Source: an uncultured bacterium | GTDB taxonomy: Bacteria > Cyanobacteriota > Cyanobacteriia > Cyanobacteriales > JAABRE01 | DNA: 64,000 nt | Direction: 5' to 3' | Assembly: GCA_964413275.1 (NCBI GenBank) | Contig: CAYPSO010000008.1 | Location: 4,565 to 68,564 of the forward strand | Shown here: positions 1-64,000 of the stretch, in pieces | How the letters are laid out: every line of letters begins with the position of its first letter | Numbering within the stretch: the first letter of the stretch is position 1 | Program-made: the position numbers and the translations under genes | Notes under the pieces: generated by a model | The model's database searches: none | What the model was told of the DNA's origin: nothing | What the model saw: the letters and a program-made list of their open reading frames with translations, nothing else

Positions 1-1
1 A

Positions 2-424
2 AACTCTAAACAAAAAAAATGGACAATTATATTTATATCAATTATTTCCATAGGTCTTATTTCTGGTATCTTTAATCTTAAAAGTTCACCCAAATATCAA
101 AAAACTCGTAACTTAGATAATATTCCCATTACAAATATTATCAATCAAACAGAAAAACCATTAATTATATCTGAAACTAAAAATACTTTAGATTTAATTT
201 CCCTTAGTTATATCTTACAAAATAAAGTAAAAATCAAATTATTATCTTCGGATTTTAATCATGCTTTAAATCTTAATCAATTTGATAATATCTTTTTATT
301 CAATCCTTCTGATAATATGATAGAAAGTTTTAAAAGAAAACAAAAATATACTTTAGCAGAAGTTTATCAACCTTATGTATTAAGCCCAGATGAAATACAT
401 TTATCTCTTTGGCAAATTAATTAA
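2..424 (+). CDS. partial CDS, 3' end of a gene entering from the left edge; membrane-anchored protein of unknown function
   Basis: Frame 2 is open from nt 2 to TAA 422-424 (about 140 codons). It is absent from the ORF track because no start lies in the window. One hydrophobic helix WTIIFISIISIGLISGIF is followed by a soluble tail. Confidence 0.45.
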   Translation, partial: NSKQKKWTIIFISIISIGLISGIFNLKSSPKYQKTRNLDNIPITNIINQTEKPLIISETKNTLDLISLSYILQNKVKIKLLSSDFNHALNLNQFDNIFLFNPSDNMIESFKRKQKYTLAEVYQPYVLSPDEIHLSLWQIN

Positions 425-1651
425 ATTGTTATTTGTTATTTGTTCCTGCCAAATGTTTAGTAAATTTTGTACAGCATTATCCCAATTATATTTAATAACA
501 TATTCCCTAGCATTAGTTCCCATTTTTTCTCTTAAAGTAGAATTATTAATTAAAATTTCTACTTTTTTTAAAAAATCTTGTTCATCTCCTGCTATGAATA
601 AAAATCCATTCCAATTATCTTGAATACTATCAATTACTCCTCCTTTACACGGTGCAATTACTGGTATTCCAGATGCAAAAGCTTCTAAAATAGTTAAACC
701 TTTAGTTTCTTTTTCGGAAGTAGTTATATGGATGTCACAATTAGCTAAAAGTGCAGGAATATTTTCAGGAGAAACTCTACCTAATAAATGAAGATTAGGT
801 ATAATTTTTGCTAATTTATTTAAAATTTCCTCCTTCATTGGCCCATCACCAGCTACAATCACAGCTATATTCTCCAAATTAATTTTATCTGCAAATTTAT
901 AAAAAGCCTTAATAGTAAAATTCCAACCTTTATCAACTGTTAATCTTCCTAAAAAAATTAACTTAATTTTATTATCAATATTTTTTAATTTATATTTATG
1001 CTCAAAAAATTTATCCTCTCGAAGTTGTGGAGAAAATTTAGTTGTATCAACTCCTAATAAGTCAGATTTGCATAATTTTTTAATTCCTATATCAAGTAAT
1101 CTATTGTAAGTATTATCTCCAGAAACAAGAGTAATATCGTAAAAATTGTATAGCCACCTTAAGAATATTTTAAATAAAAATTGAACTATATTTTCTATGG
1201 GCTGAGGTAAAGGAAAATAATCTTTTCCATATTCTAAAAAGTTAGTATGAAAAAAACTAACGCAAGGAATATTATTTTGTTTGGCAAAATGTAGCCCCGG
1301 AATACGAAAAAGGCCTAAAAAAAGTCTTTCTGGCTCATCAACATGAATAATATCGGGCTTAAATTTTTCTAATTCTTCTAGCAGAATCTTATAGGATTTA
1401 TGACTAACATTACGCTCAAAATCAAAACCCATAAAAGCTTCACTATCAAGACTAACAACCCTTACTTTTGGTGAAATATAACCGATATAATCTTGATAAT
1501 TGGGATAAATTGTTTTTAAATCACTATAATCAGGACATAATAGTAATACTTCATGTCCATATTCACTTAATTTTTGTAGCCTATTATATAGGCTACAAGT
1601 AATACCATCAATTACAGGCAAAAAACCAGAGCTAATAATAGCAATTTTCAT
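401..1651 (-). CDS. GT-B fold glycosyltransferase, family 4-like
   Basis: 416 aa. N-terminal MKIAIISSGFLPVIDGI and C-terminal EKETKGLTILEAFASGIPVIAP (E-x7-E type region) are typical of GT4 enzymes. Confidence 0.8.
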   Translation of the reverse strand: MKIAIISSGFLPVIDGITCSLYNRLQKLSEYGHEVLLLCPDYSDLKTIYPNYQDYIGYISPKVRVVSLDSEAFMGFDFERNVSHKSYKILLEELEKFKPDIIHVDEPERLFLGLFRIPGLHFAKQNNIPCVSFFHTNFLEYGKDYFPLPQPIENIVQFLFKIFLRWLYNFYDITLVSGDNTYNRLLDIGIKKLCKSDLLGVDTTKFSPQLREDKFFEHKYKLKNIDNKIKLIFLGRLTVDKGWNFTIKAFYKFADKINLENIAVIVAGDGPMKEEILNKLAKIIPNLHLLGRVSPENIPALLANCDIHITTSEKETKGLTILEAFASGIPVIAPCKGGVIDSIQDNWNGFLFIAGDEQDFLKKVEILINNSTLREKMGTNAREYVIKYNWDNAVQNLLNIWQEQITNNNLINLPKR

Positions 1652-1705
1652 CTATAAAATTATGTAATAATTTATAATTTATGTAATAATTCATAATTTT
1701 ATAAA

Positions 1706-1978
1706 TTATGGACCACAAAAAACTGCTTCTTCTACATCTTGACGACTGAGAGAATATTTAAACGCTCTGGTAATATCTTTTCTTCCTTCTCCTGCGTTTA
1801 AATAGCGTACACTTAAACCTTCTACTTCTAAACTGATTTCCGCTTCCCAATTAGGTTTTTTAATATACCAACAGTGTAAATTATTTTTATCTTGTTCGCA
1901 GCCTAATTTAGTTAACCAAATTTCTATTTCCGGTAAAGGATGATTATACAAAGGAATATCTGAAGCAGGAAGCACCAT
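1706..1978 (-). CDS. small conserved cyanobacterial protein (DUF3143-like)
   Basis: ORF 1706..2005; the likely start is ATG at 1978 (MVLPASDIPLYNHPLPEIEIWL). The family call is from memory of this N-terminal motif. Confidence 0.45.
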   Translation of the reverse strand: MVLPASDIPLYNHPLPEIEIWLTKLGCEQDKNNLHCWYIKKPNWEAEISLEVEGLSVRYLNAGEGRKDITRAFKYSLSRQDVEEAVFCGP

Positions 1979-2038
1979 AATTAAAGATCGATTATAAAAT
2001 AACAATTACTCAGTTATTTTAACTGATTTTCACTTATC

Positions 2039-2509
2039 TTATAATGGTTCACCTTTGATAATAGAAATAATCGCAACTAAAATTATACAACCAAAAAAAC
2101 TAACACCCATAAGCACTAGAGCAAAAATTTCACCTCCAGATAAGGGGCGATCGCTCGGATCAAGATAAGCTGAGTTAGACTGATATGTATATGGGGATTT
2201 GTGCAGATCTAAATGGGATTGAATGACATTAATTCGAGAATAACCTATTTTTTGGTCATAAAGCGATCGCTTTTCAGGATTACTCAATGTACCATAAGCT
2301 TCATTAAGCTGTTGAAATTTTCTTGTCGCTTCTTTTGAATCTAATTCTGTTGTATCGGGATGATAGAGTTTGCTTAATTCTCGATAGGTGCGCCTAATTT
2401 CTATTACTGAGGCAGAGGGATGTAACCCTAAAACACCGTAATAACTATTAGCTAACCTAGTTGCTACGGAATTTTGTTTTTGTTGCGTTTTTGTTTCTTG
2501 GGAGTACAT
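2039..2509 (-). CDS. J-domain (DnaJ-like) protein with C-terminal membrane anchor
   Basis: HPD motif in [12 protein letters not shown]; terminal hydrophobic helix [24 protein letters not shown]. Confidence 0.85.
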
Positions 2510-2520
2510 CTTCTTAGGGA

Positions 2521-2545
2521 TTAGCGGTTAGCCGTTAGCCGTTAA
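2521..2545. repeat. heptanucleotide tandem array (TTAGCGG TTAGCCG TTAGCCG TTAAC)
   Basis: Direct reading; lies 11 nt upstream of the J-domain gene start. Confidence 0.8.
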
Positions 2546-2735
2546 CTTTTGTTTCTAAGCTATACTTTAACTACTATAATTATAGTAATTATAAAATACA
2601 ATAAGCTAATAGGCATTTAAACCAGATATTTTAAAATTAGGAAACAAACCATCAATCCCTTACCTATTGCCTGATCTCAATAGGTAACTTAAATGCGTGA
2701 CAGCTTACTTAAAAGTTAAACAATTTCCGTTTTAT

Positions 2736-3299
2736 TTAGTCCGATAGCCAACCAAATAATTGCCCTAAAGTTAATTGAAAAGCTTTAGCAAAATCAGGTA
2801 CAGGTAAAATGTCGGTTGGTGTATCAATAAAGGCTGGTTGTTGCTTAGGAAAATAAACTAATACAGACTTTTCTTGAGGATCGATTAACCATCCTAATTG
2901 TGTGCCATGATCTAAACAATGGAGAATATTTTTCGTAACTCTACTATAGCTTTGTTCGGGAGATAAAATTTCAATCGTCCAATCGGGGGCAACTTGAAAT
3001 GAATCTGCTATTTCACCATTATCGTCACGGGGAATTTTTTCCCAAGTAAATACAGTTATATCAGGAATAATAGAACGTTCACCAAAAGTACATCTTAATT
3101 CAGAAAAGGCACGAGCCGTTTTATTAGATTTAAGAACAACATTAATAGCAGTAGATAATTCAGTTTGAATTGTACTATGTTTTCCTTTTGGCATAGGTTT
3201 TTGGATAACTTTTCCGTCAATATATTCCTGGGCAGGTTTGGTTTCTGATAATGCTAAAAACTCTTTTAGCGTAATTAATTTAGATAAAGCTATAACCAT
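2736..3299 (-). CDS. Uma2 family (DUF820) PD-(D/E)xK endonuclease-like protein
   Basis: 187 aa. Motif series EYIDGKV..KPMPKGKHS..IQ, PDITVF, PDWTIEILSP, LGWLIDP. Clearly homologous to 39563..40120. Confidence 0.8.
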   Translation of the reverse strand: MVIALSKLITLKEFLALSETKPAQEYIDGKVIQKPMPKGKHSTIQTELSTAINVVLKSNKTARAFSELRCTFGERSIIPDITVFTWEKIPRDDNGEIADSFQVAPDWTIEILSPEQSYSRVTKNILHCLDHGTQLGWLIDPQEKSVLVYFPKQQPAFIDTPTDILPVPDFAKAFQLTLGQLFGWLSD

Positions 3300-3446
3300 T
3301 TTTTTGTTTGTAATTAAATGTAATAGTTACTTAAATCCTATTATATCTATTAACAGAATAAATAGTTTAATTAGAAAGAATTAAACACAATTAGCTATCA
3401 ACTTTTTGTTAAAATTTTACATTGATAGCTGATAGTTTAAAGATGA

Positions 3447-4520
3447 TTATTTACCTTTTTGACTATTTTTAGCTTGCTCTAAGGCAATTTCTTTCATGGC
3501 TTCATAGGATGTGCGATTAGAAGTACCTTCAATGGCTTTAACTGCTAAGTCTTGTACTTGTTTTAATGCTGCTTCTAGTTGTTTAGATAACTTATCAATT
3601 CTTTCCTGACTATTACTAATATTATCTTCTAAGGTTTTAATTCTTAATTGATAATTTCTTCTTTCTCCTTCTATTTCTTTATTGCGCAAGTCTGCTTTGA
3701 CTTTTACCTGATAGTTACCTATTCCTTTTCCTTCACCTTCTCCCTGTTTAATTTTAGCTTTTAATTGTTCTTCAAAATCAGCAACTTTTTGCTTGGCTTC
3801 TGCATATTCTTGCTCTTGTTTACCAATAGTTTCCTCTTTTTCTTGCCATTGTTTTTCTTGTTGTTCTTTTATTTCTGCTAATTCTTTATATAAATTTTGC
3901 TTTTGTTGTTCAAATTGCTCCTGAGTTAATTGTCTTTCTTGTTGTAAATTATATTGATACTCTTGCTCATTTCTAACTCTGGTTTTTTTATGATTTTCAT
4001 TTCTTTCTTGGATTTGTCGGTTATGATTTTCTTTTTGTTTATGCCAATCATAATTTAATTGTTTAATTTCTTGTTGTAAATTTTCCTGTCGTTGATTAAA
4101 TTCTTCATGAAATTGTTTAGAATTTTCTTGATATTCTGCAATCAAATCATCTAAACTTGTATCTGTAATTTCTTCTATGTCATGTAATTCTTGTAATTCT
4201 TGAATTTCTAAAACTAATTCAGATTTTATTTGTTCTAATTTAGTAGCTTCAGCAATTAATTTTTCTGATAAATTACTAACGGAATTACCAAAACCTAGTT
4301 TCAGGGTATCTAAATTTTTAATTGTTTCTTTTATCCCTGATTCTACTAACATATTTGCTGGATTATTTTTCTTTGTTTCTGTGACTATATTCATAGAAGT
4401 ATCAGAAGTTTTTGGATTTTTGGTTACTTGTTTAAGTTGTGCGGCTATTTCGGCTTTTTCTTTTTCTAATTGACGATAAGCTTCTAAAATTTCTGCTTTG
4501 GTATTTTTAGTATTAACCAT
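3447..4520 (-). CDS. coiled-coil protein of unknown function (paralog of 4537..5523)
   Basis: 357 aa, E/K/Q-rich with heptad character. Shares blocks with its neighbour (LDTLKLGFGNSVSNLSEKL vs LATLQLDFGNVIKELAEKL; EQEYQYN vs EEIDYQYE). Confidence 0.6.
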   Translation of the reverse strand: MVNTKNTKAEILEAYRQLEKEKAEIAAQLKQVTKNPKTSDTSMNIVTETKKNNPANMLVESGIKETIKNLDTLKLGFGNSVSNLSEKLIAEATKLEQIKSELVLEIQELQELHDIEEITDTSLDDLIAEYQENSKQFHEEFNQRQENLQQEIKQLNYDWHKQKENHNRQIQERNENHKKTRVRNEQEYQYNLQQERQLTQEQFEQQKQNLYKELAEIKEQQEKQWQEKEETIGKQEQEYAEAKQKVADFEEQLKAKIKQGEGEGKGIGNYQVKVKADLRNKEIEGERRNYQLRIKTLEDNISNSQERIDKLSKQLEAALKQVQDLAVKAIEGTSNRTSYEAMKEIALEQAKNSQKGK

Positions 4521-4536
4521 TATTTATTCATCCTTT

Positions 4537-5523
4537 TTATTTAGTTGCTGTTGTACTTTGAAATGCTCTTAAGGCTAAATTCTGTGACTGATTTGTGGCT
4601 GTTTGTAACTGCTCCATAATTTCAGTGATTTGTTGAGTTTGTTTTTCGATTTTAGCTTCTAAAGATAGTAGTTGTAATTCATATCCTTGTTTTTCTGCTT
4701 CCCATTCTTTCTCAATCAAATCTGTTGCTACTTTACCTTGTTTTTCTGCTTCTTTAATTGCTTCTCCTTTAGCTTTATTATATTCTTCTTTAAGTTTATC
4801 TTCAAAACCTGCTATCTTTTTCTGATTTTCTGTAAATAGTTTCTGTTGCTCTGCTAATATTTTTTCTCTCTCACCCCATCCTTTTTCTTTCTCTTGATTA
4901 ATTATCATTAATTCTCGATCTTGTTTTCTTTTTTTATCTTCATATTCATCCATTTCTAATTTACGTTTTCTTTCGCTTTCATACTGATAATCTATTTCTT
5001 CTTGTTGTCTGAATTTAAGAGTTGATTCTGCCTCTTCCGTTACCATGACAGTAAATTCTTGTAACTCTTTTTCCCAAAGTTTTTGGGTTGTAGATATTTC
5101 TTTTTCTAAAATCTCTTTTTGATTATTAATCTGATGTTCTAATAATTTTAATTTTTCCTGATGTTCTTGAGTTAAAATGTGCAAGTTATCAGCGACTAAA
5201 CGTATTTTTTTGATTTCCTTCAGATTTTCGGTTTCAACAGTGTAAGCTTTTTGTAATTCTTCTAGCTTGCTTGACTCTGTGGTTAACTTTTCTGCTAACT
5301 CTTTAATAACATTACCAAAATCTAATTGTAGGGTCGCTAAACCATTGATTATATTATCTACAGTATAGGAGGCCACTGTTTGTAACAATTCTTTATTTTT
5401 CTCTTTTTCAGCTTGTTCCTCTTTAGTTGCGATTTTTAAATCTTTTTGATTAATTTCAGACATTAATTTGACAAAATCTGCTACTATTCTCTCTTTAGAA
5501 TCTATTTTCATGGGCTGGTTCAT
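4537..5523 (-). CDS. coiled-coil protein of unknown function (paralog of 3447..4520)
   Basis: 328 aa with the same block order as the downstream paralog; 16-nt spacer between the two genes. Confidence 0.6.
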   Translation of the reverse strand: MNQPMKIDSKERIVADFVKLMSEINQKDLKIATKEEQAEKEKNKELLQTVASYTVDNIINGLATLQLDFGNVIKELAEKLTTESSKLEELQKAYTVETENLKEIKKIRLVADNLHILTQEHQEKLKLLEHQINNQKEILEKEISTTQKLWEKELQEFTVMVTEEAESTLKFRQQEEIDYQYESERKRKLEMDEYEDKKRKQDRELMIINQEKEKGWGEREKILAEQQKLFTENQKKIAGFEDKLKEEYNKAKGEAIKEAEKQGKVATDLIEKEWEAEKQGYELQLLSLEAKIEKQTQQITEIMEQLQTATNQSQNLALRAFQSTTATK

Positions 5524-5641
5524 TTTTATTGACCTTGATTTAATAAGCTTAATGACTATTTTATCAAGTTTATGTTAACACCATCTTGAATGATGTATCA
5601 AAACATTGTAAAATTTCTTCAAAATAATGAGGATTTAAAAA

Positions 5642-5974
5642 ATGATAGAAGATTTTGGTAGTGTTATTCGACAAGCGAGAAAAGACAAAAGTTATAGTCA
5701 AAGAGTGTTAGCAAAACTAATTGGCATGGATTTTACCTATTTATCCAAATTAGAAAATAATCGGGCTGATTATCCCCCTAAAGAAGATGTAATTCGCTCT
5801 ATTGCTAAGGAGTTGGAATTGGATCAAGAAGAATTGATTTATTTAGCAGGTCGTATTCCTAAAAAAGAAACGGCATTACTCAAAGAACATTATAAAACCA
5901 TGCCTGCATTATTCAGAAGAATTCGGGAAAACCCAGAGTTTGCTGAAAAAATGTTTCAACAACTAGATAAATAA
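5642..5974 (+). CDS. XRE-family helix-turn-helix transcriptional regulator
   Basis: 110 aa. HTH SYSQRVLAKLIGMDFTYLSKLENNR. Divergent from the coiled-coil pair. Confidence 0.8.
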   Translation: MIEDFGSVIRQARKDKSYSQRVLAKLIGMDFTYLSKLENNRADYPPKEDVIRSIAKELELDQEELIYLAGRIPKKETALLKEHYKTMPALFRRIRENPEFAEKMFQQLDK

Positions 5975-6151
5975 ACAAAAAGTTACAAAATATTAAGAAT
6001 TGAAATTTTGTTGGTCGAATTTCGACAACTTATCGTTAATAATCCCACGCTTTAATAAAATTACCATAATGCCTTGATAGTTTTGGAACAAGTGTGGGAT
6101 TCCTACTGTTTGAAGTTTCCCAGATTAAATTTATTGATAATTGTCGATCGC

Positions 6152-6185
6152 AAAAAACACCAGATTTGTAAAAATAAATCTGGTG
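6152..6185 (-). terminator. rho-independent terminator of chlP
   Basis: Stem CACCAGATTT/AAATCTGGTG (6158-6167 / 6176-6185). The plus-strand A6 at 6152-6157 gives a U-run after the hairpin on the minus transcript. Confidence 0.6.
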
Positions 6186-6231
6186 TTAAAAATATGTTTT
6201 ATTTAATTAAATGGTTGATATTAAAAATATT

Positions 6232-7455
6232 TTAAGGTGCTAAAGCATTACCTCTAAGTAAACTGCCGATAGTTTTAGCTGTAATTTTTAGCTGTACTAA
6301 AGGATTAGCCGGTACTACTGTTTTATACAGATAACTGTCAAAGGTCAGTTTTTGTACATCTACATCAGCACACATTTCTACAAACGCTTCTCTAGTTGCG
6401 TCAGAACGGTAAAATACTGATTGAAGTATGTCTAATACCTTATAAGTTAAACCATATTTCTTATCCCAACGTTGCAGATATACTTTTAACTCGCTTTCGG
6501 TGGGGATACGTTGTCCATTATTGGAAATTTCAACAATGGTTTCAGCACACATCCTACCGGATTTAGCAGCAAAATAGATTCCCTCTCCACTGGATTTTGT
6601 GACATATCCAGCAGCATCTCCCACTAAAGCAACTCTACCAACTACACGACGAGGACGAGGATGTTCGGGGATAGGATGGGCTTCTACTTTAATGATTTCA
6701 CCGCCTTCTAAGCGTTTTGCTGCCCTAGCACGAATACCAGCTTGTAACTGTTTGATAATGGCTTTATTTACTTTCATCGTGCCAGTACCAACCGCTACGT
6801 GATCGTATTTAGGGAATACCCACGCATAAAAGTCAGGGGAAACATCATTTCCCACATACATTTCTGCTAAATCGTGGTAGTAAGCCATTTTATCTTCAGG
6901 CAATCTAATTCTTTCTTGAAAGGCGATCGCATAATTATAATCACCAGCATCAATAGCTTTAGCTACTCTAGAGTTAGCTCCGTCTGCACCAATTACCATG
7001 TCAACTTTCAGGGTTTTCATTTCCCCTTTAGTGTCACCATTAGAATGATCGGCATAGTGGAGGGTGTATGCTTCTGTGCTATTAGTGGGTATATCTAATT
7101 GATACATTGTACCGTTAATTAGATTTGCTCCGCATTTAGCTGCTCGATTGCGCAAAAATCCATCCAATACTTCCCGACGACACATACCGATGTACTCGTC
7201 TTCTTTTAAAGTCTCACCAATATTAACTTCAATATTAGAAGGGGAAATCATCTTCATTTTACGCACTTGGCGATCGATAATTTCGGGAGGTAAGTCAAAC
7301 TCGTTTACCATGCAGAGGGGAATAGCACCACCACAAGGTTTGGCGTTATCCAGTTTACGCTCGAATAAATAAGTTTCAATTCCCGCTTTTGCTAATACTT
7401 CTGCGGTAGATGAACCAGCAGGCCCAGATCCAACAACAGCTACCCTTAATACCAA
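6232..7455 (-). CDS. chlP: geranylgeranyl diphosphate/geranylgeranyl-chlorophyll reductase
   Basis: 407 aa. FAD-binding N-terminus VAVVGSGPAGSSTAE. Full-length resemblance to cyanobacterial ChlP (LRVAVVG...CGGAIPLCMV...GDAAGYVTKSSGEGIYFAAKSG). Confidence 0.9.
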   Translation of the reverse strand: MVLRVAVVGSGPAGSSTAEVLAKAGIETYLFERKLDNAKPCGGAIPLCMVNEFDLPPEIIDRQVRKMKMISPSNIEVNIGETLKEDEYIGMCRREVLDGFLRNRAAKCGANLINGTMYQLDIPTNSTEAYTLHYADHSNGDTKGEMKTLKVDMVIGADGANSRVAKAIDAGDYNYAIAFQERIRLPEDKMAYYHDLAEMYVGNDVSPDFYAWVFPKYDHVAVGTGTMKVNKAIIKQLQAGIRARAAKRLEGGEIIKVEAHPIPEHPRPRRVVGRVALVGDAAGYVTKSSGEGIYFAAKSGRMCAETIVEISNNGQRIPTESELKVYLQRWDKKYGLTYKVLDILQSVFYRSDATREAFVEMCADVDVQKLTFDSYLYKTVVPANPLVQLKITAKTIGSLLRGNALAP

Positions 7456-7704
7456 GGCTCTTCTCCTATAATCTCTCTCTGACTACGGATCATAAGGTAA
7501 CATGGACTATGCTTTTATAGCTACTGTTTAGTCTGTTATTGCCCTTTTTTGAAACACAGCTTAACATTTTTGTTACATAAGTTAATACAAATTGTTTCAC
7601 TAAACTTAAATTACTTGACTAAATTACTAAATGGTTATATGATTATAGTTAAGAAATGTAAACTTCCCCCTGCTAAAAAACTAAAAGCAAAAGAGGCATT
7701 ATAG

Positions 7705-8118
7705 ATGAATCACTTTAGTAAAATTTTAGACACATCTTTTGAAGAAGCAATCTCTCAGGTAACTAACGCCCTTAAAGAACAAGGGATGGGAGTTCTCACA
7801 GAAATTGATGTCCAAGCAACCTTAAAGAAAAAAATAGATGTTAATTTTCGTAAGTATAAAATTCTTGGTGCTTGTCACCCAGTGATTGCTTACCAAATGC
7901 TACAAACTGACGATAAAGCAGGAGTTTTTTACCCTTGTAATGTAGTTGTACAAGAACATGAGGATGGCAGAGTTGAGGTATCAGCAGTCGATCCTTTAAT
8001 GATGTTTTTGACTATACACAGTCCTAAAGCTAAAGAAATTGCTCTTGATGCCAGTCAAAAAATGCAAGCAGTAATGGAACGTTTGGGTAAACCTGAGTTA
8101 GTGACTTTGGCTAGTTAG
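7705..8118 (+). CDS. DUF302 domain protein
   Basis: 137 aa; GMGVLTEIDVQATLKKKIDVNFRKYKILGACHP...FYPCNVVV pattern. Confidence 0.75.
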   Translation: MNHFSKILDTSFEEAISQVTNALKEQGMGVLTEIDVQATLKKKIDVNFRKYKILGACHPVIAYQMLQTDDKAGVFYPCNVVVQEHEDGRVEVSAVDPLMMFLTIHSPKAKEIALDASQKMQAVMERLGKPELVTLAS

Positions 8119-8208
8119 AGATTAGAGCCAAGTGTTACTAAACTTGTGGAAGAAGTTTATTTATTGAGTAAAAACGTTTAATTTATTAATTTTAAGGAGA
8201 AAATAGCC

Positions 8209-8424
8209 ATGTTTAATAATGTAGGTACAATTGACCGCCTAATTCGTTTAATTTTAGCCGTAGGATTAGCTTATTTCGGTTTAGTAGTTTATAGCGGTTC
8301 TACTTTAGGAATTGTGTTAACCATTGTTGCTGCTGTTTCTGCCCTGACTGCTTTAGCTGGTTCTTGTATGCTTTATGGTTTACTCGGTATCAATACTCGT
8401 AAAGAAAATCCCCAACAAAACTAA
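8209..8424 (+). CDS. DUF2892 (YgaP-like) small membrane protein
   Basis: 71 aa; N-terminal NVGTIDRLIRLILAVGL and two hydrophobic helices. Confidence 0.7.
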   Translation: MFNNVGTIDRLIRLILAVGLAYFGLVVYSGSTLGIVLTIVAAVSALTALAGSCMLYGLLGINTRKENPQQN

Positions 8425-8427
8425 ATA

Positions 8428-8462
8428 AGCTAATAGCTAACAGCTAACAGCTATTAGCTACT
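8428..8462. repeat. heptanucleotide tandem array (AGCTAAT AGCTAAC AGCTAAC AGCTATT AGCTACT)
   Basis: Five in-phase units starting 4 nt after the stop at 8422-8424. Confidence 0.85.
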
Positions 8463-8498
8463 TGTTAAATCTAATAAGAAATATGGAGGTATAAACCA

Positions 8499-9032
8499 AT
8501 GGACGAGAGTTTTCCCTTAGAAAGCCCATCCATGTCACGCAGACAGTTACTAAATTTTCTCACTGGTGCTGTTGTTGCCGCTACTGCTGGTGCAGCCCTT
8601 TATCCTACCAGTAAATTTTTCATGCCGCCTTCAGAAGTTGGTGAAGATGGCTCGATACTTGCAAAGGATATTAAGGGAAATCTAATTCCTGCCAGTCAAA
8701 TTTTAGCAGAATCCCCCGGAACTAGGGCTTTAGTTGCAGGACTAGCCGGAGAACCCACTTATCTTACTCTTAGAGAAGATGGAACATTACATCCTTGGGG
8801 AATTACCGATAACTGCACCCATTTAGGCTGTACGTTTCCTTGGAATGCTAACGATAATCAATTTCAATGTCCCTGTCACGGTTCTCGTTACGATGCTGAA
8901 GGGAGGGTATTACGAGGCCCTGCACCGCTTCCTTTGCGACTTGCCCATGTAAAAGTTGAGGGTAACAATATTCGGATTTCTCCTTGGACAGAAACCGATC
9001 CCCGTACAGGCGAAAACCCTTGGTGGGTTTAA
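8499..9032 (+). CDS. petC: cytochrome b6f Rieske iron-sulfur protein paralog (PetC2-like; not next to petA)
   Basis: 177 aa. Tat-like [11 protein letters not shown], cluster boxes CTHLGC and CPCHGS, C-terminal [14 protein letters not shown]. Confidence 0.85.
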
Positions 9033-9494
9033 TAATCTCAAAATCTAAAAGACTAAAGGGTAAATTAAGAGTGGGATTAGTTATTAATTCTGAAAAAATC
9101 CTAAGCTGTAACGCTCTCATGCTTATTTAGAGAGATATAATATTAGTGTGGCGATCTGTTTGCGATCTTCGATCGCATAATCTCTAAACAACCCTTAAGC
9201 AATTAAACACAACATTCCATCGAAGTTCCATTTTTTAGTAAGGTACTTTGTAATTTAGCAGTTTTAGAAAGGGTCAAACAAACCCTTAACGGGAATGGAA
9301 ACTCCACCAAAGTTTACTATCAACAAATAAGTCTTTAAGTTTTTTAAGAGAAAGTTTAGTTTATTTTCTCAATGCTTCTAAGTCTGGTGAAATCAAAATA
9401 AATACAGACTATCGGGAGATTCAATTCACTGCCGAAACTTTTCCACCGCAGTGTAAGTATTTTTAACACGAATAGTTAGATAGGAGTGTCTATT

Positions 9495-10052
9495 ATGACT
9501 ACTTTAATTCAACGTCGTTCCGAACTCGATTTTTTGCAAATCTGGGAAAGGTTTTCCCAATGGATTACCAGTACAGAAAATCGCATTTATCTCGGCTGGT
9601 TTAGCGTGCTGATGATTCCTAGTTTGTTGGTTGCTGCCACCGTTTTTGCGATTGCCTTTATTGCTGCTCCTCCTGTGGATATTGACGGTATCCGAGAACC
9701 AGTAATTGGCTCGCTTTTAGGTGGCAACAACATTGCTACCGCAGCAGTTATTCCTACTTCTGCGGCCATCGGTTTACATTTTTATCCATTATGGTCAGCT
9801 AGTTCTGTAGATGAGTGGCTTTATAATGGAGGCCCTTACCAACTGATAATACTTCATTTCCTCATCGGTGTTTGGGCTTATTTAGGCAGACTTTGGGAAT
9901 TAAGCTATCGCTTAGGAATGCGTCCTTGGATTGCCTTGGCTTTTTCTGCACCTGCTGCTGCCGTAACATCTGTTTTACTGGTTTATCCCATTGGCCAAGG
10001 TAGCTTTTCCGAAGGAATGCCCTTGGGTATTTCTGGGACTTTTCACTTGTAG
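9495..10052 (+). pseudogene. psbA: truncated divergent psbA (D1-prime-like), N-terminal half only
   Basis: MTTLIQRR...[20 protein letters not shown] then HL-stop. A normal D1 is about 360 aa. The stop TAG 10050-10052 lies inside a repeat element. Ala at position 80, Leu at 158 and Glu at 170 by alignment to canonical D1, anchored on Tyr161. Confidence 0.8.
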
Positions 10053-10151
10053 TTTTTTAATTAAATGAACTACAAAAATTAAAATGTAGGGTGCGTCAGA
10101 CAGATAAATTATCGATAAATTCATATTACTGAAAAATCTGACGCACCCTAC
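10044..10151. mobile_element. MITE-like element, family B (termini TAGGGTGCGTCAGA...TCTGACGCACCCTA)
   Basis: A second copy of the about 65-bp core is at 50539..50604. The flank AATTAAATGAACTACAAAAA is also shared, but inverted relative to the core. Confidence 0.7.
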
Positions 10152-10247
10152 TGGACTGTTTCAACTAAAATAGGGCAATAGATTGTCTTTATGATTTGGT
10201 GGGCATTGCCCACCCTACTAATGCACACTTTTAACTGAAACAGTCCA
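10152..10247. mobile_element. MITE-like element, family C (TGGACTGTTTCA...TGAAACAGTCCA), carrying an inner GGTGGGCATTGCCCACCCTAC hairpin
   Basis: Inverted termini at 10153-10163 / 10236-10246. A partial copy of one arm is at 29289..29317. Confidence 0.6.
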
Positions 10248-10335
10248 CTACTACAATTATTGTGTTCTATTAACCTGAAAGCTGCTGTAAATAATTCAGA
10301 AACATCAAAAAATTTAGTACAGCTAGATAAAAGAT

Positions 10336-10719
10336 TTGAAAATGACATCTATTTTAGACTCCCAACCACAAATTATTAATCTTTCACCAAAGGAATTTAG
10401 TAAATTACCCAAGCCACCTCGATTAATTGATGTTCGCAGTAGTTTTGAATATTCTCTGTTTCATGCTCCAAACTCACTCAATATAAGTCTTCCCCGCATT
10501 TTGATCGGGAATACTTCTTGGCTGCGCCGTTGGTTTCTCCCTCAGTGGTTTCGAGAGTTACCAAAAGATGAACCCATTGCCCTAATTTGTCTTACATCTC
10601 ATCGCAGTCCAATTGCTGCCAAACAATTGGTAAAAGCTGGATTGACAAGAATTTACAATATTACTGGAGGCATGATGGCATGGCGAAAACTGGGGCTTCC
10701 TACTTGTAAAAGCAAATAA
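10336..10719 (+). CDS. single-domain rhodanese-like sulfurtransferase
   Basis: 127 aa; RLIDVRSSFEY and active-site loop ICLTSHRS (Cys-x4-Arg). Confidence 0.75.
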   Translation: MKMTSILDSQPQIINLSPKEFSKLPKPPRLIDVRSSFEYSLFHAPNSLNISLPRILIGNTSWLRRWFLPQWFRELPKDEPIALICLTSHRSPIAAKQLVKAGLTRIYNITGGMMAWRKLGLPTCKSK

Positions 10720-10752
10720 ATAAAATAACTTAATGAATAGGAATTTAAGCCC

Positions 10753-11739
10753 ATGTGGAAAATTTTATCCGCTCTGCAAAAAAATTTAGTTTGGTCTGTT
10801 CCCGCTTTTATGATTGCAGGGATTATCTTTGGTGCATTAATTAACGCAAGTTTTCTCAAAGCTGCAATTGTTCCCCTAACTTTTCTGATGGTTTATCCGA
10901 TGATGATTAACCTCCAGATTGCTAAAGTCTTTGCCGGGGGAGATTTTAAACTGCAAGCAATTACCCAATTGATTAACTTTGCCATTGTACCCTTTTTTGC
11001 TTTTGGCATTGGTAAGTTATTTTTTAGCGAGAGCCCCTTAGTTTTATTGGGATTGTTACTTACTTCCTTGCTTCCTACCAGTGGGATGACTATTTCTTGG
11101 ACAGGTTTTGCTAAAGGGAATCTCAATGCAGCGATTAAAATGACTGTAATTGGTTTAATAGCTGGTTCTTTGGCTACTCCCCTCTATGCCAAATTTTTGA
11201 TGGGTACAGTAGTGGAAATTCCTTTAGTTGAAGTGTTTAAGCAGATTGTAATTATTGTCTTTCTACCGATGCTATTGGGGTTTGTCACTAAACGAGTAAT
11301 TATCGCCACCGTCGGAGAGAGTAAATATAACAAAAATCTCAAGCAAAAGTTTCCTGTGTTTTCCACCATTGGTGTCTTAGGTATTGTCTTTGTCGCCATG
11401 GCACTGAAAGCCAAGTCAATTGTTTCTAATCCTGTGGAGATTTTATCTTTCTTTGTGCCGTTAATAATTATTTATGGCTTCAATTTTGTTTTAAGTACCT
11501 TGATTGGTAAAGCTTTATTTTCACGGGAAGATGCTATAGCTCTAGTTTATGGCACAGTAATGCGGAATCTTTCTATTGCTCTGGCGATCGCCATTACGGT
11601 ATTTGGTTCGGAAAAAGGCTCAGAAATCGCCTTAATTATTGCTATGGGGTATATCATTCAAGTTCAATCCGCCGCTTGGTACGTCAAGTTAACCGACAAA
11701 ATCTTTGGCGCACCTGCAATGGAAGCGCAACTTGAATAA
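10753..11739 (+). CDS. ACR3/bile-acid:Na+ symporter-superfamily permease, substrate unknown
   Basis: 328 aa with about 10 hydrophobic segments. Resembles arsenical-resistance/SBF-like carriers, but the ACR3 conserved Cys was not recognised. Confidence 0.55.
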   Translation: MWKILSALQKNLVWSVPAFMIAGIIFGALINASFLKAAIVPLTFLMVYPMMINLQIAKVFAGGDFKLQAITQLINFAIVPFFAFGIGKLFFSESPLVLLGLLLTSLLPTSGMTISWTGFAKGNLNAAIKMTVIGLIAGSLATPLYAKFLMGTVVEIPLVEVFKQIVIIVFLPMLLGFVTKRVIIATVGESKYNKNLKQKFPVFSTIGVLGIVFVAMALKAKSIVSNPVEILSFFVPLIIIYGFNFVLSTLIGKALFSREDAIALVYGTVMRNLSIALAIAITVFGSEKGSEIALIIAMGYIIQVQSAAWYVKLTDKIFGAPAMEAQLE

Positions 11740-11797
11740 ATTTATCTGGGAGTCAAAATAATGAGACATAAAACTCCTCGATGGCTCAATTGTAGAG

Positions 11798-12031
11798 TTG
11801 GAAACGGGACTTTTAGCAATGGGTTCTCGCTACCACCATACCTATCTTTCTAACTTTAATTTGGAAAAAGAAAGAGACTATCTAGTAACTGACAAAACCG
11901 GACGAACTTCTCATCCTCGGATTTTTGCCATTGGCGACCTCAAAGTAGGACTCAATCAAGTAGCGCGATCGCTCCTAAATATAGTCCTAGAGGAAATATT
12001 GGCTCTCCCATTGAAAATAAACAAACTTTAA
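11798..12031 (+). pseudogene. C-terminal fragment of an FAD-dependent pyridine nucleotide-disulfide (thioredoxin-reductase-like) oxidoreductase
   Basis: Only about 77 codons; DYLVTDKTGRTSHPRIFAIGD is the C-terminal FAD motif region of TrxR-like enzymes. No N-terminal domain upstream. Confidence 0.5.
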
Positions 12032-12123
12032 GGAGTCGCTTTCGTCGGTTAGTTTGGACTGAAACCCCCACTGAGGTTATACCATTCGTATATGTAACTG
12101 GAACAATTCCTCGACATCATCCT

Positions 12124-12504
12124 TTGGAAAATACAGGGGGAGCGTTTTGGCATAATTGCGAACATACACAAGTCGATCCTCTGTTGGACGATCAAGCTTT
12201 GTATCTACAAGTACCTGAAGGTATAGTAGTTATCTTAGGCTGCGCTCATGCAGGAGTAATTAACACCCTGGACTATATTGCCAAAATTACAGATACAAAC
12301 AAGTTTTATGCAGTCATAGGTGGTATGCACTTGTTAAAAGCAAATCAGGAACGTTTAGAAGCTACAGTTGAAACTCTGACTAAATATGATGTTCAATTAA
12401 TCGCGGCAAATCACTGTACGGGGATGAAAGCGATGACCTTTTTGTGGCACAAATTGAAGGAACGTTGTCTGGATTGTCATGTAGGTACTCAACTAAAGTT
12501 TTAA
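12124..12504 (+). pseudogene. C-terminal fragment of an MBL-fold metallo-hydrolase (COG1237-like)
   Basis: 126 aa, VVILGCAHAGVINTLDY...GGMHL...ANHCTG. The N-terminal HxHxDH half is missing. Confidence 0.5.
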
Positions 12505-12842
12505 ACTTTATTGTTAATTGAGCCTATTTTACTTTTACTACCTTCAAGATACTGCCATTGGCGATCGCCTGAATTTCTCCTTTAGCTAGGGGAATCCAGT
12601 TTTCGTTAGTCTAAACTACAGAAAAATCGGATATAGATTGTGATTTGGCAAGGGATTTAGTTAAGTTTTATTGTAAGTTTGCTGCCAGAATTAACAATAA
12701 TTATCAACATCTAAAAGCTAATTTTATTTCTCATCTGGAAGATAAAGGATATAAATTTTCTCAAGGAATGTAAAATAATTGTTGTTACCTTGTCTTAAAG
12801 TTAGAATTAAAGGTCGCAGATTATTAAAATTAGAGGAAAACT

Positions 12843-14294
12843 GTGACAGTTAGAGTTAGAATCGCTCCTAGTCCAACAGGCAATTTACATATCGGTACAG
12901 CGAGAACTGCTGTATTTAACTGGCTTTTTGCCCGTAATCGTGGTGGTCAGTTTATTTTAAGGGTAGAAGATACGGATTTAGAACGCTCTCGCCCAGAATA
13001 TACGGAAAATATTAAATCTGGTTTAACTTGGTTGGGTTTAACTTGGGATGAAGGGCCATTTTTTCAGACTCAAAGACTTGACTTATATAAACAAGCAATT
13101 CAAACCTTATTAGATAAAGATTTAGCCTATCGTTGCTATTGCACCCCAGAAGAATTAGAACAAATGCGAGCAACTCAACAAGCAAAAGGACAAGCTCCCC
13201 GCTACGATAATCGTCATCGTAATCTAACTCCTGAAGATGAGGCGAGTTTAAAGGCTGAAGGTAGAAAACCAGTAATTAGGTTTAAAATTGACGATCATCA
13301 AAATATTGTCTGGAATGATGCCATTAGGGGTACAGTCACTTGGAAAGGCAGCGATTTAGGGGGAGATATGGTTATTGCCCGTACTCCTGAAAGTGATACT
13401 GAGGCATTTGGTCAACCTTTATATAATCTAGCTGTAGTCGTCGATGATATAGACATGAATATTACCCACGTTATTCGTGGTGAGGATCATATTGCCAATA
13501 CAGCAAAGCAAATTTTACTTTATCAAGCTTTAGGGGCTAAAGTGCCAGAATTTGCCCACACTCCTCTAATCTTAAGTAAAACCGGACAGAAATTATCAAA
13601 AAGGGATGGAGTAACATCCATTGATGACTTTAGGAAAATGGGTTTTTTACCTGAAGCATTGGCTAATTATATGTCTCTTTTGGGTTGGACTCCTCCTGAT
13701 GCTACTGAAGAAATATTTACTCTTGCAGAAGCAGCCGAAAAGTTTAGTTTAGATAGGGTGAATAAGGCTGGAGCTAAATTTGATTGGGATAAACTTGACT
13801 GGATTAATAGTCAGTATCTCCATAAAATACCCGCTCCAGAATTAGTGGAATTATTAGTACCCTATTGGCAAGAAGCAGGTTATCAAGTCGATATAGAAAA
13901 CGATCGCCCTTGGCTAGAAAATCTTACAGCTTTGATTACTCCTAGTTTAACTCGTCTAGCTGATGCACCTTCAGAAAGTCGTTTGTTATTAACAGAGGTT
14001 AATTATAGTGAAGATGCGATCGCACTTTTAAAACAAGAAGGAGTTAGGGACATTATTAAATCGGTTTTAGAAGCACTTTCTAGTCAAGAAAATTTCACAG
14101 AGGAGGAAGCCAAACAAATAATTAATCAAGTTACTAAAGCGAATAACCTTAAAAAAGGTTTAGTAATGCGATCGCTTAGAGGTGCTTTAATGGGTGAATT
14201 AAGCGGGCCAGATTTGATTCAATCTTGGTTATTATTGAACAAAAAACATGAAGATAAAAATCGTTTTCAACAAGCTTTAAACGCTATTACTTAG
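12843..14294 (+). CDS. gltX: glutamate--tRNA ligase
   Basis: 483 aa, GTG start. HIGH-type [11 protein letters not shown] and KMSKS-type KLSKRDG motifs. Confidence 0.95.
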
Positions 14295-14323
14295 ATTAAT
14301 AAGTACCCCGAATAAAATTAATG

Positions 14324-14344
14324 GTAGGGTGGGCAATGCCCACC
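14324..14344. repeat. short hairpin form of MITE family A (GTAGGGTGGGCAATGCCCACC)
   Basis: Stem GGTGGGC/GCCCACC, 30 nt downstream of the gltX stop. Same motif at 33552, 60106 and 10198. Confidence 0.7.
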
Positions 14345-14563
14345 AAAAGGTTTTTGTTTAATTAATTTTATGTAACTATTTACTAGGGGCGATTATAATT
14401 CATAAATGTCAATTTTAAAAAAAATAATATGTAGTTCTATTTTGGTTATAAACATAATTTTTTTAGAGAGAGAAAAGTTTATAAATCATTTATAAACGCT
14501 ATATATATCAAAACTAAGATTTGCTCCTACTCCAAATCATAACTTTTACTTCTATAATTTATA

Positions 14564-16876
14564 GTGAATTACTACCATCAAAAACGTTTAAAAATTAATA
14601 TTCAAGGTGTAGTTCAAGGTGTCGGTTTTCGCCCTTTTATCTATCGTTTAGCTAGTGAATTAACTTTAACAGGATGGGTTAATAATTCGGCTCAAGGTGT
14701 AAATATTGAAGTAGAAGGAAAAACTGAAACTTTAAATACATTTCTCCATCGTCTTGAACGGGAAAAACCACCCCATTCTTTAATTCAAAATTTGCAAATT
14801 ACTTGGCTAGAACCTTTAGGCTATCAAGACTTTACCATTCGGGCTAGTGTTGCTGGTGAATTAACTGCCCTTATATCTGCTGATATGGCTACTTGTGCTG
14901 ATTGTTTACAAGAAATTTTTAATCCTAACCATCGTCGCTATCGCTATCCTTTTACTAATTGCACTCACTGTGGCCCTCGTTATACCATAATTGAAGCATT
15001 ACCCTACGATCGCCCCTACACTACCATGAAAACATTCTCCATGTGTCGGGAATGTCAACAGGAATATCAAAATCCCCTTAATCGCCGTTTTCATGCTCAA
15101 CCCAACGCCTGTGCTAAGTGCGGGCCAAAACTAGAATTTTGGGATCAAAATGAACAATTAATTGATAATTCTGAAGATGCTTTAATCGCTACTGTCAAAG
15201 CAATTCGTCAGGGTCAAATTATGGCAATTAAAGGATTAGGAGGCTTTCATTTAGTAGTTGATGCCACGAACCAAAAAGCCGTGCAACGTTTGCGTCAACG
15301 GAAACAGCGTCTAGATAAACCCTTTGCGCTGATGTATCCTCATCTAGATTTAATTAAACAGCATTGCCAAGTTTCAGCACTAGAAGAAAAATTATTGCTA
15401 TCGCCCATTGCTCCTATTGTTTTACTCTATCGTCATAATTTTAAAGCTTTAAGTACCGCAGTTGCGCCGAATAATCCTTATTTGGGTGTTATGCTTCCCT
15501 ATACTCCTTTACATCATCTTTTGCTTTCAGAATTGGCTTTTCCTGTGGTTGCCACTAGCGGGAATTTAGCAGGTGAGCCGATTTGTATTGACGAACAAGA
15601 AGCACAAAAACGTCTTGCAACCATTGCCGATGGTTTTTTAGTTCACAATCGCCCGATTTTGCGCCCTGTAGATGATTCTATTGTCAGAGTTATGGGAGGA
15701 CGTACCATGATTTTAAGACGGGCTAGAGGCTATGCACCTTTACCTATTGCCCTAAATTTAGGCGGGGAAAATTTACCTGATTCTATGCTTGCGGTGGGAG
15801 CACACCTAAAAAATGCGATCGCCATTTTACATAAAAAACAAGTTTTTCTTAGTCAATATTTAGGTGACTTGGAAACTCCTCAAAGTTTAAATAATTTTGA
15901 AAAAACGATTACCAGTCTAAGTAAATTATATGAACTTAAACCAAAAACAGTTGTCTGCGATGGCCATCCTGACTATTTTTCTACTCAATACGCTCAAAAC
16001 CTTGATATTCCATGTGTTCAAGTACAACATCACCACGCCCATATCCTCTCCTGTATGGCAGAAAATCAACTTTTAGGAGAAAGGGTTTTAGGTATAGCTT
16101 GGGATGGTACGGGATACGGATTAGACGGTACTATTTGGGGAGGAGAATTTTTCGGTGTCTCAACATCTGGCTCAATACAAAGAATTGCCCATTTAAAACC
16201 TTTTTTACTCCCAGGGGGAAATTTAGCAATTAAAGAACCTCGGCGGGTGGCTCTAGGCTTACTTTACGAGATTTTTGGTGATAATTTCTTGAGCGAGTCT
16301 CAATTGCAACCTTGGTTAAAAATTTTTGCGAGCCAAGAATTAAAAATTTTCCCCACTATGTTTAGTAAGAAGCTCAATACCTCTGTGACTTCTAGTATGG
16401 GAAGACTATTTGATGGAGTTGCTGCCTTAGTTAATTTATGTCACAAAGCTACTTTTGAAGGACAAGCAGCCATGCAATTGGAATTTGCTTTAGATGGTAT
16501 TAAAACTGATGATTATTATCACTTTGAATTATTAACTAAAACCGAGATAATCGAAATTGATTGGCAACCTATAATATTAAATATTCTTGAAGATATTCAA
16601 AAAAATATCTCAGTAGGGATTATTTCCGCTAAATTTCACAATAGTTTAATTGAAATAATTATAGCGATCGCCCATAAAATAAAAATAGATAAAATAGTAT
16701 TATCAGGGGGATGCTGGCAAAATAAATATTTATGCGATCGCACCATTCAAGCTCTAAACCAAGAAGGTTTTCAACCCTATTGGCATCAACTTGTACCTCC
16801 CAATGATGGCGGTATATCCCTTGGGCAGATTGTTGCCGCAGCTATGGAAATTAAACAAACAAGAAATAACAAATAA
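14564..16876 (+). CDS. hypF: [NiFe]-hydrogenase maturation carbamoyltransferase HypF
   Basis: 770 aa, GTG start. Acylphosphatase-like VQGVGFRPFIYRLA. Two zinc-finger pairs (CADC...CTHCGPRY; CRECQQEY...CAKCGP). YrdC-like and Kae1-like C-terminal regions. Confidence 0.95.
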   Translation: MNYYHQKRLKINIQGVVQGVGFRPFIYRLASELTLTGWVNNSAQGVNIEVEGKTETLNTFLHRLEREKPPHSLIQNLQITWLEPLGYQDFTIRASVAGELTALISADMATCADCLQEIFNPNHRRYRYPFTNCTHCGPRYTIIEALPYDRPYTTMKTFSMCRECQQEYQNPLNRRFHAQPNACAKCGPKLEFWDQNEQLIDNSEDALIATVKAIRQGQIMAIKGLGGFHLVVDATNQKAVQRLRQRKQRLDKPFALMYPHLDLIKQHCQVSALEEKLLLSPIAPIVLLYRHNFKALSTAVAPNNPYLGVMLPYTPLHHLLLSELAFPVVATSGNLAGEPICIDEQEAQKRLATIADGFLVHNRPILRPVDDSIVRVMGGRTMILRRARGYAPLPIALNLGGENLPDSMLAVGAHLKNAIAILHKKQVFLSQYLGDLETPQSLNNFEKTITSLSKLYELKPKTVVCDGHPDYFSTQYAQNLDIPCVQVQHHHAHILSCMAENQLLGERVLGIAWDGTGYGLDGTIWGGEFFGVSTSGSIQRIAHLKPFLLPGGNLAIKEPRRVALGLLYEIFGDNFLSESQLQPWLKIFASQELKIFPTMFSKKLNTSVTSSMGRLFDGVAALVNLCHKATFEGQAAMQLEFALDGIKTDDYYHFELLTKTEIIEIDWQPIILNILEDIQKNISVGIISAKFHNSLIEIIIAIAHKIKIDKIVLSGGCWQNKYLCDRTIQALNQEGFQPYWHQLVPPNDGGISLGQIVAAAMEIKQTRNNK

Positions 16877-16882
16877 CGAATT

Positions 16883-17107
16883 ATGTGTTTAGCAATTCCG
16901 GGTAAAATTCTTAGTATTACAGGGGAAGATTCTCTTTATCGAACAGGTAAAGTTAGTTTTGGTGGTGCAGTAAAAGAAATTAGTCTTGCTTATGTGCCAG
17001 AAGCTAAAGTAGGGGATTATGCGATTGTTCATGTTGGTTTTGCCCTTAGTATTGTCGATGAGGAAGAAGCAAAACAAACTTTAGAAGCTATTAATCAAGT
17101 CTTATAA
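16883..17107 (+). CDS. hypC: hydrogenase assembly chaperone HypC/HupF
   Basis: 74 aa; N-terminal MCLAIPGKI with the essential Cys2. Confidence 0.9.
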   Translation: MCLAIPGKILSITGEDSLYRTGKVSFGGAVKEISLAYVPEAKVGDYAIVHVGFALSIVDEEEAKQTLEAINQVL

Positions 17108-17161
17108 CTTTTAGTAGTAAGGGATTAGCAAACAAATGATATACCAGTTTATCTATTTTTT

Positions 17162-17224
17162 GGTGGGCAAAATATGCTTTGAGAATATCCGGTAAACTCG
17201 ATCTATCGGTTTTGGCCACCCTAC
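17162..17224. mobile_element. MITE-like element, family A (GGTGGGCAAA...TTTGGCCACCCTAC)
   Basis: Inverted termini with an about 40-bp AT-rich interior; lies between hypC and the amylase gene. Confidence 0.6.
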
Positions 17225-17256
17225 TTTAAGTGGTACTTTATTTAACCGCAATTTCC

Positions 17257-17294
17257 TAAGCCCTTTAGGGCTTATATAGAGGACTTTAGTCCTC
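17257..17294. terminator. two adjacent palindromes (TAAGCCCTTTAGGGCTTA; GAGGACTTTAGTCCTC) between convergent genes
   Basis: Perfect stems. The first palindrome recurs at 41457..41474, also between convergent genes. Confidence 0.5.
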
Positions 17295-17318
17295 ACTACA
17301 AACTTATAAAAATACTTA

Positions 17319-18803
17319 CTAATCAGTTGATTGTGGCACCCATACAGAAACTGAACCTGCTAAACAAGAAAATTCTGCCCAACCTTCATCATTAGTAACA
17401 ACTGGTTCATCAATGTGTTCGGTAATATCAATATAAGTTTGGTTAGGTTGACCTACTTCCATCCATTTAGTACCAGCATCGCCATTACTTAATACTACAG
17501 CCATTCCCCCCGGATGTTCTTCATCACCGAGTCTTGTCCAACCAATAGTATTACTATGATCGAAATAATCATATTGATCGCCAAAAGCATATTCTTGACG
17601 GGCAAATAAAAATTTATCAATAATCCATTGATGCTTATCCATCCAAATTTCGTACTCTTGTCCATCTCTTCCCCTATCTTTATAGTGCGCGCCATAGTAA
17701 TCGGCATAAAAGATGCAAGGATAACCATCTCTTCTTAATAAAATTAAGGCGTAAGCTAAAGGTTTAAACCAACCTTCAACTACAGATTCTAAAGATTGCA
17801 AAGGTTGAGAATCATGATTTTCAACTAAAGTAACGGCTAAAGCTGGTTGCTGTTTTACTAATGTGCCGTCAAATATCTGACGCATATCGAAATTATTACC
17901 TGTCTTACTAGCCTCAGTAAAGTTATAGTGTAAGGGGGTATCAAATAAGGCAATGTCCCCACCAGTAACATCAATAAAATGATGTAAAGCTTCAATATGA
18001 TTTGACCAATATTCACCCACTGCAAATAACTTTTTGCCAGCATGATGGCGAACATGATTTAGCCATTCGGGAAAGAATCCTGCTTTAACGTGCTTGACAG
18101 CATCGAAGCGAAAACCATCCACATTAGTAGTTTTGATATACCATTCACCCCAATATTTAAGTTCTCCCCTTACTTCAGGATGTTCCATATCTAAATCGCA
18201 ACCCATTAAATAATCAAAAGAGCCTTGTTCTAAATCTACTTGTTGGTCAAAACCTTTATCTTTAAATAAATAAATTGCATTAGCATCTCCGTCATAAGCA
18301 TTATAGTCAACAGCATCAAAATGCCACCAATGCCACTCCAGACTAGAATACTTACCTTTACGCCCCGGAAAGGTAAAGTGCGTCCATACCTTAACTTTTT
18401 GTAAATCTCCTATAGGCTCATGGCGGTTATTAGGGTTAAAAGGAGTAGCTTCTACCTCTTCTTCTTCATCGCCACCGAGTTTATGATTTAAAACCACATC
18501 TGCATAGATGTGAATACCATTTTTTTGAGCTATTTTAACTGCATTAATATATTCTTCTTTTGTCCCGTATTTGGTTCTTACCGAACCTTTTTGGTCAAAT
18601 TCCCCTAAATCAAACATATCATAAACGCCGTATCCCACATCATAGCCACCAGCAGTACCTTTATAGGCTGGGGGTAGCCATACAGCAGTAACACCCACTT
18701 TAGCTAAATCTTCGGCATTTTTAGCTAATTCATTCCACAGGCTACCATCGGCTTCATTATACCAGTGGAAATACTGCATCATAACACCATTAAATTCTGA
18801 CAT
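17319..18803 (-). CDS. cytoplasmic GH13 alpha-amylase
   Basis: 494 aa, no signal peptide. MMQYFHWY start; GH13 regions DVVLNH, GFRFDAVKH, EYW and VENHD. Confidence 0.9.
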   Translation of the reverse strand: MSEFNGVMMQYFHWYNEADGSLWNELAKNAEDLAKVGVTAVWLPPAYKGTAGGYDVGYGVYDMFDLGEFDQKGSVRTKYGTKEEYINAVKIAQKNGIHIYADVVLNHKLGGDEEEEVEATPFNPNNRHEPIGDLQKVKVWTHFTFPGRKGKYSSLEWHWWHFDAVDYNAYDGDANAIYLFKDKGFDQQVDLEQGSFDYLMGCDLDMEHPEVRGELKYWGEWYIKTTNVDGFRFDAVKHVKAGFFPEWLNHVRHHAGKKLFAVGEYWSNHIEALHHFIDVTGGDIALFDTPLHYNFTEASKTGNNFDMRQIFDGTLVKQQPALAVTLVENHDSQPLQSLESVVEGWFKPLAYALILLRRDGYPCIFYADYYGAHYKDRGRDGQEYEIWMDKHQWIIDKFLFARQEYAFGDQYDYFDHSNTIGWTRLGDEEHPGGMAVVLSNGDAGTKWMEVGQPNQTYIDITEHIDEPVVTNDEGWAEFSCLAGSVSVWVPQSTD

Positions 18804-18892
18804 ATTAGAACTCCTGTTATTGGAAATTAAATAGTTATGCGTGATGTCACTTTAAAAAATTTTGGCTCTGTGAGTTTGAGTATGATAAATTA

Positions 18893-19186
18893 CTAGCAAA
18901 AATGCCAGTGTAATAGAACTATTCTTCTGAAATTATCGAAGTTAGTTAAACCATAAGCATTTCTTTTAATTAACTTAATTTTCTGATTAATTCCTTCCAC
19001 TACTCCTTGAGTTGTCCTATTATCAAAATAGGCCACAATTTCATCAATCCATCTTCTTATTGTCTTACAACTTTTGGGGAAATATTTATGTGCTTTTTCT
19101 GTCCATTCTATTAACTTATAAAAGGCCTCATCACTACTTATTTCCTCTTCATATATTTCCCTTAGTTTTTCTTTATGTTCATACAT
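18893..19186 (-). mobile_element. ISL3-family transposase, C-terminal fragment only
   Basis: 97 aa ending TTQGVVEGINQKIKLIKRNAYGLTNFDNFRRIVLLHW, the typical ISL3 C-terminus. The catalytic N-terminal part is absent. Confidence 0.6.
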
Positions 19187-19273
19187 TTAAAGTTCAGGAT
19201 TAGATGGCATATTTATTAAATCTTAATATTGCAAAATGTATATCCTATTATATAGTAGTACAAAATAAAGTTC

Positions 19274-19546
19274 TTATTTCATGACACATTCAGCTTTAGC
19301 CTTAGCAATGGCAATCATTTTTGAGGAAATATCGATCGCCCGAATATGCTTAACGTAGGGAGCATGAATCAGAGCAGTTGAGCCAGTACCACAGCCAAAC
19401 TCTAACACTTCCATCTCTGGCTGTAAATACCCCCGTGTCACCTCTAATTTTTTCTGATAAGATGCCTCATCGGCAATAGGTTGTTTGGAGTATTTTTCGG
19501 CAATTTTATCCCAAAATTTAGATGAAGTTGTCATAAAATCCTCCAT
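19274..19546 (-). pseudogene. class I SAM-dependent methyltransferase, N-terminal fragment
   Basis: 90 aa with motif I VLEFGCGTG and post-I IRAIDIS. It ends right after that, abutting the transposase fragment. Confidence 0.55.
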
Positions 19547-20015
19547 AATTAATTTTTATAGAATTAACTTAAATTTTCTGCTTGTACCACCATTAAGAAG
19601 AGTAAATAATTATCCGCAGAGAGATAATTTCTATAAGGGCAAAAAATATGTATCAGCGATCACATTTAAACTATTGACACTCTCACCGTCAAGCTGACGC
19701 TATGATGGGAGATTCTTGCGGATTTCAGATTGCCTCTTAACTAGGCTTCGACTATTGCTAATCTTGCCCCCGTCAGATCGACTCCACAAGCTTTTTATGT
19801 TCTTGGTGTCTTTCCAAGACACGGACTGCCCGGCCGCGAAAGTATCAAACGTTCTAATCCTTCAAAGTTTTACCTAAACAAGGATTTGTGTTTAGAACCC
19901 CATACTTTGACTATTTAGTTGTCATGGTACTTTGTTTTTTTTGTTTACTTACCCGGCCTACATTACTGGTTACTCGGTATAATAACTGTTGTACATCATA
20001 TTTAATGTACTGTCA

Positions 20016-20228
20016 ATGGTTAGAAAGATTCAATTCACTCTACGGTTAACAGAAGATGAAAAATCAAGACTTGCTTACTATGCAAGATGCAAAAATGTTA
20101 GTATGTCAGAGGTTATACAAGACTACTGCAAACGATTGCCCAAACCACCAAGTAAAGCGGAGCGCCGAGGCGGCTTTGAAAGCCGCTTCTCGCCGCACCA
20201 AGAAGAAGAAAAAGACTCGTTAAATTAA
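20016..20228 (+). CDS. ribbon-helix-helix protein (MobC/CopG-like)
   Basis: Likely start at ATG 20016 (MVRKIQFTLRLTEDEKSRLAYYARCKNVSMSEVIQDY), a typical RHH beta-strand plus two helices, followed by a basic/acidic tail. Confidence 0.5.
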   Translation: MVRKIQFTLRLTEDEKSRLAYYARCKNVSMSEVIQDYCKRLPKPPSKAERRGGFESRFSPHQEEEKDSLN

Positions 20229-20271
20229 TCATTTAACTTCGCTTTTAGTTTATTAGTTCTATCTTTTATGG

Positions 20272-20290
20272 AGCAGGCAAAATGCCTGCT
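20272..20290. terminator. palindrome AGCAGGCAAAATGCCTGCT
   Basis: 8-bp stem. The same palindrome occurs after murE at 46605..46623. Confidence 0.4.
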
Positions 20291-20385
20291 ATTACAGCCG
20301 TTTTCAAATGAATTGAGGGACTTTGACTCAATTGTCCCTGAAAATTGGGGTCTAGGGGAGCGAAAACTGCTATTGTCCTAATTAT

Positions 20386-20589
20386 TTACTTCTGATCTGA
20401 ATCTTCGTCAGCATTAACTTTAGGAATATAATCAGGACGTTCTTGATTTTCCCAGCCAGCAGGACGTTTTGAGTTATACCAAGCAATAGAACCAAGGGTA
20501 ATAGCTGCAATAAAACCAACCACATAAACAGCAGTAAAATAAACAGGAAAACCAGCACCTTGTGCAGATGCTTCCATAATTAAGTACAT
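20386..20589 (-). CDS. small single-pass membrane protein, function unknown
   Basis: 67 aa; helix VYFTAVYVVGFIAAITLGSIAWY followed by an acidic tail. Confidence 0.5.
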   Translation of the reverse strand: MYLIMEASAQGAGFPVYFTAVYVVGFIAAITLGSIAWYNSKRPAGWENQERPDYIPKVNADEDSDQK

Positions 20590-20654
20590 AATAATTAAAC
20601 TCCGTATTTAAAAATTGATAATTTGGATAGTAAGCTTCTACACAAAAAATTGTA

Positions 20655-21362
20655 TCAAAGTTTGGACTTACTCTTTTTTTTTGGAAATTTAGGGATTTTT
20701 ATTTGACCTTGAGCTTCACAGCCAAAACCTTCCTTATACCAGAAATTCAAATCTACATCAACTAATTTAGTAACATCACCACATTTGGGGGAAATTATTT
20801 GACTTAAAGGAGCCCATAATACACTTCTAGTAACATCTAGCCAAGTTTTAAGAGCAAATTCTCGATTGCCCGGTGTGCCTGTTTCAGGAACTATTTCCAC
20901 TTCTACAGCGATACCATTGAAACTTAAAATAGCTTGAGCCATCCATTTTGCCCTTGGTAAATGACTTGCAGAAGTAATTAATTTCACCTTGTGTATTTCC
21001 CATTGACGTAGAATCGGAACACCAAAATAAAAATTACCAAAAGTGTTTTGACCACATTTTTCTAGCCAAACTCGATCTAAAGGTACTTGAGTCCGTTGAA
21101 AAATTAAAAGAATACAGGGATCTTTAGAGCCTTGAGAAATTAAAATAGGCATATCAGGGTTATTTTGTCTTAATTCGGCTACATATATTTCCCTTTTAAT
21201 CGAACCTCCCAATACCCAAAAAGCCTCGACAGGATAAGATTGAGCATTTTGTAAACGAGAATAATTCCATCCTAACCAAGTAAAAATAATAGTAAGTAGA
21301 AAAGAAATAATAACTATTATTCTGAAACGCCATTTATACCAATTAAATTTATTTAAACCCAT
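20655..21362 (-). CDS. DUF218/YdcF-family protein with N-terminal membrane anchor
   Basis: 235 aa; anchor IIVIISFLLTIIFTWLGW, then FWVLGGSIKREIY and LITSASHLPRA blocks. Confidence 0.6.
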   Translation of the reverse strand: MGLNKFNWYKWRFRIIVIISFLLTIIFTWLGWNYSRLQNAQSYPVEAFWVLGGSIKREIYVAELRQNNPDMPILISQGSKDPCILLIFQRTQVPLDRVWLEKCGQNTFGNFYFGVPILRQWEIHKVKLITSASHLPRAKWMAQAILSFNGIAVEVEIVPETGTPGNREFALKTWLDVTRSVLWAPLSQIISPKCGDVTKLVDVDLNFWYKEGFGCEAQGQIKIPKFPKKKSKSKL

Positions 21363-21515
21363 CTTTTTTTGTCTTTGTGAACAGAAAAACTCTCAATTTT
21401 AGAAATTTATTGAGAGTTATAGCGGATTGATTTTGATATGAATTATCGTGAATACTTTACTTGCTATAACCTATCATAGTATTTTGAGACATCTTAGAGC
21501 AAAGGATAATCAGCA

Positions 21516-22373
21516 ATGGATGCGGGTGAATTAATAGAAAAATATGCAGCAGGAGAACGAGATTTTAGAAATGTTGAGTTAAAAGGTGTTTTTCTAGGGG
21601 GAGTATGTTTAGATGGAGCTAACTTTAAAGGTAGTAATTTCACTGGAGCTAATTTAACAGGAGCTTCTTTTGTAAGAGCTAATTTAAGGGAAGCTAATCT
21701 AAGTCATGCTAACTTAGAGGCAGATTTAACTCAGGCTAATCTAATCACAGCTAATTTAACCGAAGCAACTCTGACTAATGCTCAATTGTCTGACGCTTGT
21801 TTAAGGGGAGCTAATTTAGCCAAAGCTAATTTAATAGCTGCGAATTTAACTAATGGGATTCTTAATGAAACCAATTTAAAACAAGCTAACTTAACTAGAG
21901 CTAATTTGAGTCATTGTAGTTTAGCTAGGGCTAATTTAACCGAAGCAAATTTAATGGAAGCTAATTTACAAAATGCTAATTTAACTAATACGGTATTAAT
22001 TGAAGCAAATTTAGAAAGAGCTAATTTGGCACAGGCAATGTTGAATGGCGTTAATGGCATGAAAATTAATGGGAGTAAAGTGAATTTAACTCTAGCTAAT
22101 ATGAATGGTTCTAATTTCAGTCAAAGTAAATTTAAAGGTGCTAATTTAAGGAGTGCTAGTATTACTTGGACTAGCTTAAGGGGATGTGATTTGAGTGATG
22201 CAATTTTATATCGGGCTAAATTATGTTGGTCTAATTTAAGTGCTGCTAACTTGACTGGTACTGTTTTTACCGGTGCAAATCTCGATGATGTTAATTTTCT
22301 TCATGCTAATTTAAACGGAACTGTTTTTCCCACTGATAAAGAAGCACGGGGGCGAGAAAACAAACAACAATAG
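21516..22373 (+). CDS. pentapeptide-repeat protein
   Basis: 285 aa with dozens of A(N/D)L(S/T/R)x units (ANLTGASFVRANLREANLSHANL...). Confidence 0.9.
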   Translation: MDAGELIEKYAAGERDFRNVELKGVFLGGVCLDGANFKGSNFTGANLTGASFVRANLREANLSHANLEADLTQANLITANLTEATLTNAQLSDACLRGANLAKANLIAANLTNGILNETNLKQANLTRANLSHCSLARANLTEANLMEANLQNANLTNTVLIEANLERANLAQAMLNGVNGMKINGSKVNLTLANMNGSNFSQSKFKGANLRSASITWTSLRGCDLSDAILYRAKLCWSNLSAANLTGTVFTGANLDDVNFLHANLNGTVFPTDKEARGRENKQQ

Positions 22374-22445
22374 TAACTATTAAGCGATAAGTGTTAACTG
22401 AATGTGGCAAAATTGAAAAGTTATTAAAGTTTATAATAATCTCAG

Positions 22446-23516
22446 ATGACTGTAACACTTCAAGCTCCTCCCAAAACTCGTCGTTTAGTTTTTCCTTTTA
22501 CCGCAATTGTCGGGCAAGAGGAAATGAAATTATCTTTATTGCTCAATGTAATCGACCCTAAAATAGGTGGGGTAATGATTATGGGCGATCGCGGTACGGG
22601 TAAATCCACGACAATTCGTGCTTTAGCGGATTTATTACCAGAAATTGAAATAGTAGCAAACGATCCTTTTAGTAGTCATCCCTCAGATTTAGATTTGATG
22701 AGTGATGAAATCAAAGAAAAGATAGAACAGCAAATTCCTTTAGAAATAACCCATAAAAAGGTACAAATGGTTGACCTGCCTTTAGGGGCGACTGAGGATC
22801 GAGTTTGTGGCACCATTGACATCGAAAAAGCTCTTTCTGAAGGTGTCAAAGCTTTTGAACCCGGATTACTTGCTAAAGCTAACCGAGGTATCCTCTATGT
22901 AGATGAGGTTAACTTACTTGACGATCATTTAGTTGATGTTCTCCTTGATTCAGCCGCTAGTGGTTGGAATACTGTGGAAAGGGAAGGTATTTCCATTCGT
23001 CACCCTGCTCGTTTTGTTTTAGTTGGCTCTGGCAACCCCGAAGAAGGAGAATTACGTCCTCAATTATTAGATCGTTTTGGGATGCACGCTGAAATTCACA
23101 CAGTTAAAGAACCAGATTTACGGGTTCAAATTGTGGAACAAAGATCGGAATTTGATCGAAATCCCTCTGAATTTACTCAGAAATATCAAGAGCAACAGGA
23201 AGCTCTACAGGAAAAAATTGTTAAAGCACAACAACTTTTACCCAGCGTTAACATTGATTATGAGTATCGAGTAAAAATTTCTGAAGTTTGCTCTGAATTG
23301 GATGTGGATGGTTTGCGAGGTGACATTGTTACTAATCGTGCAGCCAAAGCAATTGCGGCTTTTGAAGGTCGTACAGAGGTTACAGTGGATGATATTCGTC
23401 GGGTAATGACTTTATGTTTGCGTCATCGACTCCGTAAAGATCCCCTAGAATCCATTGATTCAGGTTATAAAGTACAAAAGGCCTTGGCTGGGGTTTTTGG
23501 TTTAGAGATTGAATAA
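22446..23516 (+). CDS. chlI: magnesium chelatase ATPase subunit I
   Basis: 356 aa. [13 protein letters not shown], Walker [10 protein letters not shown], Walker [16 protein letters not shown]. Confidence 0.95.
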
Positions 23517-23520
23517 TTAA

Positions 23521-23563
23521 GTAATAAGTAATAAGTAACAAATAATATATTACCTATTACCTG
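23521..23563. repeat. heptanucleotide units GTAATAA x3 followed by TATTACC x2
   Basis: Direct reading in the chlI / ABC gene spacer. Confidence 0.7.
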
Positions 23564-23575
23564 CTGTTTTCTCCT

Positions 23576-24364
23576 ATGACAAAAAAAGAACCTTTGATAG
23601 AACTCAAAGAAATTTCTAAATCCTTTGGCAATCAGGTCATTTTGGATAATGTTAATTTAACTATTTATCAAGGGGAGGCTTTAGTAATCATTGGCCCTTC
23701 AGGAACGGGAAAATCTACGGTTTTACGTATTATTGCAGGTCTTCTCGCTCCTGATTCTGGTCAAGTCTATATTAAAGGAGAGCCAAGACAAGGCTTAATT
23801 GAGGATGGTAACGATTCTATTAGTATTGGTATGGTCTTTCAACAAGCAGCTTTATTTGATTCTTTGACAGTAGGAGAAAATGTGGGCTTTTCTCTCTATC
23901 AACACTCTCGTTTATCTCGTCGTCGCATTAGAGAATTAGTGGAGGAAAAATTGGAGATGGTAGGACTCGGAGGAGTGAGCGAGCGTTATCCTGCTCAATT
24001 ATCAGGGGGAATGCGTAAAAGAGTCAGTTTTGCTAGGGCAATTATGGCTAATCCTGACGATCCTGCCAGCAATCCTGAAGTTATTTTATATGATGAGCCA
24101 ACAGCAGGTTTAGATCCCATTGCCTCAACAGTGATTGAAGATTTGGTCAGAAGATTACAACATTCCCAAAAAGTTTGCGGTACTTATGTGATGGTATCTC
24201 ACCAAGATAGCACCATTCGCCGCACAGCCGACCGTGTAGTCTTTCTTTATGGAGGTAAAGTGCAGTGGCAAGGAAATGTCACAGAAATTGATGCTACGGA
24301 TAATCCTTTAGTTAGACAGTTTTTTAGTGCCAGTATTTCTGGGCCGATCCGAGTCATTGACTAA
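23576..24364 (+). CDS. ABC transporter ATP-binding protein, MlaF/TGD3-like
   Basis: 262 aa; GPSGTGKST, LSGGMRKR, ILYDEPTAGLDP. Confidence 0.85.
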   Translation: MTKKEPLIELKEISKSFGNQVILDNVNLTIYQGEALVIIGPSGTGKSTVLRIIAGLLAPDSGQVYIKGEPRQGLIEDGNDSISIGMVFQQAALFDSLTVGENVGFSLYQHSRLSRRRIRELVEEKLEMVGLGGVSERYPAQLSGGMRKRVSFARAIMANPDDPASNPEVILYDEPTAGLDPIASTVIEDLVRRLQHSQKVCGTYVMVSHQDSTIRRTADRVVFLYGGKVQWQGNVTEIDATDNPLVRQFFSASISGPIRVID

Positions 24365-24399
24365 TTGTTACAATCAATAATTAAGATAAGGAGGAAAAA

Positions 24400-25692
24400 A
24401 TGCGATCGCGAATGGTAAGAGAAGGCTCTGTGGGCTTATTTATCATTTTTGGAGTCGCCGTTTTTGCCGGCTTAAGCGTCTGGTTAAAAGGTTTAGAATT
24501 AGCTCAAAATGCCTATAGCTTTCAAGTCAAGTTTACCAATGCTAATGGCATGAAAAGAGGTGCTCCCGTGCGTTATCGTGGTTTCGAGGTGGGCAAAATA
24601 ATTGCCGTTGAACCAGCAGCCAATCAAGTTGACGTTACCGTAGAGATTACCGCTCCAGATTTACGCATACCCCAAGATGCACTGATAGAAGCTAATCAAG
24701 CGGGATTTATTGGGGAAACCTCCATTGATATTAGTCCAAAAACAGCTTTAAGCAGTAACGCACAAAACTTCGATCCTAAAAATGAGAGTTGTGATTCTAC
24801 TGTAATTATTTGTGCTAACGATCGTCTCACAGGGGAAATTGGGGTCAGTTTTGATACTTTAATGCGTAGTACCGCTAAATTGACCGATCTTTATACAGAT
24901 CCCACCTTTTTTAAAAATCTCAATTCCACTGCTCAAAATGCTGGTTTAGCGGCGGGGGAAATAGCCAATCTTAGTCGAGAATTAACTCTGTTATCTCAAT
25001 CTGTACGGGCAGAAGTTAAAAACTTTTCCAGTGCTGCCACTTCTGTCACCGAAGCTGCGGAAAAAACATCAAATCAACTCACAGAAACAGCTCTTAAAAT
25101 TGAGAATAATATAGACAAATTTGGTGATACTGCCACACAATTGAGTAATACTGCCGCCCAATTTGGCAAAACGGCTGATGAGGTTAGTAATTTAGCCAAT
25201 AATGTGAATGGTTTAGTAGCAGAAAATCGCAGTCAGATTCAAACTACTCTGACTAATTTGAGTGATACCAGCGAAAAATTACAAACTCTGTTGGTTACTT
25301 CTGAGGAAACAATGAGCAAAGTTAATGGGACTTTGGATCAAGTTAATTTAGAAAAAACCGTTGCCAACTTAGAAGTATTAACAGCAAATGCTGCCGAGGC
25401 TTCAGTTAATCTTAAAGATATTTCTCAAAGTTTGAACGATCCCAATAACGTGGTTTTATTACAACAGACTTTAGATGCTGCCAGAGTTACCTTTGAAAAT
25501 GCCCAAAAAATAACTTCGGATTTAGATGAACTTACAGGAGATCCTACTTTTCGTCATAACTTAATTAACCTAGTTAATGGACTTAGTAATTTAGTTTCTT
25601 CCACAGAAAATTTAGAAACACAAATCGAAACTGCTCAAGTTTTAGAATTATTCATTGCTCAACAAAAAAATATTAAAAAACCTGAAAAATAG
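24400..25692 (+). CDS. MCE/MlaD-family substrate-binding protein with long helical C-terminal extension
   Basis: 430 aa. N-terminal helix VGLFIIFGVAVFAGLSVWL. MCE core (VKFTNANGMKRGAPVRYRGFEVGKI). About 250 aa of Ala/Thr/Asn/Glu-rich repeats. Confidence 0.75.
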   Translation: MRSRMVREGSVGLFIIFGVAVFAGLSVWLKGLELAQNAYSFQVKFTNANGMKRGAPVRYRGFEVGKIIAVEPAANQVDVTVEITAPDLRIPQDALIEANQAGFIGETSIDISPKTALSSNAQNFDPKNESCDSTVIICANDRLTGEIGVSFDTLMRSTAKLTDLYTDPTFFKNLNSTAQNAGLAAGEIANLSRELTLLSQSVRAEVKNFSSAATSVTEAAEKTSNQLTETALKIENNIDKFGDTATQLSNTAAQFGKTADEVSNLANNVNGLVAENRSQIQTTLTNLSDTSEKLQTLLVTSEETMSKVNGTLDQVNLEKTVANLEVLTANAAEASVNLKDISQSLNDPNNVVLLQQTLDAARVTFENAQKITSDLDELTGDPTFRHNLINLVNGLSNLVSSTENLETQIETAQVLELFIAQQKNIKKPEK

Positions 25693-26420
25693 TGACTATT
25701 GTCTTAGAAAATATTCATAAATCTTACGGTAAGAGATTAGTAGTTAATCGAGTTAATCTGCAAGTTTCCCAAGGTGAAATTGTTGGATTATTGGGGCCTA
25801 ATGGAGCGGGAAAAACTACTACTTTTTATATGACCACAGGATTAATTAAACCTGATGAGGGGAAAGTATGGCTCAATGGTTTTAATATTACTAAATTTAC
25901 TATTGATAAAAGAGCTATTCTAGGACTGGGCTATCTTGCTCAACAACCCAGTATTTTTCGCCGTCTTACAGTTACAGAAAATATCCAATTAGTATTAGAA
26001 CAAAATCCAATTCCTACTATTCAAAAAAGAAAACGTTTGCATTATTTATTAGAAGAATTTAGATTAGAAAAAGTTGCTAATACTTTAGGTGCTTATGTTT
26101 CTGGAGGGGAAAGAAGACGGACAGAATTAGCTAGAGCTTTAGCTGTAGGGGAAAACGGGCCACAATTTTTATTATTAGATGAACCTTTTGCGGGAGTCGA
26201 TCCTATTGCTGTGTCGGAAATTCAAAAAATTATTGCTCAATTACGTCAGCGTAACATGGGTATTTTAATTACCGATCATAATGTTAGAGAAACTTTAGCT
26301 ATTACAGATCGAGCCTATATTATGAGAGAAGGAGAAATTCTTGCGAATGGAACAACCGAGGAACTTTATAATAATTCTTTAGTCAGACAATATTATTTAG
26401 GCGATCAATTTAAAATTTAA
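25692..26420 (+). CDS. lptB: LPS export ABC transporter ATP-binding protein LptB-like
   Basis: 242 aa. GTG start overlaps the upstream stop by 1 nt. GPNGAGKTT, VSGGERRR, LLLDEPFAGVDP. Confidence 0.8.
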   Translation: MTIVLENIHKSYGKRLVVNRVNLQVSQGEIVGLLGPNGAGKTTTFYMTTGLIKPDEGKVWLNGFNITKFTIDKRAILGLGYLAQQPSIFRRLTVTENIQLVLEQNPIPTIQKRKRLHYLLEEFRLEKVANTLGAYVSGGERRRTELARALAVGENGPQFLLLDEPFAGVDPIAVSEIQKIIAQLRQRNMGILITDHNVRETLAITDRAYIMREGEILANGTTEELYNNSLVRQYYLGDQFKI

Positions 26421-26433
26421 AGTAATTTTATTA

Positions 26434-26545
26434 AGCTGTTAGCTGTTAGCTGTTAGCTGTTAGCGATTAGCGATTAGCGATTAGCTGTTAGCCAAATACT
26501 GAATACTAACTACTAACTACTAACTATTAACTATTAACTATTAAT
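26434..26545. repeat. 16-unit phased heptanucleotide array (AGCTGTT x4, AGCGATT x3, AGCTGTT, AGCCAAA, TACTGAA, TACTAAC x3, TATTAAC x2, TATTAAT)
   Basis: Unbroken 7-nt phase over 112 nt fills the lptB / lptFG spacer. The last unit contains the first two bases of the ATG at 26544. Confidence 0.9.
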
Positions 26546-27701
26546 GATAAATAACAAACTAAATATTTTTAATATAGGAATATCCTTAATGGATCGCTAC
26601 ATTTTGAGTGAATTAACTGTACCACTTATTTTTGGTATTGGTTTATTTACTTCATTAGGAGTATCCATAGGAACATTATTTGATTTGGTACGCAGGGTTA
26701 CAGAATCAGGACTCTTACTAGATGTAGCAGTAAAAGTTTTAATCTTAAAGATGCCAGAATTTATTGTTTTTGCTTTTCCTATGTCAGTTTTACTCGCTTG
26801 TTTAATGGCTTATAGTCGGCTTTCTAGTGATAGTGAAATTATTGCTTTACGTAGTATTGGAATTAATGTTTATCGGTTAATAGTACCCGCCATAATTTTG
26901 AGCTTATTAATGACTGGATTAACTTTTGTATTTAATGATTTTGTCAGTCCAAAAGCTAATAATCAAGCAACAATTATTTTAAAAGAAGCTTTAAAAAATG
27001 AAACCAGTAAATTTAAACAAGAAAATATTATTTATACTCAATATGGGGATGTTCCATTAAAAAACGGTCAATCTAAATATTCATTAACTAGATTATTTTA
27101 TGCAGAAGAATTTGACGGACAAGAAATGAAAGGTTTAACAATTATAGACCGTTCTCAACCAAATCTTAATCAAATTATTCTTGCTGAATCAGCTACTTGG
27201 AATATTCTTGATAATCGTTGGGATTTTTATAATGGCACAATTTATTTATTAGCCCCAGACGGCTCTTATCGCAATATAGCTAGTTTTGAAAGTCAGCAAC
27301 TAGATTTACCTCGTACTCCCATTGATTTAGGTAAAAAATGTAAAGACTATAATGAAATGACAATTAGGGAATCATACGAATGTTTAGATACTTTGAAAAA
27401 TAGTGGAGATCAAAATAAAATTCGTAAATTAAATGTAAGAATACAAGAAAAATTTGCCCTTCCTTTTATCTGTTTAATCTTTGGGATTTTAGGGGCTGCT
27501 TTAGGCATTAATCCTCAAAATAAAGGCAAAGCTACAAGTTTTGGGATTTGTATATTAGTTGTTTTTTGTTATTATCTTTTAGCTTTTATTACTAGTGCTT
27601 TAGGAGTAAGTGGTGTTTTATCACCCCTAGTATCAGCTTGGACACCTAATTTATTAGGATTAGGAATAGGAGGATTATTATTAATTAAGTCAGCAGTGTA
27701 A
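26544..27701 (+). CDS. LptF/LptG-family (YjgP/YjgQ) permease
   Basis: 385 aa. Three TM helices, a large loop (residues about 130-300), then three more TM helices. Follows lptB. Confidence 0.75.
   Translation: MINNKLNIFNIGISLMDRYILSELTVPLIFGIGLFTSLGVSIGTLFDLVRRVTESGLLLDVAVKVLILKMPEFIVFAFPMSVLLACLMAYSRLSSDSEIIALRSIGINVYRLIVPAIILSLLMTGLTFVFNDFVSPKANNQATIILKEALKNETSKFKQENIIYTQYGDVPLKNGQSKYSLTRLFYAEEFDGQEMKGLTIIDRSQPNLNQIILAESATWNILDNRWDFYNGTIYLLAPDGSYRNIASFESQQLDLPRTPIDLGKKCKDYNEMTIRESYECLDTLKNSGDQNKIRKLNVRIQEKFALPFICLIFGILGAALGINPQNKGKATSFGICILVVFCYYLLAFITSALGVSGVLSPLVSAWTPNLLGLGIGGLLLIKSAV
27648..27690 (+). repeat. 43-bp direct repeat, copy 1 (3' end of the LptF/G gene)
   Basis: AATTTATTAGGATTAGGAATAGGAGGATTATTATTAATTAAGT matches 28132..28174 at 40 of 43 positions. 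Confidence 0.85.
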
Positions 27702-27713
27702 GCTGTCACACAC

Positions 27714-27741
27714 TTATAACTATTAACTATTAACTATTAGT
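27714..27741. repeat. heptanucleotide array (TTATAAC TATTAAC TATTAAC TATTAGT)
   Basis: Direct reading. Confidence 0.75.
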
Positions 27742-27778
27742 TTTCGATTATCTAAAATACTTTCTGATACCTCAATTC

Positions 27779-28045
27779 TTATAAAAGCGATCCCGCAGGG
27801 ATCTCGCAAAGCGAGTGCGCATCTTGATGATTTATATCTCTTAAAATGATTTCAAGAGTGCTAGGATCGGGAATTTCCTCACCGTCAGCGAGCATAAAAG
27901 CAATATGACCATTTAATGCTTCAGTTGCCATAATTTTTGCTTCTTCGATGGTTTCTCCTACACTAATACAGCCCGGAAAGTCATAGAATTACACACCATA
28001 ATCGCTATGATTATCTTTATGAACAGTGGCTAAATAGCTAATCAT
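27779..28045 (-). pseudogene. hicB: HicB-family antitoxin gene with in-frame TAA
   Basis: My translation is MISYLATVHKDNHSDYGV*FYDFPGCISVGETIEEAKIMATEALNGHIAFMLADGEEIPDPSTL... The stop codon is at 27989-27991. Not in the ORF track because it is split. Confidence 0.6.
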
Positions 28046-28131
28046 TGATTTCTCCTTTAATGTAATTTTATATTTGCTTGTTTTTCGATACTTATTATTT
28101 GTTATTTTATTTGATGCACTCTACGAAATGC

Positions 28132-28174
28132 AATTTATTAGGATTAGGAATAGGGTTATTATTATTAATTAAGT
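28132..28174 (+). repeat. 43-bp direct repeat, copy 2 (orphan copy of the LptF/G gene 3' end, ends in its own TAA)
   Basis: See 27648..27690. It would read NLLGLGIGLLLLIK-stop. Confidence 0.85.
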
Positions 28175-28190
28175 AAAAAAAGAAAAAATG

Positions 28191-28257
28191 GTAGGGTGGG
28201 CAAATATGTTTAAATACCTGATTAAAATAATTATGGTTAATAATTTGCCCACCCTAC
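28191..28257. mobile_element. MITE-like element, family A (GTAGGGTGGGCAAAT...ATTTGCCCACCCTAC)
   Basis: Near-perfect 15-bp terminal inverted repeats with an AT-rich interior. Confidence 0.7.
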
Positions 28258-28430
28258 ACCGATTAATTTTACTTTTATGATGTTTCACACACAAAGAAAA
28301 TTTGCTTAGTTATTAGTTATTTGTTATTTCATTTGACGTATTCTACAAGAAAGGGGATCGAGCTTGCTTGCGCTATTATGCGCTATTAATTTAATTTTTG
28401 AATGATCAACTCAAAAAAGAAAAAATGGTT

Positions 28431-28916
28431 TTAACAATTTCTTTCATTTAATATAAAATCCCTAACTTGTTCATGAAAAATGCGTTGACCATTTTTGAAA
28501 ACCGATAAAGAAGCCCAACCTTGAGTATTATCAGTAGGAGGCCATTCATATTGATATGCTATTTGATATGTATATTCGCCATTTCTGGCTTTTGCTATAG
28601 CAACATTATTTCCTCCGGTTTCGTCAATAATAGGTAAAATTATAGAAGAACCATTTTTTTTGTTTTCTCCTACATAATAGTGTTTAAGAGTGTTTAGATT
28701 TATGCCACAATTTTGTGAATCATCCAACTCTACATAGGCACAAACAGCCGCCTTAAAACTCTTGGTACTTAAATAAACAAGCGTATCTAAATTGCGATTT
28801 GAGCAAATAGTAGAATCTGCATTCCAAGTAATTTTTGAATCAGCAGAAGATTGAAAGTATAACCCTGACCATAAATTGATTATAAATATTAATAAAAATG
28901 CTCTAGTACGTTTCAT
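28431..28916 (-). CDS. small secreted/periplasmic protein, unknown function
   Basis: Likely start MKRTRAFLLIFIINLWSGLYFQSSA (signal-peptide-like). Several Cys residues; no family recognised. Confidence 0.4.
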   Translation of the reverse strand: MKRTRAFLLIFIINLWSGLYFQSSADSKITWNADSTICSNRNLDTLVYLSTKSFKAAVCAYVELDDSQNCGINLNTLKHYYVGENKKNGSSIILPIIDETGGNNVAIAKARNGEYTYQIAYQYEWPPTDNTQGWASLSVFKNGQRIFHEQVRDFILNERNC

Positions 28917-29435
28917 AATATTTTTAAGATTAACAGTAAAGAACATTTTACAAAGTATTATTACTATTGACAACAGTAATAATACTGAAATTGTTAGAAA
29001 ATTTCTGATTCTGTACTATCTCAATGCGGTATTGATTTAGCTTGATGCCAAAGGCACGCTGCGCGCCCGCCTTCTCGTAGTGGACTGACACAGCTAATTT
29101 GTTGCTTTAAATTTTTGGGTTGGCTACTAAGTTGATTTGATAAACCGCAGAGAGCGCAGAGCGGTTGAGAGATGCCGAGGAAGCCTCGGCATATCCAATC
29201 AACCAAGAGAGATTGGCCGGTTTGTGTCATGGATTAATGGTTAAGGAGAGAGTTTTTTAGAGAATTTGCTGGTTTGGTTTCCAATTCTATTGCCCTATTT
29301 TAGGTGAAACAGTCCACTAGAGTGCGAAGCATGAAATGTAACGCACCACCAAGATAAACGGGAACATCTCTTGGATAATCTCAAATTTTAAATATATTCG
29401 GCGCATTACTCTGACACAATACTTTTATTGTTGAA

Positions 29436-30206
29436 TTATTTTTTTTTTGTAAAAAAAGATTTTTCGGCTCGTCCAACTTCTTGTAAATATAATCTCAAAG
29501 TATCTTTAACCTCACCAATATATTTAATTTCACCTTTATCCAACCAAATTAATCGCTCGCAAGAATCAGCTACCATTTCTAAATCGTGGGAAACAAATAA
29601 AACCGTTGTTTTCTCATCCCAAAGTTCTTGAATACGTTGCTTACATTTGCGTTTAAAACGCTCATCTCCTACGGATAAAACTTCATCTAAAATTAAAATA
29701 TCTGGTCGAACATCGGTGGCAATAGCAAAACCTAATCTCGCAATCATACCAGAAGATAAACCCTGTACGGGTACTAAAGCTTCCTTTTCTAAATCCGCAA
29801 ATTCTAAAATAGAAGCGGCTCTATGTTTCATTTCTTGAAGGGAAAAACCGAGCATAACCCCATAGAGAACAATATTATCAATTACCGATAATTTGCGATC
29901 GAATCCAGCTTCTAATTCAATTACAGGAGCAACTTTGCCTTTGACTCTCACTTGCCCTGTGGTGGGTTTTAAAATACCAGAAATAACTTTTAGTAAGGTT
30001 GATTTTCCCGATCCATTCGCACCAACAATACCTAGTTTCTCGCCTTTTTCTATGACTAAATTAATCTCATTAAGAACTAATTTTTTAACAGGATGGCGAT
30101 ATTTCCCCTCAAAAAAAGCCAAAATAGTTTTTTTGAAATCATAGGAAAATTCTTCTTGTGTTCTACGGTAAAGGGAAACATTAGTAAGTCTAATTACTTC
30201 GTCCAT
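29436..30206 (-). CDS. polysaccharide/O-antigen-type ABC exporter ATP-binding protein (Wzt/TagH/KpsT-like)
   Basis: 256 aa; GANGSGKST, LSSGMIARL, LILDEVLSVGD. Coupled to the ABC-2 permease. Confidence 0.8.
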   Translation of the reverse strand: MDEVIRLTNVSLYRRTQEEFSYDFKKTILAFFEGKYRHPVKKLVLNEINLVIEKGEKLGIVGANGSGKSTLLKVISGILKPTTGQVRVKGKVAPVIELEAGFDRKLSVIDNIVLYGVMLGFSLQEMKHRAASILEFADLEKEALVPVQGLSSGMIARLGFAIATDVRPDILILDEVLSVGDERFKRKCKQRIQELWDEKTTVLFVSHDLEMVADSCERLIWLDKGEIKYIGEVKDTLRLYLQEVGRAEKSFFTKKK

Positions 30207-31000
30207 TATAGCAAGTCCATAAACTGGGACTGCAAACTTCTAAAAATGTACCAGCCTGAAGCCAAAACAATTATACCCGCTAATAACCCATGTAAAATCA
30301 AAAATGGATCTGGCCATTCCCCAGAAAGGGAAATTTGCCGCAGACTTTCAATAATTGGCAAAATAGGATTCAGTAATAAAATAGATTTAACTTCATCGGG
30401 AACAATCTCCGCAGGGTAAAATACCGGAGAGCTTAAACCAAGTACAAATACGAGTATTTCATAAAAATAGCCCACATCTCGAAAAAATACGTATAAAGAA
30501 CTTGCTAACAAGCCAACTCCACTACTAACTAGGGTTAAAGCAATAATCGGAAAAATTAAAGCCAACACATTAATTAAACTTTTAGATGTGATTAAAGTAA
30601 CCAACATCAATAAGGGTAAAGCTGTCACGCTAAACTGAAATAAATTAGCAATTACTGTGGAAACAGGGAAAATTCCCATGGGCAACTGGATTTTATTTAA
30701 TAATTCTGAGTTTTCTACCACACTGGCTAAAGCTTGATTAGTGGCTGAGGAAAAAAAATTAATCACCACTAAACCAGTAAAGGCAGCCAAAATATAATTA
30801 ATTAGGGAAGAATCATAATAACTAGCAAAAGTAGCGCCAAAAATTGCTGTATAAATTCCCGTCATCATTAAAGGATTTAATAATGACCAATATACCCCTA
30901 AAATTGAACCTCGGTAACGGACTTTGAGATTGCGATCAACTAAAACCTGTAGTAATTGTGAGTATCGATAAAGAATGGGGTTGCTTAATTTGAGAGTCAT
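30206..31000 (-). CDS. ABC-2 type exporter permease (Wzm/KpsM-like)
   Basis: 264 aa, six hydrophobic segments. Its stop overlaps the ATPase start. Confidence 0.8.
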   Translation of the reverse strand: MTLKLSNPILYRYSQLLQVLVDRNLKVRYRGSILGVYWSLLNPLMMTGIYTAIFGATFASYYDSSLINYILAAFTGLVVINFFSSATNQALASVVENSELLNKIQLPMGIFPVSTVIANLFQFSVTALPLLMLVTLITSKSLINVLALIFPIIALTLVSSGVGLLASSLYVFFRDVGYFYEILVFVLGLSSPVFYPAEIVPDEVKSILLLNPILPIIESLRQISLSGEWPDPFLILHGLLAGIIVLASGWYIFRSLQSQFMDLL

Positions 31001-31094
31001 AGATAAATAATCAAAGAGAAATTTCTTAATATAGTGCCAGATTCAGTTAAACTTAGGATGATTGATTGCATTATAGATAGTTATTTAAGTAAGA

Positions 31095-31286
31095 ATGGAA
31101 ATCGGGCAAAAAGTCAAGGTGTATCGTTTAAGAGACAGAGTATCTGCTGATGTAGTTAATACTCTGGGTAAAGTTGGAGTTATCAAGGACTTCAAAATGA
31201 CTGATGGCAGTGGAATAGGTGCGGTTGTTGAATTTCCTGACAAAACTAGCACTTGGTTTTTTGACGACGAATTGAAAACTGTATAA
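31095..31286 (+). CDS. petP: DUF2862 / cytochrome b6f-associated PetP-like SH3-fold protein
   Basis: 63 aa; MEIGQKVKVYRLRDRVS...FKMTDGSGIGAVVEF...TWFFDDEL resembles PetP (Ssr2998 family) from memory. Confidence 0.55.
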   Translation: MEIGQKVKVYRLRDRVSADVVNTLGKVGVIKDFKMTDGSGIGAVVEFPDKTSTWFFDDELKTV

Positions 31287-31317
31287 CAGTTATAAATCAA
31301 TAGTTATCAGTTAACAC

Positions 31318-31373
31318 ATAGTAGTTCATAGTTTATGGTGTAATAACCTAGTTACTATGAACTACTCATTTTT
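31318..31373 (+). terminator. rho-independent terminator after petP
   Basis: Arms ATAGTAGTTCATAGT (31318-31332) and ACTATGAACTACT (31354-31366), followed by a T-run at 31369-31373. Confidence 0.55.
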
Positions 31374-31400
31374 GTAACCTAATCTATAGAGAGTGTTTAT

Positions 31401-32495
31401 ATGTCATTTATTCTGACTTTTTTAGGTAAAGGTGGTACAGGTAAAACCACAATCGCCATTGCCGCAGCTAAACAATTAGCTAATCTTGGTTCTAGGGTAT
31501 TATTGGTTAGCTCCGATACTAGCCCTGCTTTTGCTGGGATTTTAGGAGTTGAAACCAGTAGTCAACCCCAAGAAATTGGAGCTAATTTGGCTGTTGTTCA
31601 ATTTAAGGCAACGGAATTATTAGAAAAAAGCTGGGAAGATGTTAAGGAATTAGAAGCAAAATATCTCAAATCTCCTACTTTAAAAAATGTTTATGGGCAA
31701 GAATTGGGTATTTTACCCGGAATGGATAATGCTCTGGCTTTAAATGCCCTACGAGAATATGACCAAAGTGGAAAATATGATGCCATTGTTTATGATGGTG
31801 ATGGTGATATGGCAACTTTACGGATGTTAGGTACACCGGAAATTATGAGTTGGTATATCCGTCGTTTTCGGCAAATTTTTAGCGAATCTGATATTGGTAA
31901 GGCAATTTCTCCATTTATTCAACCCGTAACTGGTGCGATTCTTAATGTCTCTTGGAATGCGGATAATTTTGCCCAAGAGCCAACTAATGAAGCTAATGAA
32001 ATCTTATCGGAAGGGAAAAAAGCAGTTAGCGATCCTAATCGAGTTGCTGCTTTTTTAGTCACTACTGAGGATAAAAATGCGATCGCAACTGCTAAATATT
32101 TGTGGGGCGGCGCACAACAAATTGGCTTAACAGTAGGTGGAGTTATTCTCAATCAAGCCCAAGTTACAGAAAACTTAACTCAAGAATTTAGTCATTTACC
32201 AATTACTTCGATTCCCAAAAAAGATAGTGATTGGGAAAATCTCATTAATGCTTTACCTAACTTTAAGCAAGCTAATCAAGCACCTAAACCTATCACCATT
32301 GACACCTCACAGCGTCAGGTTAAGGTCTTTTTACCCGGTTTTGATAAAAAAGAGGTTAAGTTAACTCAATATGGGCCAGAAATCACCATTGAAGCCGGAA
32401 ACCAACGCCGTAATATTTTCTTACCTGCTCCATTGACAGGGCAATCTGTTAAAGGTGCAAAATTTCAAGACGGTTATTTGATAATTTCTTTATAA
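31401..32495 (+). CDS. ArsA/Get3-family ATPase with C-terminal HSP20-like domain
   Basis: 364 aa. Deviant Walker [11 protein letters not shown]-terminal [19 protein letters not shown]...[13 protein letters not shown]. Confidence 0.7.
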
Positions 32496-32496
32496 G

Positions 32497-32538
32497 AGCG
32501 ATTAGCGATTAGCTGTTAGCTTTTAGCTGTTAACGAAT
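32497..32538. repeat. heptanucleotide array (AGCGATT x2, AGCTGTT, AGCTTTT, AGCTGTT, AACGAAT)
   Basis: Starts 2 nt after the stop at 32493-32495. Confidence 0.85.
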
Positions 32539-32554
32539 AACATAGGAAAAAAAA

Positions 32555-33544
32555 ATGTCAGAAACGAGTAATACAGAAACCGAACAAGTCAAAGATAATG
32601 GCTCAAAAGCTAGGCAACTTTTGGGGATGAAAGGTGCATCTTCTGGGGAAACTTCCATTTGGAAAATCAGGCTACAGTTAATGAAGCCCATTACTTGGAT
32701 TCCTTTAATTTGGGGAGTTGTATGTGGTGCAGCTTCCAGTGGTCATTATATTTGGGGTGTAGAAGATTTTCTCAAGGCTTTAACCTGTATGTTGCTTTCC
32801 GGGCCTTTTATGACTGGCTATACCCAAACCCTCAATGATTTTTACGATCGCGAAATTGATGCGATTAACGAGCCTTATCGTCCTATTCCCTCTGGTGCAA
32901 TTTCTATTCCCCAAGTTGTAGCGCAAATTATAGTTTTGTTATTTGGAGGTGTAGGATTAGGTTATCTTTTAGACCTTTGGGCTGGTCATGATTTTCCCAT
33001 CATGGCTAGTTTAACTTTTTTTGGTGCATTTATTGCCTATATTTATTCGGCTCCACCATTGAAATTAAAACAGAATGGTTGGCTCGGAAATTATGCTTTA
33101 GGTGCTAGTTATATTGCCCTACCTTGGTGGGCTGGCCATGCGCTTTTTGGGGAATTAAACTGGACTATTGTAGTGCTGACTTTGTTTTATAGTTTAGCTG
33201 GATTAGGAATTGCTGTCGTTAACGACTTTAAGAGTGTAGAGGGCGATAGCCAACTGGGTTTAAAATCTTTACCTGTTATGTTTGGAGTTACAACAGCAGC
33301 ATGGATTTGTGTTTTAATGATTGATATATTTCAGTTTGGAATTGCTGGTTATTTAATTAGTATTCACGAAAATCTTTATGCTGCAATTCTGATTTTATTA
33401 GTAATTCCTCAAATCACTTTTCAAGATATGTATTTCTTAAAAGATCCTTTGAAAAATGATGTTAAATATCAAGCAAGTGCGCAACCTTTTCTCGTATTAG
33501 GAATGTTAGTAGCGGGTTTAGCTTTAGGACATAGTGGCATTTAA
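32555..33544 (+). CDS. chlG: chlorophyll synthase
   Basis: 329 aa. UbiA-type motif NDFYDREIDAINEPYRPIPSG and a second Asp-rich box VNDFKSVEGD. Confidence 0.9.
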   Translation: MSETSNTETEQVKDNGSKARQLLGMKGASSGETSIWKIRLQLMKPITWIPLIWGVVCGAASSGHYIWGVEDFLKALTCMLLSGPFMTGYTQTLNDFYDREIDAINEPYRPIPSGAISIPQVVAQIIVLLFGGVGLGYLLDLWAGHDFPIMASLTFFGAFIAYIYSAPPLKLKQNGWLGNYALGASYIALPWWAGHALFGELNWTIVVLTLFYSLAGLGIAVVNDFKSVEGDSQLGLKSLPVMFGVTTAAWICVLMIDIFQFGIAGYLISIHENLYAAILILLVIPQITFQDMYFLKDPLKNDVKYQASAQPFLVLGMLVAGLALGHSGI

Positions 33545-33551
33545 TATTGTA

Positions 33552-33572
33552 GTAGGGTGGGCAATACCCACC
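33552..33572. repeat. short hairpin form of MITE family A (GTAGGGTGGGCAATACCCACC)
   Basis: Lies between the convergent chlG and kinase genes. Confidence 0.65.
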
Positions 33573-33587
33573 TAATAAAAATTTTAA

Positions 33588-35609
33588 CTAAGATTTAATT
33601 AGGTGTTTTTCTGTTTCCCTATATTTTTTAATATTATTATAGTTAATAATTATTTTATAAATAAAAAAGCCTAATAAAAGACTGCTATTAATGCATAAAG
33701 GTAATAACAAATAAATAAAATCTTTTAAGTATAAACTCATTGCCATAATAGCTGAAAAACTGGTTGTAAATAATAAAAATACAATAGCCCATTGAGTCTT
33801 ATATTCTGTCGCAATAAGTTTACGATATAAATAAATAACTAATCCTAAAAATAATCCCAATAAATTAAATATAATAAAATTCAAAATTCCTAAACCTATT
33901 ATTTGTAATAAATAATTAATAGAATTATCTAAATTGGTTTTGAAATAAAACAGTAATCCCAAACAAACTATTAACTCAAAAAATACTAGCCAAAATATAT
34001 GAGTAAAGGAATTTTGGCAAAACATAAGAAATATCTGATTATTACCGCTTAATTTCTTTTTCCAATAGTTAATCCCTAATTGTAACCCATCAATAATATT
34101 GGCGATCGCAATAATTAAACCTACAATTATTTTAGTTAGAATTTCTTTATTTTTTGATGAAAAAATATCTTTTACTTGAGCAAAATCTATATTTTTTTGC
34201 CAAAATAACTGTAAACTATTTAAATAATCTTGACCATGAAATAAGCAGTAGAGAATAGCAATTAATAAAAGTGTAAAACCCAACCATGATTTATAGGGAA
34301 ATTGACTAACATTAAGAGAAATAGGAGCAGTTTTGACTATAACTGTAAGACTATATTTTTTTTCACCCGGATTAATTAATAATAATAGTCTTCTTTTATA
34401 AATGCGATCGCATTGAAGTTTGCTAGTATCTATCTTGATAATAGAATTAATGGATTCTGGTTGATGGGAAAAAAATCTGTTTTGTCTAAAAGAGATCCAA
34501 GGATGATTATTATCAGTATAGGGTGGATCTTTAGGATTAGGTTTTATGTGCCATTCTCCAGAAATAGCACCTTCTTTAGTGTAATTACTAATATTAATAT
34601 TTCCTACTAAAAATTGACCTTTTTTATCGGCTTTTAGCTTAACTTCTTTTGTATTTAATTTAATATTGGGTTTAATTATAGGAGTTTGAAGAACTGTTTT
34701 AGCAGTTTGATTAATTGTCGTTGGACGATTTACCGGATTATCTAAAGCTTTTAATACTTCCTTGGCTGAACTATAGCGATTTTGGTAATTTATTTGTAAT
34801 AATTTATTTAAAATTTCTCGTAAATTTGGTTTTAAACTAATAGTCAGATAATCTTGCCAATTTTCCGTCCAACTATATCCTTTAATTTGATATAAATCCC
34901 AAGGATTTTTGCCAGTTAATAAATGAAAACAAGTTGCACCCAAACTATATAAATCACTAGCAGGATAAACTTTACCCTCATTCATTTGTTCCCAAGGTAC
35001 ATAACCAAAAGAACCAATAGTTGTTCCTTTCGCTACAGTTTTTTGAGATATATTTCTGGCAATACCAAAATCAATTAAAAATAATTTATTATCACTTTTT
35101 CTTCGTAAAATATTTTCAGGTTTTATGTCTCGGTGAATTACTTTACCTTGATGAATAAATTGTAATATATCTAATAATTCTCTTAAAAGTTGTTCGATTT
35201 TTTTCTCACTAAAATTTCCTTTTTTTTCTAACTCTTGTAATAAATTATCTCCTTCAATAAATTCTTGGACTAAATATAATCTATTATCTTGTTCTAAAAA
35301 TGCTAAAAGTTCGGGAATTTGGGGATGTTTTCCTAAATCTTTTAAACAATTTGCTTCTTGTTTAAATAATTGCATAGACTTTTGATAAGCCTCTCCTCCT
35401 TGTTGACTAGGAAGAAATTGCTTAATCACACAAGTTGTATTTAATCTTTGTTCATCAAGAGCTTTAAAAGTTCGACCAAAACCCCCTTCTCCAATATATT
35501 TAATCGCTCGATAACGCTCTCCTAATAATAATTTACTACCACAAACTTGACAAAATTTGTGTTCTAAAAGATTTTTATTTAAGCAATTAGGATTAAAACA
35601 TTCACTCAT
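33588..35609 (-). CDS. Ser/Thr protein kinase with N-terminal zinc ribbon and C-terminal polytopic membrane domain
   Basis: 673 aa. CFNPNC...CQVCGSKL. Kinase motifs GEGGFGRTF, CVIKQF, HRDIKPENIL, DFG. About 7 hydrophobic helices in the last 230 aa. Confidence 0.85.
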   Translation of the reverse strand: MSECFNPNCLNKNLLEHKFCQVCGSKLLLGERYRAIKYIGEGGFGRTFKALDEQRLNTTCVIKQFLPSQQGGEAYQKSMQLFKQEANCLKDLGKHPQIPELLAFLEQDNRLYLVQEFIEGDNLLQELEKKGNFSEKKIEQLLRELLDILQFIHQGKVIHRDIKPENILRRKSDNKLFLIDFGIARNISQKTVAKGTTIGSFGYVPWEQMNEGKVYPASDLYSLGATCFHLLTGKNPWDLYQIKGYSWTENWQDYLTISLKPNLREILNKLLQINYQNRYSSAKEVLKALDNPVNRPTTINQTAKTVLQTPIIKPNIKLNTKEVKLKADKKGQFLVGNINISNYTKEGAISGEWHIKPNPKDPPYTDNNHPWISFRQNRFFSHQPESINSIIKIDTSKLQCDRIYKRRLLLLINPGEKKYSLTVIVKTAPISLNVSQFPYKSWLGFTLLLIAILYCLFHGQDYLNSLQLFWQKNIDFAQVKDIFSSKNKEILTKIIVGLIIAIANIIDGLQLGINYWKKKLSGNNQIFLMFCQNSFTHIFWLVFFELIVCLGLLFYFKTNLDNSINYLLQIIGLGILNFIIFNLLGLFLGLVIYLYRKLIATEYKTQWAIVFLLFTTSFSAIMAMSLYLKDFIYLLLPLCINSSLLLGFFIYKIIINYNNIKKYRETEKHLIKS

Positions 35610-35618
35610 TACAATTTA

Positions 35619-36272
35619 CTAATTAGAGTAATTTTCACTTAAATATTGTTCAAATTTTCTTAAAGCAACACTAGAGCCATTTTCCCAAGCAAATTCTACA
35701 TATTCTGGAATAATTTCTAGGAGAGAAAACTCATTAAAAATGATACTACTATCTACAGCTAAATATTCTCCATTTTCATAAACATATATAGATAATTTTC
35801 CTGGTCGATAAATCCATAATTCAGGAATAGCTAGAAGTAAATAATATTCAGGATTAGTGAAAGAAGTAAGGTCAACTTCGACAGCTAAATCGGGAGGTGG
35901 AAGTTTACTTAAATCTATTTTTTCTTGACCTAAAATAGCTTGACGATTATTAATATAAAAACAAGTATCTGGTTCGACTCCTGCTTGTGGGAATTTTTTT
36001 AAAGTAATTGGATCGAAACATTCCCAATCTTTACCTTGATGGTGCAATAAAATTTTAATTAAATCTCTTAAGGTATCAATTCTTTTTCCATGAGCAGGTA
36101 AAGGAGACATTAATAAAATTTCTTGAGTATAATTATTAAAATAAATTTTAGGATAAATATTTTCCTGACGAATGTTTAAAAGTTCTTCATAATCTGACCA
36201 AGTTTGCTGACGCAAAATAATTTCACCACCCGGAGGTAAACTAATTGTATCTGAACTAAGGGTAACTAACAT
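35619..36272 (-). CDS. Uma2 family endonuclease-like protein (tandem copy A)
   Basis: 217 aa; MSPLPAHGK, EPDTCFY, PDLAVEVDLTS. Differs from copy B at 14 positions by manual alignment. Confidence 0.8.
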   Translation of the reverse strand: MLVTLSSDTISLPPGGEIILRQQTWSDYEELLNIRQENIYPKIYFNNYTQEILLMSPLPAHGKRIDTLRDLIKILLHHQGKDWECFDPITLKKFPQAGVEPDTCFYINNRQAILGQEKIDLSKLPPPDLAVEVDLTSFTNPEYYLLLAIPELWIYRPGKLSIYVYENGEYLAVDSSIIFNEFSLLEIIPEYVEFAWENGSSVALRKFEQYLSENYSN

Positions 36273-36286
36273 AATTACGAATTAAT

Positions 36287-36934
36287 TTAATAATTTTCAC
36301 TTAAATATTGTTCAAATTTTCTTAAAGCAACACTAGAGCCATTTTCCCAAGCAAATTCTACATATTCTGGAATTATTTCTAGTAGAGGAAACTCATTAAA
36401 AATGATACTATTATCTACGGTTAAATATTCTCCATTTTCATAAACATATATAAATAATTTTCCTTGTCGATAGATCCATAATTCAGGAATAGCTAAAGGT
36501 AAATAATATTCAGGTTTAGTTAAACAAGTAAGGTCAACTTCTACAGCTAAATCGGGAGGTGGAAGTTGAGTTAAATCTATTTTTTCTTGACCCAAAATAG
36601 CTTCTCGATTATTAATATAAAAACAAGTATCTGGTTCGACTCCTGCTTGTGGGAATTTTTTTAAAGTAATTGGATCGAAACATTCCCAATCTTTACCTTG
36701 ATGGTGCAATAAAATTTTAATTAAATCTCTTAAGGTATCAATTCTTTTTCCATGAGCAGGTAAAGGAGACATTAATAAAATTTCTTGAGTATAATTATTA
36801 AAATAAATTTTAGGATAAATATTTTCCTGACGAATGTTTAAAAGTTCTTCATAATCTGACCAAGTTTGCTGACGCAAAATAATTTCACCACCCGAAGGTA
36901 AACTAATTTTATCCGAACTAAGTGTAACTAACAT
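36287..36934 (-). CDS. Uma2 family endonuclease-like protein (tandem copy B)
   Basis: 215 aa. Near-identical to copy A, with 14 nt between the two genes. Confidence 0.8.
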   Translation of the reverse strand: MLVTLSSDKISLPSGGEIILRQQTWSDYEELLNIRQENIYPKIYFNNYTQEILLMSPLPAHGKRIDTLRDLIKILLHHQGKDWECFDPITLKKFPQAGVEPDTCFYINNREAILGQEKIDLTQLPPPDLAVEVDLTCLTKPEYYLPLAIPELWIYRQGKLFIYVYENGEYLTVDNSIIFNEFPLLEIIPEYVEFAWENGSSVALRKFEQYLSENY

Positions 36935-37056
36935 AAATCGTCTCTGTCTTAATTATTAATAGTATAACTTAAGAAAAAATAGATACCTTCAACTTAAAAA
37001 AAATCAAGCTAAAATGCTAAAAGTATATATCTAAAAATAGTTATAGTATTTAAGTT

Positions 37057-38265
37057 ATGAAAAGAAGAGAATTTGTACAAGTTTTAGCTGGAGCAACTCT
37101 TATACCCATTGGTATTAATGCTTGGGTTGCTAGGGGAATGGCTCAAACTGAAAATAATAAAAGGCTTATTGTTGTTTTTCTCCGAGGTGCTGTTGATGGT
37201 TTAAACGTAGTTGTACCCTATCAAGACACTAACTATTATGAAGCAAGGCCAACCATTGCCTTAGCAACTCCGGGGGAATCCGAAGGAGTAATCAACTTAG
37301 ATGGTTATTTTGGCTTGCATCCTGCCTTAAATAATTTGATGCCTTTCTGGCAAGAAAAAAGTTTAGCTTTTATTCATGCTTGCGGCTCACCAGAATCCAC
37401 GCGCTCTCATTTTGATGCCCAAGACTATATGGAAAGCGGTACTCCGGGGGTTAAAAACATTGATACTGGTTGGCTGAATCGCTTACTCGCTAATCTTCCC
37501 AAAGGAAAACCAACTCAAGCAGTAAATTTAGGCAGCACTACCCCTCGCATTCTTCAGGGTACAATGCCTGTAGCTAATTTGGCTAGTGGTCGTAGTGGTC
37601 TTCAAAGATTGCCTGTGGATAATCCTGTTATTAGCAAAGCTTTTGATCGTTTATATAGTGGTGAAGATGCCCTTAGTCTAGCCTATAAACAGGGTGAACA
37701 AGCACGCAAAATCATTTTAAACGAACTAGAAAATGAAATGATAACTTCTGCTAAAGGTGCGCCATCCCCGATGGATTTTGCCACAGATGCCCGTCGAGTA
37801 GCTAAATTAATGGTAAGTGATGCCAAAACCCAAATAGCTTTTATGGCTTCGGGAGGATGGGATACTCACGTTAATGAAACACCAAGTTTAAATAGAAATT
37901 TAAGCTCTTTAGGTGAAGGATTAAATGCTCTCGTAAAAGAATTAGGTACGCTTTATGAGGATACAGTTATCCTTGTTATGTCTGAATTTGGGCGCACTGT
38001 TAAGGAAAATGGCAATTTAGGAACAGATCACGGTCACGGTAATGTAATGTGGTTACTAGGCGGAAATTTACGTGGTGGCGAGATTTATGGCGAATGGCCA
38101 GGTTTAGAAAAAGATGATTTATTTGAAGGTAGAGATTTAGCTATTACCACTGATTTTCGAGAGCCAATTGCTTCTATTTTAGTTGACCATTTAAACTTAC
38201 CTCAAAGTAATCTTACAGATATTTTCCCCGGTTACAGTTGGAAAAACAGTCTTAAATTAATATGA
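37057..38265 (+). CDS. DUF1501 domain protein (sulfatase/phosphatase-like fold) with Tat-type signal
   Basis: 402 aa; MKRREFVQVLAGA; VVFLRGAVDGLNVVVP and SEFGRT...GTDHGHG blocks. Confidence 0.8.
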   Translation: MKRREFVQVLAGATLIPIGINAWVARGMAQTENNKRLIVVFLRGAVDGLNVVVPYQDTNYYEARPTIALATPGESEGVINLDGYFGLHPALNNLMPFWQEKSLAFIHACGSPESTRSHFDAQDYMESGTPGVKNIDTGWLNRLLANLPKGKPTQAVNLGSTTPRILQGTMPVANLASGRSGLQRLPVDNPVISKAFDRLYSGEDALSLAYKQGEQARKIILNELENEMITSAKGAPSPMDFATDARRVAKLMVSDAKTQIAFMASGGWDTHVNETPSLNRNLSSLGEGLNALVKELGTLYEDTVILVMSEFGRTVKENGNLGTDHGHGNVMWLLGGNLRGGEIYGEWPGLEKDDLFEGRDLAITTDFREPIASILVDHLNLPQSNLTDIFPGYSWKNSLKLI

Positions 38266-38269
38266 GTTT

Positions 38270-38304
38270 GTTATTGGTTATTGGTTACTCGTTACTTCTA
38301 CACT
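38270..38304. repeat. heptanucleotide array (GTTATTG x2, GTTACTC, GTTACTT, CTACACT)
   Basis: Starts 5 nt after the stop at 38263-38265. Confidence 0.8.
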
Positions 38305-38333
38305 ACTAGAATCGAGTATATTTTTTAATTTCA

Positions 38334-38405
38334 GTAGGGTGGGTTAGGCGATGATAAACATTCAAAATAAACCTAAAGTTATTAATTTGCCGTAACCCAC
38401 CATCC
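38334..38405. mobile_element. MITE-like element, family A variant (GTAGGGTGGGTTAGG...CCGTAACCCACCATCC)
   Basis: Imperfect terminal inverted repeats with an AT-rich interior. Confidence 0.55.
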
Positions 38406-38803
38406 AAAATTTTATACCTACTTTTTCCGACTTTAAATTAAACTACTTTTTCCGACTGACAAAATAGCATGGGTTTTTTAGAATAATTGCTAACAACAAT
38501 GAATCCTAAAATATCTCATGCTAAATAATTCTATATCTGTCATAGATTTAACGAAATCTAATAATTATCAACAAATTAATGTTGAAATAGATAAACTGCT
38601 TAATCGTTATCTTTCTCTAAAACAGAGGAAAAATTGATGAAAATAATCATATTTTATAATTGGGTTTGTGGGAAAAAGAAGAGCAAAGACACGCTCCTGT
38701 TTTAATAAGAGTTTATCAACAATTAACAGGAGAAAAGTTTATTCCTCAAAGTAAAAAAGCACGTCTCTATCAACCAACAAATAAACCTCAAGAACATTAT
38801 AAA

Positions 38804-39547
38804 ATGACTGCTCAATTATTAAGACCAATTACCGCAGAAAAATTAATTAAATTACCCCAACATATCGCCATTATTATGGATGGAAATGGGCGTTGGGCAA
38901 CTCAACGTCAACTACCAAGAATTGCTGGACATCGCCAAGGTGCAAAAACTTTAAAAAACATCTTACGCTATTGTAAAGATTTGGGAATTAAAACTTTAAC
39001 AGTATATGCTTTTTCTACTGAAAATTGGAATCGTCCAAAACAAGAAGTAAACTTTTTAATGGGTTTATTTAAAAATTTATTACAAACAGAATTATTAGAA
39101 ATGCACAAAGAAGGAGTTAGATTAAATTTATTAGGTGAGTTTAATTTATTGCCTAATTCTTTACAGCAAATTATGCAACAAGCCATACTTAAAACTAAAG
39201 ATAATCAAGAAATTTGTTTAAATATTGCTCTTAATTATGGCAGTCGTCAAGAAATTACTCAAGCTTGCAAAACTATTGCCGAGCAAGTAGAAAAAGGCTT
39301 AATAAAAGCAGAGGAAATTATTCCCGAATTATTAGAAAATTATCTCTATACCAAAGGAATGAGCGAACCAGATTTGTTAATTCGTACCAGTGGAGAAATG
39401 CGTTTAAGTAATTTTTTATTGTGGCAAATAGCTTATAGCGAAATTTATGTTACTAAGACTCTTTGGCCTGATTTTAATCCTAATGAATTGTATCAAGCTC
39501 TGTTAACTTATCAAAAAAGAAAGCGTCGTTTTGGTAAAATAAGGTAG
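38804..39547 (+). CDS. uppS: di-trans,poly-cis-decaprenyl/undecaprenyl diphosphate synthase
   Basis: Start taken at ATG 38804 (MTAQLL...). HIAIIMDGNGRWA, YAFSTENW, RTSGEMRLSNFLLWQ. The TTG-extended ORF from 38660 is probably not translated. Confidence 0.9.
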   Translation: MTAQLLRPITAEKLIKLPQHIAIIMDGNGRWATQRQLPRIAGHRQGAKTLKNILRYCKDLGIKTLTVYAFSTENWNRPKQEVNFLMGLFKNLLQTELLEMHKEGVRLNLLGEFNLLPNSLQQIMQQAILKTKDNQEICLNIALNYGSRQEITQACKTIAEQVEKGLIKAEEIIPELLENYLYTKGMSEPDLLIRTSGEMRLSNFLLWQIAYSEIYVTKTLWPDFNPNELYQALLTYQKRKRRFGKIR

Positions 39548-39562
39548 TTTTTCTATTAAATT

Positions 39563-40120
39563 TTACATTTTTAACCAACTAAAAACATCATTTACTGTTA
39601 GTTTTAAATCAATATTTTCTAATACAGGTAAAAGGTGATCGCCTCTCAATAATTTAACTCTTTGTTCGGGAAAAATAACTAAAACTGTTTCTTGTTCTGG
39701 GTCAATTAACCATCCTAATTGTGTCCCATATTCCGAACAATGTAATAAATTATCTAATACTTTAGTTTGACTTTGATCTGGTGATAAAATTTCAATAGAC
39801 CAATCTGGATAGGTTTCAAAACGATTAGCAATTTTACCTGTTTCCGTTAAAGGAATTCTTTCCCATTGAAAAATTACCACATCTGGAACAAGAGAGCGTC
39901 CGCCAAAAGTACAACGTAATTCTGGAAAAGCATAAGCAATTTTTGAGCTTTCAGTTATTTGATTAATTGCAGCACAAAGTTTATATTGAATTCGACTATG
40001 TTCTCCTTGTGGCATTGCTTTCTGGTGAATTTCTCCATTAATAAATTCTGATGCAGGTTTTGTTTCAGGAATTTGTAAAAATTCTTCCAAACTTAACTTA
40101 TATTTAGCTGTAGTGACCAT
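39563..40120 (-). CDS. Uma2 family endonuclease-like protein
   Basis: 185 aa; PDVVIF, PDWSIEILSP, LGWLIDP. Homolog of 2736..3299. Confidence 0.8.
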   Translation of the reverse strand: MVTTAKYKLSLEEFLQIPETKPASEFINGEIHQKAMPQGEHSRIQYKLCAAINQITESSKIAYAFPELRCTFGGRSLVPDVVIFQWERIPLTETGKIANRFETYPDWSIEILSPDQSQTKVLDNLLHCSEYGTQLGWLIDPEQETVLVIFPEQRVKLLRGDHLLPVLENIDLKLTVNDVFSWLKM

Positions 40121-40189
40121 TTTAAAAACCTTAAATTAATTAAGTCTATTAAAATAATTATATTTGATAAATCAAAAAATATAATATTT

Positions 40190-40339
40190 GTAAGTTGGGT
40201 TGAGGATCGAAACTCAACCATATATAATAATAGATACTGTATGCTTAAATAGGCCTAATAAATATTAAAAAAACCAAAAAAATAAATCCAAGTTATTAAT
40301 GCTTTGTGTTGGGTTTCACTTTCGTTCAACCCAACCTAC
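40190..40339. mobile_element. MITE-like element, family D (GTAAGTTGGGTTGA...TCAACCCAACCTAC)
   Basis: About 14-bp terminal inverted repeats, each with a subterminal hairpin; 150 bp total. Confidence 0.55.
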
Positions 40340-40460
40340 GATAAATGTCCTCCACTCACTAGCCAATTGAATTAACGTTACAGAAGATTAAGAGAGGAAA
40401 TTTAGGGGAGGCGATCGCCTTAAACTGGAAATATAATTAAGCAAATTTTTTCAATACATT

Positions 40461-41444
40461 ATGTTTCCCATTAGTCGCCCTCGCCGTCTCCGTCAAAATT
40501 CCCAAATCCGTCGCATGGTTAGGGAAAATATTCTTACTACTAATGATCTAATTTATCCTCTTTTTGCTGTACCCGGAGAATCCATTGCTAAAGAAGTCAA
40601 ATCTATGCCCGGAGTCTATCAACTTTCCGTTGATAAAATCGTTGCTGAAGCTAAGGAAGTTTACGATTTAGGCATTCCTGCAATTATTCTTTTTGGTATT
40701 CCTGAAAACAAAGATGATGAAGCGACAGGCGCTTGGCATGATTGCGGAATAGTTCAAAAAGCAACCACTGCCGTAAAAGAAGCCCTACCAGATTTAATCG
40801 TGATTAACGATACTTGTCTGTGTGAATATACCACCAGTGGGCATTGTGGCTATCTAGAAGTAGGGGATTTAACGGGAAGAGTATTAAACGATCCTACCTT
40901 AGAATTACTCAAAAAAACCGCCGTTTCTCAAGCTAAAGCCGGAGCAGATATTATTGCACCTTCAGGCATGATGGATGGCTTTGTACAAGCAATTCGGGAA
41001 GGTTTAGACGAGGCTGGTTTTGAAAATATCCCGATTTTATCCTATGCGGCTAAATACGCTTCTGCTTATTATGGGCCATTTCGTGACGCTGCGGAATCTT
41101 CCCCTCAACACGGCGATAGACGCACCTATCAAATGGATCCGGCTAACGGTAGAGAAGCCCTGAAAGAGGTAGAATTAGATATAGCTGAAGGTGCGGACAT
41201 GATTATGGTTAAGCCTGCTTTATCTTACATGGATATAATTTGGCGAGTTAAGGAAATTACCGATTTACCCGTAGCTGCCTATAACGTTTCCGGTGAATAT
41301 TCCATGATTAAAGCCGCCGCTTTAAATGGCTGGATTGATGAGAAAAAAGTCGCCCTAGAAACCCTAACCAGTTTCAAACGTGCTGGAGCAGATTTAATTT
41401 TAACTTACCATGCTAAAGATGCAGCCCGTTGGTTACAGGAATAA
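40461..41444 (+). CDS. hemB: porphobilinogen synthase (delta-aminolevulinic acid dehydratase)
   Basis: 327 aa. Cys-rich metal site [14 protein letters not shown]. Schiff-base lysine region IMVKPAL. Confidence 0.95.
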
Positions 41445-41456
41445 ATAAGTTTGTAG

Positions 41457-41474
41457 TAAGCCCTTTAGGGCTTA
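41457..41474. terminator. palindrome TAAGCCCTTTAGGGCTTA shared by convergent hemB and the DUF1092 gene
   Basis: Identical to 17257..17274. Overlaps the last codons of the minus-strand gene. Confidence 0.5.
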
Positions 41475-42295
41475 TCTTCTTTTAATAACCAAAAACCGGA
41501 GTAAGTCATGCCTGAATCATCAGGTTGAACTAATAAAAAATGTAATCCTTTACTTTCATTTTGACGCTGCTGATATATCTGAGCCGCCTTAGCAAATTCT
41601 TCATCTTCAAAAGTTAATAACACAAATCTATCAACTAATCCTGCTTCTAAAATTAATCCTCCAGAAACTCCTATTTCAGTCACCATATAATTAAGGGAAT
41701 ATGGCTTAACTTCTGCTAACCATTGTGCTAACTGTAATGATTTTCTACCACCAAAAATCACTACTCCGGGTATGGGAATATTAGAAGAAATGCCAAGATT
41801 AATGGGAAATAAATTTTCTGGCAAATTTCTAATGGGAATAGGCTGATTTATAAATATTTCTACAATCTCCCCGGCATTAATACTAGCAAAACGCCATTCT
41901 TCACCCCAAAGATTTTCTGGTAAAGGTAAAGGTGCTGGTTTTTCTAACTTTGTAGGGTCATATTTTTCTCCTGTGGGCGTATATTGAGAGGCTCTTTTTT
42001 TGAGAAGATTTTTTAATGCTTTTGTACGTCTGGTTGGTTCAATTCTAATGCCTAACTTTTCACCAGCAGCAGTTAATAAACTGACAGATTGTGGACGAAA
42101 AACCTGAATAACATCTGGTAATTTATTTAGGGATTTTAAATTATCTATTAACCAAGCTACAGTAGCCTGAGATTGACTACATTTAGCTTCATAAATTATA
42201 TTTTCTTTTTCATCGCAAATTAATAATTCCCAAATCAAATTACCTTGTTCATCTTTTAAAAGGCGTTTATAAAAATCAGCTTGCCAAATGTTCAT
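41465..42295 (-). CDS. DUF1092 / Tab2-like RNA-binding protein
   Basis: 276 aa; the N-terminus MNIWQADFYKRLLKDEQGNLIWELLICD resembles the Tab2 family from memory. Confidence 0.55.
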   Translation of the reverse strand: MNIWQADFYKRLLKDEQGNLIWELLICDEKENIIYEAKCSQSQATVAWLIDNLKSLNKLPDVIQVFRPQSVSLLTAAGEKLGIRIEPTRRTKALKNLLKKRASQYTPTGEKYDPTKLEKPAPLPLPENLWGEEWRFASINAGEIVEIFINQPIPIRNLPENLFPINLGISSNIPIPGVVIFGGRKSLQLAQWLAEVKPYSLNYMVTEIGVSGGLILEAGLVDRFVLLTFEDEEFAKAAQIYQQRQNESKGLHFLLVQPDDSGMTYSGFWLLKEDKP

Positions 42296-42372
42296 TAGTT
42301 ATTAGTTATTTATTTTTAGCGGTTAGCTTTTAGCGGTTAATAGTTACCTAATCCCCAATCCCCTAATCCCCC
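42295..42372. repeat. 11-unit phased heptanucleotide array (TTAGTTA x2 ... TTAGCGG, TTAGCTT, TTAGCGG ... ATCCCCA, ATCCCCT, AATCCCC)
   Basis: Unbroken 7-nt phase from the start codon of the DUF1092 gene. It grades into a C-rich tract. Confidence 0.8.
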
Positions 42373-42444
42373 ATCTACCTTATCTTCCCCCTACACCCTA
42401 TTCCCTCTCACCTCTTACCTCCTGCCCTCTAATTACCTCTTACC

Positions 42445-43728
42445 TTAAATCAAATTTAGTTGTCTATTTTCCGACTCTTCACTTACTTCTAAATTAATAA
42501 TTTCCTCATCTGCCAGCATAATTTCTGCTGCTTCTAATAAATAGGGAACTAACTCTCGTAAATCTTCCCTATTATCTAAATAGGTTTTTAATGCTTCCAA
42601 TGGATTAAGATTATTACCTACACCTAATTCAGGAAGACGAGGACGAGCTAATTGACTTACTAATTCTGGTTTAATAGTATAATTATGACTATCTTGCAAA
42701 GCTTCATTTAAAACAGAATAATTAATTAATTCTAATTGTTCCGAACGAAGTTGATAAATTAACCTCACTACTGCATCTTGAATTTCATGTTTTTTAATAG
42801 CTTTAAGAATAGCTAATTCTGGCTCATCTTCCTCACAAACATTAACTTCAATAGTACAAAACTTACGAGCAGGTAAAGGACAAAATTTCCAATCTACATT
42901 CCCTTTTTCTAACTCAATAAATACATAACCCTTATCTTCTTTTTCCTCAGAAAAATCTACCCTTTCAATACTTCCGGGATAAATAATTGGTGGATTATTA
43001 GACTTATTTAGATTTTGATGTTTGTGGACATGACCTAATGCTACATAATCTATTTCTGGACGTATTAATAATGATATAGGAATATTAAAACCTTTACCCA
43101 CTGCTAAAAACCTTTCTGCTCCTAAATTAGCCTTATCAGCCATTAAATGTCCTAATAAAATTGTCGGAATAGTCGGATCTAAATGGCGTATTTCTGACTC
43201 TAAAACAGGCTTAAGACGCTGGATAATTAATTCATTAATTTGGGCTAAAGATAAACCCTCAGTTTGGGGGCGAGTTAACAGAGTTGAGCGGGTTAACCAA
43301 GGTAAAGTAATTACTTGAACATTACCATTTTTAGTAGTAATACAGTGAGTTTTAATGCTATCACCGACAAGAAAACCGGGGACTCCCAAGGTACGATAAA
43401 TACATAAGCTCACCCCTCCATTACCTTGGGAATGTTGATCGTGATTGCCAACTAACAAAATTGTTGGAATTTGTGCATCGGCTAAACGACGAAACTCAGA
43501 AGCGAAAGCTTCTTGTACATAGGGAGGAGGAGTTGCATCAGGAAAAGCATCTCCAGCAAATAAGACTAAATCTACTGGCTCGTTAATAGCTCTATCGATA
43601 CAGATACTTAGGGTTTTTACAAAATCTTCCAAGCGGGTATTAATCCCAGTTTCGGGATTAACATTACCGTGAGAAAAGCTACTACCCATGTGAATATCGG
43701 CTAAATGTAAAATTTTAATCATTACCAA
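42445..43728 (-). CDS. sbcD: SbcD/Mre11-family DNA repair exonuclease
   Basis: 427 aa. Metallophosphoesterase motifs LHLADIHMG, FAGDAF, GNHD, GHLM, GHVH. Confidence 0.8.
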   Translation of the reverse strand: MVMIKILHLADIHMGSSFSHGNVNPETGINTRLEDFVKTLSICIDRAINEPVDLVLFAGDAFPDATPPPYVQEAFASEFRRLADAQIPTILLVGNHDQHSQGNGGVSLCIYRTLGVPGFLVGDSIKTHCITTKNGNVQVITLPWLTRSTLLTRPQTEGLSLAQINELIIQRLKPVLESEIRHLDPTIPTILLGHLMADKANLGAERFLAVGKGFNIPISLLIRPEIDYVALGHVHKHQNLNKSNNPPIIYPGSIERVDFSEEKEDKGYVFIELEKGNVDWKFCPLPARKFCTIEVNVCEEDEPELAILKAIKKHEIQDAVVRLIYQLRSEQLELINYSVLNEALQDSHNYTIKPELVSQLARPRLPELGVGNNLNPLEALKTYLDNREDLRELVPYLLEAAEIMLADEEIINLEVSEESENRQLNLI

Positions 43729-43767
43729 GGTTTGGTGAGTTGTTGAGTCAACATATTGAGATTTTTA

Positions 43768-44445
43768 TCAGCCAAAGTGCGATCGCGTAGCGGCAGGCAT
43801 TGCCTGATCACCAATATCCGTATAGCCTTCATCATGGAGAGGATTATACACTAAATCGTGTTCGTAACTATAAGCCCAGCTTTCTGTGCGTGTCCAATAA
43901 GCTAAGGGATTAATTTTTAATCTGCCTTCTCTATCTTTTTCAAAAACAGGTAATTCTTCGCTATTTAGAGATTGCTGACGACGACGATTACTAATCCAAG
44001 CTAGAGCCTTTAAATCGTTTAATCCTCTGGTTAAAGGTTCTATTTGCGTCAAATATTGATATTTTTTCAGGTCTTTATTCCAAAGGTTTTTTCCATATTT
44101 ATTGGCAAAACTTGCTTCAGAATTTGCTTCCATAACCTGATAAACTTTTAGCTCCAAATTATAAATTTTTTGAGTATAATTTACTAGCTGTAAAGTTTCT
44201 GGAAAGTGGTGTAAAGTATCCACAAATAATACTGGTGTTGGATTTATTGGTTTTAAATTACGATATAAAATATCTGTAATTACCAAATCATCAATATTAA
44301 ACGTACTAACTTGTATTAATCTATTAGGTAGATTGGCTATACACCAAGCTAATATCCTTTTGGGATCGGATTTCTCAAACTTTCGGTTGAGGTAATTTAA
44401 GTCCAAATTAGCAATGTCCAGGGGCGCTAGTGTGGATTCGCTCAT
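43768..44445 (-). CDS. PAPS-reductase (CysH)-family protein lacking the C-terminal ECGLH catalytic tail
   Basis: 225 aa. YNPLHDEGYTDIGDQ aligns with CysH YNPLWDEGYLSVGD, but the protein stops 11 residues later and has no C-terminal Cys. Confidence 0.7.
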   Translation of the reverse strand: MSESTLAPLDIANLDLNYLNRKFEKSDPKRILAWCIANLPNRLIQVSTFNIDDLVITDILYRNLKPINPTPVLFVDTLHHFPETLQLVNYTQKIYNLELKVYQVMEANSEASFANKYGKNLWNKDLKKYQYLTQIEPLTRGLNDLKALAWISNRRRQQSLNSEELPVFEKDREGRLKINPLAYWTRTESWAYSYEHDLVYNPLHDEGYTDIGDQAMPAATRSHFG

Positions 44446-44695
44446 AGTTATTAATTTCGACGCTAATTATTTGATGAACATTTACAATTTTATACTATCA
44501 AATGAAATTAAATCCTAAGAAAAAAAATATTTAAAAAAAAAATATTGAGTTATTTATATTTTTTGTTACAATAGGTAGGATAGTTTTTTAACCTTATCAA
44601 AGATAACTAGCATAAATAATAGTTAAAAATCAAGATAATCTTTACATAACTTAATGAAAGTTTTATGATAATTTATATATAAAAATTTACTGATT

Positions 44696-44953
44696 ATGCA
44701 CTTAATTCTATATAGTAAACCCGGTTGTCATTTGTGTGAAGGATTGCAAGAAAAGTTAGAAAAGATTGACAATCTGGAGATAGAGTTAGAAATACGAGAC
44801 ATAACCACAAGAGATGATTGGTTTGAAGCATATCAGTACGAGATACCAGTATTATTACAAAAAATAGATGGTATGAAGAAACCTATACCTCGTCCATCTC
44901 CTCGCCTAACAGTTACCCAATTGGAGCGTATGTTACAAAAATATAGCAGTTAG
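44696..44953 (+). CDS. glutaredoxin-like protein (DUF836 type)
   Basis: 85 aa; LYSKPGCHLCEGL CxxC motif. Confidence 0.65.
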   Translation: MHLILYSKPGCHLCEGLQEKLEKIDNLEIELEIRDITTRDDWFEAYQYEIPVLLQKIDGMKKPIPRPSPRLTVTQLERMLQKYSS

Positions 44954-44991
44954 CTTTTAGCGGTTAGCGTTTAGCGATTAGCATTCATTCT
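44950..44991. repeat. heptanucleotide array (TTAGCTT TTAGCGG TTAGCGT TTAGCGA TTAGCAT TCATTCT)
   Basis: The first unit supplies the TAG stop (44951-44953) of the glutaredoxin-like gene. Confidence 0.85.
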
Positions 44992-45077
44992 TCTAACTAC
45001 TATGATTCAACTGCTATATTTGGCATAATATTAAGAAAAAATATAGCCAAAAATCCGGTGTTGAGGAGTCAAATTGC

Positions 45078-46565
45078 ATGAAACTGCGGAACTTACTGAC
45101 AAAAATTGATGGTATTTTAAATAAATCCGAACATTCTGCATTAGATGTTGAAGTTAAAGGGCTTTCTACTAATTCCCATGGTTGCAAAGCTGGTGATTTA
45201 TTCATTGGTATGCCGGGGAGTCGGGTTGATGGTGGTGAATTTTGGCAAAGTGCAATTAATGCTGGTGCTATCGCTGCTATAGTTACGCCTCAAGCGGCTG
45301 AAAAATTTCCTCCTAATGATGATTACTGCGTTATTCAAGTCGCTGATATGATTACGGCTTGTGCGGAAATAGCCACAGTTTTTAATAACTATCCCAGTCA
45401 AAAACTCAAAATGGTGGGTGTAACTGGTACTAATGGGAAAACAACTACTAGCCATTTAATTGAATATTTTCTTAATCAAAGTGAGTTACCAACGGCTTTA
45501 CTCGGAACTCTCTATTCACGTTGGCAAGGCCACCAACAAACTGCCTTACATACTACTCCCTTTGCGGTGGAATTACAAGGGCAGCTAGAATCAGCTTATC
45601 AAGCTGGTTGTGAATATACGGTAATGGAAGTAAGCTCCCATGCCTTGGCTCAAGGAAGGGTTTTGGGTTGTAATTTTGAAGTAGGAGTATTTACCAATTT
45701 AACTCAAGATCATCTTGATTTTCACGCCGATATGGAGGATTATTTTGCGGCGAAAGCTCTTTTATTTAGCGTGGATTATTTGAAAGGAAGAGCGATTATT
45801 AATAAAGATGACACCTATGGACAAAGATTGTTAGAAGGCCGTGATCTTAATAAAACTTGGAGTTACAGTATTAACGATACAACTGCGGATTTTTATACCA
45901 GCGATTTGAATTATCAAGCCAATGGGGTAAGGGGAATGTTACACACTCCTATGGGTAAGGTTGAATTTAGCTCTCCCTTGGTTGGACAATTTAACCTGTC
46001 TAATGTTTTAGCTGCGGTTGCTGCGGTGTTACATTTAGGCTTAGATTTAGAAAAAGTTATTGAGTCTTTAACTAATTTTACTGGAGTGCCGGGGCGGATG
46101 GAAAGGGTAGAAATTACTCCAGAGCAGGATATTACTGTAATTGTCGATTATGCTCATACTCCTGATAGTTTAGAAAATTTGCTGAAAGCTTCTCGCCCTT
46201 TCATTCAGGGTAAAATGATTTGTGTCTTTGGTTGTGGGGGGGATAGAGATAAGACAAAACGCCCCCTGATGGGTAAAATTGCGGCGGAATTAGCGGATGT
46301 GGTGGTAGTGACTTCTGATAATCCTCGTACAGAAAATCCCCAGAAAATTTTAGAGAATGTGGTGGCGGGTATCCCTGATAGTGTAACACCAATAGTAGAA
46401 AGCGATCGCTCCTTGGCTATTGAAACTGCCATCAAAGATGCTCAACCGGGGGATGGGGTATTAATTGCCGGAAAAGGCCATGAAGATTACCAAATTTTAG
46501 GTACAGAAAAAATTCACTTTGACGATCGCGAACAGGCTAGAAAAGCTTTAGAATTGTACAGGTAA
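45078..46565 (+). CDS. murE: UDP-N-acetylmuramoyl-L-alanyl-D-glutamate--2,6-diaminopimelate ligase
   Basis: 495 aa; GVTGTNGKTTT, DNPR motif (TSDNPRTE), GKGHEDYQ. Confidence 0.95.
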   Translation: MKLRNLLTKIDGILNKSEHSALDVEVKGLSTNSHGCKAGDLFIGMPGSRVDGGEFWQSAINAGAIAAIVTPQAAEKFPPNDDYCVIQVADMITACAEIATVFNNYPSQKLKMVGVTGTNGKTTTSHLIEYFLNQSELPTALLGTLYSRWQGHQQTALHTTPFAVELQGQLESAYQAGCEYTVMEVSSHALAQGRVLGCNFEVGVFTNLTQDHLDFHADMEDYFAAKALLFSVDYLKGRAIINKDDTYGQRLLEGRDLNKTWSYSINDTTADFYTSDLNYQANGVRGMLHTPMGKVEFSSPLVGQFNLSNVLAAVAAVLHLGLDLEKVIESLTNFTGVPGRMERVEITPEQDITVIVDYAHTPDSLENLLKASRPFIQGKMICVFGCGGDRDKTKRPLMGKIAAELADVVVVTSDNPRTENPQKILENVVAGIPDSVTPIVESDRSLAIETAIKDAQPGDGVLIAGKGHEDYQILGTEKIHFDDREQARKALELYR

Positions 46566-46604
46566 AATATCTGCTCCACTGAGTCTTAAAGTGTAAAATA
46601 CTCT

Positions 46605-46623
46605 AGCAGGCATTTTGCCTGCT
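46605..46623. terminator. palindrome AGCAGGCATTTTGCCTGCT after murE
   Basis: 8-bp stem; reverse orientation of the 20272..20290 palindrome. Confidence 0.4.
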
Positions 46624-46655
46624 TCATCTTTACTAAGATAATTATTAATTAGAAA

Positions 46656-47762
46656 ATGGCACAAAAAAATTTAAAAGAATTATTAAAACAAAAATTTCCC
46701 CAAATAACTAATTTTTATAAACAAATTACTGCGAAAAAATGGCCCAAAGGTTCGATTGTTTTTTATACAGGTAATCGTAAAGATGAATTAGCTTTTGACA
46801 CCTTAAAAAAAGGTGCAAGTGGTTCATATACCGCCGTGATTAAACTCAGCCAAGAATGGGCTAAAATGGGTTATCAAGTTACTATTTATAGTCCCTGTGG
46901 TGGTAAATCAGGTACTTATGATGGTGTCGAATATATTAATCAATATTTATTTAATCCTTTCGATACTTTTGATATTCTCATAATTTTTCAACATCCTTAT
47001 ATTTTACCACTTCCTATTAAAGCGAGAAAAGTTTGCTTAGAATGGCAAGATGTTCTTGGTAACAATAAAAACTTTCCTAAAGAAAAATTAGAAAAATTTG
47101 ATATTATTTTTTCTAAGTCTCAATATCAACGCAAGTTAATGCCATTTATAGATGATGATAAATTTGTAATGGCTACTAACGGTATTGATTCTACTATTGC
47201 AGAATTAAGTAATAAGAAAAAAGAACCATATAAGCTAATATACGCTTCTCGATATTACCGAGGTTTAGAATCCATGTTAACCTACGGATGGCCAATTATT
47301 AAAAGAGAAATTCCTCAAGCAGAATTACATATATATTACGGTTTTGTTCGTCGAGAAAAAGCTCAATGGAAACAAAAAATGTTGGATTTAATGAAGCAAG
47401 ATGGAATATTTGAACATGGTTTAATTGGACAAGATAAGTTAATTGTACAAAAGTCAACTGCTAGTATTCATTATTATGCTTGTACTTATCCAGAGGTTGA
47501 TTGTATTTCTGTGCGAGAATCGGCTATGGTAGGATGCGTACCAGTTACTACTGATTTTGCGGTAATGTCAGAAAAAAATTACTGTGTCAAAATACCCGGT
47601 GAGCCTCAAGCTCAAGAAACCCAAGAAGCGGTTGCCTACAAAATAGTTGAATTGTTAAAAAATCCCCAAGAATTAGAGTTAATTAGACAGCAATTTATGG
47701 AAAATGTTAAAGATGAAACTTGGGAAAATGTAGCAAAAATTTGGGCCAAAAATTTTGAATAA
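46656..47762 (+). CDS. putative GT-B glycosyltransferase
   Basis: 368 aa with a weak GT1/GT4-like C-terminal half (VRESAMVGCVPVTTDF). Confidence 0.5.
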   Translation: MAQKNLKELLKQKFPQITNFYKQITAKKWPKGSIVFYTGNRKDELAFDTLKKGASGSYTAVIKLSQEWAKMGYQVTIYSPCGGKSGTYDGVEYINQYLFNPFDTFDILIIFQHPYILPLPIKARKVCLEWQDVLGNNKNFPKEKLEKFDIIFSKSQYQRKLMPFIDDDKFVMATNGIDSTIAELSNKKKEPYKLIYASRYYRGLESMLTYGWPIIKREIPQAELHIYYGFVRREKAQWKQKMLDLMKQDGIFEHGLIGQDKLIVQKSTASIHYYACTYPEVDCISVRESAMVGCVPVTTDFAVMSEKNYCVKIPGEPQAQETQEAVAYKIVELLKNPQELELIRQQFMENVKDETWENVAKIWAKNFE

Positions 47763-47776
47763 ATCTATTAATAATT

Positions 47777-49033
47777 ATGAGATTAATAATCCCCCTTGAA
47801 TTTTACAGACATGGAGGAATAGAGAGAGTTATTGTCTCTTTAATCCGAGAAATGACCAGTCAGATAGAGAAAATTATTCTGGTGCTTCCTCCTAATAAAA
47901 TTAATTATTTTAAAAATTTATTACCTAACTCAGAAGTTATTATTTATGAGTCAATTAGTTTAGATAATAAGTCTATTGAATTAAAATATCTTGGTTTAGT
48001 AAATAGTTTATTCTCTTTATCTAAAAAGTTTAAATTAGATTTGATTAGTAAAAAATTGGCTAATTTTAAAAATCAATATCGAATTGAAGCACGCTTAAAT
48101 CAGCTAATCGACAAATATCAGGCAACCCATTGTTTATATGTATTAACCAATAATGTACCTATACCGAAATTAAGGATACGTTTAGGGATGATTAGCCATG
48201 ATGTTTTTTGGAGATTTTCACCTCTAAATTATACAGAGCAGTACAAAAAAAAATATGATGATAGTTTATTAGAATGGTTAAATTCAGTAGATATTGTTTT
48301 TGCCGTTTCTGAAAAAACTAGACAAGATATATTATCATTATTTCCTGATTTTACTGATAAAATTAAAACCGTGCCAAATGCAAGTAATTTTTATATAAAT
48401 GATTATTTTGGTACAAATAATAATGAAACTATTTTCTATTTTCCTTCTTCATTTGGTATATATAAAGATCAGTTAATTTTACTCAAAGCCGGAATTGATT
48501 TAGCAAAAAAAGGACTAAATTTTAAGATTGTTTTAACAGGTAAAGAAACTGATAGTTTTATTAATGGTAAATTATCCTTATCTCAGCAATCTTCAACTCA
48601 AGAATATCAAAATTATTTACACAAATGTCAGCAAGTTTATCAAGAAAATAAAGAAATTATCGAACAGTATTTTTTAGGGTTAGGATATGGTAGCGAGGAA
48701 TCAGTGGAAAATTGGTATAGTAAGGCTGCTTGTGTGGTTGTACCATCAAAATATGAAGGTTTTGGTTTAGCTCTATCGGAAGCGATTGTGAGAGGATTAC
48801 CTGTTATTTGTTCTAATTTGCAAGTGTTTCAAGAACAAGTAGCATTATATAAATGTGATGATAGAGTAGAATTTTTTCATACTGGTGATGTGGATAGTTT
48901 GGTGGATGCAATGGAAAAATTTATAATTAATCCTAAAGCTAAATTATCTGAAACAGAAATTCAAAACAGATTTAGTCATTGGACTTGGAAAGAAGTAGCT
49001 GAAAATTATATTAAGCTATTGCAACAAATTTAA
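47777..49033 (+). CDS. glycosyltransferase family 4-like
   Basis: 418 aa; VVPSKYEGFGLALSEAIVRGLPVICSN. Confidence 0.7.
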   Translation: MRLIIPLEFYRHGGIERVIVSLIREMTSQIEKIILVLPPNKINYFKNLLPNSEVIIYESISLDNKSIELKYLGLVNSLFSLSKKFKLDLISKKLANFKNQYRIEARLNQLIDKYQATHCLYVLTNNVPIPKLRIRLGMISHDVFWRFSPLNYTEQYKKKYDDSLLEWLNSVDIVFAVSEKTRQDILSLFPDFTDKIKTVPNASNFYINDYFGTNNNETIFYFPSSFGIYKDQLILLKAGIDLAKKGLNFKIVLTGKETDSFINGKLSLSQQSSTQEYQNYLHKCQQVYQENKEIIEQYFLGLGYGSEESVENWYSKAACVVVPSKYEGFGLALSEAIVRGLPVICSNLQVFQEQVALYKCDDRVEFFHTGDVDSLVDAMEKFIINPKAKLSETEIQNRFSHWTWKEVAENYIKLLQQI

Positions 49034-49071
49034 GTGATAGCAGTTTTCTCTTATTTAGATCATATTGCGTT

Positions 49072-49137
49072 TAGGGTGGGCAAATTATTAATTATAGTTG
49101 TTTGAATCCCGTATTTAAAAATATTTGCCCACCCTAC
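49072..49137. mobile_element. MITE-like element, family A (TAGGGTGGGCAAAT...ATTTGCCCACCCTAC)
   Basis: Terminal inverted repeats as in 28191..28257. Confidence 0.7.
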
Positions 49138-49530
49138 CAATTTTATTTGTGGTTCATCCAATTGAAAAGCTTAATTTATTACTATATAGCAACTTAATAT
49201 TTAATAAACCAATTGAATTATAGCTAGTGAAAAACGTGAATTTTTATTTTGGGACTTACACTTACTTAAAGCTACTTAAGTATTAATATTTTTACTATGT
49301 GTTCAAAAAAAGTCGATTTTTTTATAACTCAGTAAAGATACTGGTAATGCATTTTTTTTATTACATTAAATACTTAAAAAAATACATCCTACCTAGTTAA
49401 TTACGGTTTAATACCTAGGTAAGAAAAACTGATAAAAAGATTTAGTAAACTTGGGAATATTGTATTTTTTATTGTTAACTTAGATGATAGTAAACAAAAA
49501 TTATATTACTTACGTAGTTACGAGTAAAAA

Positions 49531-50508
49531 ATGATGATAAATAAAAATCTAGAAACACTATTAACGACTTTTATGACTGTAGGAGCGTTATCTGTTTTTG
49601 GAATAGGTAATGCTGATGCGGCTGTTTTAGGTGATACTTTGCAAATTGATGATTTTAGCTTTTCGGGTAATAGTACAGCACAAATAGTTAAATCTATTAA
49701 TGCTAATTTAAGTAATAACAAAACAATTTATGATATAGGAGTAAGTCTAGGCAATTCAACTCTAATTAATGCTGCTATAAATAATGTAGCCGATCAATTA
49801 GGAATTAATATAACGGAAGCTCAGTCAATTTTACAACAACCTAATTGTGGCGTAACTTCATGTTCTAATTATAGTTTATTTAGTTCTGTCGTTGGTTCTA
49901 ATAGTAGCATTCTCGGAGGATATAGAGCCTTAAACATTACTGATTTTAGTTCCACTAATAGTAGCAATAATGCTGAAGCCGTAGTATCCGGTGGCAGTTT
50001 ATTTTACAGTAATGATACTGGTGTGAACAGTAAATTAGCAGTAATTTATGATGGTAATAATAATAAAACATTTGATGCTAATGGAAATTTGAATTTCGAT
50101 TTGACTAACTCACAAAAATTAACTGGTATTTGGGTACAAGTTGTGAGTACCGATTTAGGGGTTGATGTTGGTATTGATATTTATGATGACAATGGCAGTT
50201 TATTTTCTGCTACCACTACTAATGGTATTAGTTTAACTACCCTTGATAACGGTGACAAAGGTTATTATTTTGATTTTGTTAATGATTTTGGAGGAAATTT
50301 GAATGATTTTACAAATATCAATGCTTTAAGAATGACTTTAACCGGGCAACCTGCGGCTGATTCAGAAATTCGCTTTTTAGCTGCCTCTATGATAACTGAA
50401 GAAACTCCAACACCCACAAATATACCTGAATCTAATTTATCATGGTTGACTTTAGCTACTTTAAGCGGTTTGGGCGCTATTTCTTTTAAGCGTAAAATTA
50501 ACTTTTAG
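49531..50508 (+). CDS. secreted PEP-CTERM-type sorting-signal protein
   Basis: 325 aa. Signal peptide ending GNADA. Asn/Ser/Gly-rich beta-type body. C-terminal IPES + LSWLTLATLSGLGAISF + KRK. Confidence 0.6.
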   Translation: MMINKNLETLLTTFMTVGALSVFGIGNADAAVLGDTLQIDDFSFSGNSTAQIVKSINANLSNNKTIYDIGVSLGNSTLINAAINNVADQLGINITEAQSILQQPNCGVTSCSNYSLFSSVVGSNSSILGGYRALNITDFSSTNSSNNAEAVVSGGSLFYSNDTGVNSKLAVIYDGNNNKTFDANGNLNFDLTNSQKLTGIWVQVVSTDLGVDVGIDIYDDNGSLFSATTTNGISLTTLDNGDKGYYFDFVNDFGGNLNDFTNINALRMTLTGQPAADSEIRFLAASMITEETPTPTNIPESNLSWLTLATLSGLGAISFKRKINF

Positions 50509-50532
50509 CTTTTAGCAGTTAGCTTACAGTAG
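50505..50532. repeat. heptanucleotide array (TTAGCTT TTAGCAG TTAGCTT ACAGTAG)
   Basis: The first unit supplies the TAG stop (50506-50508). Confidence 0.8.
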
Positions 50533-50538
50533 TGGTAA

Positions 50539-50642
50539 TAGGGTGCGTCAGACAGATAAATTATCAATAAATTCCCATTACCTGAAAAATCTGACGCACC
50601 CTACATTTGAATTTTTTTTGTAGTTCATTTAATTCAAAAGTG
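50539..50642. mobile_element. MITE-like element, family B, second copy
   Basis: Core TAGGGTGCGTCAGACAGATAAATTATCAATAAATTCCCATTACCTGAAAAATCTGACGCACCCTAC, plus a flank that is the reverse complement of the flank at 10052-10085. Confidence 0.7.
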
Positions 50643-50677
50643 CTATAAGAGAAATAACTAATAACGAATAATATTCT

Positions 50678-53143
50678 CTACTTAAATCCAAATTTGACTT
50701 TAAAATTCGGATCGACTTCTGCCCATTTACTAATATCAATTCCTTGGGAATGGGCTTGTTTTATTTCATTTTTGTTGGCAGTGTAACTAATTTTTTCACT
50801 ACGATATTCGGATGGTAATTCTTCTGCTTTAACTTTTAATTCTACTTTAGGATAAGCGGTAAAAGATAGTTTTCGTTCGTTACCAATGACTTTTTGGGCT
50901 AAAATACCTTGTAAATACCAAATTTTCAATTGTTGATGTAGCAATTGTTGTCCTTGTTTTAATTCGTTTAATTGCTCTTCTAAAATGTTTTTAACAGTTT
51001 TTAGTTTGGCATCTAAAGAGGCAATCGCCATTTCATATTGGTCATTTACCCATGCGATCGCATCTATATCTAAATTAACACTTTCCAATAATTTAATCAT
51101 ATCAGTTTCTGTTTGAGCTAATTGTAAATTTTCCCAAAGAGATTGCCCAATTTCGCTAAAATTTTGATGTAGCTCAATCACTGTTTGCTTTTCCTGAATT
51201 GAACTATTTTCCACAGTTTTGGCAACTTCTGCTAAGGATTGATGATAATGACTATTGATAGGTGCATTCAAATCATCTAACTCTTGACCTAAAATTTCTG
51301 CTAAAAAATTTTGTTGAATTTGGTTTAATTGTTCCTCATAAATACCAATAATAGCTGCGGCAGACTGCATTTTACGAGTTTGATAAATCTTGGTTAAATC
51401 TTGCAATAATTCTCGACGTATTTCCATTGATAAATGCAAATCTAAAAAACCCGATACTTGAGTATAAAAACGATTTATTTTCTCATCTAAAATATATTTT
51501 TGTTTATAGTTACCGGCATAGATCGCAATAGTAACTTTTTCTAAACAAGTTTGACCACTTAAATATTTGACAATTTCCATCATCATCCCAAGAGCCGCCT
51601 GCTCTGGGGAAACTTGGGTGCTACCTGTGACTAAAGCCGGAAAAGCAATGGAGCGCACCCCTTGAGCTTCAGCTAAATCCAAACAGCGTCGAGTTACTTT
51701 TTGGATTAAATCTGCATTAGTCAATTCTGGATTTTCGTAATCTAAAACTATAGCATGAAACAAATATTCAGCAGACAAATTGCCAGCAGTGGTAATGGCA
51801 ACTTGCCCTAATTGTTTGGGAGTGCGGCGTTGTGCTTCCTCACGAATAACCTTACCTCCGGCTTTGAGTAAAGATGCGGAAACTCCTCCTCCCATAGATA
51901 AATAAATATCATCAGAACTAACTAACACATCCGCTTGTATTTTGGTAATATCTTTATATTCGACGTTTAAGGTAGCTTGACCAATATTTTTAACCAAAAC
52001 TATTTTTTCCAGATTCTCAGGAGTAAGTGGAGGATAATTAACTGTTTTGACTTGAGGATTAATCGCCAAATTATGTAAAGATTGCCAAGTTAAAGGTTGA
52101 GTAGCGGGATTTTGGCAAATTACAGGTAGCCAAGTGGCACAAGGATATTTTTTTTCTAAAGGTTGCAGTTTTTCTCGTGCTTGTCTCACGCTGAGATAAA
52201 GACTTTCACCCTTCGCAAAAGCAGTAAGAAATTCTCTGAGAAATCTTTGGGCAATAATGTCAGGTACAATTTCCCGCATGACAATAATTTGGGATAGTTG
52301 CAAGGTTTCCAGGGCTTGAGCTAAACCTAAACCATCACAGGAGTTAAAAATAGCTAGTCGCAAACCATTATGAATTGCTTTAGTGAGAGCATTTTTTAAT
52401 TCGGTAATAGTAAGGAAATCTGTCGTATTAATTTGGAATTGCCCTTGGGAGTTACTATGCCCGGCAAAAAATAGAATATCCCAAGATTCTTCGTAGAGAT
52501 AATCGTTAAGTTGTTGTCTGCTAGGATTAATGAGAAAATAAGGCTCCGCATCGGATAAGGAAGCAATGATTTGTTTGTCTGTGTCAATGTCGATGCCTGT
52601 GTTGTTACCAAGAATAGCTAGAATTTTGATGGCATTGCGATTACTAGCATTCAAATTAACCGTAGCATATTCAGCAGGACTAAGAGCAACTTCGGCTCTA
52701 GGGTGAGAGTCTAAAAAGGATTCAAAAAAAATATGCCAAGGAAGACGACGTAAAGTTAAGTCTTGAGTTTGTACTAAAAGCCTAATTTCTTCATTATTAT
52801 TCACTTCTGAGAGAAGTTTTTCCCTAACTTTAGCGAGGGTTTGTGAGTTATACCACTTATTTAATTGTTGCTTGAGATTGTCGGCGTGATTTTGACAGGA
52901 ATGGGAAATATTAGTAATTTGTATGATGGGCGCACCGAGTCTAACTTCCGTACTGAGGTTACGATAATTATGCTGCCAAGTTTGATAATTTTGAGATAGG
53001 GTGGGTAAAGGTGGCAATTTTCCTTTAACTATAGTAAAGGGATGAGTAATTGATTCTGGATCATCTTCAGCAATTTGAAGATTAATCGGAAAACCACTAT
53101 CAAAGTTGCCATCTTCTAAGCGAAAAATGATTAGTTTGCCCAC
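50678..53143 (-). CDS. CHAT (caspase-like) protease domain fused to a Macro (ADP-ribose-binding/hydrolase) domain and a coiled-coil C-terminal region
   Basis: 821 aa. His-Cys dyad context ILFFAGHS (His229) and AIFNSCDG (Cys269). Macro block at about aa 385-545 (DITKIQADVLVSSDD..MGGGVSASLLKAGG...AITTAGNL..YLFHAIV...RSIAFPALVTG). The remainder is heptad-rich. Confidence 0.75.
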   Translation of the reverse strand: MGKLIIFRLEDGNFDSGFPINLQIAEDDPESITHPFTIVKGKLPPLPTLSQNYQTWQHNYRNLSTEVRLGAPIIQITNISHSCQNHADNLKQQLNKWYNSQTLAKVREKLLSEVNNNEEIRLLVQTQDLTLRRLPWHIFFESFLDSHPRAEVALSPAEYATVNLNASNRNAIKILAILGNNTGIDIDTDKQIIASLSDAEPYFLINPSRQQLNDYLYEESWDILFFAGHSNSQGQFQINTTDFLTITELKNALTKAIHNGLRLAIFNSCDGLGLAQALETLQLSQIIVMREIVPDIIAQRFLREFLTAFAKGESLYLSVRQAREKLQPLEKKYPCATWLPVICQNPATQPLTWQSLHNLAINPQVKTVNYPPLTPENLEKIVLVKNIGQATLNVEYKDITKIQADVLVSSDDIYLSMGGGVSASLLKAGGKVIREEAQRRTPKQLGQVAITTAGNLSAEYLFHAIVLDYENPELTNADLIQKVTRRCLDLAEAQGVRSIAFPALVTGSTQVSPEQAALGMMMEIVKYLSGQTCLEKVTIAIYAGNYKQKYILDEKINRFYTQVSGFLDLHLSMEIRRELLQDLTKIYQTRKMQSAAAIIGIYEEQLNQIQQNFLAEILGQELDDLNAPINSHYHQSLAEVAKTVENSSIQEKQTVIELHQNFSEIGQSLWENLQLAQTETDMIKLLESVNLDIDAIAWVNDQYEMAIASLDAKLKTVKNILEEQLNELKQGQQLLHQQLKIWYLQGILAQKVIGNERKLSFTAYPKVELKVKAEELPSEYRSEKISYTANKNEIKQAHSQGIDISKWAEVDPNFKVKFGFK

Positions 53144-53176
53144 AACTATTCCATTAAATTAAATTACTGCTAGATA

Positions 53177-53638
53177 TTATAACATTATTGGAGATTGTTC
53201 GTATAAAAGTAGGGGATGACCGTCAAAATCTCTAAAGGTTTGTTCGGTAAAATTTAAGTTATTTTCTGTGGTAAAAGTATTGGGTTTAATCACTTCTAAA
53301 TTGAGTTTTTTTACTTGTTCAATTTTATTTTTAAGTTGATTAACTTGAATAACTAAAGCACAACTATAAGACATATTTGGAGGAGATAATTTTATACCTT
53401 TTACTTCCGTTAAAGCTAAAACTCTGGGCTCATGGGGACTATCTAAAGAAGCAAAAGTTATTTCAGCTTCGGGTGGTAAATTAAATAGTGAATATAAATA
53501 AGAATCAGATGAAGCTTTACTAGAATAGGTTAATTTAAAACCAAGAATGTCTTGATAAAGTGTTAGCGATCGCTCTAAATTAGATATAGTTAAACAAGGT
53601 CGTCTAATTAGTAATATTTCTTCGATATTGGGAGACAT
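53177..53638 (-). CDS. VOC (glyoxalase/bleomycin-resistance/dioxygenase) superfamily protein
   Basis: 153 aa; PCLTISNLERSLTLYQDILGFKL and C-terminal FRDFDGHPLLLYE. Confidence 0.55.
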   Translation of the reverse strand: MSPNIEEILLIRRPCLTISNLERSLTLYQDILGFKLTYSSKASSDSYLYSLFNLPPEAEITFASLDSPHEPRVLALTEVKGIKLSPPNMSYSCALVIQVNQLKNKIEQVKKLNLEVIKPNTFTTENNLNFTEQTFRDFDGHPLLLYEQSPIML

Positions 53639-53643
53639 AATGA

Positions 53644-53671
53644 ATAGTTAATAGTTAATAGTTGATAGTAA
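53644..53671. repeat. heptanucleotide array (ATAGTTA x2, ATAGTTG, ATAGTAA)
   Basis: Lies 5 nt upstream of the VOC gene start. Confidence 0.8.
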
Positions 53672-53709
53672 AAAAATATACATCAATCATCCTAAATAAT
53701 TCATTAATT

Positions 53710-54867
53710 TTATATTAATTTTGATATTTTTTGAACAGTTTGAATAATTATTTTTGCTGCTTGTTCGATTTCTGATGCGGTAGTAAATTTACCAATACCT
53801 ATTCTTAATGCACCCTCAATTATTTCCTCGTCAAGATTCATTGCTCTTAAGACATGAGAAGGAGCTTCAACCCCAGATGAGCAAGCAGCACCGGTCGAAA
53901 TAGCTAGTTTATCTCTAATTCTGGCAATAATGGCACTATTGGGAATATTTGGTATAGAGATATGTAAATTACCAGCTAAACGATTATTTATATCTCCATT
54001 AATAACTAAATCGGGAATTTCTGATTCTAGTAAATTTTGTAATTTATCTCGTAAAAAAGCGATCCTTTTTTCATCTTTTTGCATTTCTAAGTGACGTAAA
54101 TGACAAGCTTCCCCTAAACCAACAATTCCGGGTACATTTAAAGTACCAGAGCGCAATCCATTTTGATGTCCACCACCATAAATCATCGGTTTTAAATAAT
54201 AATCTTTTTTAATTATTAATGCACCAATACCTTTAGGAGCATATAATTTATGACCAGAAATAGTTAAATAAGTAATACCCCAATCTTGAAAATTAATCGG
54301 AATTTTCCCTACTGCTTGAGACGCATCACATAAGAAAGGAATCTGATATTTTTGGGCAATTTTACTAATATTTTGAATCGGGTAAATAGTGCCTACTTCA
54401 TTATTCGCAGCCATGACACATAATAAAGAAGCACCCATTGAACAAATTTCTTCTAAATATTCTAAATCAAGGCGGGCTTTTCGATCTATTTTTAACCAGA
54501 TTATTTCCGTTAATCCTTTTTTTGTTAATACTTCAAAAGTATCCAAAACTGCTTTATGTTCGACTGGTAAAACTATTAAACGAGCAGGTTGAAAATTGTT
54601 AATATTTTTGTTAATTTTTCCTTGAATTACTAAATTAATGCTTTCCGTTGCACCACTGGTAAAAATAATTTCTTGAGGTGATGAATTTATTAAGTTTGCT
54701 ATTTGTTTTTTTGCTTGAATTACAGCTTTTTTTGCTTCATTGCCATAGAGATGATCCACACTATTGGCATTACCAAAATCTGTAGTCATGTAATATAAAA
54801 CTTTTTCTGCAACTCTTAAATCTACAGGCGTGGTTGCCTGATAATCAAGATAAATTGGGTTAGACAT
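53710..54867 (-). CDS. NifS/IscS-type cysteine desulfurase (class V aminotransferase)
   Basis: Start taken at MSNPIYLDYQATTP. PLP lysine in SGHKLYAPKG. Catalytic Cys loop STGAACSSG. Confidence 0.9.
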   Translation of the reverse strand: MSNPIYLDYQATTPVDLRVAEKVLYYMTTDFGNANSVDHLYGNEAKKAVIQAKKQIANLINSSPQEIIFTSGATESINLVIQGKINKNINNFQPARLIVLPVEHKAVLDTFEVLTKKGLTEIIWLKIDRKARLDLEYLEEICSMGASLLCVMAANNEVGTIYPIQNISKIAQKYQIPFLCDASQAVGKIPINFQDWGITYLTISGHKLYAPKGIGALIIKKDYYLKPMIYGGGHQNGLRSGTLNVPGIVGLGEACHLRHLEMQKDEKRIAFLRDKLQNLLESEIPDLVINGDINNRLAGNLHISIPNIPNSAIIARIRDKLAISTGAACSSGVEAPSHVLRAMNLDEEIIEGALRIGIGKFTTASEIEQAAKIIIQTVQKISKLI

Positions 54868-54943
54868 TCTAATTGATTTTAAAATCTTTATCAGCAATTA
54901 TTGTAAAATAAATTTAGTGTAATATTCATAAAATATTTAAGCC

Positions 54944-55165
54944 ATGATTAAAACTTTTACTGCTTATATTGAGTACGATTCAGAAACTAAATTGTATGTA
55001 GGCATTATTCCATCTCTTAGAGGAGTTCATTCTCAAGGTGCAACCTTAGATGAATTACAGCATAATTTAAAAGAAGTTTTAGAGTTATGTTTGGAAGAAT
55101 CTGAAGAAGATTGGAGTAATTTGCCTCAGTTTATAGGTATTCAACAAATTGAGGTTGCTTTATGA
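54944..55165 (+). CDS. hicB: HicB-family (UPF0150) antitoxin
   Basis: 73 aa; FTAYIEYDSETKLYVGIIPSLRGVHSQGATLDELQHNLKEVLELCLEE. Confidence 0.7.
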   Translation: MIKTFTAYIEYDSETKLYVGIIPSLRGVHSQGATLDELQHNLKEVLELCLEESEEDWSNLPQFIGIQQIEVAL

Positions 55166-55395
55166 GTCGCTTACCAATTGTTAACTATAAAACAGTTAAT
55201 AAACTATTAATAAAATTGGGATTTTCAATAATTAGACAAAAGGGAAGTCATGGTTTTTATCGTCATCCTGATGGGAGAACAACAACTGTACCAAATCATC
55301 AAGGTAGAGATTTAGCAAGACCATTATTAAGAGAAATTTTAAGAGAAATTAAATTAACGGTTGATGAATTTAATGAGGAATTACAAAATCTTTGA
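55162..55395 (+). CDS. hicA: HicA-family mRNA interferase toxin
   Basis: 77 aa; LIKLGFSIIRQKGSHGFYRHPDGRTTTVPNHQGRDL. 4-nt ATGA overlap with hicB. Confidence 0.8.
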   Translation: MSRLPIVNYKTVNKLLIKLGFSIIRQKGSHGFYRHPDGRTTTVPNHQGRDLARPLLREILREIKLTVDEFNEELQNL

Positions 55396-55433
55396 TTAGT
55401 AAAGCATAATTTATTATTAACACCATAAGGTAT

Positions 55434-56885
55434 TTATTTGACATCAACATAAATATCTTTTTCATATTGTTTAAATTCATCATCAAGGTTATATAATAAA
55501 TTACGTATTTGTTGACGGAGTAGTCTAGCAGGATTTAAACAATCTCGTTGATAATCTTGTATGGTTAATTCAAGATGAGGGTAAAGAAGTTTTAAAAATC
55601 CTGATGCAGTTTTAAGAATTGCTTGTTGGTCTCTAATTGTTGCATTATTATCGAATTGAGTATGTTGTTGAACATATTGATAAAAGCGGTTATCTTTTCT
55701 TAATGATAATAAGGCTTCTCCAAAAAAGTCCATTTTAAAACCTGTTTGACTCGCTATCATTTCTCTTTGAAATTTAGGAATTTCCCAACCGGGTAAAATA
55801 CCAGCAAAACGATCTAAAAATGCTGTTTCTGAGAAAAATTTAGGTAAATTAGCCATTAAATTATATTCATTTTTAGGAAGTTGATATTCATCTAATTCAA
55901 TATTTCCTAATAATACTAAAGAGCAATCACTAGCAATATCAGCAAATCCAGAACGATTATAACGTCCATTTGCTAGATAAGTTTTTAAGGGTCCGATAAT
56001 TTCATCAGGATTATCAAATGTTAAACTTTGAACTTCATCTAATACTACGACATCATAACGTCCTAATAAACCGACTTCTTTGGTTTTGCCATCAATAAAT
56101 AATTTAGCAGGGGTTATTTTACCACCACTAACTACAGAAACTTTATTATTTATATTCTCATAGACAAAGCTTTTTCCTGTTCCTTTGGGGGCTAATTCTA
56201 TTAGATGATAGTTAGATTCTAGCAAGGGTAATAAACGAGTTAATATCCATGTTTTAGCCTTATAAGTATAACTAGAATGTTCGGGATTAAAACCCATTGA
56301 ACAAAACATTAAATCTCGCCATTCGTCTATGGTAAATTGAGAACGAAATTGGGCATAAATTTTGAGATCAACTTCGGAACATTGAAAGGGATCGAAATCT
56401 ATGACAGATACTTTAAATTTACCATCTATAGTATTTTTATATCTTAAAGTTATTTTCCCCCAAACTCCTTGTCTTAATAACATTTGATAACGTTCTACAA
56501 TATCTGTCGAAATTTCACAATCTGATAAATTTAAAATAGGAATATTAGCTAAAGGTTCGGGTATTTGTTTGGCATTATTATCTAATTTGATTCTGACTTG
56601 AAGCAAGGCAATTAATTTATATATTTCTCCTTGAGTTAGTTGAAATTTAATCACTTCTTGATCATCTTTTCTGGGAAATGCTTTTTGCACAAAAGTATTA
56701 ATTTTTTCTTTTTCAATATCAGTTAAAATTCCTGTGCCATGTACAATTTTATCTAGTAACCATTCAGCAACAAAACTAGGCACTCCTAATGTAGTTAATC
56801 CACTTGAAGGTAAGCGTTTTTTATCAATACTTAGTGATTTACATACCTTAGTAACTAAGTCGCTGTTATAATTAGAAAAAGTCAT
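55434..56885 (-). CDS. TIGR02688-type AAA+ ATPase (short BrxL-like, no Lon protease domain)
   Basis: 483 aa. N-terminal LGVPSFVAEWLLDKIV as in BrxL N-domains. Walker A APKGTGKSF. Walker B DVVVLDEVQS. Confidence 0.65.
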   Translation of the reverse strand: MTFSNYNSDLVTKVCKSLSIDKKRLPSSGLTTLGVPSFVAEWLLDKIVHGTGILTDIEKEKINTFVQKAFPRKDDQEVIKFQLTQGEIYKLIALLQVRIKLDNNAKQIPEPLANIPILNLSDCEISTDIVERYQMLLRQGVWGKITLRYKNTIDGKFKVSVIDFDPFQCSEVDLKIYAQFRSQFTIDEWRDLMFCSMGFNPEHSSYTYKAKTWILTRLLPLLESNYHLIELAPKGTGKSFVYENINNKVSVVSGGKITPAKLFIDGKTKEVGLLGRYDVVVLDEVQSLTFDNPDEIIGPLKTYLANGRYNRSGFADIASDCSLVLLGNIELDEYQLPKNEYNLMANLPKFFSETAFLDRFAGILPGWEIPKFQREMIASQTGFKMDFFGEALLSLRKDNRFYQYVQQHTQFDNNATIRDQQAILKTASGFLKLLYPHLELTIQDYQRDCLNPARLLRQQIRNLLYNLDDEFKQYEKDIYVDVK

Positions 56886-58134
56886 CTAAACCTCCTTGAA
56901 TACCGCTATTAAAGACTTGTTTAATAGTTATTTGTGAGTCTGGATTAAGATTAAATTCTCCTGATTCATTGTTGGCAAATATAAAAGTTATTTTACCTGA
57001 TAATTGAATATTATCTTTATCTTTATTAATAGGTAATTCTGGACATTGATTAATAGATATTTCGTGAGTAATTTTTTCATTAGATTTAATAGTTATATCT
57101 AACATTTTTCCTGTTTTTAATTCAGGATAATTTTTAACTATCCAATTGACAAAACTATCAGCTAATTTTTCACTAATTTGCTCTTCTTTCGGGAGAATAT
57201 TAATAGTTGTTTCCCATTTCCTGAAGGGTAAATAAGATTCAGTAGCCCATTTTAAAGCATCTTGAGAACTAGCATTTATTGACAAAGGTAAAGGTTTTTG
57301 AGGCGGTAATTTTTCTTGTAATTGAAATATTTTTTGATTAGTTAAATAAACACTAATTTTAGTAATTATTTCTTGAGTAAGCCAACTAGGATTATTTAAC
57401 AAAATTTCATAAGCAAGATTGGCAATTATTTGATTACCTGTTTGTTGGGGTAACATTAATCGATCTAAAATTTTCCCTTCACTTTGATAAATTTTTTCTT
57501 GCCAAAATTCCCAAAATTTTGCTTTACAAATATCAGGAATGTCTAAAGGATATGTCCCTAATTCCTTAATAATTTGATCGTCATTATTTAACCCTAACCA
57601 ACTTTTTAATAGTTGCTCTTTATTTTTAACTTGATAATAGTTGAGTAAATGATGATGATGATTATTAGTAATATAATTTAGCCAAACATCTGCAACTATT
57701 TTATATTCTTGAGGAATTATAATAGATAACCATTGAGCTAAATGTTTTACTGATAAGTTATCAATTAGCCAAAAAGATTCTTCAGTATTAGTTACATCAG
57801 CTAATAAGTATTCAATTTTGTGATTTGAGGCATAACTATCAAGCTGAGTAACAACTTGTAAAATGTGCAAATCATCCCAATTATCAGGAATAGATATAGG
57901 AGTAAAAATAGCTTCTAATTTTAAACGTGGGTTTTGTTTTTTTTCAATTATTAAGTCAGATTTTTGCCAAACTCTTAACCATTCTTCTGTCCAATTACAG
58001 AGTTGTTTACCCTTAATCCAATAAGCATCATTTTTAAGGGTCAAATATTTTAACCATTCTACTTCTGTAGTAATAACAATATACTCACCAAGAGCTTTAT
58101 ATAATCCAGTAGGATCTAAAATAATTTTACTCAT
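56872..58134 (-). CDS. 420-aa protein of unknown function, translationally coupled on both sides
   Basis: No motif recognised (no PglZ phosphatase or PP-loop motif). Its start overlaps the Uma2 stop by 8 nt and its stop overlaps the AAA+ start by 14 nt. Confidence 0.5.
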   Translation of the reverse strand: MSKIILDPTGLYKALGEYIVITTEVEWLKYLTLKNDAYWIKGKQLCNWTEEWLRVWQKSDLIIEKKQNPRLKLEAIFTPISIPDNWDDLHILQVVTQLDSYASNHKIEYLLADVTNTEESFWLIDNLSVKHLAQWLSIIIPQEYKIVADVWLNYITNNHHHHLLNYYQVKNKEQLLKSWLGLNNDDQIIKELGTYPLDIPDICKAKFWEFWQEKIYQSEGKILDRLMLPQQTGNQIIANLAYEILLNNPSWLTQEIITKISVYLTNQKIFQLQEKLPPQKPLPLSINASSQDALKWATESYLPFRKWETTINILPKEEQISEKLADSFVNWIVKNYPELKTGKMLDITIKSNEKITHEISINQCPELPINKDKDNIQLSGKITFIFANNESGEFNLNPDSQITIKQVFNSGIQGGLDDFF

Positions 58135-58714
58135 TATGAAAATCTACTTTATCATAAATATCAATTAAGGAAATTTCAAAATTAATTTTCTCAAAAATAA
58201 TTAAATCTTTTTCTGTATTATATTCTCTAAATAACCATTGATTTTTATCGGTTCTACTATAATGATCTATTTGCAATTTATATTGATCGATTAACAAATA
58301 TTCACAAAAATTTTCTATACTACGATAAGCAGAAAATTTCTGATCTTTGTCATAACTACGGGTAGATTTAGATAAAACTTCAATGATAATATAAGCATTA
58401 ATTAAAGTATCTTTTCTTCCTTCTTGAAATTGTAAGTCATCTTTAATAATCATAATATCGGGATAGGTATAAATTTCATAATTAGGTATCCAGAGACGTT
58501 GATCGGCAACAAATACTTGAAAAGGTTGTTTTTTAAGGGCAAAATTTAATGCCGCATACAAGTTTCCAGCTATTTTATTATGATTAGGTGTACCCCCTGT
58601 CATTTTAATAATTTCTCCTTTAATATATTCATGACGATCATTACTATTAATTTCTAAATCAAAATATTCATTAATAGTATAAATTTTGGTTTTGTCTAAG
58701 ATTGCTTTTGTCAT
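58127..58714 (-). CDS. Uma2 family endonuclease-like protein embedded in the defence-type operon
   Basis: 195 aa; HEYIKGEIIKMTGGTPNH, YPDIMII, IIIEVLSKST, K..AY. A different subfamily from the other four copies. Confidence 0.8.
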   Translation of the reverse strand: MTKAILDKTKIYTINEYFDLEINSNDRHEYIKGEIIKMTGGTPNHNKIAGNLYAALNFALKKQPFQVFVADQRLWIPNYEIYTYPDIMIIKDDLQFQEGRKDTLINAYIIIEVLSKSTRSYDKDQKFSAYRSIENFCEYLLIDQYKLQIDHYSRTDKNQWLFREYNTEKDLIIFEKINFEISLIDIYDKVDFHNE

Positions 58715-58787
58715 AATTATTAACCTTTATTTTATAAGTTTTCCCATTAAAAGATAACTTTAGTATAACTTAATTATAGTCAATCTT

Positions 58788-58855
58788 GTAGGGTGGGCAA
58801 AGCTTCCACAAATTATAAAATTAAGACTAAAATTATTTTTGCTTTGCCACCTTAC
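58788..58855. mobile_element. MITE-like element, family A (GTAGGGTGGGCAAAG...CTTTGCCACCTTAC)
   Basis: Its end abuts (1 nt) the stop codon 58856-58858 of the ATPase fragment. Confidence 0.65.
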
Positions 58856-60059
58856 TTATTCTAAATATTGTGTTAATTTGTCATATAATTTTTGTTTTCT
58901 TTCAAGGGGAAGTTGATTAAATAAAGTAATAATTTGATTCTCTTCACTTTCAGTTTGAATCCTTATACATTGAGTTTGAACTTTGTCTAATAGATTTTTC
59001 TCTGAATCACTTAAATAATTAATATGTACTGATTTATATTTATTAATACTTTTAAGCAAATTATCTACTAAATTAAGTTTTTCATCTTCTATTTGTTGCT
59101 CAATTTTAGTGAAGTTTTCGTTTAAATCATCTAACCATAATTTAGCATTAGCTTTATTTTTGTTTTCAATAGTTTCAATTTTTAAAGTTGGTAAAATATT
59201 ATCTGTAACTTCCACTTCATCTAGAAATTTTCGTAGAGAAAAAGGTTCGTCAGAAGTTAAAAAAGTAAATAAAGAGCGATCGTTTTGAGCGTAACGATAA
59301 CACAAAGTTGGTAATACTAAAGCTGTTAAAGGATGGAGGGGATAAACTTGTTCTAAAATGCTTTTATCAATTTCTTCTGCTATTAAAATAGGCCGTAATT
59401 TTTCATACCATTCTTGAGCATAATTATTAATTCGACAAGCAATAACTTCGGATTTAGTGCGATCGATTGCTTGTCCCATCAAACGCATCATTTGTCCGGT
59501 AGATTCAGTAAAAGGAATATCCTCAAATCTGCCTTGAATTTTTGCCCATTCATTGCGCTGTACTGTTGCTAATCTTTGTCCGTATTCGGTAAAAGCTTGA
59601 TGTAAAATACCTAAAATATAAACAATTATCTATACCGATAATCAAAGCTCTAATAATAGTATAACTAATTGCTTCTCTTTGTCCTGTTGCGATCGCTCTC
59701 AATCAACCTTGTTCTGGTATATTTTTTACCAAGGCTTGGTAATCATCATTTTCCAAGCTTAAAGTAGTTTCTGTAATGGTTAAAGCTTGTTGTTTAATTA
59801 ATTTTATTTGGGGAGCTAATAAAGATATAAAATAATGGGCAAAAGCAGATTTTCCCGTACCATAAACTCCCGTTAAAGTCCAGCAATTATTACTATTTTT
59901 ATTATTAAAACTTGTTAAAATTCGACGCAAAGTATCAAGAGCTTTTTCGGTGAGAATATACCCATCTAAAGCAGAACTATTATCTAAATCTCTTTCCAAA
60001 TTAATAGAGCGAGTATAACGACGTTCTAAACTAACATAATGAGACAATTTATAATTCAT
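58856..60059 (-). pseudogene. degraded P-loop NTPase of the BrxC/PglY/SspC-like (DUF499-like) type
   Basis: The N-terminal ORF has Walker A TGVYGTGKS and ends at an in-frame TGA (59703-59705). Reading continues LRAIATGQREAISYTII... to a frame break near 59608-59624. Then comes LGILHQAFTEYGQRLATVQRNEWAKIQGRFEDIPF and the 211-aa ORF with YPLHPLT...AQNDRSLFTFL. No Walker B segment was seen. Confidence 0.65.
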
Positions 60060-60105
60060 AATAAAAAAAACTAAGATATTTTCTCTATCTATAATACCTT
60101 AATCT

Positions 60106-60125
60106 GTAGGGTGGGCAATGCCCAC
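60106..60125. repeat. short hairpin form of MITE family A (GTAGGGTGGGCAATGCCCAC)
   Basis: Lies between the DUF4007 stop and the ATPase start. Confidence 0.65.
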
Positions 60126-60207
60126 AAATTTTTAATTCCAAAATTATTTTTTAATAATCAATTAATAATGAATCTTCTTAATATTTATTAGGTAATATTA
60201 CATCAGT

Positions 60208-61131
60208 CTAACTAACTTTATAATAATTATTAATAATTTCTAAAGCTAATTTTTCTGGTTGCTCTGGAAAAGATAATTGAATCAAACCTGCGCTATCAGA
60301 TAAAACAATAGATTTGTATTTTTTAGTAACAATTTCAATTGCTTCGTAAAGAGCATTTTCTGATAATTTAAAAACTACTCCGGGGCTACTTACATCATAT
60401 AATAAACGAGAAATACTAATAGTTTTTTCACTTTCTCGTATCCAGCTTGCATATTCTAAACAAGTGGCAACAATAATTTCTGAAGGTAAATCAGTTTTTG
60501 CACCAACTCGAAAACGATAATTAGAAGAGCTACGAACTTGATAAATTAAACCTAAATCTACAAAAGGACAATCAATAGAATCTTCCAAAATATTACCTTG
60601 TTTATCTTCAGATTGTACATACATTCGTAAAATACAGCTTAAATCTTTATTCAGAGAAGATTCAGCTACAGTTTTGTTAATCTCATCATGGTATTGATAT
60701 TCTTTTAATCCTTGAAAAATATTTTCACGGGAAAATTCAACTCGATTGAAACGATTAAAAACATAATACCATGCAGCAGCAGTACAAGTTGGCTTAAGCA
60801 AATTCCAATGTAATAACCATAAAGAAGCAGGATTTTCTAAATACTCATCCCAACCATTTTCACCTAATAAATTTCTGCCAAATTCTGAGGGGGTATCGTC
60901 ATCTTTAGTAATCTTAAAAGCATTGCACCAATAACGTATTGCTCGCACCATATTTTTCCCTACACCTAATTTTACAGGTGCATCGATCGCAAGAAAAATA
61001 CTAGAATCTAAATTAGCAGCATCAAAACCTTTTTTTAACCATCCCCAACGAGGATGAAAAGTTTCATGACGAGCAAAAATTGGATTAACGGGATTTGCTA
61101 ATATATTTAATTCAAGGGTTTTTTGAGACAT
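60208..61131 (-). CDS. DUF4007 family protein (SspB-like)
   Basis: 307 aa; FARHETFHPRWGWLKKGFDA and KLGVGKNMVRAIRYWCNAF match the DUF4007 N-terminal signature as I remember it. Confidence 0.65.
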   Translation of the reverse strand: MSQKTLELNILANPVNPIFARHETFHPRWGWLKKGFDAANLDSSIFLAIDAPVKLGVGKNMVRAIRYWCNAFKITKDDDTPSEFGRNLLGENGWDEYLENPASLWLLHWNLLKPTCTAAAWYYVFNRFNRVEFSRENIFQGLKEYQYHDEINKTVAESSLNKDLSCILRMYVQSEDKQGNILEDSIDCPFVDLGLIYQVRSSSNYRFRVGAKTDLPSEIIVATCLEYASWIRESEKTISISRLLYDVSSPGVVFKLSENALYEAIEIVTKKYKSIVLSDSAGLIQLSFPEQPEKLALEIINNYYKVS

Positions 61132-61222
61132 AAAAATATTATTTTTTTAAATCATTATATTTTATTACTTTAAAATATAATATAAAAATAGATAAAATTA
61201 ACTATATTATATAGATCGAATT

Positions 61223-61474
61223 ATGCAAAATATAAATTATCACGATCTAAAGGAAAATTTGCCAGCACTTATAGAACAAATTGCTCATCAACATGAACCT
61301 TTATGTCTCGAATTACCTAATTCACTTAAAGCAATAATACTCTCGGAAGAAGATTATAGTAGTTTAATGGAAACTTTATATCTATTGACTAATCCAGTAA
61401 ATGTAGAAATATTACTAAAAGCTGCTAATCGTTATATCAGTGAAGCTATTGAGTGGCAAGAAGTTAAAAATTAA
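61223..61474 (+). CDS. Phd/YefM-family antitoxin, no adjacent toxin gene
   Basis: 83 aa; INYHDLKENLPALIEQI...AIILSEEDYSSLMETLYLL. Only 86 nt separate it from uvrB. Confidence 0.7.
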   Translation: MQNINYHDLKENLPALIEQIAHQHEPLCLELPNSLKAIILSEEDYSSLMETLYLLTNPVNVEILLKAANRYISEAIEWQEVKN

Positions 61475-61560
61475 TTAGATTTATAAGACAATTTTTGTTA
61501 GAATCGTCAATAAAAAATTTATTCCAGATAATAATTAACTAAATTAAACGTAACTAATTT

Positions 61561-63558
61561 ATGAGTTTATTTAATTTACAAGCTCCTTTTAAACCTACAG
61601 GAGATCAACCAAAAGCGATCGCACAATTAATTAAATCTTTAGGAGCAAAAAACCGTTTTCAAACCTTACTCGGTGCTACGGGTACAGGTAAAACTTTTAC
61701 CATTGCTTCGGTTATTGAAAAATATAATAAACCTACTTTAGTTTTAGCCCATAATAAAACTTTAGCAGCTCAATTATGTAATGAATTAAGACAATTTTTT
61801 CCCCATAATGCCGTGGAATATTTTATTAGTTATTATGACTATTATCAACCAGAAGCATATATTCCTGTTACTGATACTTATATCGAAAAAACATCATCAA
61901 TAAATGACGAAATAGATATGCTACGACATTCTGCCACTCGTTCTTTATTTGAGCGCAAAGATGTAATTGTGGTTGCTTCTATTAGTTGTATTTACGGTTT
62001 AGGAATGCCGGTAGAATATTTAAAAGCGGCAGTCAATTTAGAAATAGGTAAAGAAATTAACCAACGGGAATTATTAAAGCAATTAGTTACTGTTCAATAT
62101 CATAGAAATGATACTCAATTATCGAGAGGAAATTTTAGGGTTAGAGGTGATATTTTAGAGATAGTTCCTGCCTATGAAGATCGGGTAATTAGAATAGAAT
62201 TTTTTGGCGATGAAATTGAGGCAATTCGCTATCTCGATCCAGTTACAGGAGAGTTATTAAATAATTTAGATTGTGTTAATATTTATCCTGCTCGTCACTT
62301 TGTTACCCCTGACGAGCAATTAGAATATGCATTAATAAATATCAAGGAAGAATTAGGAGAAAGATTAGCAGAATTTAATAATCAAGGTAAATTAGTTGAA
62401 GCCCAAAGATTGGAACAACGAACTCGTTATGATTTAGAACTTTTGCAGGAAATAGGTTACTGTAATGGGGTAGAAAATTACTCCCGTCATTTAGCACGAA
62501 GAGAAGCGGGAGCACCTCCAGATTGTTTAGTAGATTATTTTCCTCAAGACTGGTTACTTGTAGTAGATGAATCCCATGTTACTGTACCTCAAATTAGGGG
62601 AATGTATAACGGAGATCAAGCCAGAAAAAAAGTATTAATCGATCATGGTTTTAGGTTGCCTAGTGCTGCGGATAATCGCCCTTTAAAAGCTGAAGAATTT
62701 TGGCAAAAAGTTAATCAATGTGTTTTTCTATCTGCTACTCCTAGTAAATGGGAAATTGAACAATCAAATGGACAAATTATCGAACAAATAATTAGACCAA
62801 CAGGAGTAGTTGACCCAAAAATAAATGTCAAGCCAACTGAGGGGCAAGTTGATGATTTATTAGGAGAAATTAAAGATAGAATTAAACGGAAAGAAAGGGT
62901 TTTAATTACTACTTTAACTAAACTCATGGCAGAAGATTTAACTAATTATTTTCAAGAGCGAGGAATTAAGGTACAGTATTTACATTCTGAGATTCAATCT
63001 ATTCAAAGAATTGAGATTTTACAAGCCTTAAGAGAAGGTGAGTTTGATGTTTTAATTGGAGTAAATTTATTAAGGGAAGGTTTAGATTTACCCGAAGTAT
63101 CTTTAGTGGTAATTATGGATGCTGATAAGGAAGGTTTTTTGCGATCGGAAAGTGCTATTATTCAGACAATTGGTAGGGCCGCACGTCATATAAAAGGGGA
63201 AGCTATTTTATATGCAGATAATTTAACAGATAGTATGAGTAGGGCGATCGCAGAAACAGAAAGAAGGCGTAATATTCAGTTACAATATAATCAGAAACAT
63301 GGTATAATTCCACAACAAATAATTAAAAAATCTAATAATGCAATTCTTTCGTTTTTAGATATTTCTAGGCGTTTAAATAATCAGGAATTAGAAACAGTTT
63401 ATCAACAATCAAATGATTTACCTTTAGAAAAAATACCTGAGTTAATCCAACAATTAGAAGCACAAATGAAGGAAGCTGCTAAAAAGTTAGAATTTGAAGA
63501 AGCTGCTAAATATAGAGATAGAGTTAAAAAGTTAAGAGACAAGTTATTAGGTCATTAA
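61561..63558 (+). CDS. uvrB: excinuclease ABC subunit B
   Basis: 665 aa. Walker [14 protein letters not shown] box, helicase C-terminal motifs, UVR domain [12 protein letters not shown]. Confidence 0.97.
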
Positions 63559-63643
63559 TAATAATTAGAGGTTTCAAGATGAATATTTTCTTTTCTATTA
63601 ATCACAGAAAAATAGAAGAGATAGTATGTTATTTTTCTTTGGT

Positions 63644-63898
63644 TTAATAATGATAACGACACTGCACAATAATAATTTGTTCGTCTAAAACTTGATAAAT
63701 TAAACGGTGTTCCTGATTTATACGTCTTGACCATAATCCAGAAAAATCAAATTTTAGTGGTTCTGGTTTGCCGATACCTTCAAAAGGATTTGTTTGTATA
63801 TCTTTGATTAATTGATTAATTCGTTTTAAAGTTTTTTTGTCTTGATTTTGCCAATATATGTAATCTGCCCAACCATCCTCTAAAAATACAATCTTCAT
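63644..63898 (-). CDS. yoeB: YoeB/Txe-family toxin
   Basis: Start taken at MKIVFLEDGWADYIYW. Ends RINQEHRLIYQV...IIIVQCRYHY. Confidence 0.85.
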   Translation of the reverse strand: MKIVFLEDGWADYIYWQNQDKKTLKRINQLIKDIQTNPFEGIGKPEPLKFDFSGLWSRRINQEHRLIYQVLDEQIIIVQCRYHY

Positions 63899-63902
63899 TA
63901 AT

Positions 63903-64000
63903 TTATTCGTCTTCAATTAAATTATGTTGTTCGTATTGACCTTGTTTTAATTCGTCTAAGGCTTTATAAAGACGTTGAGCATTTTTAGGACTTCGTAATA
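63903..64000 (-). CDS. yefM: YefM-family antitoxin, 3' part (gene runs off the right edge)
   Basis: The minus-strand frame reads ...RSPKNAQRLYKALDELKQGQYEQHNLIEDE-stop (TAA 63903-63905), 4 nt upstream of the yoeB start. Confidence 0.6.
   Translation of the reverse strand, partial: LRSPKNAQRLYKALDELKQGQYEQHNLIEDE

Follow-up and report, generated by a model that had tools for sequence, protein, structure and literature searches.

A cyanobacterial EACC2-caspase protein with Macro and Gp157-family C-terminal modules as a candidate single-gene sensor protease

What might a caspase-like protease fused to a Macro domain do in a cyanobacterium, and does it work with the genes around it? The gene in question is an 821-aa ORF at 50678-53143 (minus strand, start codon GTG) of the window, by which we mean the whole 64-kb stretch of DNA analysed. 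The initial annotation read it as a CHAT protease joined to a Macro domain and to ~270 aa of coiled coil with a small beta-rich end, and suggested a sensor-effector governed by ADP-ribose chemistry, linked to a VOC-family gene within a defence island. HMM searches and structure prediction (Pfam, the model and Foldseek) showed the CHAT and Macro calls to be correct. On the other hand, the supposed coiled coil resolved into three parts, listed below: first a helical hairpin, then a disordered linker and finally a Sipho_Gp157 domain. The MGKL N-terminus of the protein is invariant across the family. Note that the full-length structure model has a pTM of 0.47, and its inter-domain geometry is unreliable.

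53177..53638, minus strand: VOC/Glyoxalase gene, 153 aa (Pfam PF00903, 30.2 bits vs cut-off 20.6)
53144..53176, minus strand: 33-nt VOC-CHAT spacer, separating the VOC stop codon from the GTG start codon
52799..53143, minus strand: aa 1-115, N-terminal alpha+beta region, likely EACC2 domain (model, paralog identity, PMC8195603)
52076..52798, minus strand: aa 116-356, CHAT (caspase-like) protease domain (Pfam PF12770, invariant dyad)
52001..52075, minus strand: aa 357-381, variable, low-confidence cassette-Macro linker (pLDDT <50 at 359-381; poorly conserved columns)
51509..52000, minus strand: aa 382-545, Macro domain, reader type (Pfam PF01661, TTHA0132/PARP14 macro2 matches, Foldseek, motif table)
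51290..51484, minus strand: aa 554-618, conserved helical hairpin C-terminal to Macro (model helices, invariant F559/Y560)
51161..51283, minus strand: aa 621-661, disordered, poorly conserved linker (pLDDT <50; gappy, variable alignment)
50681..51160, minus strand: aa 662-821, domain of the Sipho_Gp157 family with a tentative, distant likeness to Mu Gam (PHROG, Pfam, HMMER, fold)

The EACC2-caspase cassette

The CHAT domain matched Pfam PF12770 over aa 186-338 (42 bits vs cut-off 24, E=1e-10). Its dyad consists of His229 (FFAGHS; codon 52457-52459) and Cys269 (FNSCDG; codon 52337-52339), at the positions given in the initial annotation, and both residues were invariant in the alignment of full-length relatives (36/36) and kept also in CHASE2/STAND paralogs. 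In caspases, each dyad residue comes after a beta strand; in the model, strands at residues 223-227 and 263-266 precede His229 and Cys269, respectively. The profile match, the invariance and the strand positions therefore agree on a CHAT domain with a His229/Cys269 dyad.

Residues 1-113 were modelled as alpha+beta, with strands at 3-9, 17-26 and 37-43 followed by helices over 48-113, and no Pfam model matched aa 1-115. Over aa 1-356, the protein was ~50% identical to the N-termini of a CHASE2 protein (P0060) and a STAND protein (P0058), and this similarity stopped sharply near aa 356, the cassette ending with the motif ICQNPA..P.TW..L. Paralogs of the cassette with other C-termini number in the thousands. 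A literature search for CHAT-Macro caspase-like fusions and for cyanobacterial CHAT-CHASE2 proteins found nothing under these terms; an "EACC2 + caspase" cassette, macro fusions included, had already been catalogued by Kaur, Iyer, Burroughs and Aravind (eLife 2021; PMC8195603), as a hypervariable family among conflict and apoptosis-like systems. Judged from sequence comparison, aa 1-356 represent this constant EACC2-caspase cassette with swappable C-termini, and aa 1-115 are likely the EACC2 domain of that study. This known family assignment was missed by the initial annotation. The linker at aa 357-381, which follows the cassette, could be a candidate autocleavage region.

The Macro and Gp157-family modules

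The Macro domain matched Pfam PF01661 over aa 414-517 (75.8 bits vs cut-off 22, E=3.5e-21), and Foldseek placed its model at a TM of ~0.8 to macroH2A1.1, PARP14 macro2, OiMacroD and TTHA0132, in support of the original domain call. Sequence matches among solved structures were TTHA0132 (2dx6; E=3e-21) and also PARP14 macro2, and PARP14 macro2, macroH2A1.1 and PARP9, all of them non-catalytic readers, are among its nearest relatives of solved structure. The window protein retains the adenine-contacting D398, SSDD409-412, GGGV418-421 and ALVTGSTQ503-510, the last of which contains TG506-507 of loop 2; this loop is atypical, with GSTQ where G-x-[FY]-G is expected, and keeps the TG. Since D398, GGGV and TG are present, a lack of glycine-rich ligand loops cannot be held against a ligand-binding Macro in the window protein. 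By MacroD2 numbering, the MacroD catalytic Asn, Asp and His positions correspond to D412, S422 and L426, and NAAN is replaced by SSDD; reversal of ADP-ribosylation by this domain, one of the roles initially suggested, is therefore unlikely. The window Macro thus has a reader-type ADP-ribose signature without the MacroD catalytic residues, and ligand binding is predicted.

The same signature is intact in short CHAT-Macro proteins and decayed in ~30 long orthologs from Geminocystis/Cyanobacterium, where every Macro ligand-contact motif is lost and the dyad and the C-terminal domain are kept. Gating by ADP-ribose is therefore not supported as a family-wide mechanism. The sensor-effector idea thus survives in part: Kaur et al. 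2021 propose stimulus-induced activation of the caspase with the variable C-terminus helping to sense (PMC8195603), which makes the idea reasonable for the class, and the window Macro has kept its motifs, but an ADP-ribose gate is not supported for the family as a whole. A one-protein sensor-plus-protease would accordingly be plausible in terms of domain content. We also considered whether D412, H463 and C487 might make up a second, Cys-His-Asp active site where the Macro domain has decayed, and dropped the idea because these are generic macro-core positions that TTHA0132 and PARP14 have as well.

The Macro domain is followed by a hairpin that the model forms from helices 554-589 and 593-618, with an RFY559-560 motif of which F559 and Y560 are invariant. 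This hairpin also terminates the short CHAT-Macro proteins; P0172 (632 aa, CHAT+Macro) matches just this part of the C-terminal profile.

The last 160 residues (aa 662-821) were modelled with a pLDDT of 91.9; a pair of short helices precedes a helix of 52 residues, and the end is rich in beta structure. They carry the motifs DIDxxAWxNDQYE, G..R.I.F, PKV, LPxEYR and Y.A.K..IK.A..G.D. The window domain matched PHROG 253 with E=1e-5, as did 48/54 aligned relatives. Its Pfam PF05565 match, which covers profile positions 3-152 of 162, fell just short of the cut-off (28.3 vs 28.6 bits), and the same model matched 15/18 family C-termini and 51/54 aligned relatives (best E=1e-33). An exhaustive HMMER search with the C-terminal profile gave 119 clusters, mostly free-standing proteins of 160-220 aa, and aa 662-821 can be aligned over their full length with free-standing plasmid/phage proteins of cyanobacteria. 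The nearest free-standing relatives are cyanobacterial; 22 are plasmid-borne, and 15 of those plasmids are conjugative. Finally, BFVD fold matches to phage Gp157 models had TM values of 0.5-0.6. Because four independent lines (profiles, HMMER search, alignment and phage Gp157 fold matches) converge, we assign aa 662-821 to the Sipho_Gp157 family. This Gp157/Gam-like domain, overlooked in the initial annotation, is the most distinctive part of the protein. A tblastn search of phage genomes with aa 662-821 gave no match, a Foldseek search of the PDB with the C-terminal model gave nothing significant, neither Ku nor any other solved structure reaching E<=0.001, and HMM matches of the domain to designed TIM barrels and eL39 were discarded as spurious short motifs.

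In hhalign, the domain profile aligned with the Mu Gam profile at Prob 76% and E=2.3e-5 over 92 collinear columns, and with the single Mu Gam sequence at E=0.024. Equating PHROG 253 with Mu Gam was rejected, as Mu Gam falls in PHROGs 491 and 2205. In phages, Gp157 and gam genes share one genomic position, which lies upstream of SSAP-ssb modules (PMC8093625). Overall, a distant relationship between the Gp157-family domain and Mu Gam has no more than moderate support, and homology to Gam/Ku is tentative.

Neighbourhood, inheritance and competing explanations

Across 11 family loci, the neighbourhood survey found eight contexts, mostly housekeeping, and no conserved partner gene; the genome-contig scan, which used a narrow pattern, gave 6 loci. 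Neighbours outside the window were psaAB, crcB, rtcB, hpsJ, pgk and similar genes. In the Geminocystis clade, inheritance of the gene is vertical and its synteny with hpsJ stable, the two being adjacent in four loci, and it is apparently single-copy in named Geminocystis genomes and Cyanobacterium aponinum. At the window locus, hpsJ synteny was rejected, as the 325-aa neighbour is unrelated to HpsJ. Vertical inheritance, stable synteny and housekeeping surroundings are atypical for mobile defence genes. These features, the apparent single copy and the purifying conservation seen in both the dyad and the motifs of the C-terminus speak for a lineage-specific housekeeping or stress protease with no conflict role, for example a DNA-damage regulator whose Gam-like domain would reach breaks and whose Macro domain would be a scaffold. 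Such a protease is an unlikely answer, although the strongest of the alternatives: the window protein is 45-54% identical to its closest relatives whereas UvrB is ~80% identical across the order, so that divergence is much faster than for a housekeeping protein such as UvrB, the cassette family is hypervariable and catalogued with conflict and apoptosis-like systems, and the relatives of the C-terminal domain are plasmid/phage genes.

In an NJ tree without support values, the long forms group as a single clade, at whose base the window lineage branches. This topology fits a Gp157 module gained once, with the Macro ligand contacts lost afterwards; the Gp157 module would then have become the part of the C-terminus that matters for function.

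The immediate surroundings bear on a second alternative, in which CHAT is switched on when the Macro domain captures its ligand, either an ADP-ribose-derived messenger or an ADP-ribosylated target, the gene forming a Thoeris-like two-gene unit with VOC in a defence island. The VOC gene does end 33 nt ahead of the CHAT gene, in the same orientation, and since no terminator-like site was found in the spacer, the VOC and CHAT genes may be co-transcribed. However, VOC adjoins the CHAT-Macro gene in just 2/11 family loci and on opposite sides of the gene, the two adjacent VOC proteins are unrelated in sequence (BLASTP E=4.2), and a phmmer search of the 10 other family loci gave no ortholog of the VOC from the window. 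VOC was therefore rejected as a functional partner; the gene is a local neighbour only. Similarly, an association with defence islands is not supported beyond the window: an Ssp/BREX remnant and HicAB sit next to the CHAT-Macro locus in an island that spans only ~53.7-61.5 kb, the remaining window being housekeeping genes, and elsewhere the neighbours are those named above. The motifs kept by the window Macro speak for ADP-ribose gating, as do two precedents, namely Thoeris II effectors, which sense His-ADPR via a non-catalytic Macro and oligomerise upon binding, and the nucleotide-gated caspase-like proteases of Thoeris IV and SAVED-CHAT. Against it, no TIR, SIR2, ART or other NAD-processing gene was found in the 64-kb window or the 10 other family loci, PADLOC gave no match, Thoeris or other, loop 2 is atypical, and both the dyad and the C-terminal domain persist in the ~30 orthologs without ligand-contact motifs. 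Taken together, we regard this gating scheme as quite unlikely. The window search likewise found no cas genes, TPR or SAVED domains.

A single-chain innate-immune sensor seems improbable to us. In it, a domesticated Gam-like domain would detect linear DNA ends or act as a decoy for a recombination partner, the Macro domain would add a second input such as ADP-ribosylation during infection, and both would feed a caspase-like executioner; within this reading, and with as little credence, the window protein would preserve the ancestral state with a Macro reader. If true, caspase activation by DNA-end sensing would be a mode not described in bacteria. An active ADP-ribosylhydrolase, which would serve self-protection or undo what a toxin has modified and would have CHAT and the C-terminal part as accessories, is very improbable, as its support is a likeness to O-acetyl-ADP-ribose deacetylase/MacroD models of NCBIfam and Pfam with all scores under the curated cut-offs (those of the NCBIfam deacetylase models far below) and the name 'O-acetyl-ADP-ribose deacetylase' given to several homologs in JGI, against which stand the substituted catalytic positions, the non-catalytic proteins among the nearest solved relatives and the complete loss of the binding loops in most orthologs.

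Proposed mechanism and relation to known systems

The explanation that we prefer, and to which we give not quite an even chance, is an EACC2-caspase protease that works on its own, with the Macro and Gp157-like modules of its C-terminus as sensor or targeting parts and with proteolysis that responds to invading or damaged DNA. The missing PADLOC match and the vertical inheritance among housekeeping genes weigh against this explanation too. The Macro and hairpin would form one unit, which also occurs alone in the shorter CHAT-Macro proteins, and to which the Gp157 domain would have been appended in one lineage. The C-terminal modules would hold or localise the protease. The Gp157-like domain may dimerise via its 52-residue helix and bind DNA ends or a partner in mobile-element DNA metabolism, and the Macro of the window protein might additionally bind an ADP-ribose-type ligand. 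The CHAT domains would then be activated by proximity or conformational change and cleave either in trans or in cis, where the disordered linkers would be the probable sites. We infer these steps of sensing, dimerisation, DNA-end binding and autocleavage, and the likely role would be regulated proteolysis with VOC as just a neighbour. If true, caspase activation by DNA-end sensing would be a mode not described in bacteria.

The CHAT-Macro-Gp157 gene offers a compact, single-gene entry to the very large cyanobacterial EACC2-caspase class, uniting an intact dyad, a seemingly ligand-competent Macro and a Gam-like module derived from mobile elements. Natural controls, by which each input is separable, exist in the orthologs whose Macro has decayed and in the short forms without the Gp157 module. 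In addition, the uncharacterised Gp157 family gains a first cellular context, and an over-reading of gene adjacency, with respect to both VOC and the defence island, is corrected.

Among known systems, the EACC2-caspase class, itself known from comparative genomics alone, is the nearest. It shares the constant N-terminal alpha+beta region and caspase-like domain with a variable C-terminus, macro fusions are listed in the paper, and the paralogs that are ~50% identical over aa 1-356 have CHASE2, STAND, kinase, trypsin or repeat C-termini. Neighbourhoods of the class contain a TRADD-N gene, or ECF sigma and DUF1822 genes, in the "majority", not all (PMC8195603). Such neighbours were absent from the window and the 10 long-form loci, whereas a Microcoleus short-form relative (L008), the one locus at which DUF1822 was found, adjoins DUF1822 genes as described there. 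The window protein further differs by its Gp157/Gam-like C-terminal domain, which is absent from the paper's list. Compared with Sipho_Gp157 proteins (PF05565, PHROG 253), with which this domain has a predicted fold in common, the domain differs in being fused to a protease and chromosomally encoded, as the family is free-standing elsewhere; to Mu Gam, the likeness is distant profile similarity and the phage genomic slot that Gp157 shares.

Type II Thoeris ThsA-Macro, the His-ADPR sensor, likewise fuses a non-catalytic Macro with an adenine-contacting Asp to an effector. However, the window locus has no adjacent TIR (ThsB), TM effector part or PADLOC match, and its Macro belongs to a subfamily nearer to TTHA0132 and PARP14 macro2, in which most orthologs have lost the ligand motifs. 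HMMER detected no sequence-level similarity of the window protein to solved CHAT structures. Type IV Thoeris ThsE, SAVED-CHAT and Csx29 (Craspase, type III CRISPR) differ in their sensor domains and in the TIR or cas genes that the window locus lacks, but have in common with the window protein a caspase-fold protease under the control of an appended sensor, a form of control now established in bacterial immunity by Thoeris IV and type III CRISPR and here predicted for a single gene.

Domain architecture and the C-terminal Gp157-like domain

The gene and its upstream neighbour were placed as follows in the ORF listing.

50678-53143, - strand: window protein, 821-aa ORF with a GTG start
53177-53638, - strand: 153-aa Glyoxalase/VOC ORF, 33 nt upstream (PF00903, 30.2 bits, cut-off 20.6)

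Both domains scored above their Pfam cut-offs: CHAT (PF12770) over aa 186-338 with 42 bits against 24 (E=1e-10), and Macro (PF01661) over aa 414-517 with 75.8 bits against 22 (E=3.5e-21). The macro fold was supported by Foldseek, in which the full model hit mainly macrodomains in the PDB (TM about 0.8). The initial annotation was thus correct in its CHAT-Macro fusion, in its dyad of His229 (FFAGHS) and Cys269 (FNSCDG), and in the position and family of the same-strand VOC gene. The dyad was invariant among 36 full-length relatives and kept in paralogs of other architectures, and each residue comes after a beta strand, caspase-fashion, in the AlphaFold model (pLDDT 75.6). The order of the architecture is EACC2-like, CHAT, Macro, helical hairpin and Gp157-like.

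The contig originates from a stromatolite metagenome. UvrB was 80-82% identical to those of Stanieria, Gloeothece and Xenococcaceae and 87-88% to those of MAGs, indicating that the host is an uncultured Chroococcales/Pleurocapsales-type cyanobacterium. Identity of the CHAT-Macro-Gp157 protein to its nearest relatives was only 45-54%; by these figures it evolves far faster than UvrB.

The C-terminal region had been described as a coiled coil with a beta tail; its make-up was revised as follows (AlphaFold model).

aa 554-618: helical hairpin
aa 621-661: disordered linker
aa 664-819: helix-plus-beta module, of the Sipho_Gp157 family

Conservation is strong over the last 265 aa (RFY559-560, W670, DIDxxAWxNDQYE, G754, P765, LP776-777, Y787, N813, K815, F818). 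The helix-plus-beta module matched PHROG 253 (E=1e-5) and nearly the full Pfam Sipho_Gp157 profile, at 28.3 bits, just under the 28.6-bit cut-off. Among the family C-termini, 15 of 18 matched Gp157; of 54 aligned relatives, 51 did so (best E=1e-33) and 48 matched PHROG 253 (best E=1.5e-32). When 1.8 billion representatives were searched exhaustively with the C-terminal profile (HMMER), 119 clusters were found, nearly all free-standing 160-220-aa proteins that cover profile positions ~106-266, align end to end with the module and have its motifs in common. The domain modelled separately (pLDDT 91.9) best matched phage 'Siphovirus Gp157' and 'resistance protein' models (TM 0.5-0.6), the latter label deriving from Pfam text citing Foley et al. 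1998. The closest free-standing relatives were cyanobacterial, and many lie on large cyanobacterial plasmids (22 PLSDB records, 15 predicted conjugative), with integrase, HNH endonuclease, DUF3987 protein and IscB genes among their neighbours. The C-terminal region therefore has mobile-element affinity, and, judged from sequence and model, its last part is a Sipho_Gp157-family domain of mobile-element origin. Free-standing plasmid genes include those on Nostoc PCC 7120 pCC7120beta (L024, 5902-6504) and Chroococcidiopsis pCHRO.01 (L025, 5821-6450). A Gp157-like domain also ends two other cyanobacterial proteins, P0142 (532 aa) and P0164 (486 aa, Lyngbya sp. CCY1209), which may be further fusions of the module; their N-terminal 320-370 aa had no Pfam match.

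PHROG 253 carries the label 'Mu Gam-like end protection', and one position upstream of the erf/sak4-ssb recombination modules in phages of Firmicutes is filled by either a sipho_gp157 or a Mu gam homolog (PMC8093625). The Gp157-like alignment matched a profile of six authentic Gam sequences over 92 collinear columns (hhalign, Prob 76%, E=2.3e-5); the comparison with a single Gam sequence was weak (E=0.024), authentic Mu Gam was assigned to PHROGs 491 and 2205, not 253, and Foldseek against the PDB found no solved relative, Ku included. On these comparisons a distant Gam relationship is plausible.

We know of no biochemical activity of Gp157 proteins. The C-terminal modules would serve in sensing or targeting; the Gp157-like domain might form a dimer and bind DNA ends or a mobile-element partner, and such binding would activate the protease in cis or in trans. 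We hold this sensor/targeting-protease model as a whole tentatively, at somewhat short of an even chance. Were DNA-end-triggered caspase activation demonstrated, interest in this protein would rise sharply.

Gene neighbourhoods

The 11 family loci represent eight unrelated gene contexts, with no conserved partner gene. Neighbours were as follows.

Window: VOC upstream, PEP-CTERM-like protein downstream
L001: psaB and crcB
L002: Na/H exchanger and CCA-adding enzyme
L004: mltA and rtcB
L010: xisHI upstream; two genes downstream, a VOC other than that of the window
L012, L015, L021, L022: convergent hpsJ ortholog downstream
L014: 1067-aa ORF upstream, pgk downstream
L023: DUF2283

The hpsJ orthologs of L021 and L022 were 58% identical, indicating vertical inheritance with stable synteny. 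The convergent window neighbour (49531-50508, + strand) encodes a secreted protein of 325 aa, rich in Asn and Ser, that ends in a PEP-CTERM-like tail and matches no family; it was rejected as an HpsJ counterpart, being unrelated to the HpsJ at that position in Geminocystis loci.

The proposed VOC link did not survive comparison, since no ortholog of the window VOC was found at the other family loci. At L010, the locus of the closest homolog (features at 7125-7864 and 10719-11084), XisH/XisI precede the gene and the downstream 121-aa VOC has no detectable similarity to that of the window (E=4.2), a coincidence that could mislead neighbourhood analysis. The VOC-CHAT intergenic stretch has no terminator-like site and promoter-like matches only at chance level; co-transcription is possible, without comparative support.

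The gene had also been assigned to an island of TA modules and a BREX/Ssp-like remnant. The remnant is present, but the defence-like stretch is local to 53.7-61.5 kb, where a decayed Ssp/BREX-like cluster (53710-61474) comprises the following.

53710-54897, -: IscS/DndA-like cysteine desulfurase
54944-55395, +: HicB/HicA
55434-56885, -: BrxL-like ATPase without the Lon protease part
56872-58134, -: 420-aa ORF, weak PglZ match
58856-59491 and 59703-60059, -: SspC/BrxC in two ORFs, a Uma2 gene beside the break
60208-61131, -: DUF4007
~61223-61474, +: Phd/YefM antitoxin

The 64-kb window consists mostly of housekeeping genes; neither it nor any family locus has TIR, SIR2, ART or cas genes, and PADLOC matched neither the window protein nor the VOC. 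A lineage-specific role outside conflict is unlikely, yet the foremost of the alternatives. The window also has five genes of the Uma2 family (putative restriction endonuclease-like), at 2736-3299, 35619-36272, 36287-36934, 39563-40120 and 58127-58714, two in tandem and one abutting the split SspC. Glycosyltransferases at 47777-49033 (+), two genes away from the CHAT-Macro gene, and 401-1651 (-) have precomputed Pfam GT4-conflict (PF20706) matches.

Macro ligand motifs

The best alignments of the window Macro were to TTHA0132 of T. thermophilus (E=3e-21) and to PARP14 macro2. Checked for glycine-rich ligand loops, it has loop 1 (GGGV418-421), and it keeps the adenine-contacting Asp D398 (KDIT) and the TG of loop 2. 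SSDD stands in place of NAAN, loop 2 is GSTQ, not G-x-[FY]-G, and Ser422 and Leu426 occupy the MacroD catalytic Asp and His positions (MacroD2 numbering). This profile is reader-like, not hydrolase-like.

The signature D[IL]T...VSSDD...SMGGGVS...GG / FPAL[AV]TG is common to the window protein, which preserves it together with the Gp157 domain, and short (490-700 aa) CHAT-Macro proteins lacking that domain. Every signature motif is gone (NSL, VNYTD, SMSEDI, FPVFLPHN) from ~30 Geminocystis/Cyanobacterium 820-aa orthologs, which retain the Gp157 domain as well as the dyad; P0002-P0004 and P0036 fall between the two states. Retention is thus lineage-specific. An NJ tree built from the CHAT+Macro portion common to all forms, with the short forms as root and no support values, recovered the long forms as monophyletic, the window lineage branching first. 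Most simply, the Gp157 module would have been gained once, after which the Macro ligand contacts decayed. On that reading, sensing of ADP-ribose cannot be how the family works in general, and the Gp157 module would be its indispensable C-terminal part. The ADP-ribose-gated, VOC-linked protease of the initial annotation is accordingly improbable, given the ~30 orthologs without ligand motifs, and an active Macro hydrolase is highly improbable in view of the reader-like profile.

Relation to the EACC2-caspase class

The homolog search found ~36 clusters with the entire 820-aa architecture (identity 41-54%), the named carriers being Geminocystis spp. and Cyanobacterium aponinum and the remainder metagenomic. 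Thousands of cyanobacterial proteins match only the first ~350 aa (~50% identity) and carry CHASE2, nSTAND1/AAA_16, TPR, pentapeptide, ANF receptor or trypsin domains. The common part is a cassette, always N-terminal, with a sharp stop at ICQNPA..P.TW..L near aa 356 (BLASTP).

Kaur, Iyer, Burroughs and Aravind (eLife 2021; PMC8195603) described a constant module of 'EACC2 (novel alpha+beta domain) + caspase', whose variable C-terminal fusions include 'ADP-ribose-processing macro domains' and whose genes frequently neighbour DUF1822 and ECF-sigma; they proposed stimulus-induced autopeptidase activation. By sequence, the protease half of the window protein very probably is this module. In L008 (Microcoleus sp. 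EPA2, 5836-16900), EACC2-caspase paralogs form an array (CHAT-Macro-Zn-ribbon, pentapeptide-CHAT, CHAT-kinase), a neighbourhood of the type of Kaur et al. As published for the class, the short Microcoleus CHAT-Macro relative adjoins two DUF1822 genes, a trypsin-PDZ gene and more CHAT paralogs. From the listed macro fusions and this neighbourhood, the CHAT-Macro architecture was already catalogued, computationally only, and CHAT-Macro-Gp157 is a variant within a known, computationally described class.

Follow-up and report, generated by a model that had tools for sequence, protein, structure and literature searches.

Probable remains of a composite Ssp (phosphorothioate) and BREX-type-4-like defence island in a cyanobacterium, with a Uma2 gene at the former brxC'/pglZ junction

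In the Goldfarb et al. 2015 classification, type 4 BREX is said to consist of BrxP-BrxC-PglZ-BrxL, and the SspABCD-SspE phosphorothioate defence was reportedly described by Xiong et al. in 2020. In the intact system, sulfur comes from SspA; SspD (PAPS-reductase fold), SspB (DUF4007) and SspC (ATPase) put phosphorothioate marks on host DNA, and unmarked DNA is restricted by SspE and/or BrxC'-PglZ-BrxL. DUF4007 and a cysteine desulfurase have been described as type 4 components in an analysis of this BREX type (PMC12839542). The adjoining of sspBCD and brxCZL in cyanobacteria was reported earlier ('Phosphorothioate DNA modification by BREX Type 4 systems in the human gut microbiome', bioRxiv 10.1101/2024.06.03.597175); this association is already published and is not new.

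The locus considered here lies in a 64-kb stretch of DNA (the window). Sequence comparison indicates that it is very probably what decay has left of such a composite cyanobacterial Ssp and BREX-type-4-like island. Its parts are as follows.

60208-61131, minus strand: sspB (DUF4007, SspB), 307 aa, intact; Pfam DUF4007, E 6.8e-103
60105-60121, minus strand: one copy of a palindromic repeat dispersed among intergenic regions (GTGGGCAATGCCCACCCTACA), repeat family D3, copies aligned
59634-60062, minus strand: 5' remnant of sspC (SspC aa 1-146); tblastn, 59% identity, stop within the alignment
59168-59623, minus strand: middle remnant of sspC (SspC aa 239-390); tblastn, 67% identity; blastn match to the sspC of Spirulina locus L001
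58862-59182, minus strand: 3' remnant of brxC', corresponding to aa 1458-1564 of the L001 protein (1572 aa) and continuing the reading frame of the sspC remnant
58136-58856, minus strand: Uma2 cassette of ~0.7 kb, inserted exactly at the old brxC'/pglZ junction
58127-58714, minus strand: Uma2 ORF, 195 aa; Pfam PF05685, E 1.7e-33; PADLOC PDC-S03, E 2.5e-24
56872-58134, minus strand: pglZ stub, 420 aa, with an in-frame internal deletion of 945 nt; catalytic core absent
55434-56885, minus strand: brxL, short type (TIGR02688), 483 aa, intact; BrxL_N and BrxL_ATPase
54944-55395, plus strand: hicB-hicA toxin-antitoxin pair; Pfam HicB_lk_antitox/UPF0150, and HicA_toxin, E 1.6e-18
53710-54897, minus strand: sspA/dndA-type cysteine desulfurase, intact, last gene of the ancestral locus

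The first-pass annotation had covered 55434-61131; the locus continues past this, out to the SspA/DndA cysteine desulfurase. The five minus-strand ORFs that it had delimited are confirmed, as are their domain calls and the overlaps of 8 nt and 14 nt. It was also right to relate the locus to Ssp and BREX type 4, to see that the P-loop ATPase is degraded and to find no PAPS reductase next to it. The surviving parts (sspB, sspC, brxC' tail, pglZ, brxL, sspA) keep the ancestral order and are collinear with intact relatives, and five minus-strand ORFs are still open: sspB, Uma2, the PglZ stub, brxL and sspA.

With the composite sspBCD(+sspE)/brxC-pglZ-brxL/sspA clusters the window shares the surviving gene order and the junction overlaps; it differs from them by the loss of most of sspC and brxC', of sspD, any sspE, DUF4007', p150 and the PglZ core, and by the added Uma2 and hicBA genes. 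It resembles type 4 BREX in having a short BrxL (TIGR02688), a PglZ-family gene, a BrxC-family remnant, DUF4007 and a cysteine desulfurase, but the set that defines this type is incomplete, since the window lacks PAPS reductase, BrxC and the catalytic domain of PglZ. Canonical type 4 BREX often has PAPS reductase and DUF4007 joined in one protein, BrxP; the cyanobacterial relatives encode the two apart and add a conserved protein of ~150 aa. The intact sspB and sspA, with strong matches to PADLOC Ssp models, and the sspB-sspC order, which is that of L066, an intact sspB-sspC-sspD-sspE locus, recall SspABCD-SspE, from which the window differs by a broken sspC and the absence of sspD and sspE.

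Two relatives illustrate the intact arrangement. Spirulina sp. CCY15215 (L001/L010) carries sspC-sspD-DUF4007-p150-brxC'-pglZ-brxL-sspA, and Nostoc sp. 106C (L065 and L035) carries sspB-sspC-sspD-sspE-DUF4007'-p146 (p150)-brxC'-pglZ-brxL-sspA. The five-gene core is conserved in a census of 56 species loci; it also occurs without adjacent phosphorothioation genes, e.g. in L005, L009, L011 and L057. The proteins surviving in the window are 68-87% identical to those of relatives with an intact locus such as Spirulina, and no relative with a PglZ identity above 68% was present in the databases searched.

The SspB of the window matches PADLOC SspB over profile positions 2-295 of 295 (E 2.7e-123) and shares 69% identity, end to end, with its counterpart in L066. 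The 1159-aa SspC of the same locus served as the tblastn reference for the sspC remnants. The 5' remnant keeps the Walker A motif GVYGTGKS (PADLOC SspC, E 1.1e-33), and an in-frame TGA at 59703-59705 closes its 118-aa ORF (59703-60059). SspC aa 147-238 are deleted between the 5' and the middle remnants, which lie in different frames, with the frameshift near 59630. The 211-aa ORF that follows (58856-59491, minus strand) consists of the SspC aa 239-390 region joined in frame, at ~59175, to the tail of brxC'; this tail is 75% identical to L001 9674-9980 over 307 nt by blastn and 53% identical by tblastn (E 4e-28). The 118-aa and 211-aa ORFs match positions 2-103 and 257-367 of the 1104-position PADLOC SspC profile. 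The ATPase was correctly recognized as degraded, but the 211-aa ORF is not a fragment of a single gene: it is made of two, SspC and ~107 C-terminal residues of a BrxC-like protein.

The 420-aa protein had been regarded as an orphan. In BLASTP it aligns with aa 1-337 (68% identity) and 653-735 (57%) of the 735-aa P0002, named 'PglZ domain-containing protein' by NCBI, of Spirulina sp. CCY15215, i.e. with the N-terminal 337 and C-terminal 83 residues of PglZ proteins of ~730 aa. In an exhaustive search of representatives, query residues ~1-345 matched the N-termini of proteins of ~720-745 aa. All 29 near-invariant columns of the PglZ catalytic core are missing, and the PDB profile match to the PorX PglZ domain falls within the deleted part. 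The protein gave no Pfam or NCBIfam match and a weak PADLOC PglZ match (E 2.3e-5). At the DNA level the deletion is clean and flanked by TTAAAA microhomologies (junction 57115-57124). The ORF is, on these alignments, a PglZ gene that lost its catalytic core through an in-frame excision. The segments kept are 58-75% identical to relatives, a divergence no greater than that among intact homologues, so the stub would be either recently made or still constrained.

The Uma2 protein is a full-length member of the Uma2/DUF820 PD-(D/E)xK family (PF05685; PADLOC candidate PDC-S03), whose location within a brx operon is unique to the lineage of the window. The L001 brxC'/pglZ junction reads ...CAATACTTGTCTAAAGAGGAGAAAATTAATGAGTAAAATT, while in the window the cassette stands between CAATATTTAGAA and AATGAGTAAAATT. 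The gene is, on this comparison, a later insertion into the brx operon, and the last codons and stop of its ORF (AAT GAG TAA) are the ancestral end of brxC'. A second copy of the palindromic repeat lies within the cassette, at 58787-58803; the window has 9 occurrences of the repeat core GCCCACCCTACA, against 0.03 expected.

The 8-nt overlap of Uma2 and pglZ (58127-58134) and the 14-nt overlap of pglZ and brxL (56872-56885) had been taken as signs of a new co-translated unit. The former is also found between brxC' and pglZ in L001 and in the Aphanizomenon locus L007, and the latter in L001, L005 and L006. Since Uma2 ends on the ancestral brxC' stop at the old junction, both overlaps are inherited, from the ancestral brxC'/pglZ and pglZ/brxL junctions.

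The BrxL protein had been called a short BrxL-like AAA+. The TIGR02688 assignment holds (464.6 bits, cut-off 329.3), but the protein is not oddly short: it is a normal full-length family member, 84-87% identical, end to end, to the BrxL of intact loci. The hicBA pair is an insertion separating brxL from sspA; it is absent from this position in L001, L013, L016, L023, L035 and others. The sspA product (PADLOC SspA, E 3.4e-137, and DndA, E 7.5e-138; Aminotran_5, E 6.8e-69) is 71% identical to that of the sspA that comes after brxL in L001.

In all, sspC is cut to about one quarter of its length, 93% of brxC' and the PglZ core are gone, and sspD, any sspE, DUF4007' and p150 are deleted. The ancestral island would have combined an SspABCD(-SspE) DNA-phosphorothioation module with a BREX-type-4-like module made of DUF4007', a ~150-aa protein, a BrxC-like giant ATPase, PglZ and a short BrxL. 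The lesions seen are a nonsense codon in sspC; an out-of-frame deletion of ~92 codons in the same gene; one large in-frame deletion joining sspC codon ~390 to the final ~107 codons of brxC', which took what was left of sspC together with sspD and all else in between (probably ~9-11 kb, if the ancestor resembled Nostoc sp. 106C); entry of the ~0.7-kb Uma2 cassette into the brxC'/pglZ junction; the 945-nt in-frame loss of the PglZ catalytic core; and insertion of hicBA ahead of sspA. The PglZ stub and brxL would retain the ancestral translational-coupling overlaps, Uma2 taking the place of brxC' in the chain. With SspC and SspD missing, the locus would be unable to write phosphorothioate; with BrxC' and the active site of PglZ missing, it would also be unable to restrict. 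Once modification has been lost, loss of restriction is to be expected, because a restriction arm that nothing opposes would likely be harmful. The plain decay of a BREX-4/Ssp locus, which the first-pass annotation gave as its alternative, matches this evidence. Against decay count the five intact ORFs, the in-frame nature of the two largest deletions, a Uma2 ORF that runs precisely onto the ancestral stop and overlap, and retained PglZ segments that have diverged no further than intact homologues.

The preferred proposal of that annotation, a rewired nuclease, adaptor and AAA+ module, fails on the grounds that the annotation itself named: the 420-aa protein aligns with PglZ, and relatives carry an intact locus, whether or not at the same chromosomal site. 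It is improbable that a BREX-4/Ssp locus has given rise here to a new, working effector unit whose parts, Uma2, the 420-aa protein as adaptor and the short BrxL, are translated together. The three ORFs are intact and overlapping, with Uma2 entering the ancestral stop in frame, but the overlaps are inherited and not newly evolved. The PglZ deletion is in frame and the N-terminal domain is confidently modelled by AF2 (residues 1-340, pLDDT ~88), while the C-terminal 80 residues (341-420) are modelled at low confidence. In Aphanizomenon sp. PH219 the PglZ core has been deleted independently, again in frame, and brxL was kept; however, no Uma2 stands at the brxC'/pglZ junction in Aphanizomenon, and in the census Uma2 adjoined pglZ in 0/56 other species-level loci, nor did it adjoin brxL in any of these. 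The exact 420-aa sequence was found only in contigs of one stromatolite metagenome project, and the trio was found in that single population only. The remnants are not fast-evolving and the Uma2 relatives form a candidate defence family (PDC-S03), but cyanobacterial genomes carry multiple, scattered copies of Uma2 genes (PMC9403480; PMC3424549), and the nonsense codon, frameshift and two insertions around the trio are typical of decay.

Slightly less probable still is a partly redundant spare, not dead, in which sspB, sspA and brxL would cooperate with phosphorothioation or BREX genes elsewhere in the genome. These three genes are full length and well conserved, the five-gene brx core can exist without neighbouring phosphorothioation genes, some cyanobacterial genomes hold two brx modules, as Nostoc sp. 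CMAA1605 does on one contig (L020 and L041), and some have both dnd and ssp clusters (bioRxiv 10.1101/2024.06.03.597175). However, cross-talk between separate loci has no support, and the missing parts are not made good by any other gene of the 64-kb window: no PAPS-reductase gene was found in it, nor sspD, sspE, DUF4007', p150, dndC or dndD, absences that refer to the window, as phosphorothioation genes could sit elsewhere in the genome. Assembly artefacts (collapsed repeats or chimeric contigs) can practically be dismissed, for although the source is a metagenome assembly, with the pglZ junction in a short repeat rich in A/T, the same gene order and an identical 420-aa product occur in three assemblies from two runs (SRR3310977, SRR3311162), and each junction is one clean event, beyond which homology carries on in both directions.

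The same operon has decayed independently in other species (L007, L026, L038, L041, L049, L061, L062). Large deletions in this operon family are in frame in 6/7.

The locus at 55434-61131 is a composite island of known type in dismantled form, an Ssp phosphorothioation system joined to a BREX-type-4-like module of brxC, pglZ and brxL. Systems of this kind are already known: in cyanobacteria, sspBCD has been reported in association with brxCZL (bioRxiv 10.1101/2024.06.03.597175), and DUF4007 and a cysteine desulfurase have been described as components of type-4 BREX (PMC12839542). Six ORFs on the minus strand are indeed present, and so are the overlaps of 8 nt and 14 nt between the last three that were recognized in the first-pass annotation:

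Minus-strand ORFs of the locus and their profile matches
60208-61131, minus strand: SspB (DUF4007), 307 aa; Pfam E 6.8e-103, PADLOC SspB E 2.7e-123
59703-60059, minus strand: SspC fragment, 118 aa; SspC profile positions 2-103 of 1104
58856-59491, minus strand: SspC fragment, 211 aa; SspC profile positions 257-367 of 1104
58127-58714, minus strand: Uma2, 195 aa; PF05685 E 1.7e-33
56872-58134, minus strand: 420-aa ORF; no Pfam or NCBIfam match, weak PADLOC PglZ match (E 2.3e-5)
55434-56885, minus strand: short BrxL, 483 aa; TIGR02688 464.6 bits against a cut-off of 329.3

As regards the SspABCD system, SspB is accompanied by an SspA cysteine desulfurase (ORF 53710-54897; PADLOC E 3.4e-137, profile positions 1-373 of 374). 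No SspD was found by tblastn of the 64-kb window, and of an SspC ATPase that should measure about 1100-1170 aa there remain residues 1-146, with an internal stop, and 239-390 of 1159. That no PAPS-reductase gene (BrxP/SspD/DndC) adjoins the locus had been seen from the start; the absence extends to the whole 64-kb window, where tblastn with SspD from two sources and with DndC gave no match at E<=1e-3, and no ORF of this kind occurs among those of the 53-62 kb region. Likewise, tblastn of the whole 64-kb window found none of sspD, sspE, dndC, dndD or, from the islands described below, the second DUF4007 gene (DUF4007') and the gene for a ~150-aa protein (p150). As regards BREX type 4, BrxL is present (TIGR02688 equivalog; PF20442 and PF13337; PADLOC BrxL E 4.9e-134). 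In place of an intact BrxC/PglY-family P-loop ATPase, residues 1458-1564 of a 1572-aa BrxC-like protein are left, fused to an SspC fragment, and no match to PF08665, the alkaline-phosphatase-fold catalytic domain of PglZ, was obtained. The 483-aa BrxL matches TIGR02688 over positions 3-448 of 449, above the curated cut-off and without the Lon-protease C-terminal domain, while the long-BrxL model TIGR02653 covers it over positions 30-454 of 675 only, with a score under its cut-off. Its shortness is therefore the norm of the family, and a truncated long BrxL is ruled out.

Intact relatives display the architecture from which these pieces derive. A genome scan, with genes mapped by tblastn, yielded 56 species-level loci, 55 of them cyanobacterial, and a five-gene core, DUF4007'-p150-brxC'-pglZ-brxL (brxC' encoding the 1572-aa BrxC-like ATPase), is found almost everywhere among them, often with sspD upstream and sspA downstream, or with dndC nearby. 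In Spirulina sp. CCY15215 (loci L001 and L010) the order is sspC-sspD-(80 aa)-DUF4007-p150-brxC'-pglZ-brxL-sspA. A locus of Nostoc sp. 106C (L065, overlapping L035), found through the SspB-type relatives of the window DUF4007, reads sspB-sspC-sspD-sspE(GmrSD)-DUF4007'-p146-brxC'-pglZ-brxL-sspA, and is collinear with every piece left in the window. This ten-gene island has two DUF4007 paralogues, two SspC/BrxC-family ATPases and one PAPS reductase, with SspE and BrxC'-PglZ-BrxL both downstream, so that two restriction arms apparently share a single phosphorothioate writer. Locus L066 is a plain sspB-sspC-sspD-sspE-sspA locus. The exact arrangement of the window was found in three assemblies, all from one stromatolite metagenome project; its nearest non-identical PglZ relative has 68% identity and different flanks.

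Two further observations were made in these relatives. In the cyanobacterial module, the gene that follows DUF4007' and precedes the BrxC-like ATPase always encodes a conserved protein of about 142-150 aa (L001 4764-5216; L005 5871-6299; L006 4675-5118; L065 18406-18846), which has no Pfam or PADLOC match. This core component, so far uncharacterised, is not known as one of the classical type-4 BREX genes. In Nostoc sp. CMAA1605, a single 63-kb contig (NZ_PJIZ01000017.1) carries two copies of the pglZ-brxL-sspA module, L020 and L041; in the latter, pglZ is frameshifted and extra ORFs separate it from brxC'.

The 420-aa protein, which had been taken for an orphan with no visible phosphatase motif, possibly an adaptor, is a PglZ from which the catalytic core has been removed. 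Pfam and NCBIfam scans gave no match, and the weak PADLOC match was the sole pointer. A search of 5.8 billion proteins returned 36 relatives, nearly all of about 730 aa and many with the PglZ domain PF08665. Aligned with the closest of them, P0002 (735 aa, named "PglZ domain-containing protein" by NCBI, from Spirulina sp. CCY15215), residues 1-340 match P0002 1-337 at 68% identity, and P0002 653-735 is matched at 57% by residues 338-420, the equivalents of P0002 338-652 being missing; the same two blocks are recovered with a 44%-identical homologue. HMMER, run exhaustively against 1.84 billion representatives, agrees, with residues ~1-345 matching the N-termini of proteins of ~720-745 aa. Both flanking regions, N- and C-terminal, are clearly homologous to PglZ. 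In an 18-sequence alignment, 29 of 29 invariant or near-invariant core columns (P0002 369-596) fall in the gap, and the blocks lost include DGLG, PTKTEYAKW, SDHG and GSHGGLFPEE. Against the PDB, the alignment profile finds PorX-type PglZ domains only, at profile positions 359-424, within the deleted region. An AlphaFold (AF2) model is confident for residues 1-340 (pLDDT ~88, mostly helical) and poor for 341-420; Foldseek of this model against the PDB gave no solved homologue at E<=0.001, leaving the N-terminal domain without a link to a solved fold. At the DNA level, window 58136-57101 corresponds to L001 9999-11023 and window 57124-55437 to L001 11956-13646. The junction reads TATCCTGAATTAAAAACAGGAAAAATG, with ...GAATTAAAAATAGAT... 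as left parent and ...GATTTTAAAACAGGAAAAATG as right parent; the deletion of 945 nt is in frame and has TTAAAA microhomologies at both ends. Among the HMMER representatives, six proteins of 1534-1586 aa (P0160, P0161, P0164, P0169, P0170 and P0174) have a PglZ N-terminal region that begins at about residue 800-860 of ~1550; PglZ may be naturally fused there to a protein encoded upstream, or the gene calls may be read-throughs.

The ATPase, already described as degraded, proves to be SspC in two out-of-register pieces with large parts gone. With the 1159-aa SspC of L066 as probe, residues 1-146 are found up to an in-frame TGA at 59703-59705, residues 147-238 are missing, and residues 239-390 follow in a different frame. 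The 211-aa ORF, read initially as a plain ATPase fragment, is one for its SspC part; the remainder is non-SspC and comes from brxC', window 59169-58863 sharing 75% DNA identity with the final 307 nt of L001 brxC', the gene that precedes pglZ there, and the proteins align too. A single deletion therefore fused sspC, at codon ~390, with brxC', at codon ~1458, and kept the reading frame.

The Uma2 gene (PF05685, 116 bits against a cut-off of 27), encoding a predicted nuclease, is an insertion into this background. In L001 the end of brxC', ...AAAATTAATGAGTAA, overlaps the start of pglZ, ATGAGTAAA, by 8 nt. The window has, between CAATATTTAGAA and AATGAGTAAAATT, a segment of ~0.7 kb that begins with intergenic DNA carrying a dispersed palindromic repeat and goes on to the Uma2 ORF; this ORF continues into the ancestral AAT GAG TAA, such that ...NE ends both the Uma2 and the L001 BrxC' proteins. 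The 8-nt overlap is therefore inherited; so is the 14-nt pglZ/brxL overlap, common to L001, L005 and L006. As both pre-exist in intact relatives, they are no sign of a newly co-translated unit. Cyanobacterial Uma2 genes are multi-copy and scattered (PMC9403480; PMC3424549). The window holds no second one, and Uma2 adjoins pglZ or brxL in none of the 56 species-level loci, the two matches among them (L007 and L058) lying 8-9 kb off; the proposed co-occurrence of Uma2, adaptor and BrxL thus finds no echo in the census.

With a 420-aa protein made of PglZ parts, a trio confined to one project's assemblies and no Uma2 beside pglZ elsewhere, the new nuclease, adaptor and AAA+ module proposed in the first-pass annotation is unsupported. 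A second possibility, a stripped-down unit in which the PglZ N-terminal domain and BrxL still act, with the captured Uma2 as effector in place of PglZ, would be selected rather than decayed. The surviving ORFs are intact, and in Aphanizomenon sp. PH219 (L007/L008) PglZ has independently lost aa 162-577, in frame, while brxL is retained. A relative-rate check of the retained PglZ segments showed no acceleration, and their divergence does not exceed that among intact homologues, which fits a recent deletion or continued constraint alike. Moreover, of 7 large deletions in the brxC'-pglZ-brxL operon family, 6 keep the reading frame (binomial P ~0.007 at a chance rate of 1/3): the window pglZ deletion (57115-57124) and sspC::brxC' fusion (~59175), L007, L026 (PglZ::BrxL ORF, 925 aa), L038 (fusion ORF, 636 aa) and L062 (BrxC'::PglZ). 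The window deletion of sspC aa 147-238 is the sole exception. We nevertheless hold such a functional unit to be very improbable. On the simplest reading, the in-frame excess may mean that polarity on the downstream genes, which are translationally coupled, was selected against when each deletion arose.

The plain decay of a BREX-4/Ssp locus, which had been offered as the alternative, is borne out by the loss of the PglZ core, the SspC lesions, the missing sspD and brxC', and the intact relatives. Of the findings named beforehand as speaking against a new module, an alignment with the PglZ N-terminal half and an intact locus in relatives have essentially been obtained; that the latter occupies the same chromosomal site is not demonstrable. 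In this decay, the modification half has lost SspC and SspD, and the restriction half BrxC' and the PglZ active site; damage to both would be expected if a restriction arm is harmful without its modification. The architecture has been published and this copy of it is pseudogenised, so that the locus carries no weight as a defence system. It provides a base-pair-resolved case of the dismantling of a modification-restriction island, and a caution that in-frame deletions, and insertions that inherit an ancestral stop or overlap, can yield intact overlapping ORFs and a domain-less "orphan".

The surroundings contain several repeats and small genes. The GCCCACCCTACA repeat beside the sspC remnant was considered as a mobile-element boundary or transposon end and rejected, as it belongs to a dispersed intergenic palindrome, (G)GTGGGCAATGCCCACCCTAC, whose core has 9 copies in the window (0.03 expected): 58787-58803, 60105-60121, 10208, 14323, 28190/28247, 33551 and 49070/49127. 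The pairs at 28190-28258 and 49070-49138 form inverted-repeat elements of ~70 bp with the motif at each end, MITE- or REP-like in look. A promoter/terminator scan gave 38 promoter-like sites, against 38.7 expected, and Rfam and tRNA scans of the region from 45/50 to 64 kb revealed no RNA element or tRNA integration site. Toxin-antitoxin genes surround the relic. A hicB-hicA pair (54944-55395, plus strand), absent from relatives at this position, splits brxL from the intact sspA; a Phd/YefM antitoxin gene (61223-61474, plus strand) lies beside uvrB without a neighbouring toxin, and a YoeB toxin gene (63644-63916, minus strand) at the window edge. Just downstream of the locus, past a glyoxalase-fold gene, 50678-53143 (minus strand) encodes an 821-aa protein in which CHAT protease and Macro (ADP-ribose-binding or -hydrolysing) domains are joined to a Gp157-like region at the C-terminus, possibly a separate defence or effector gene.
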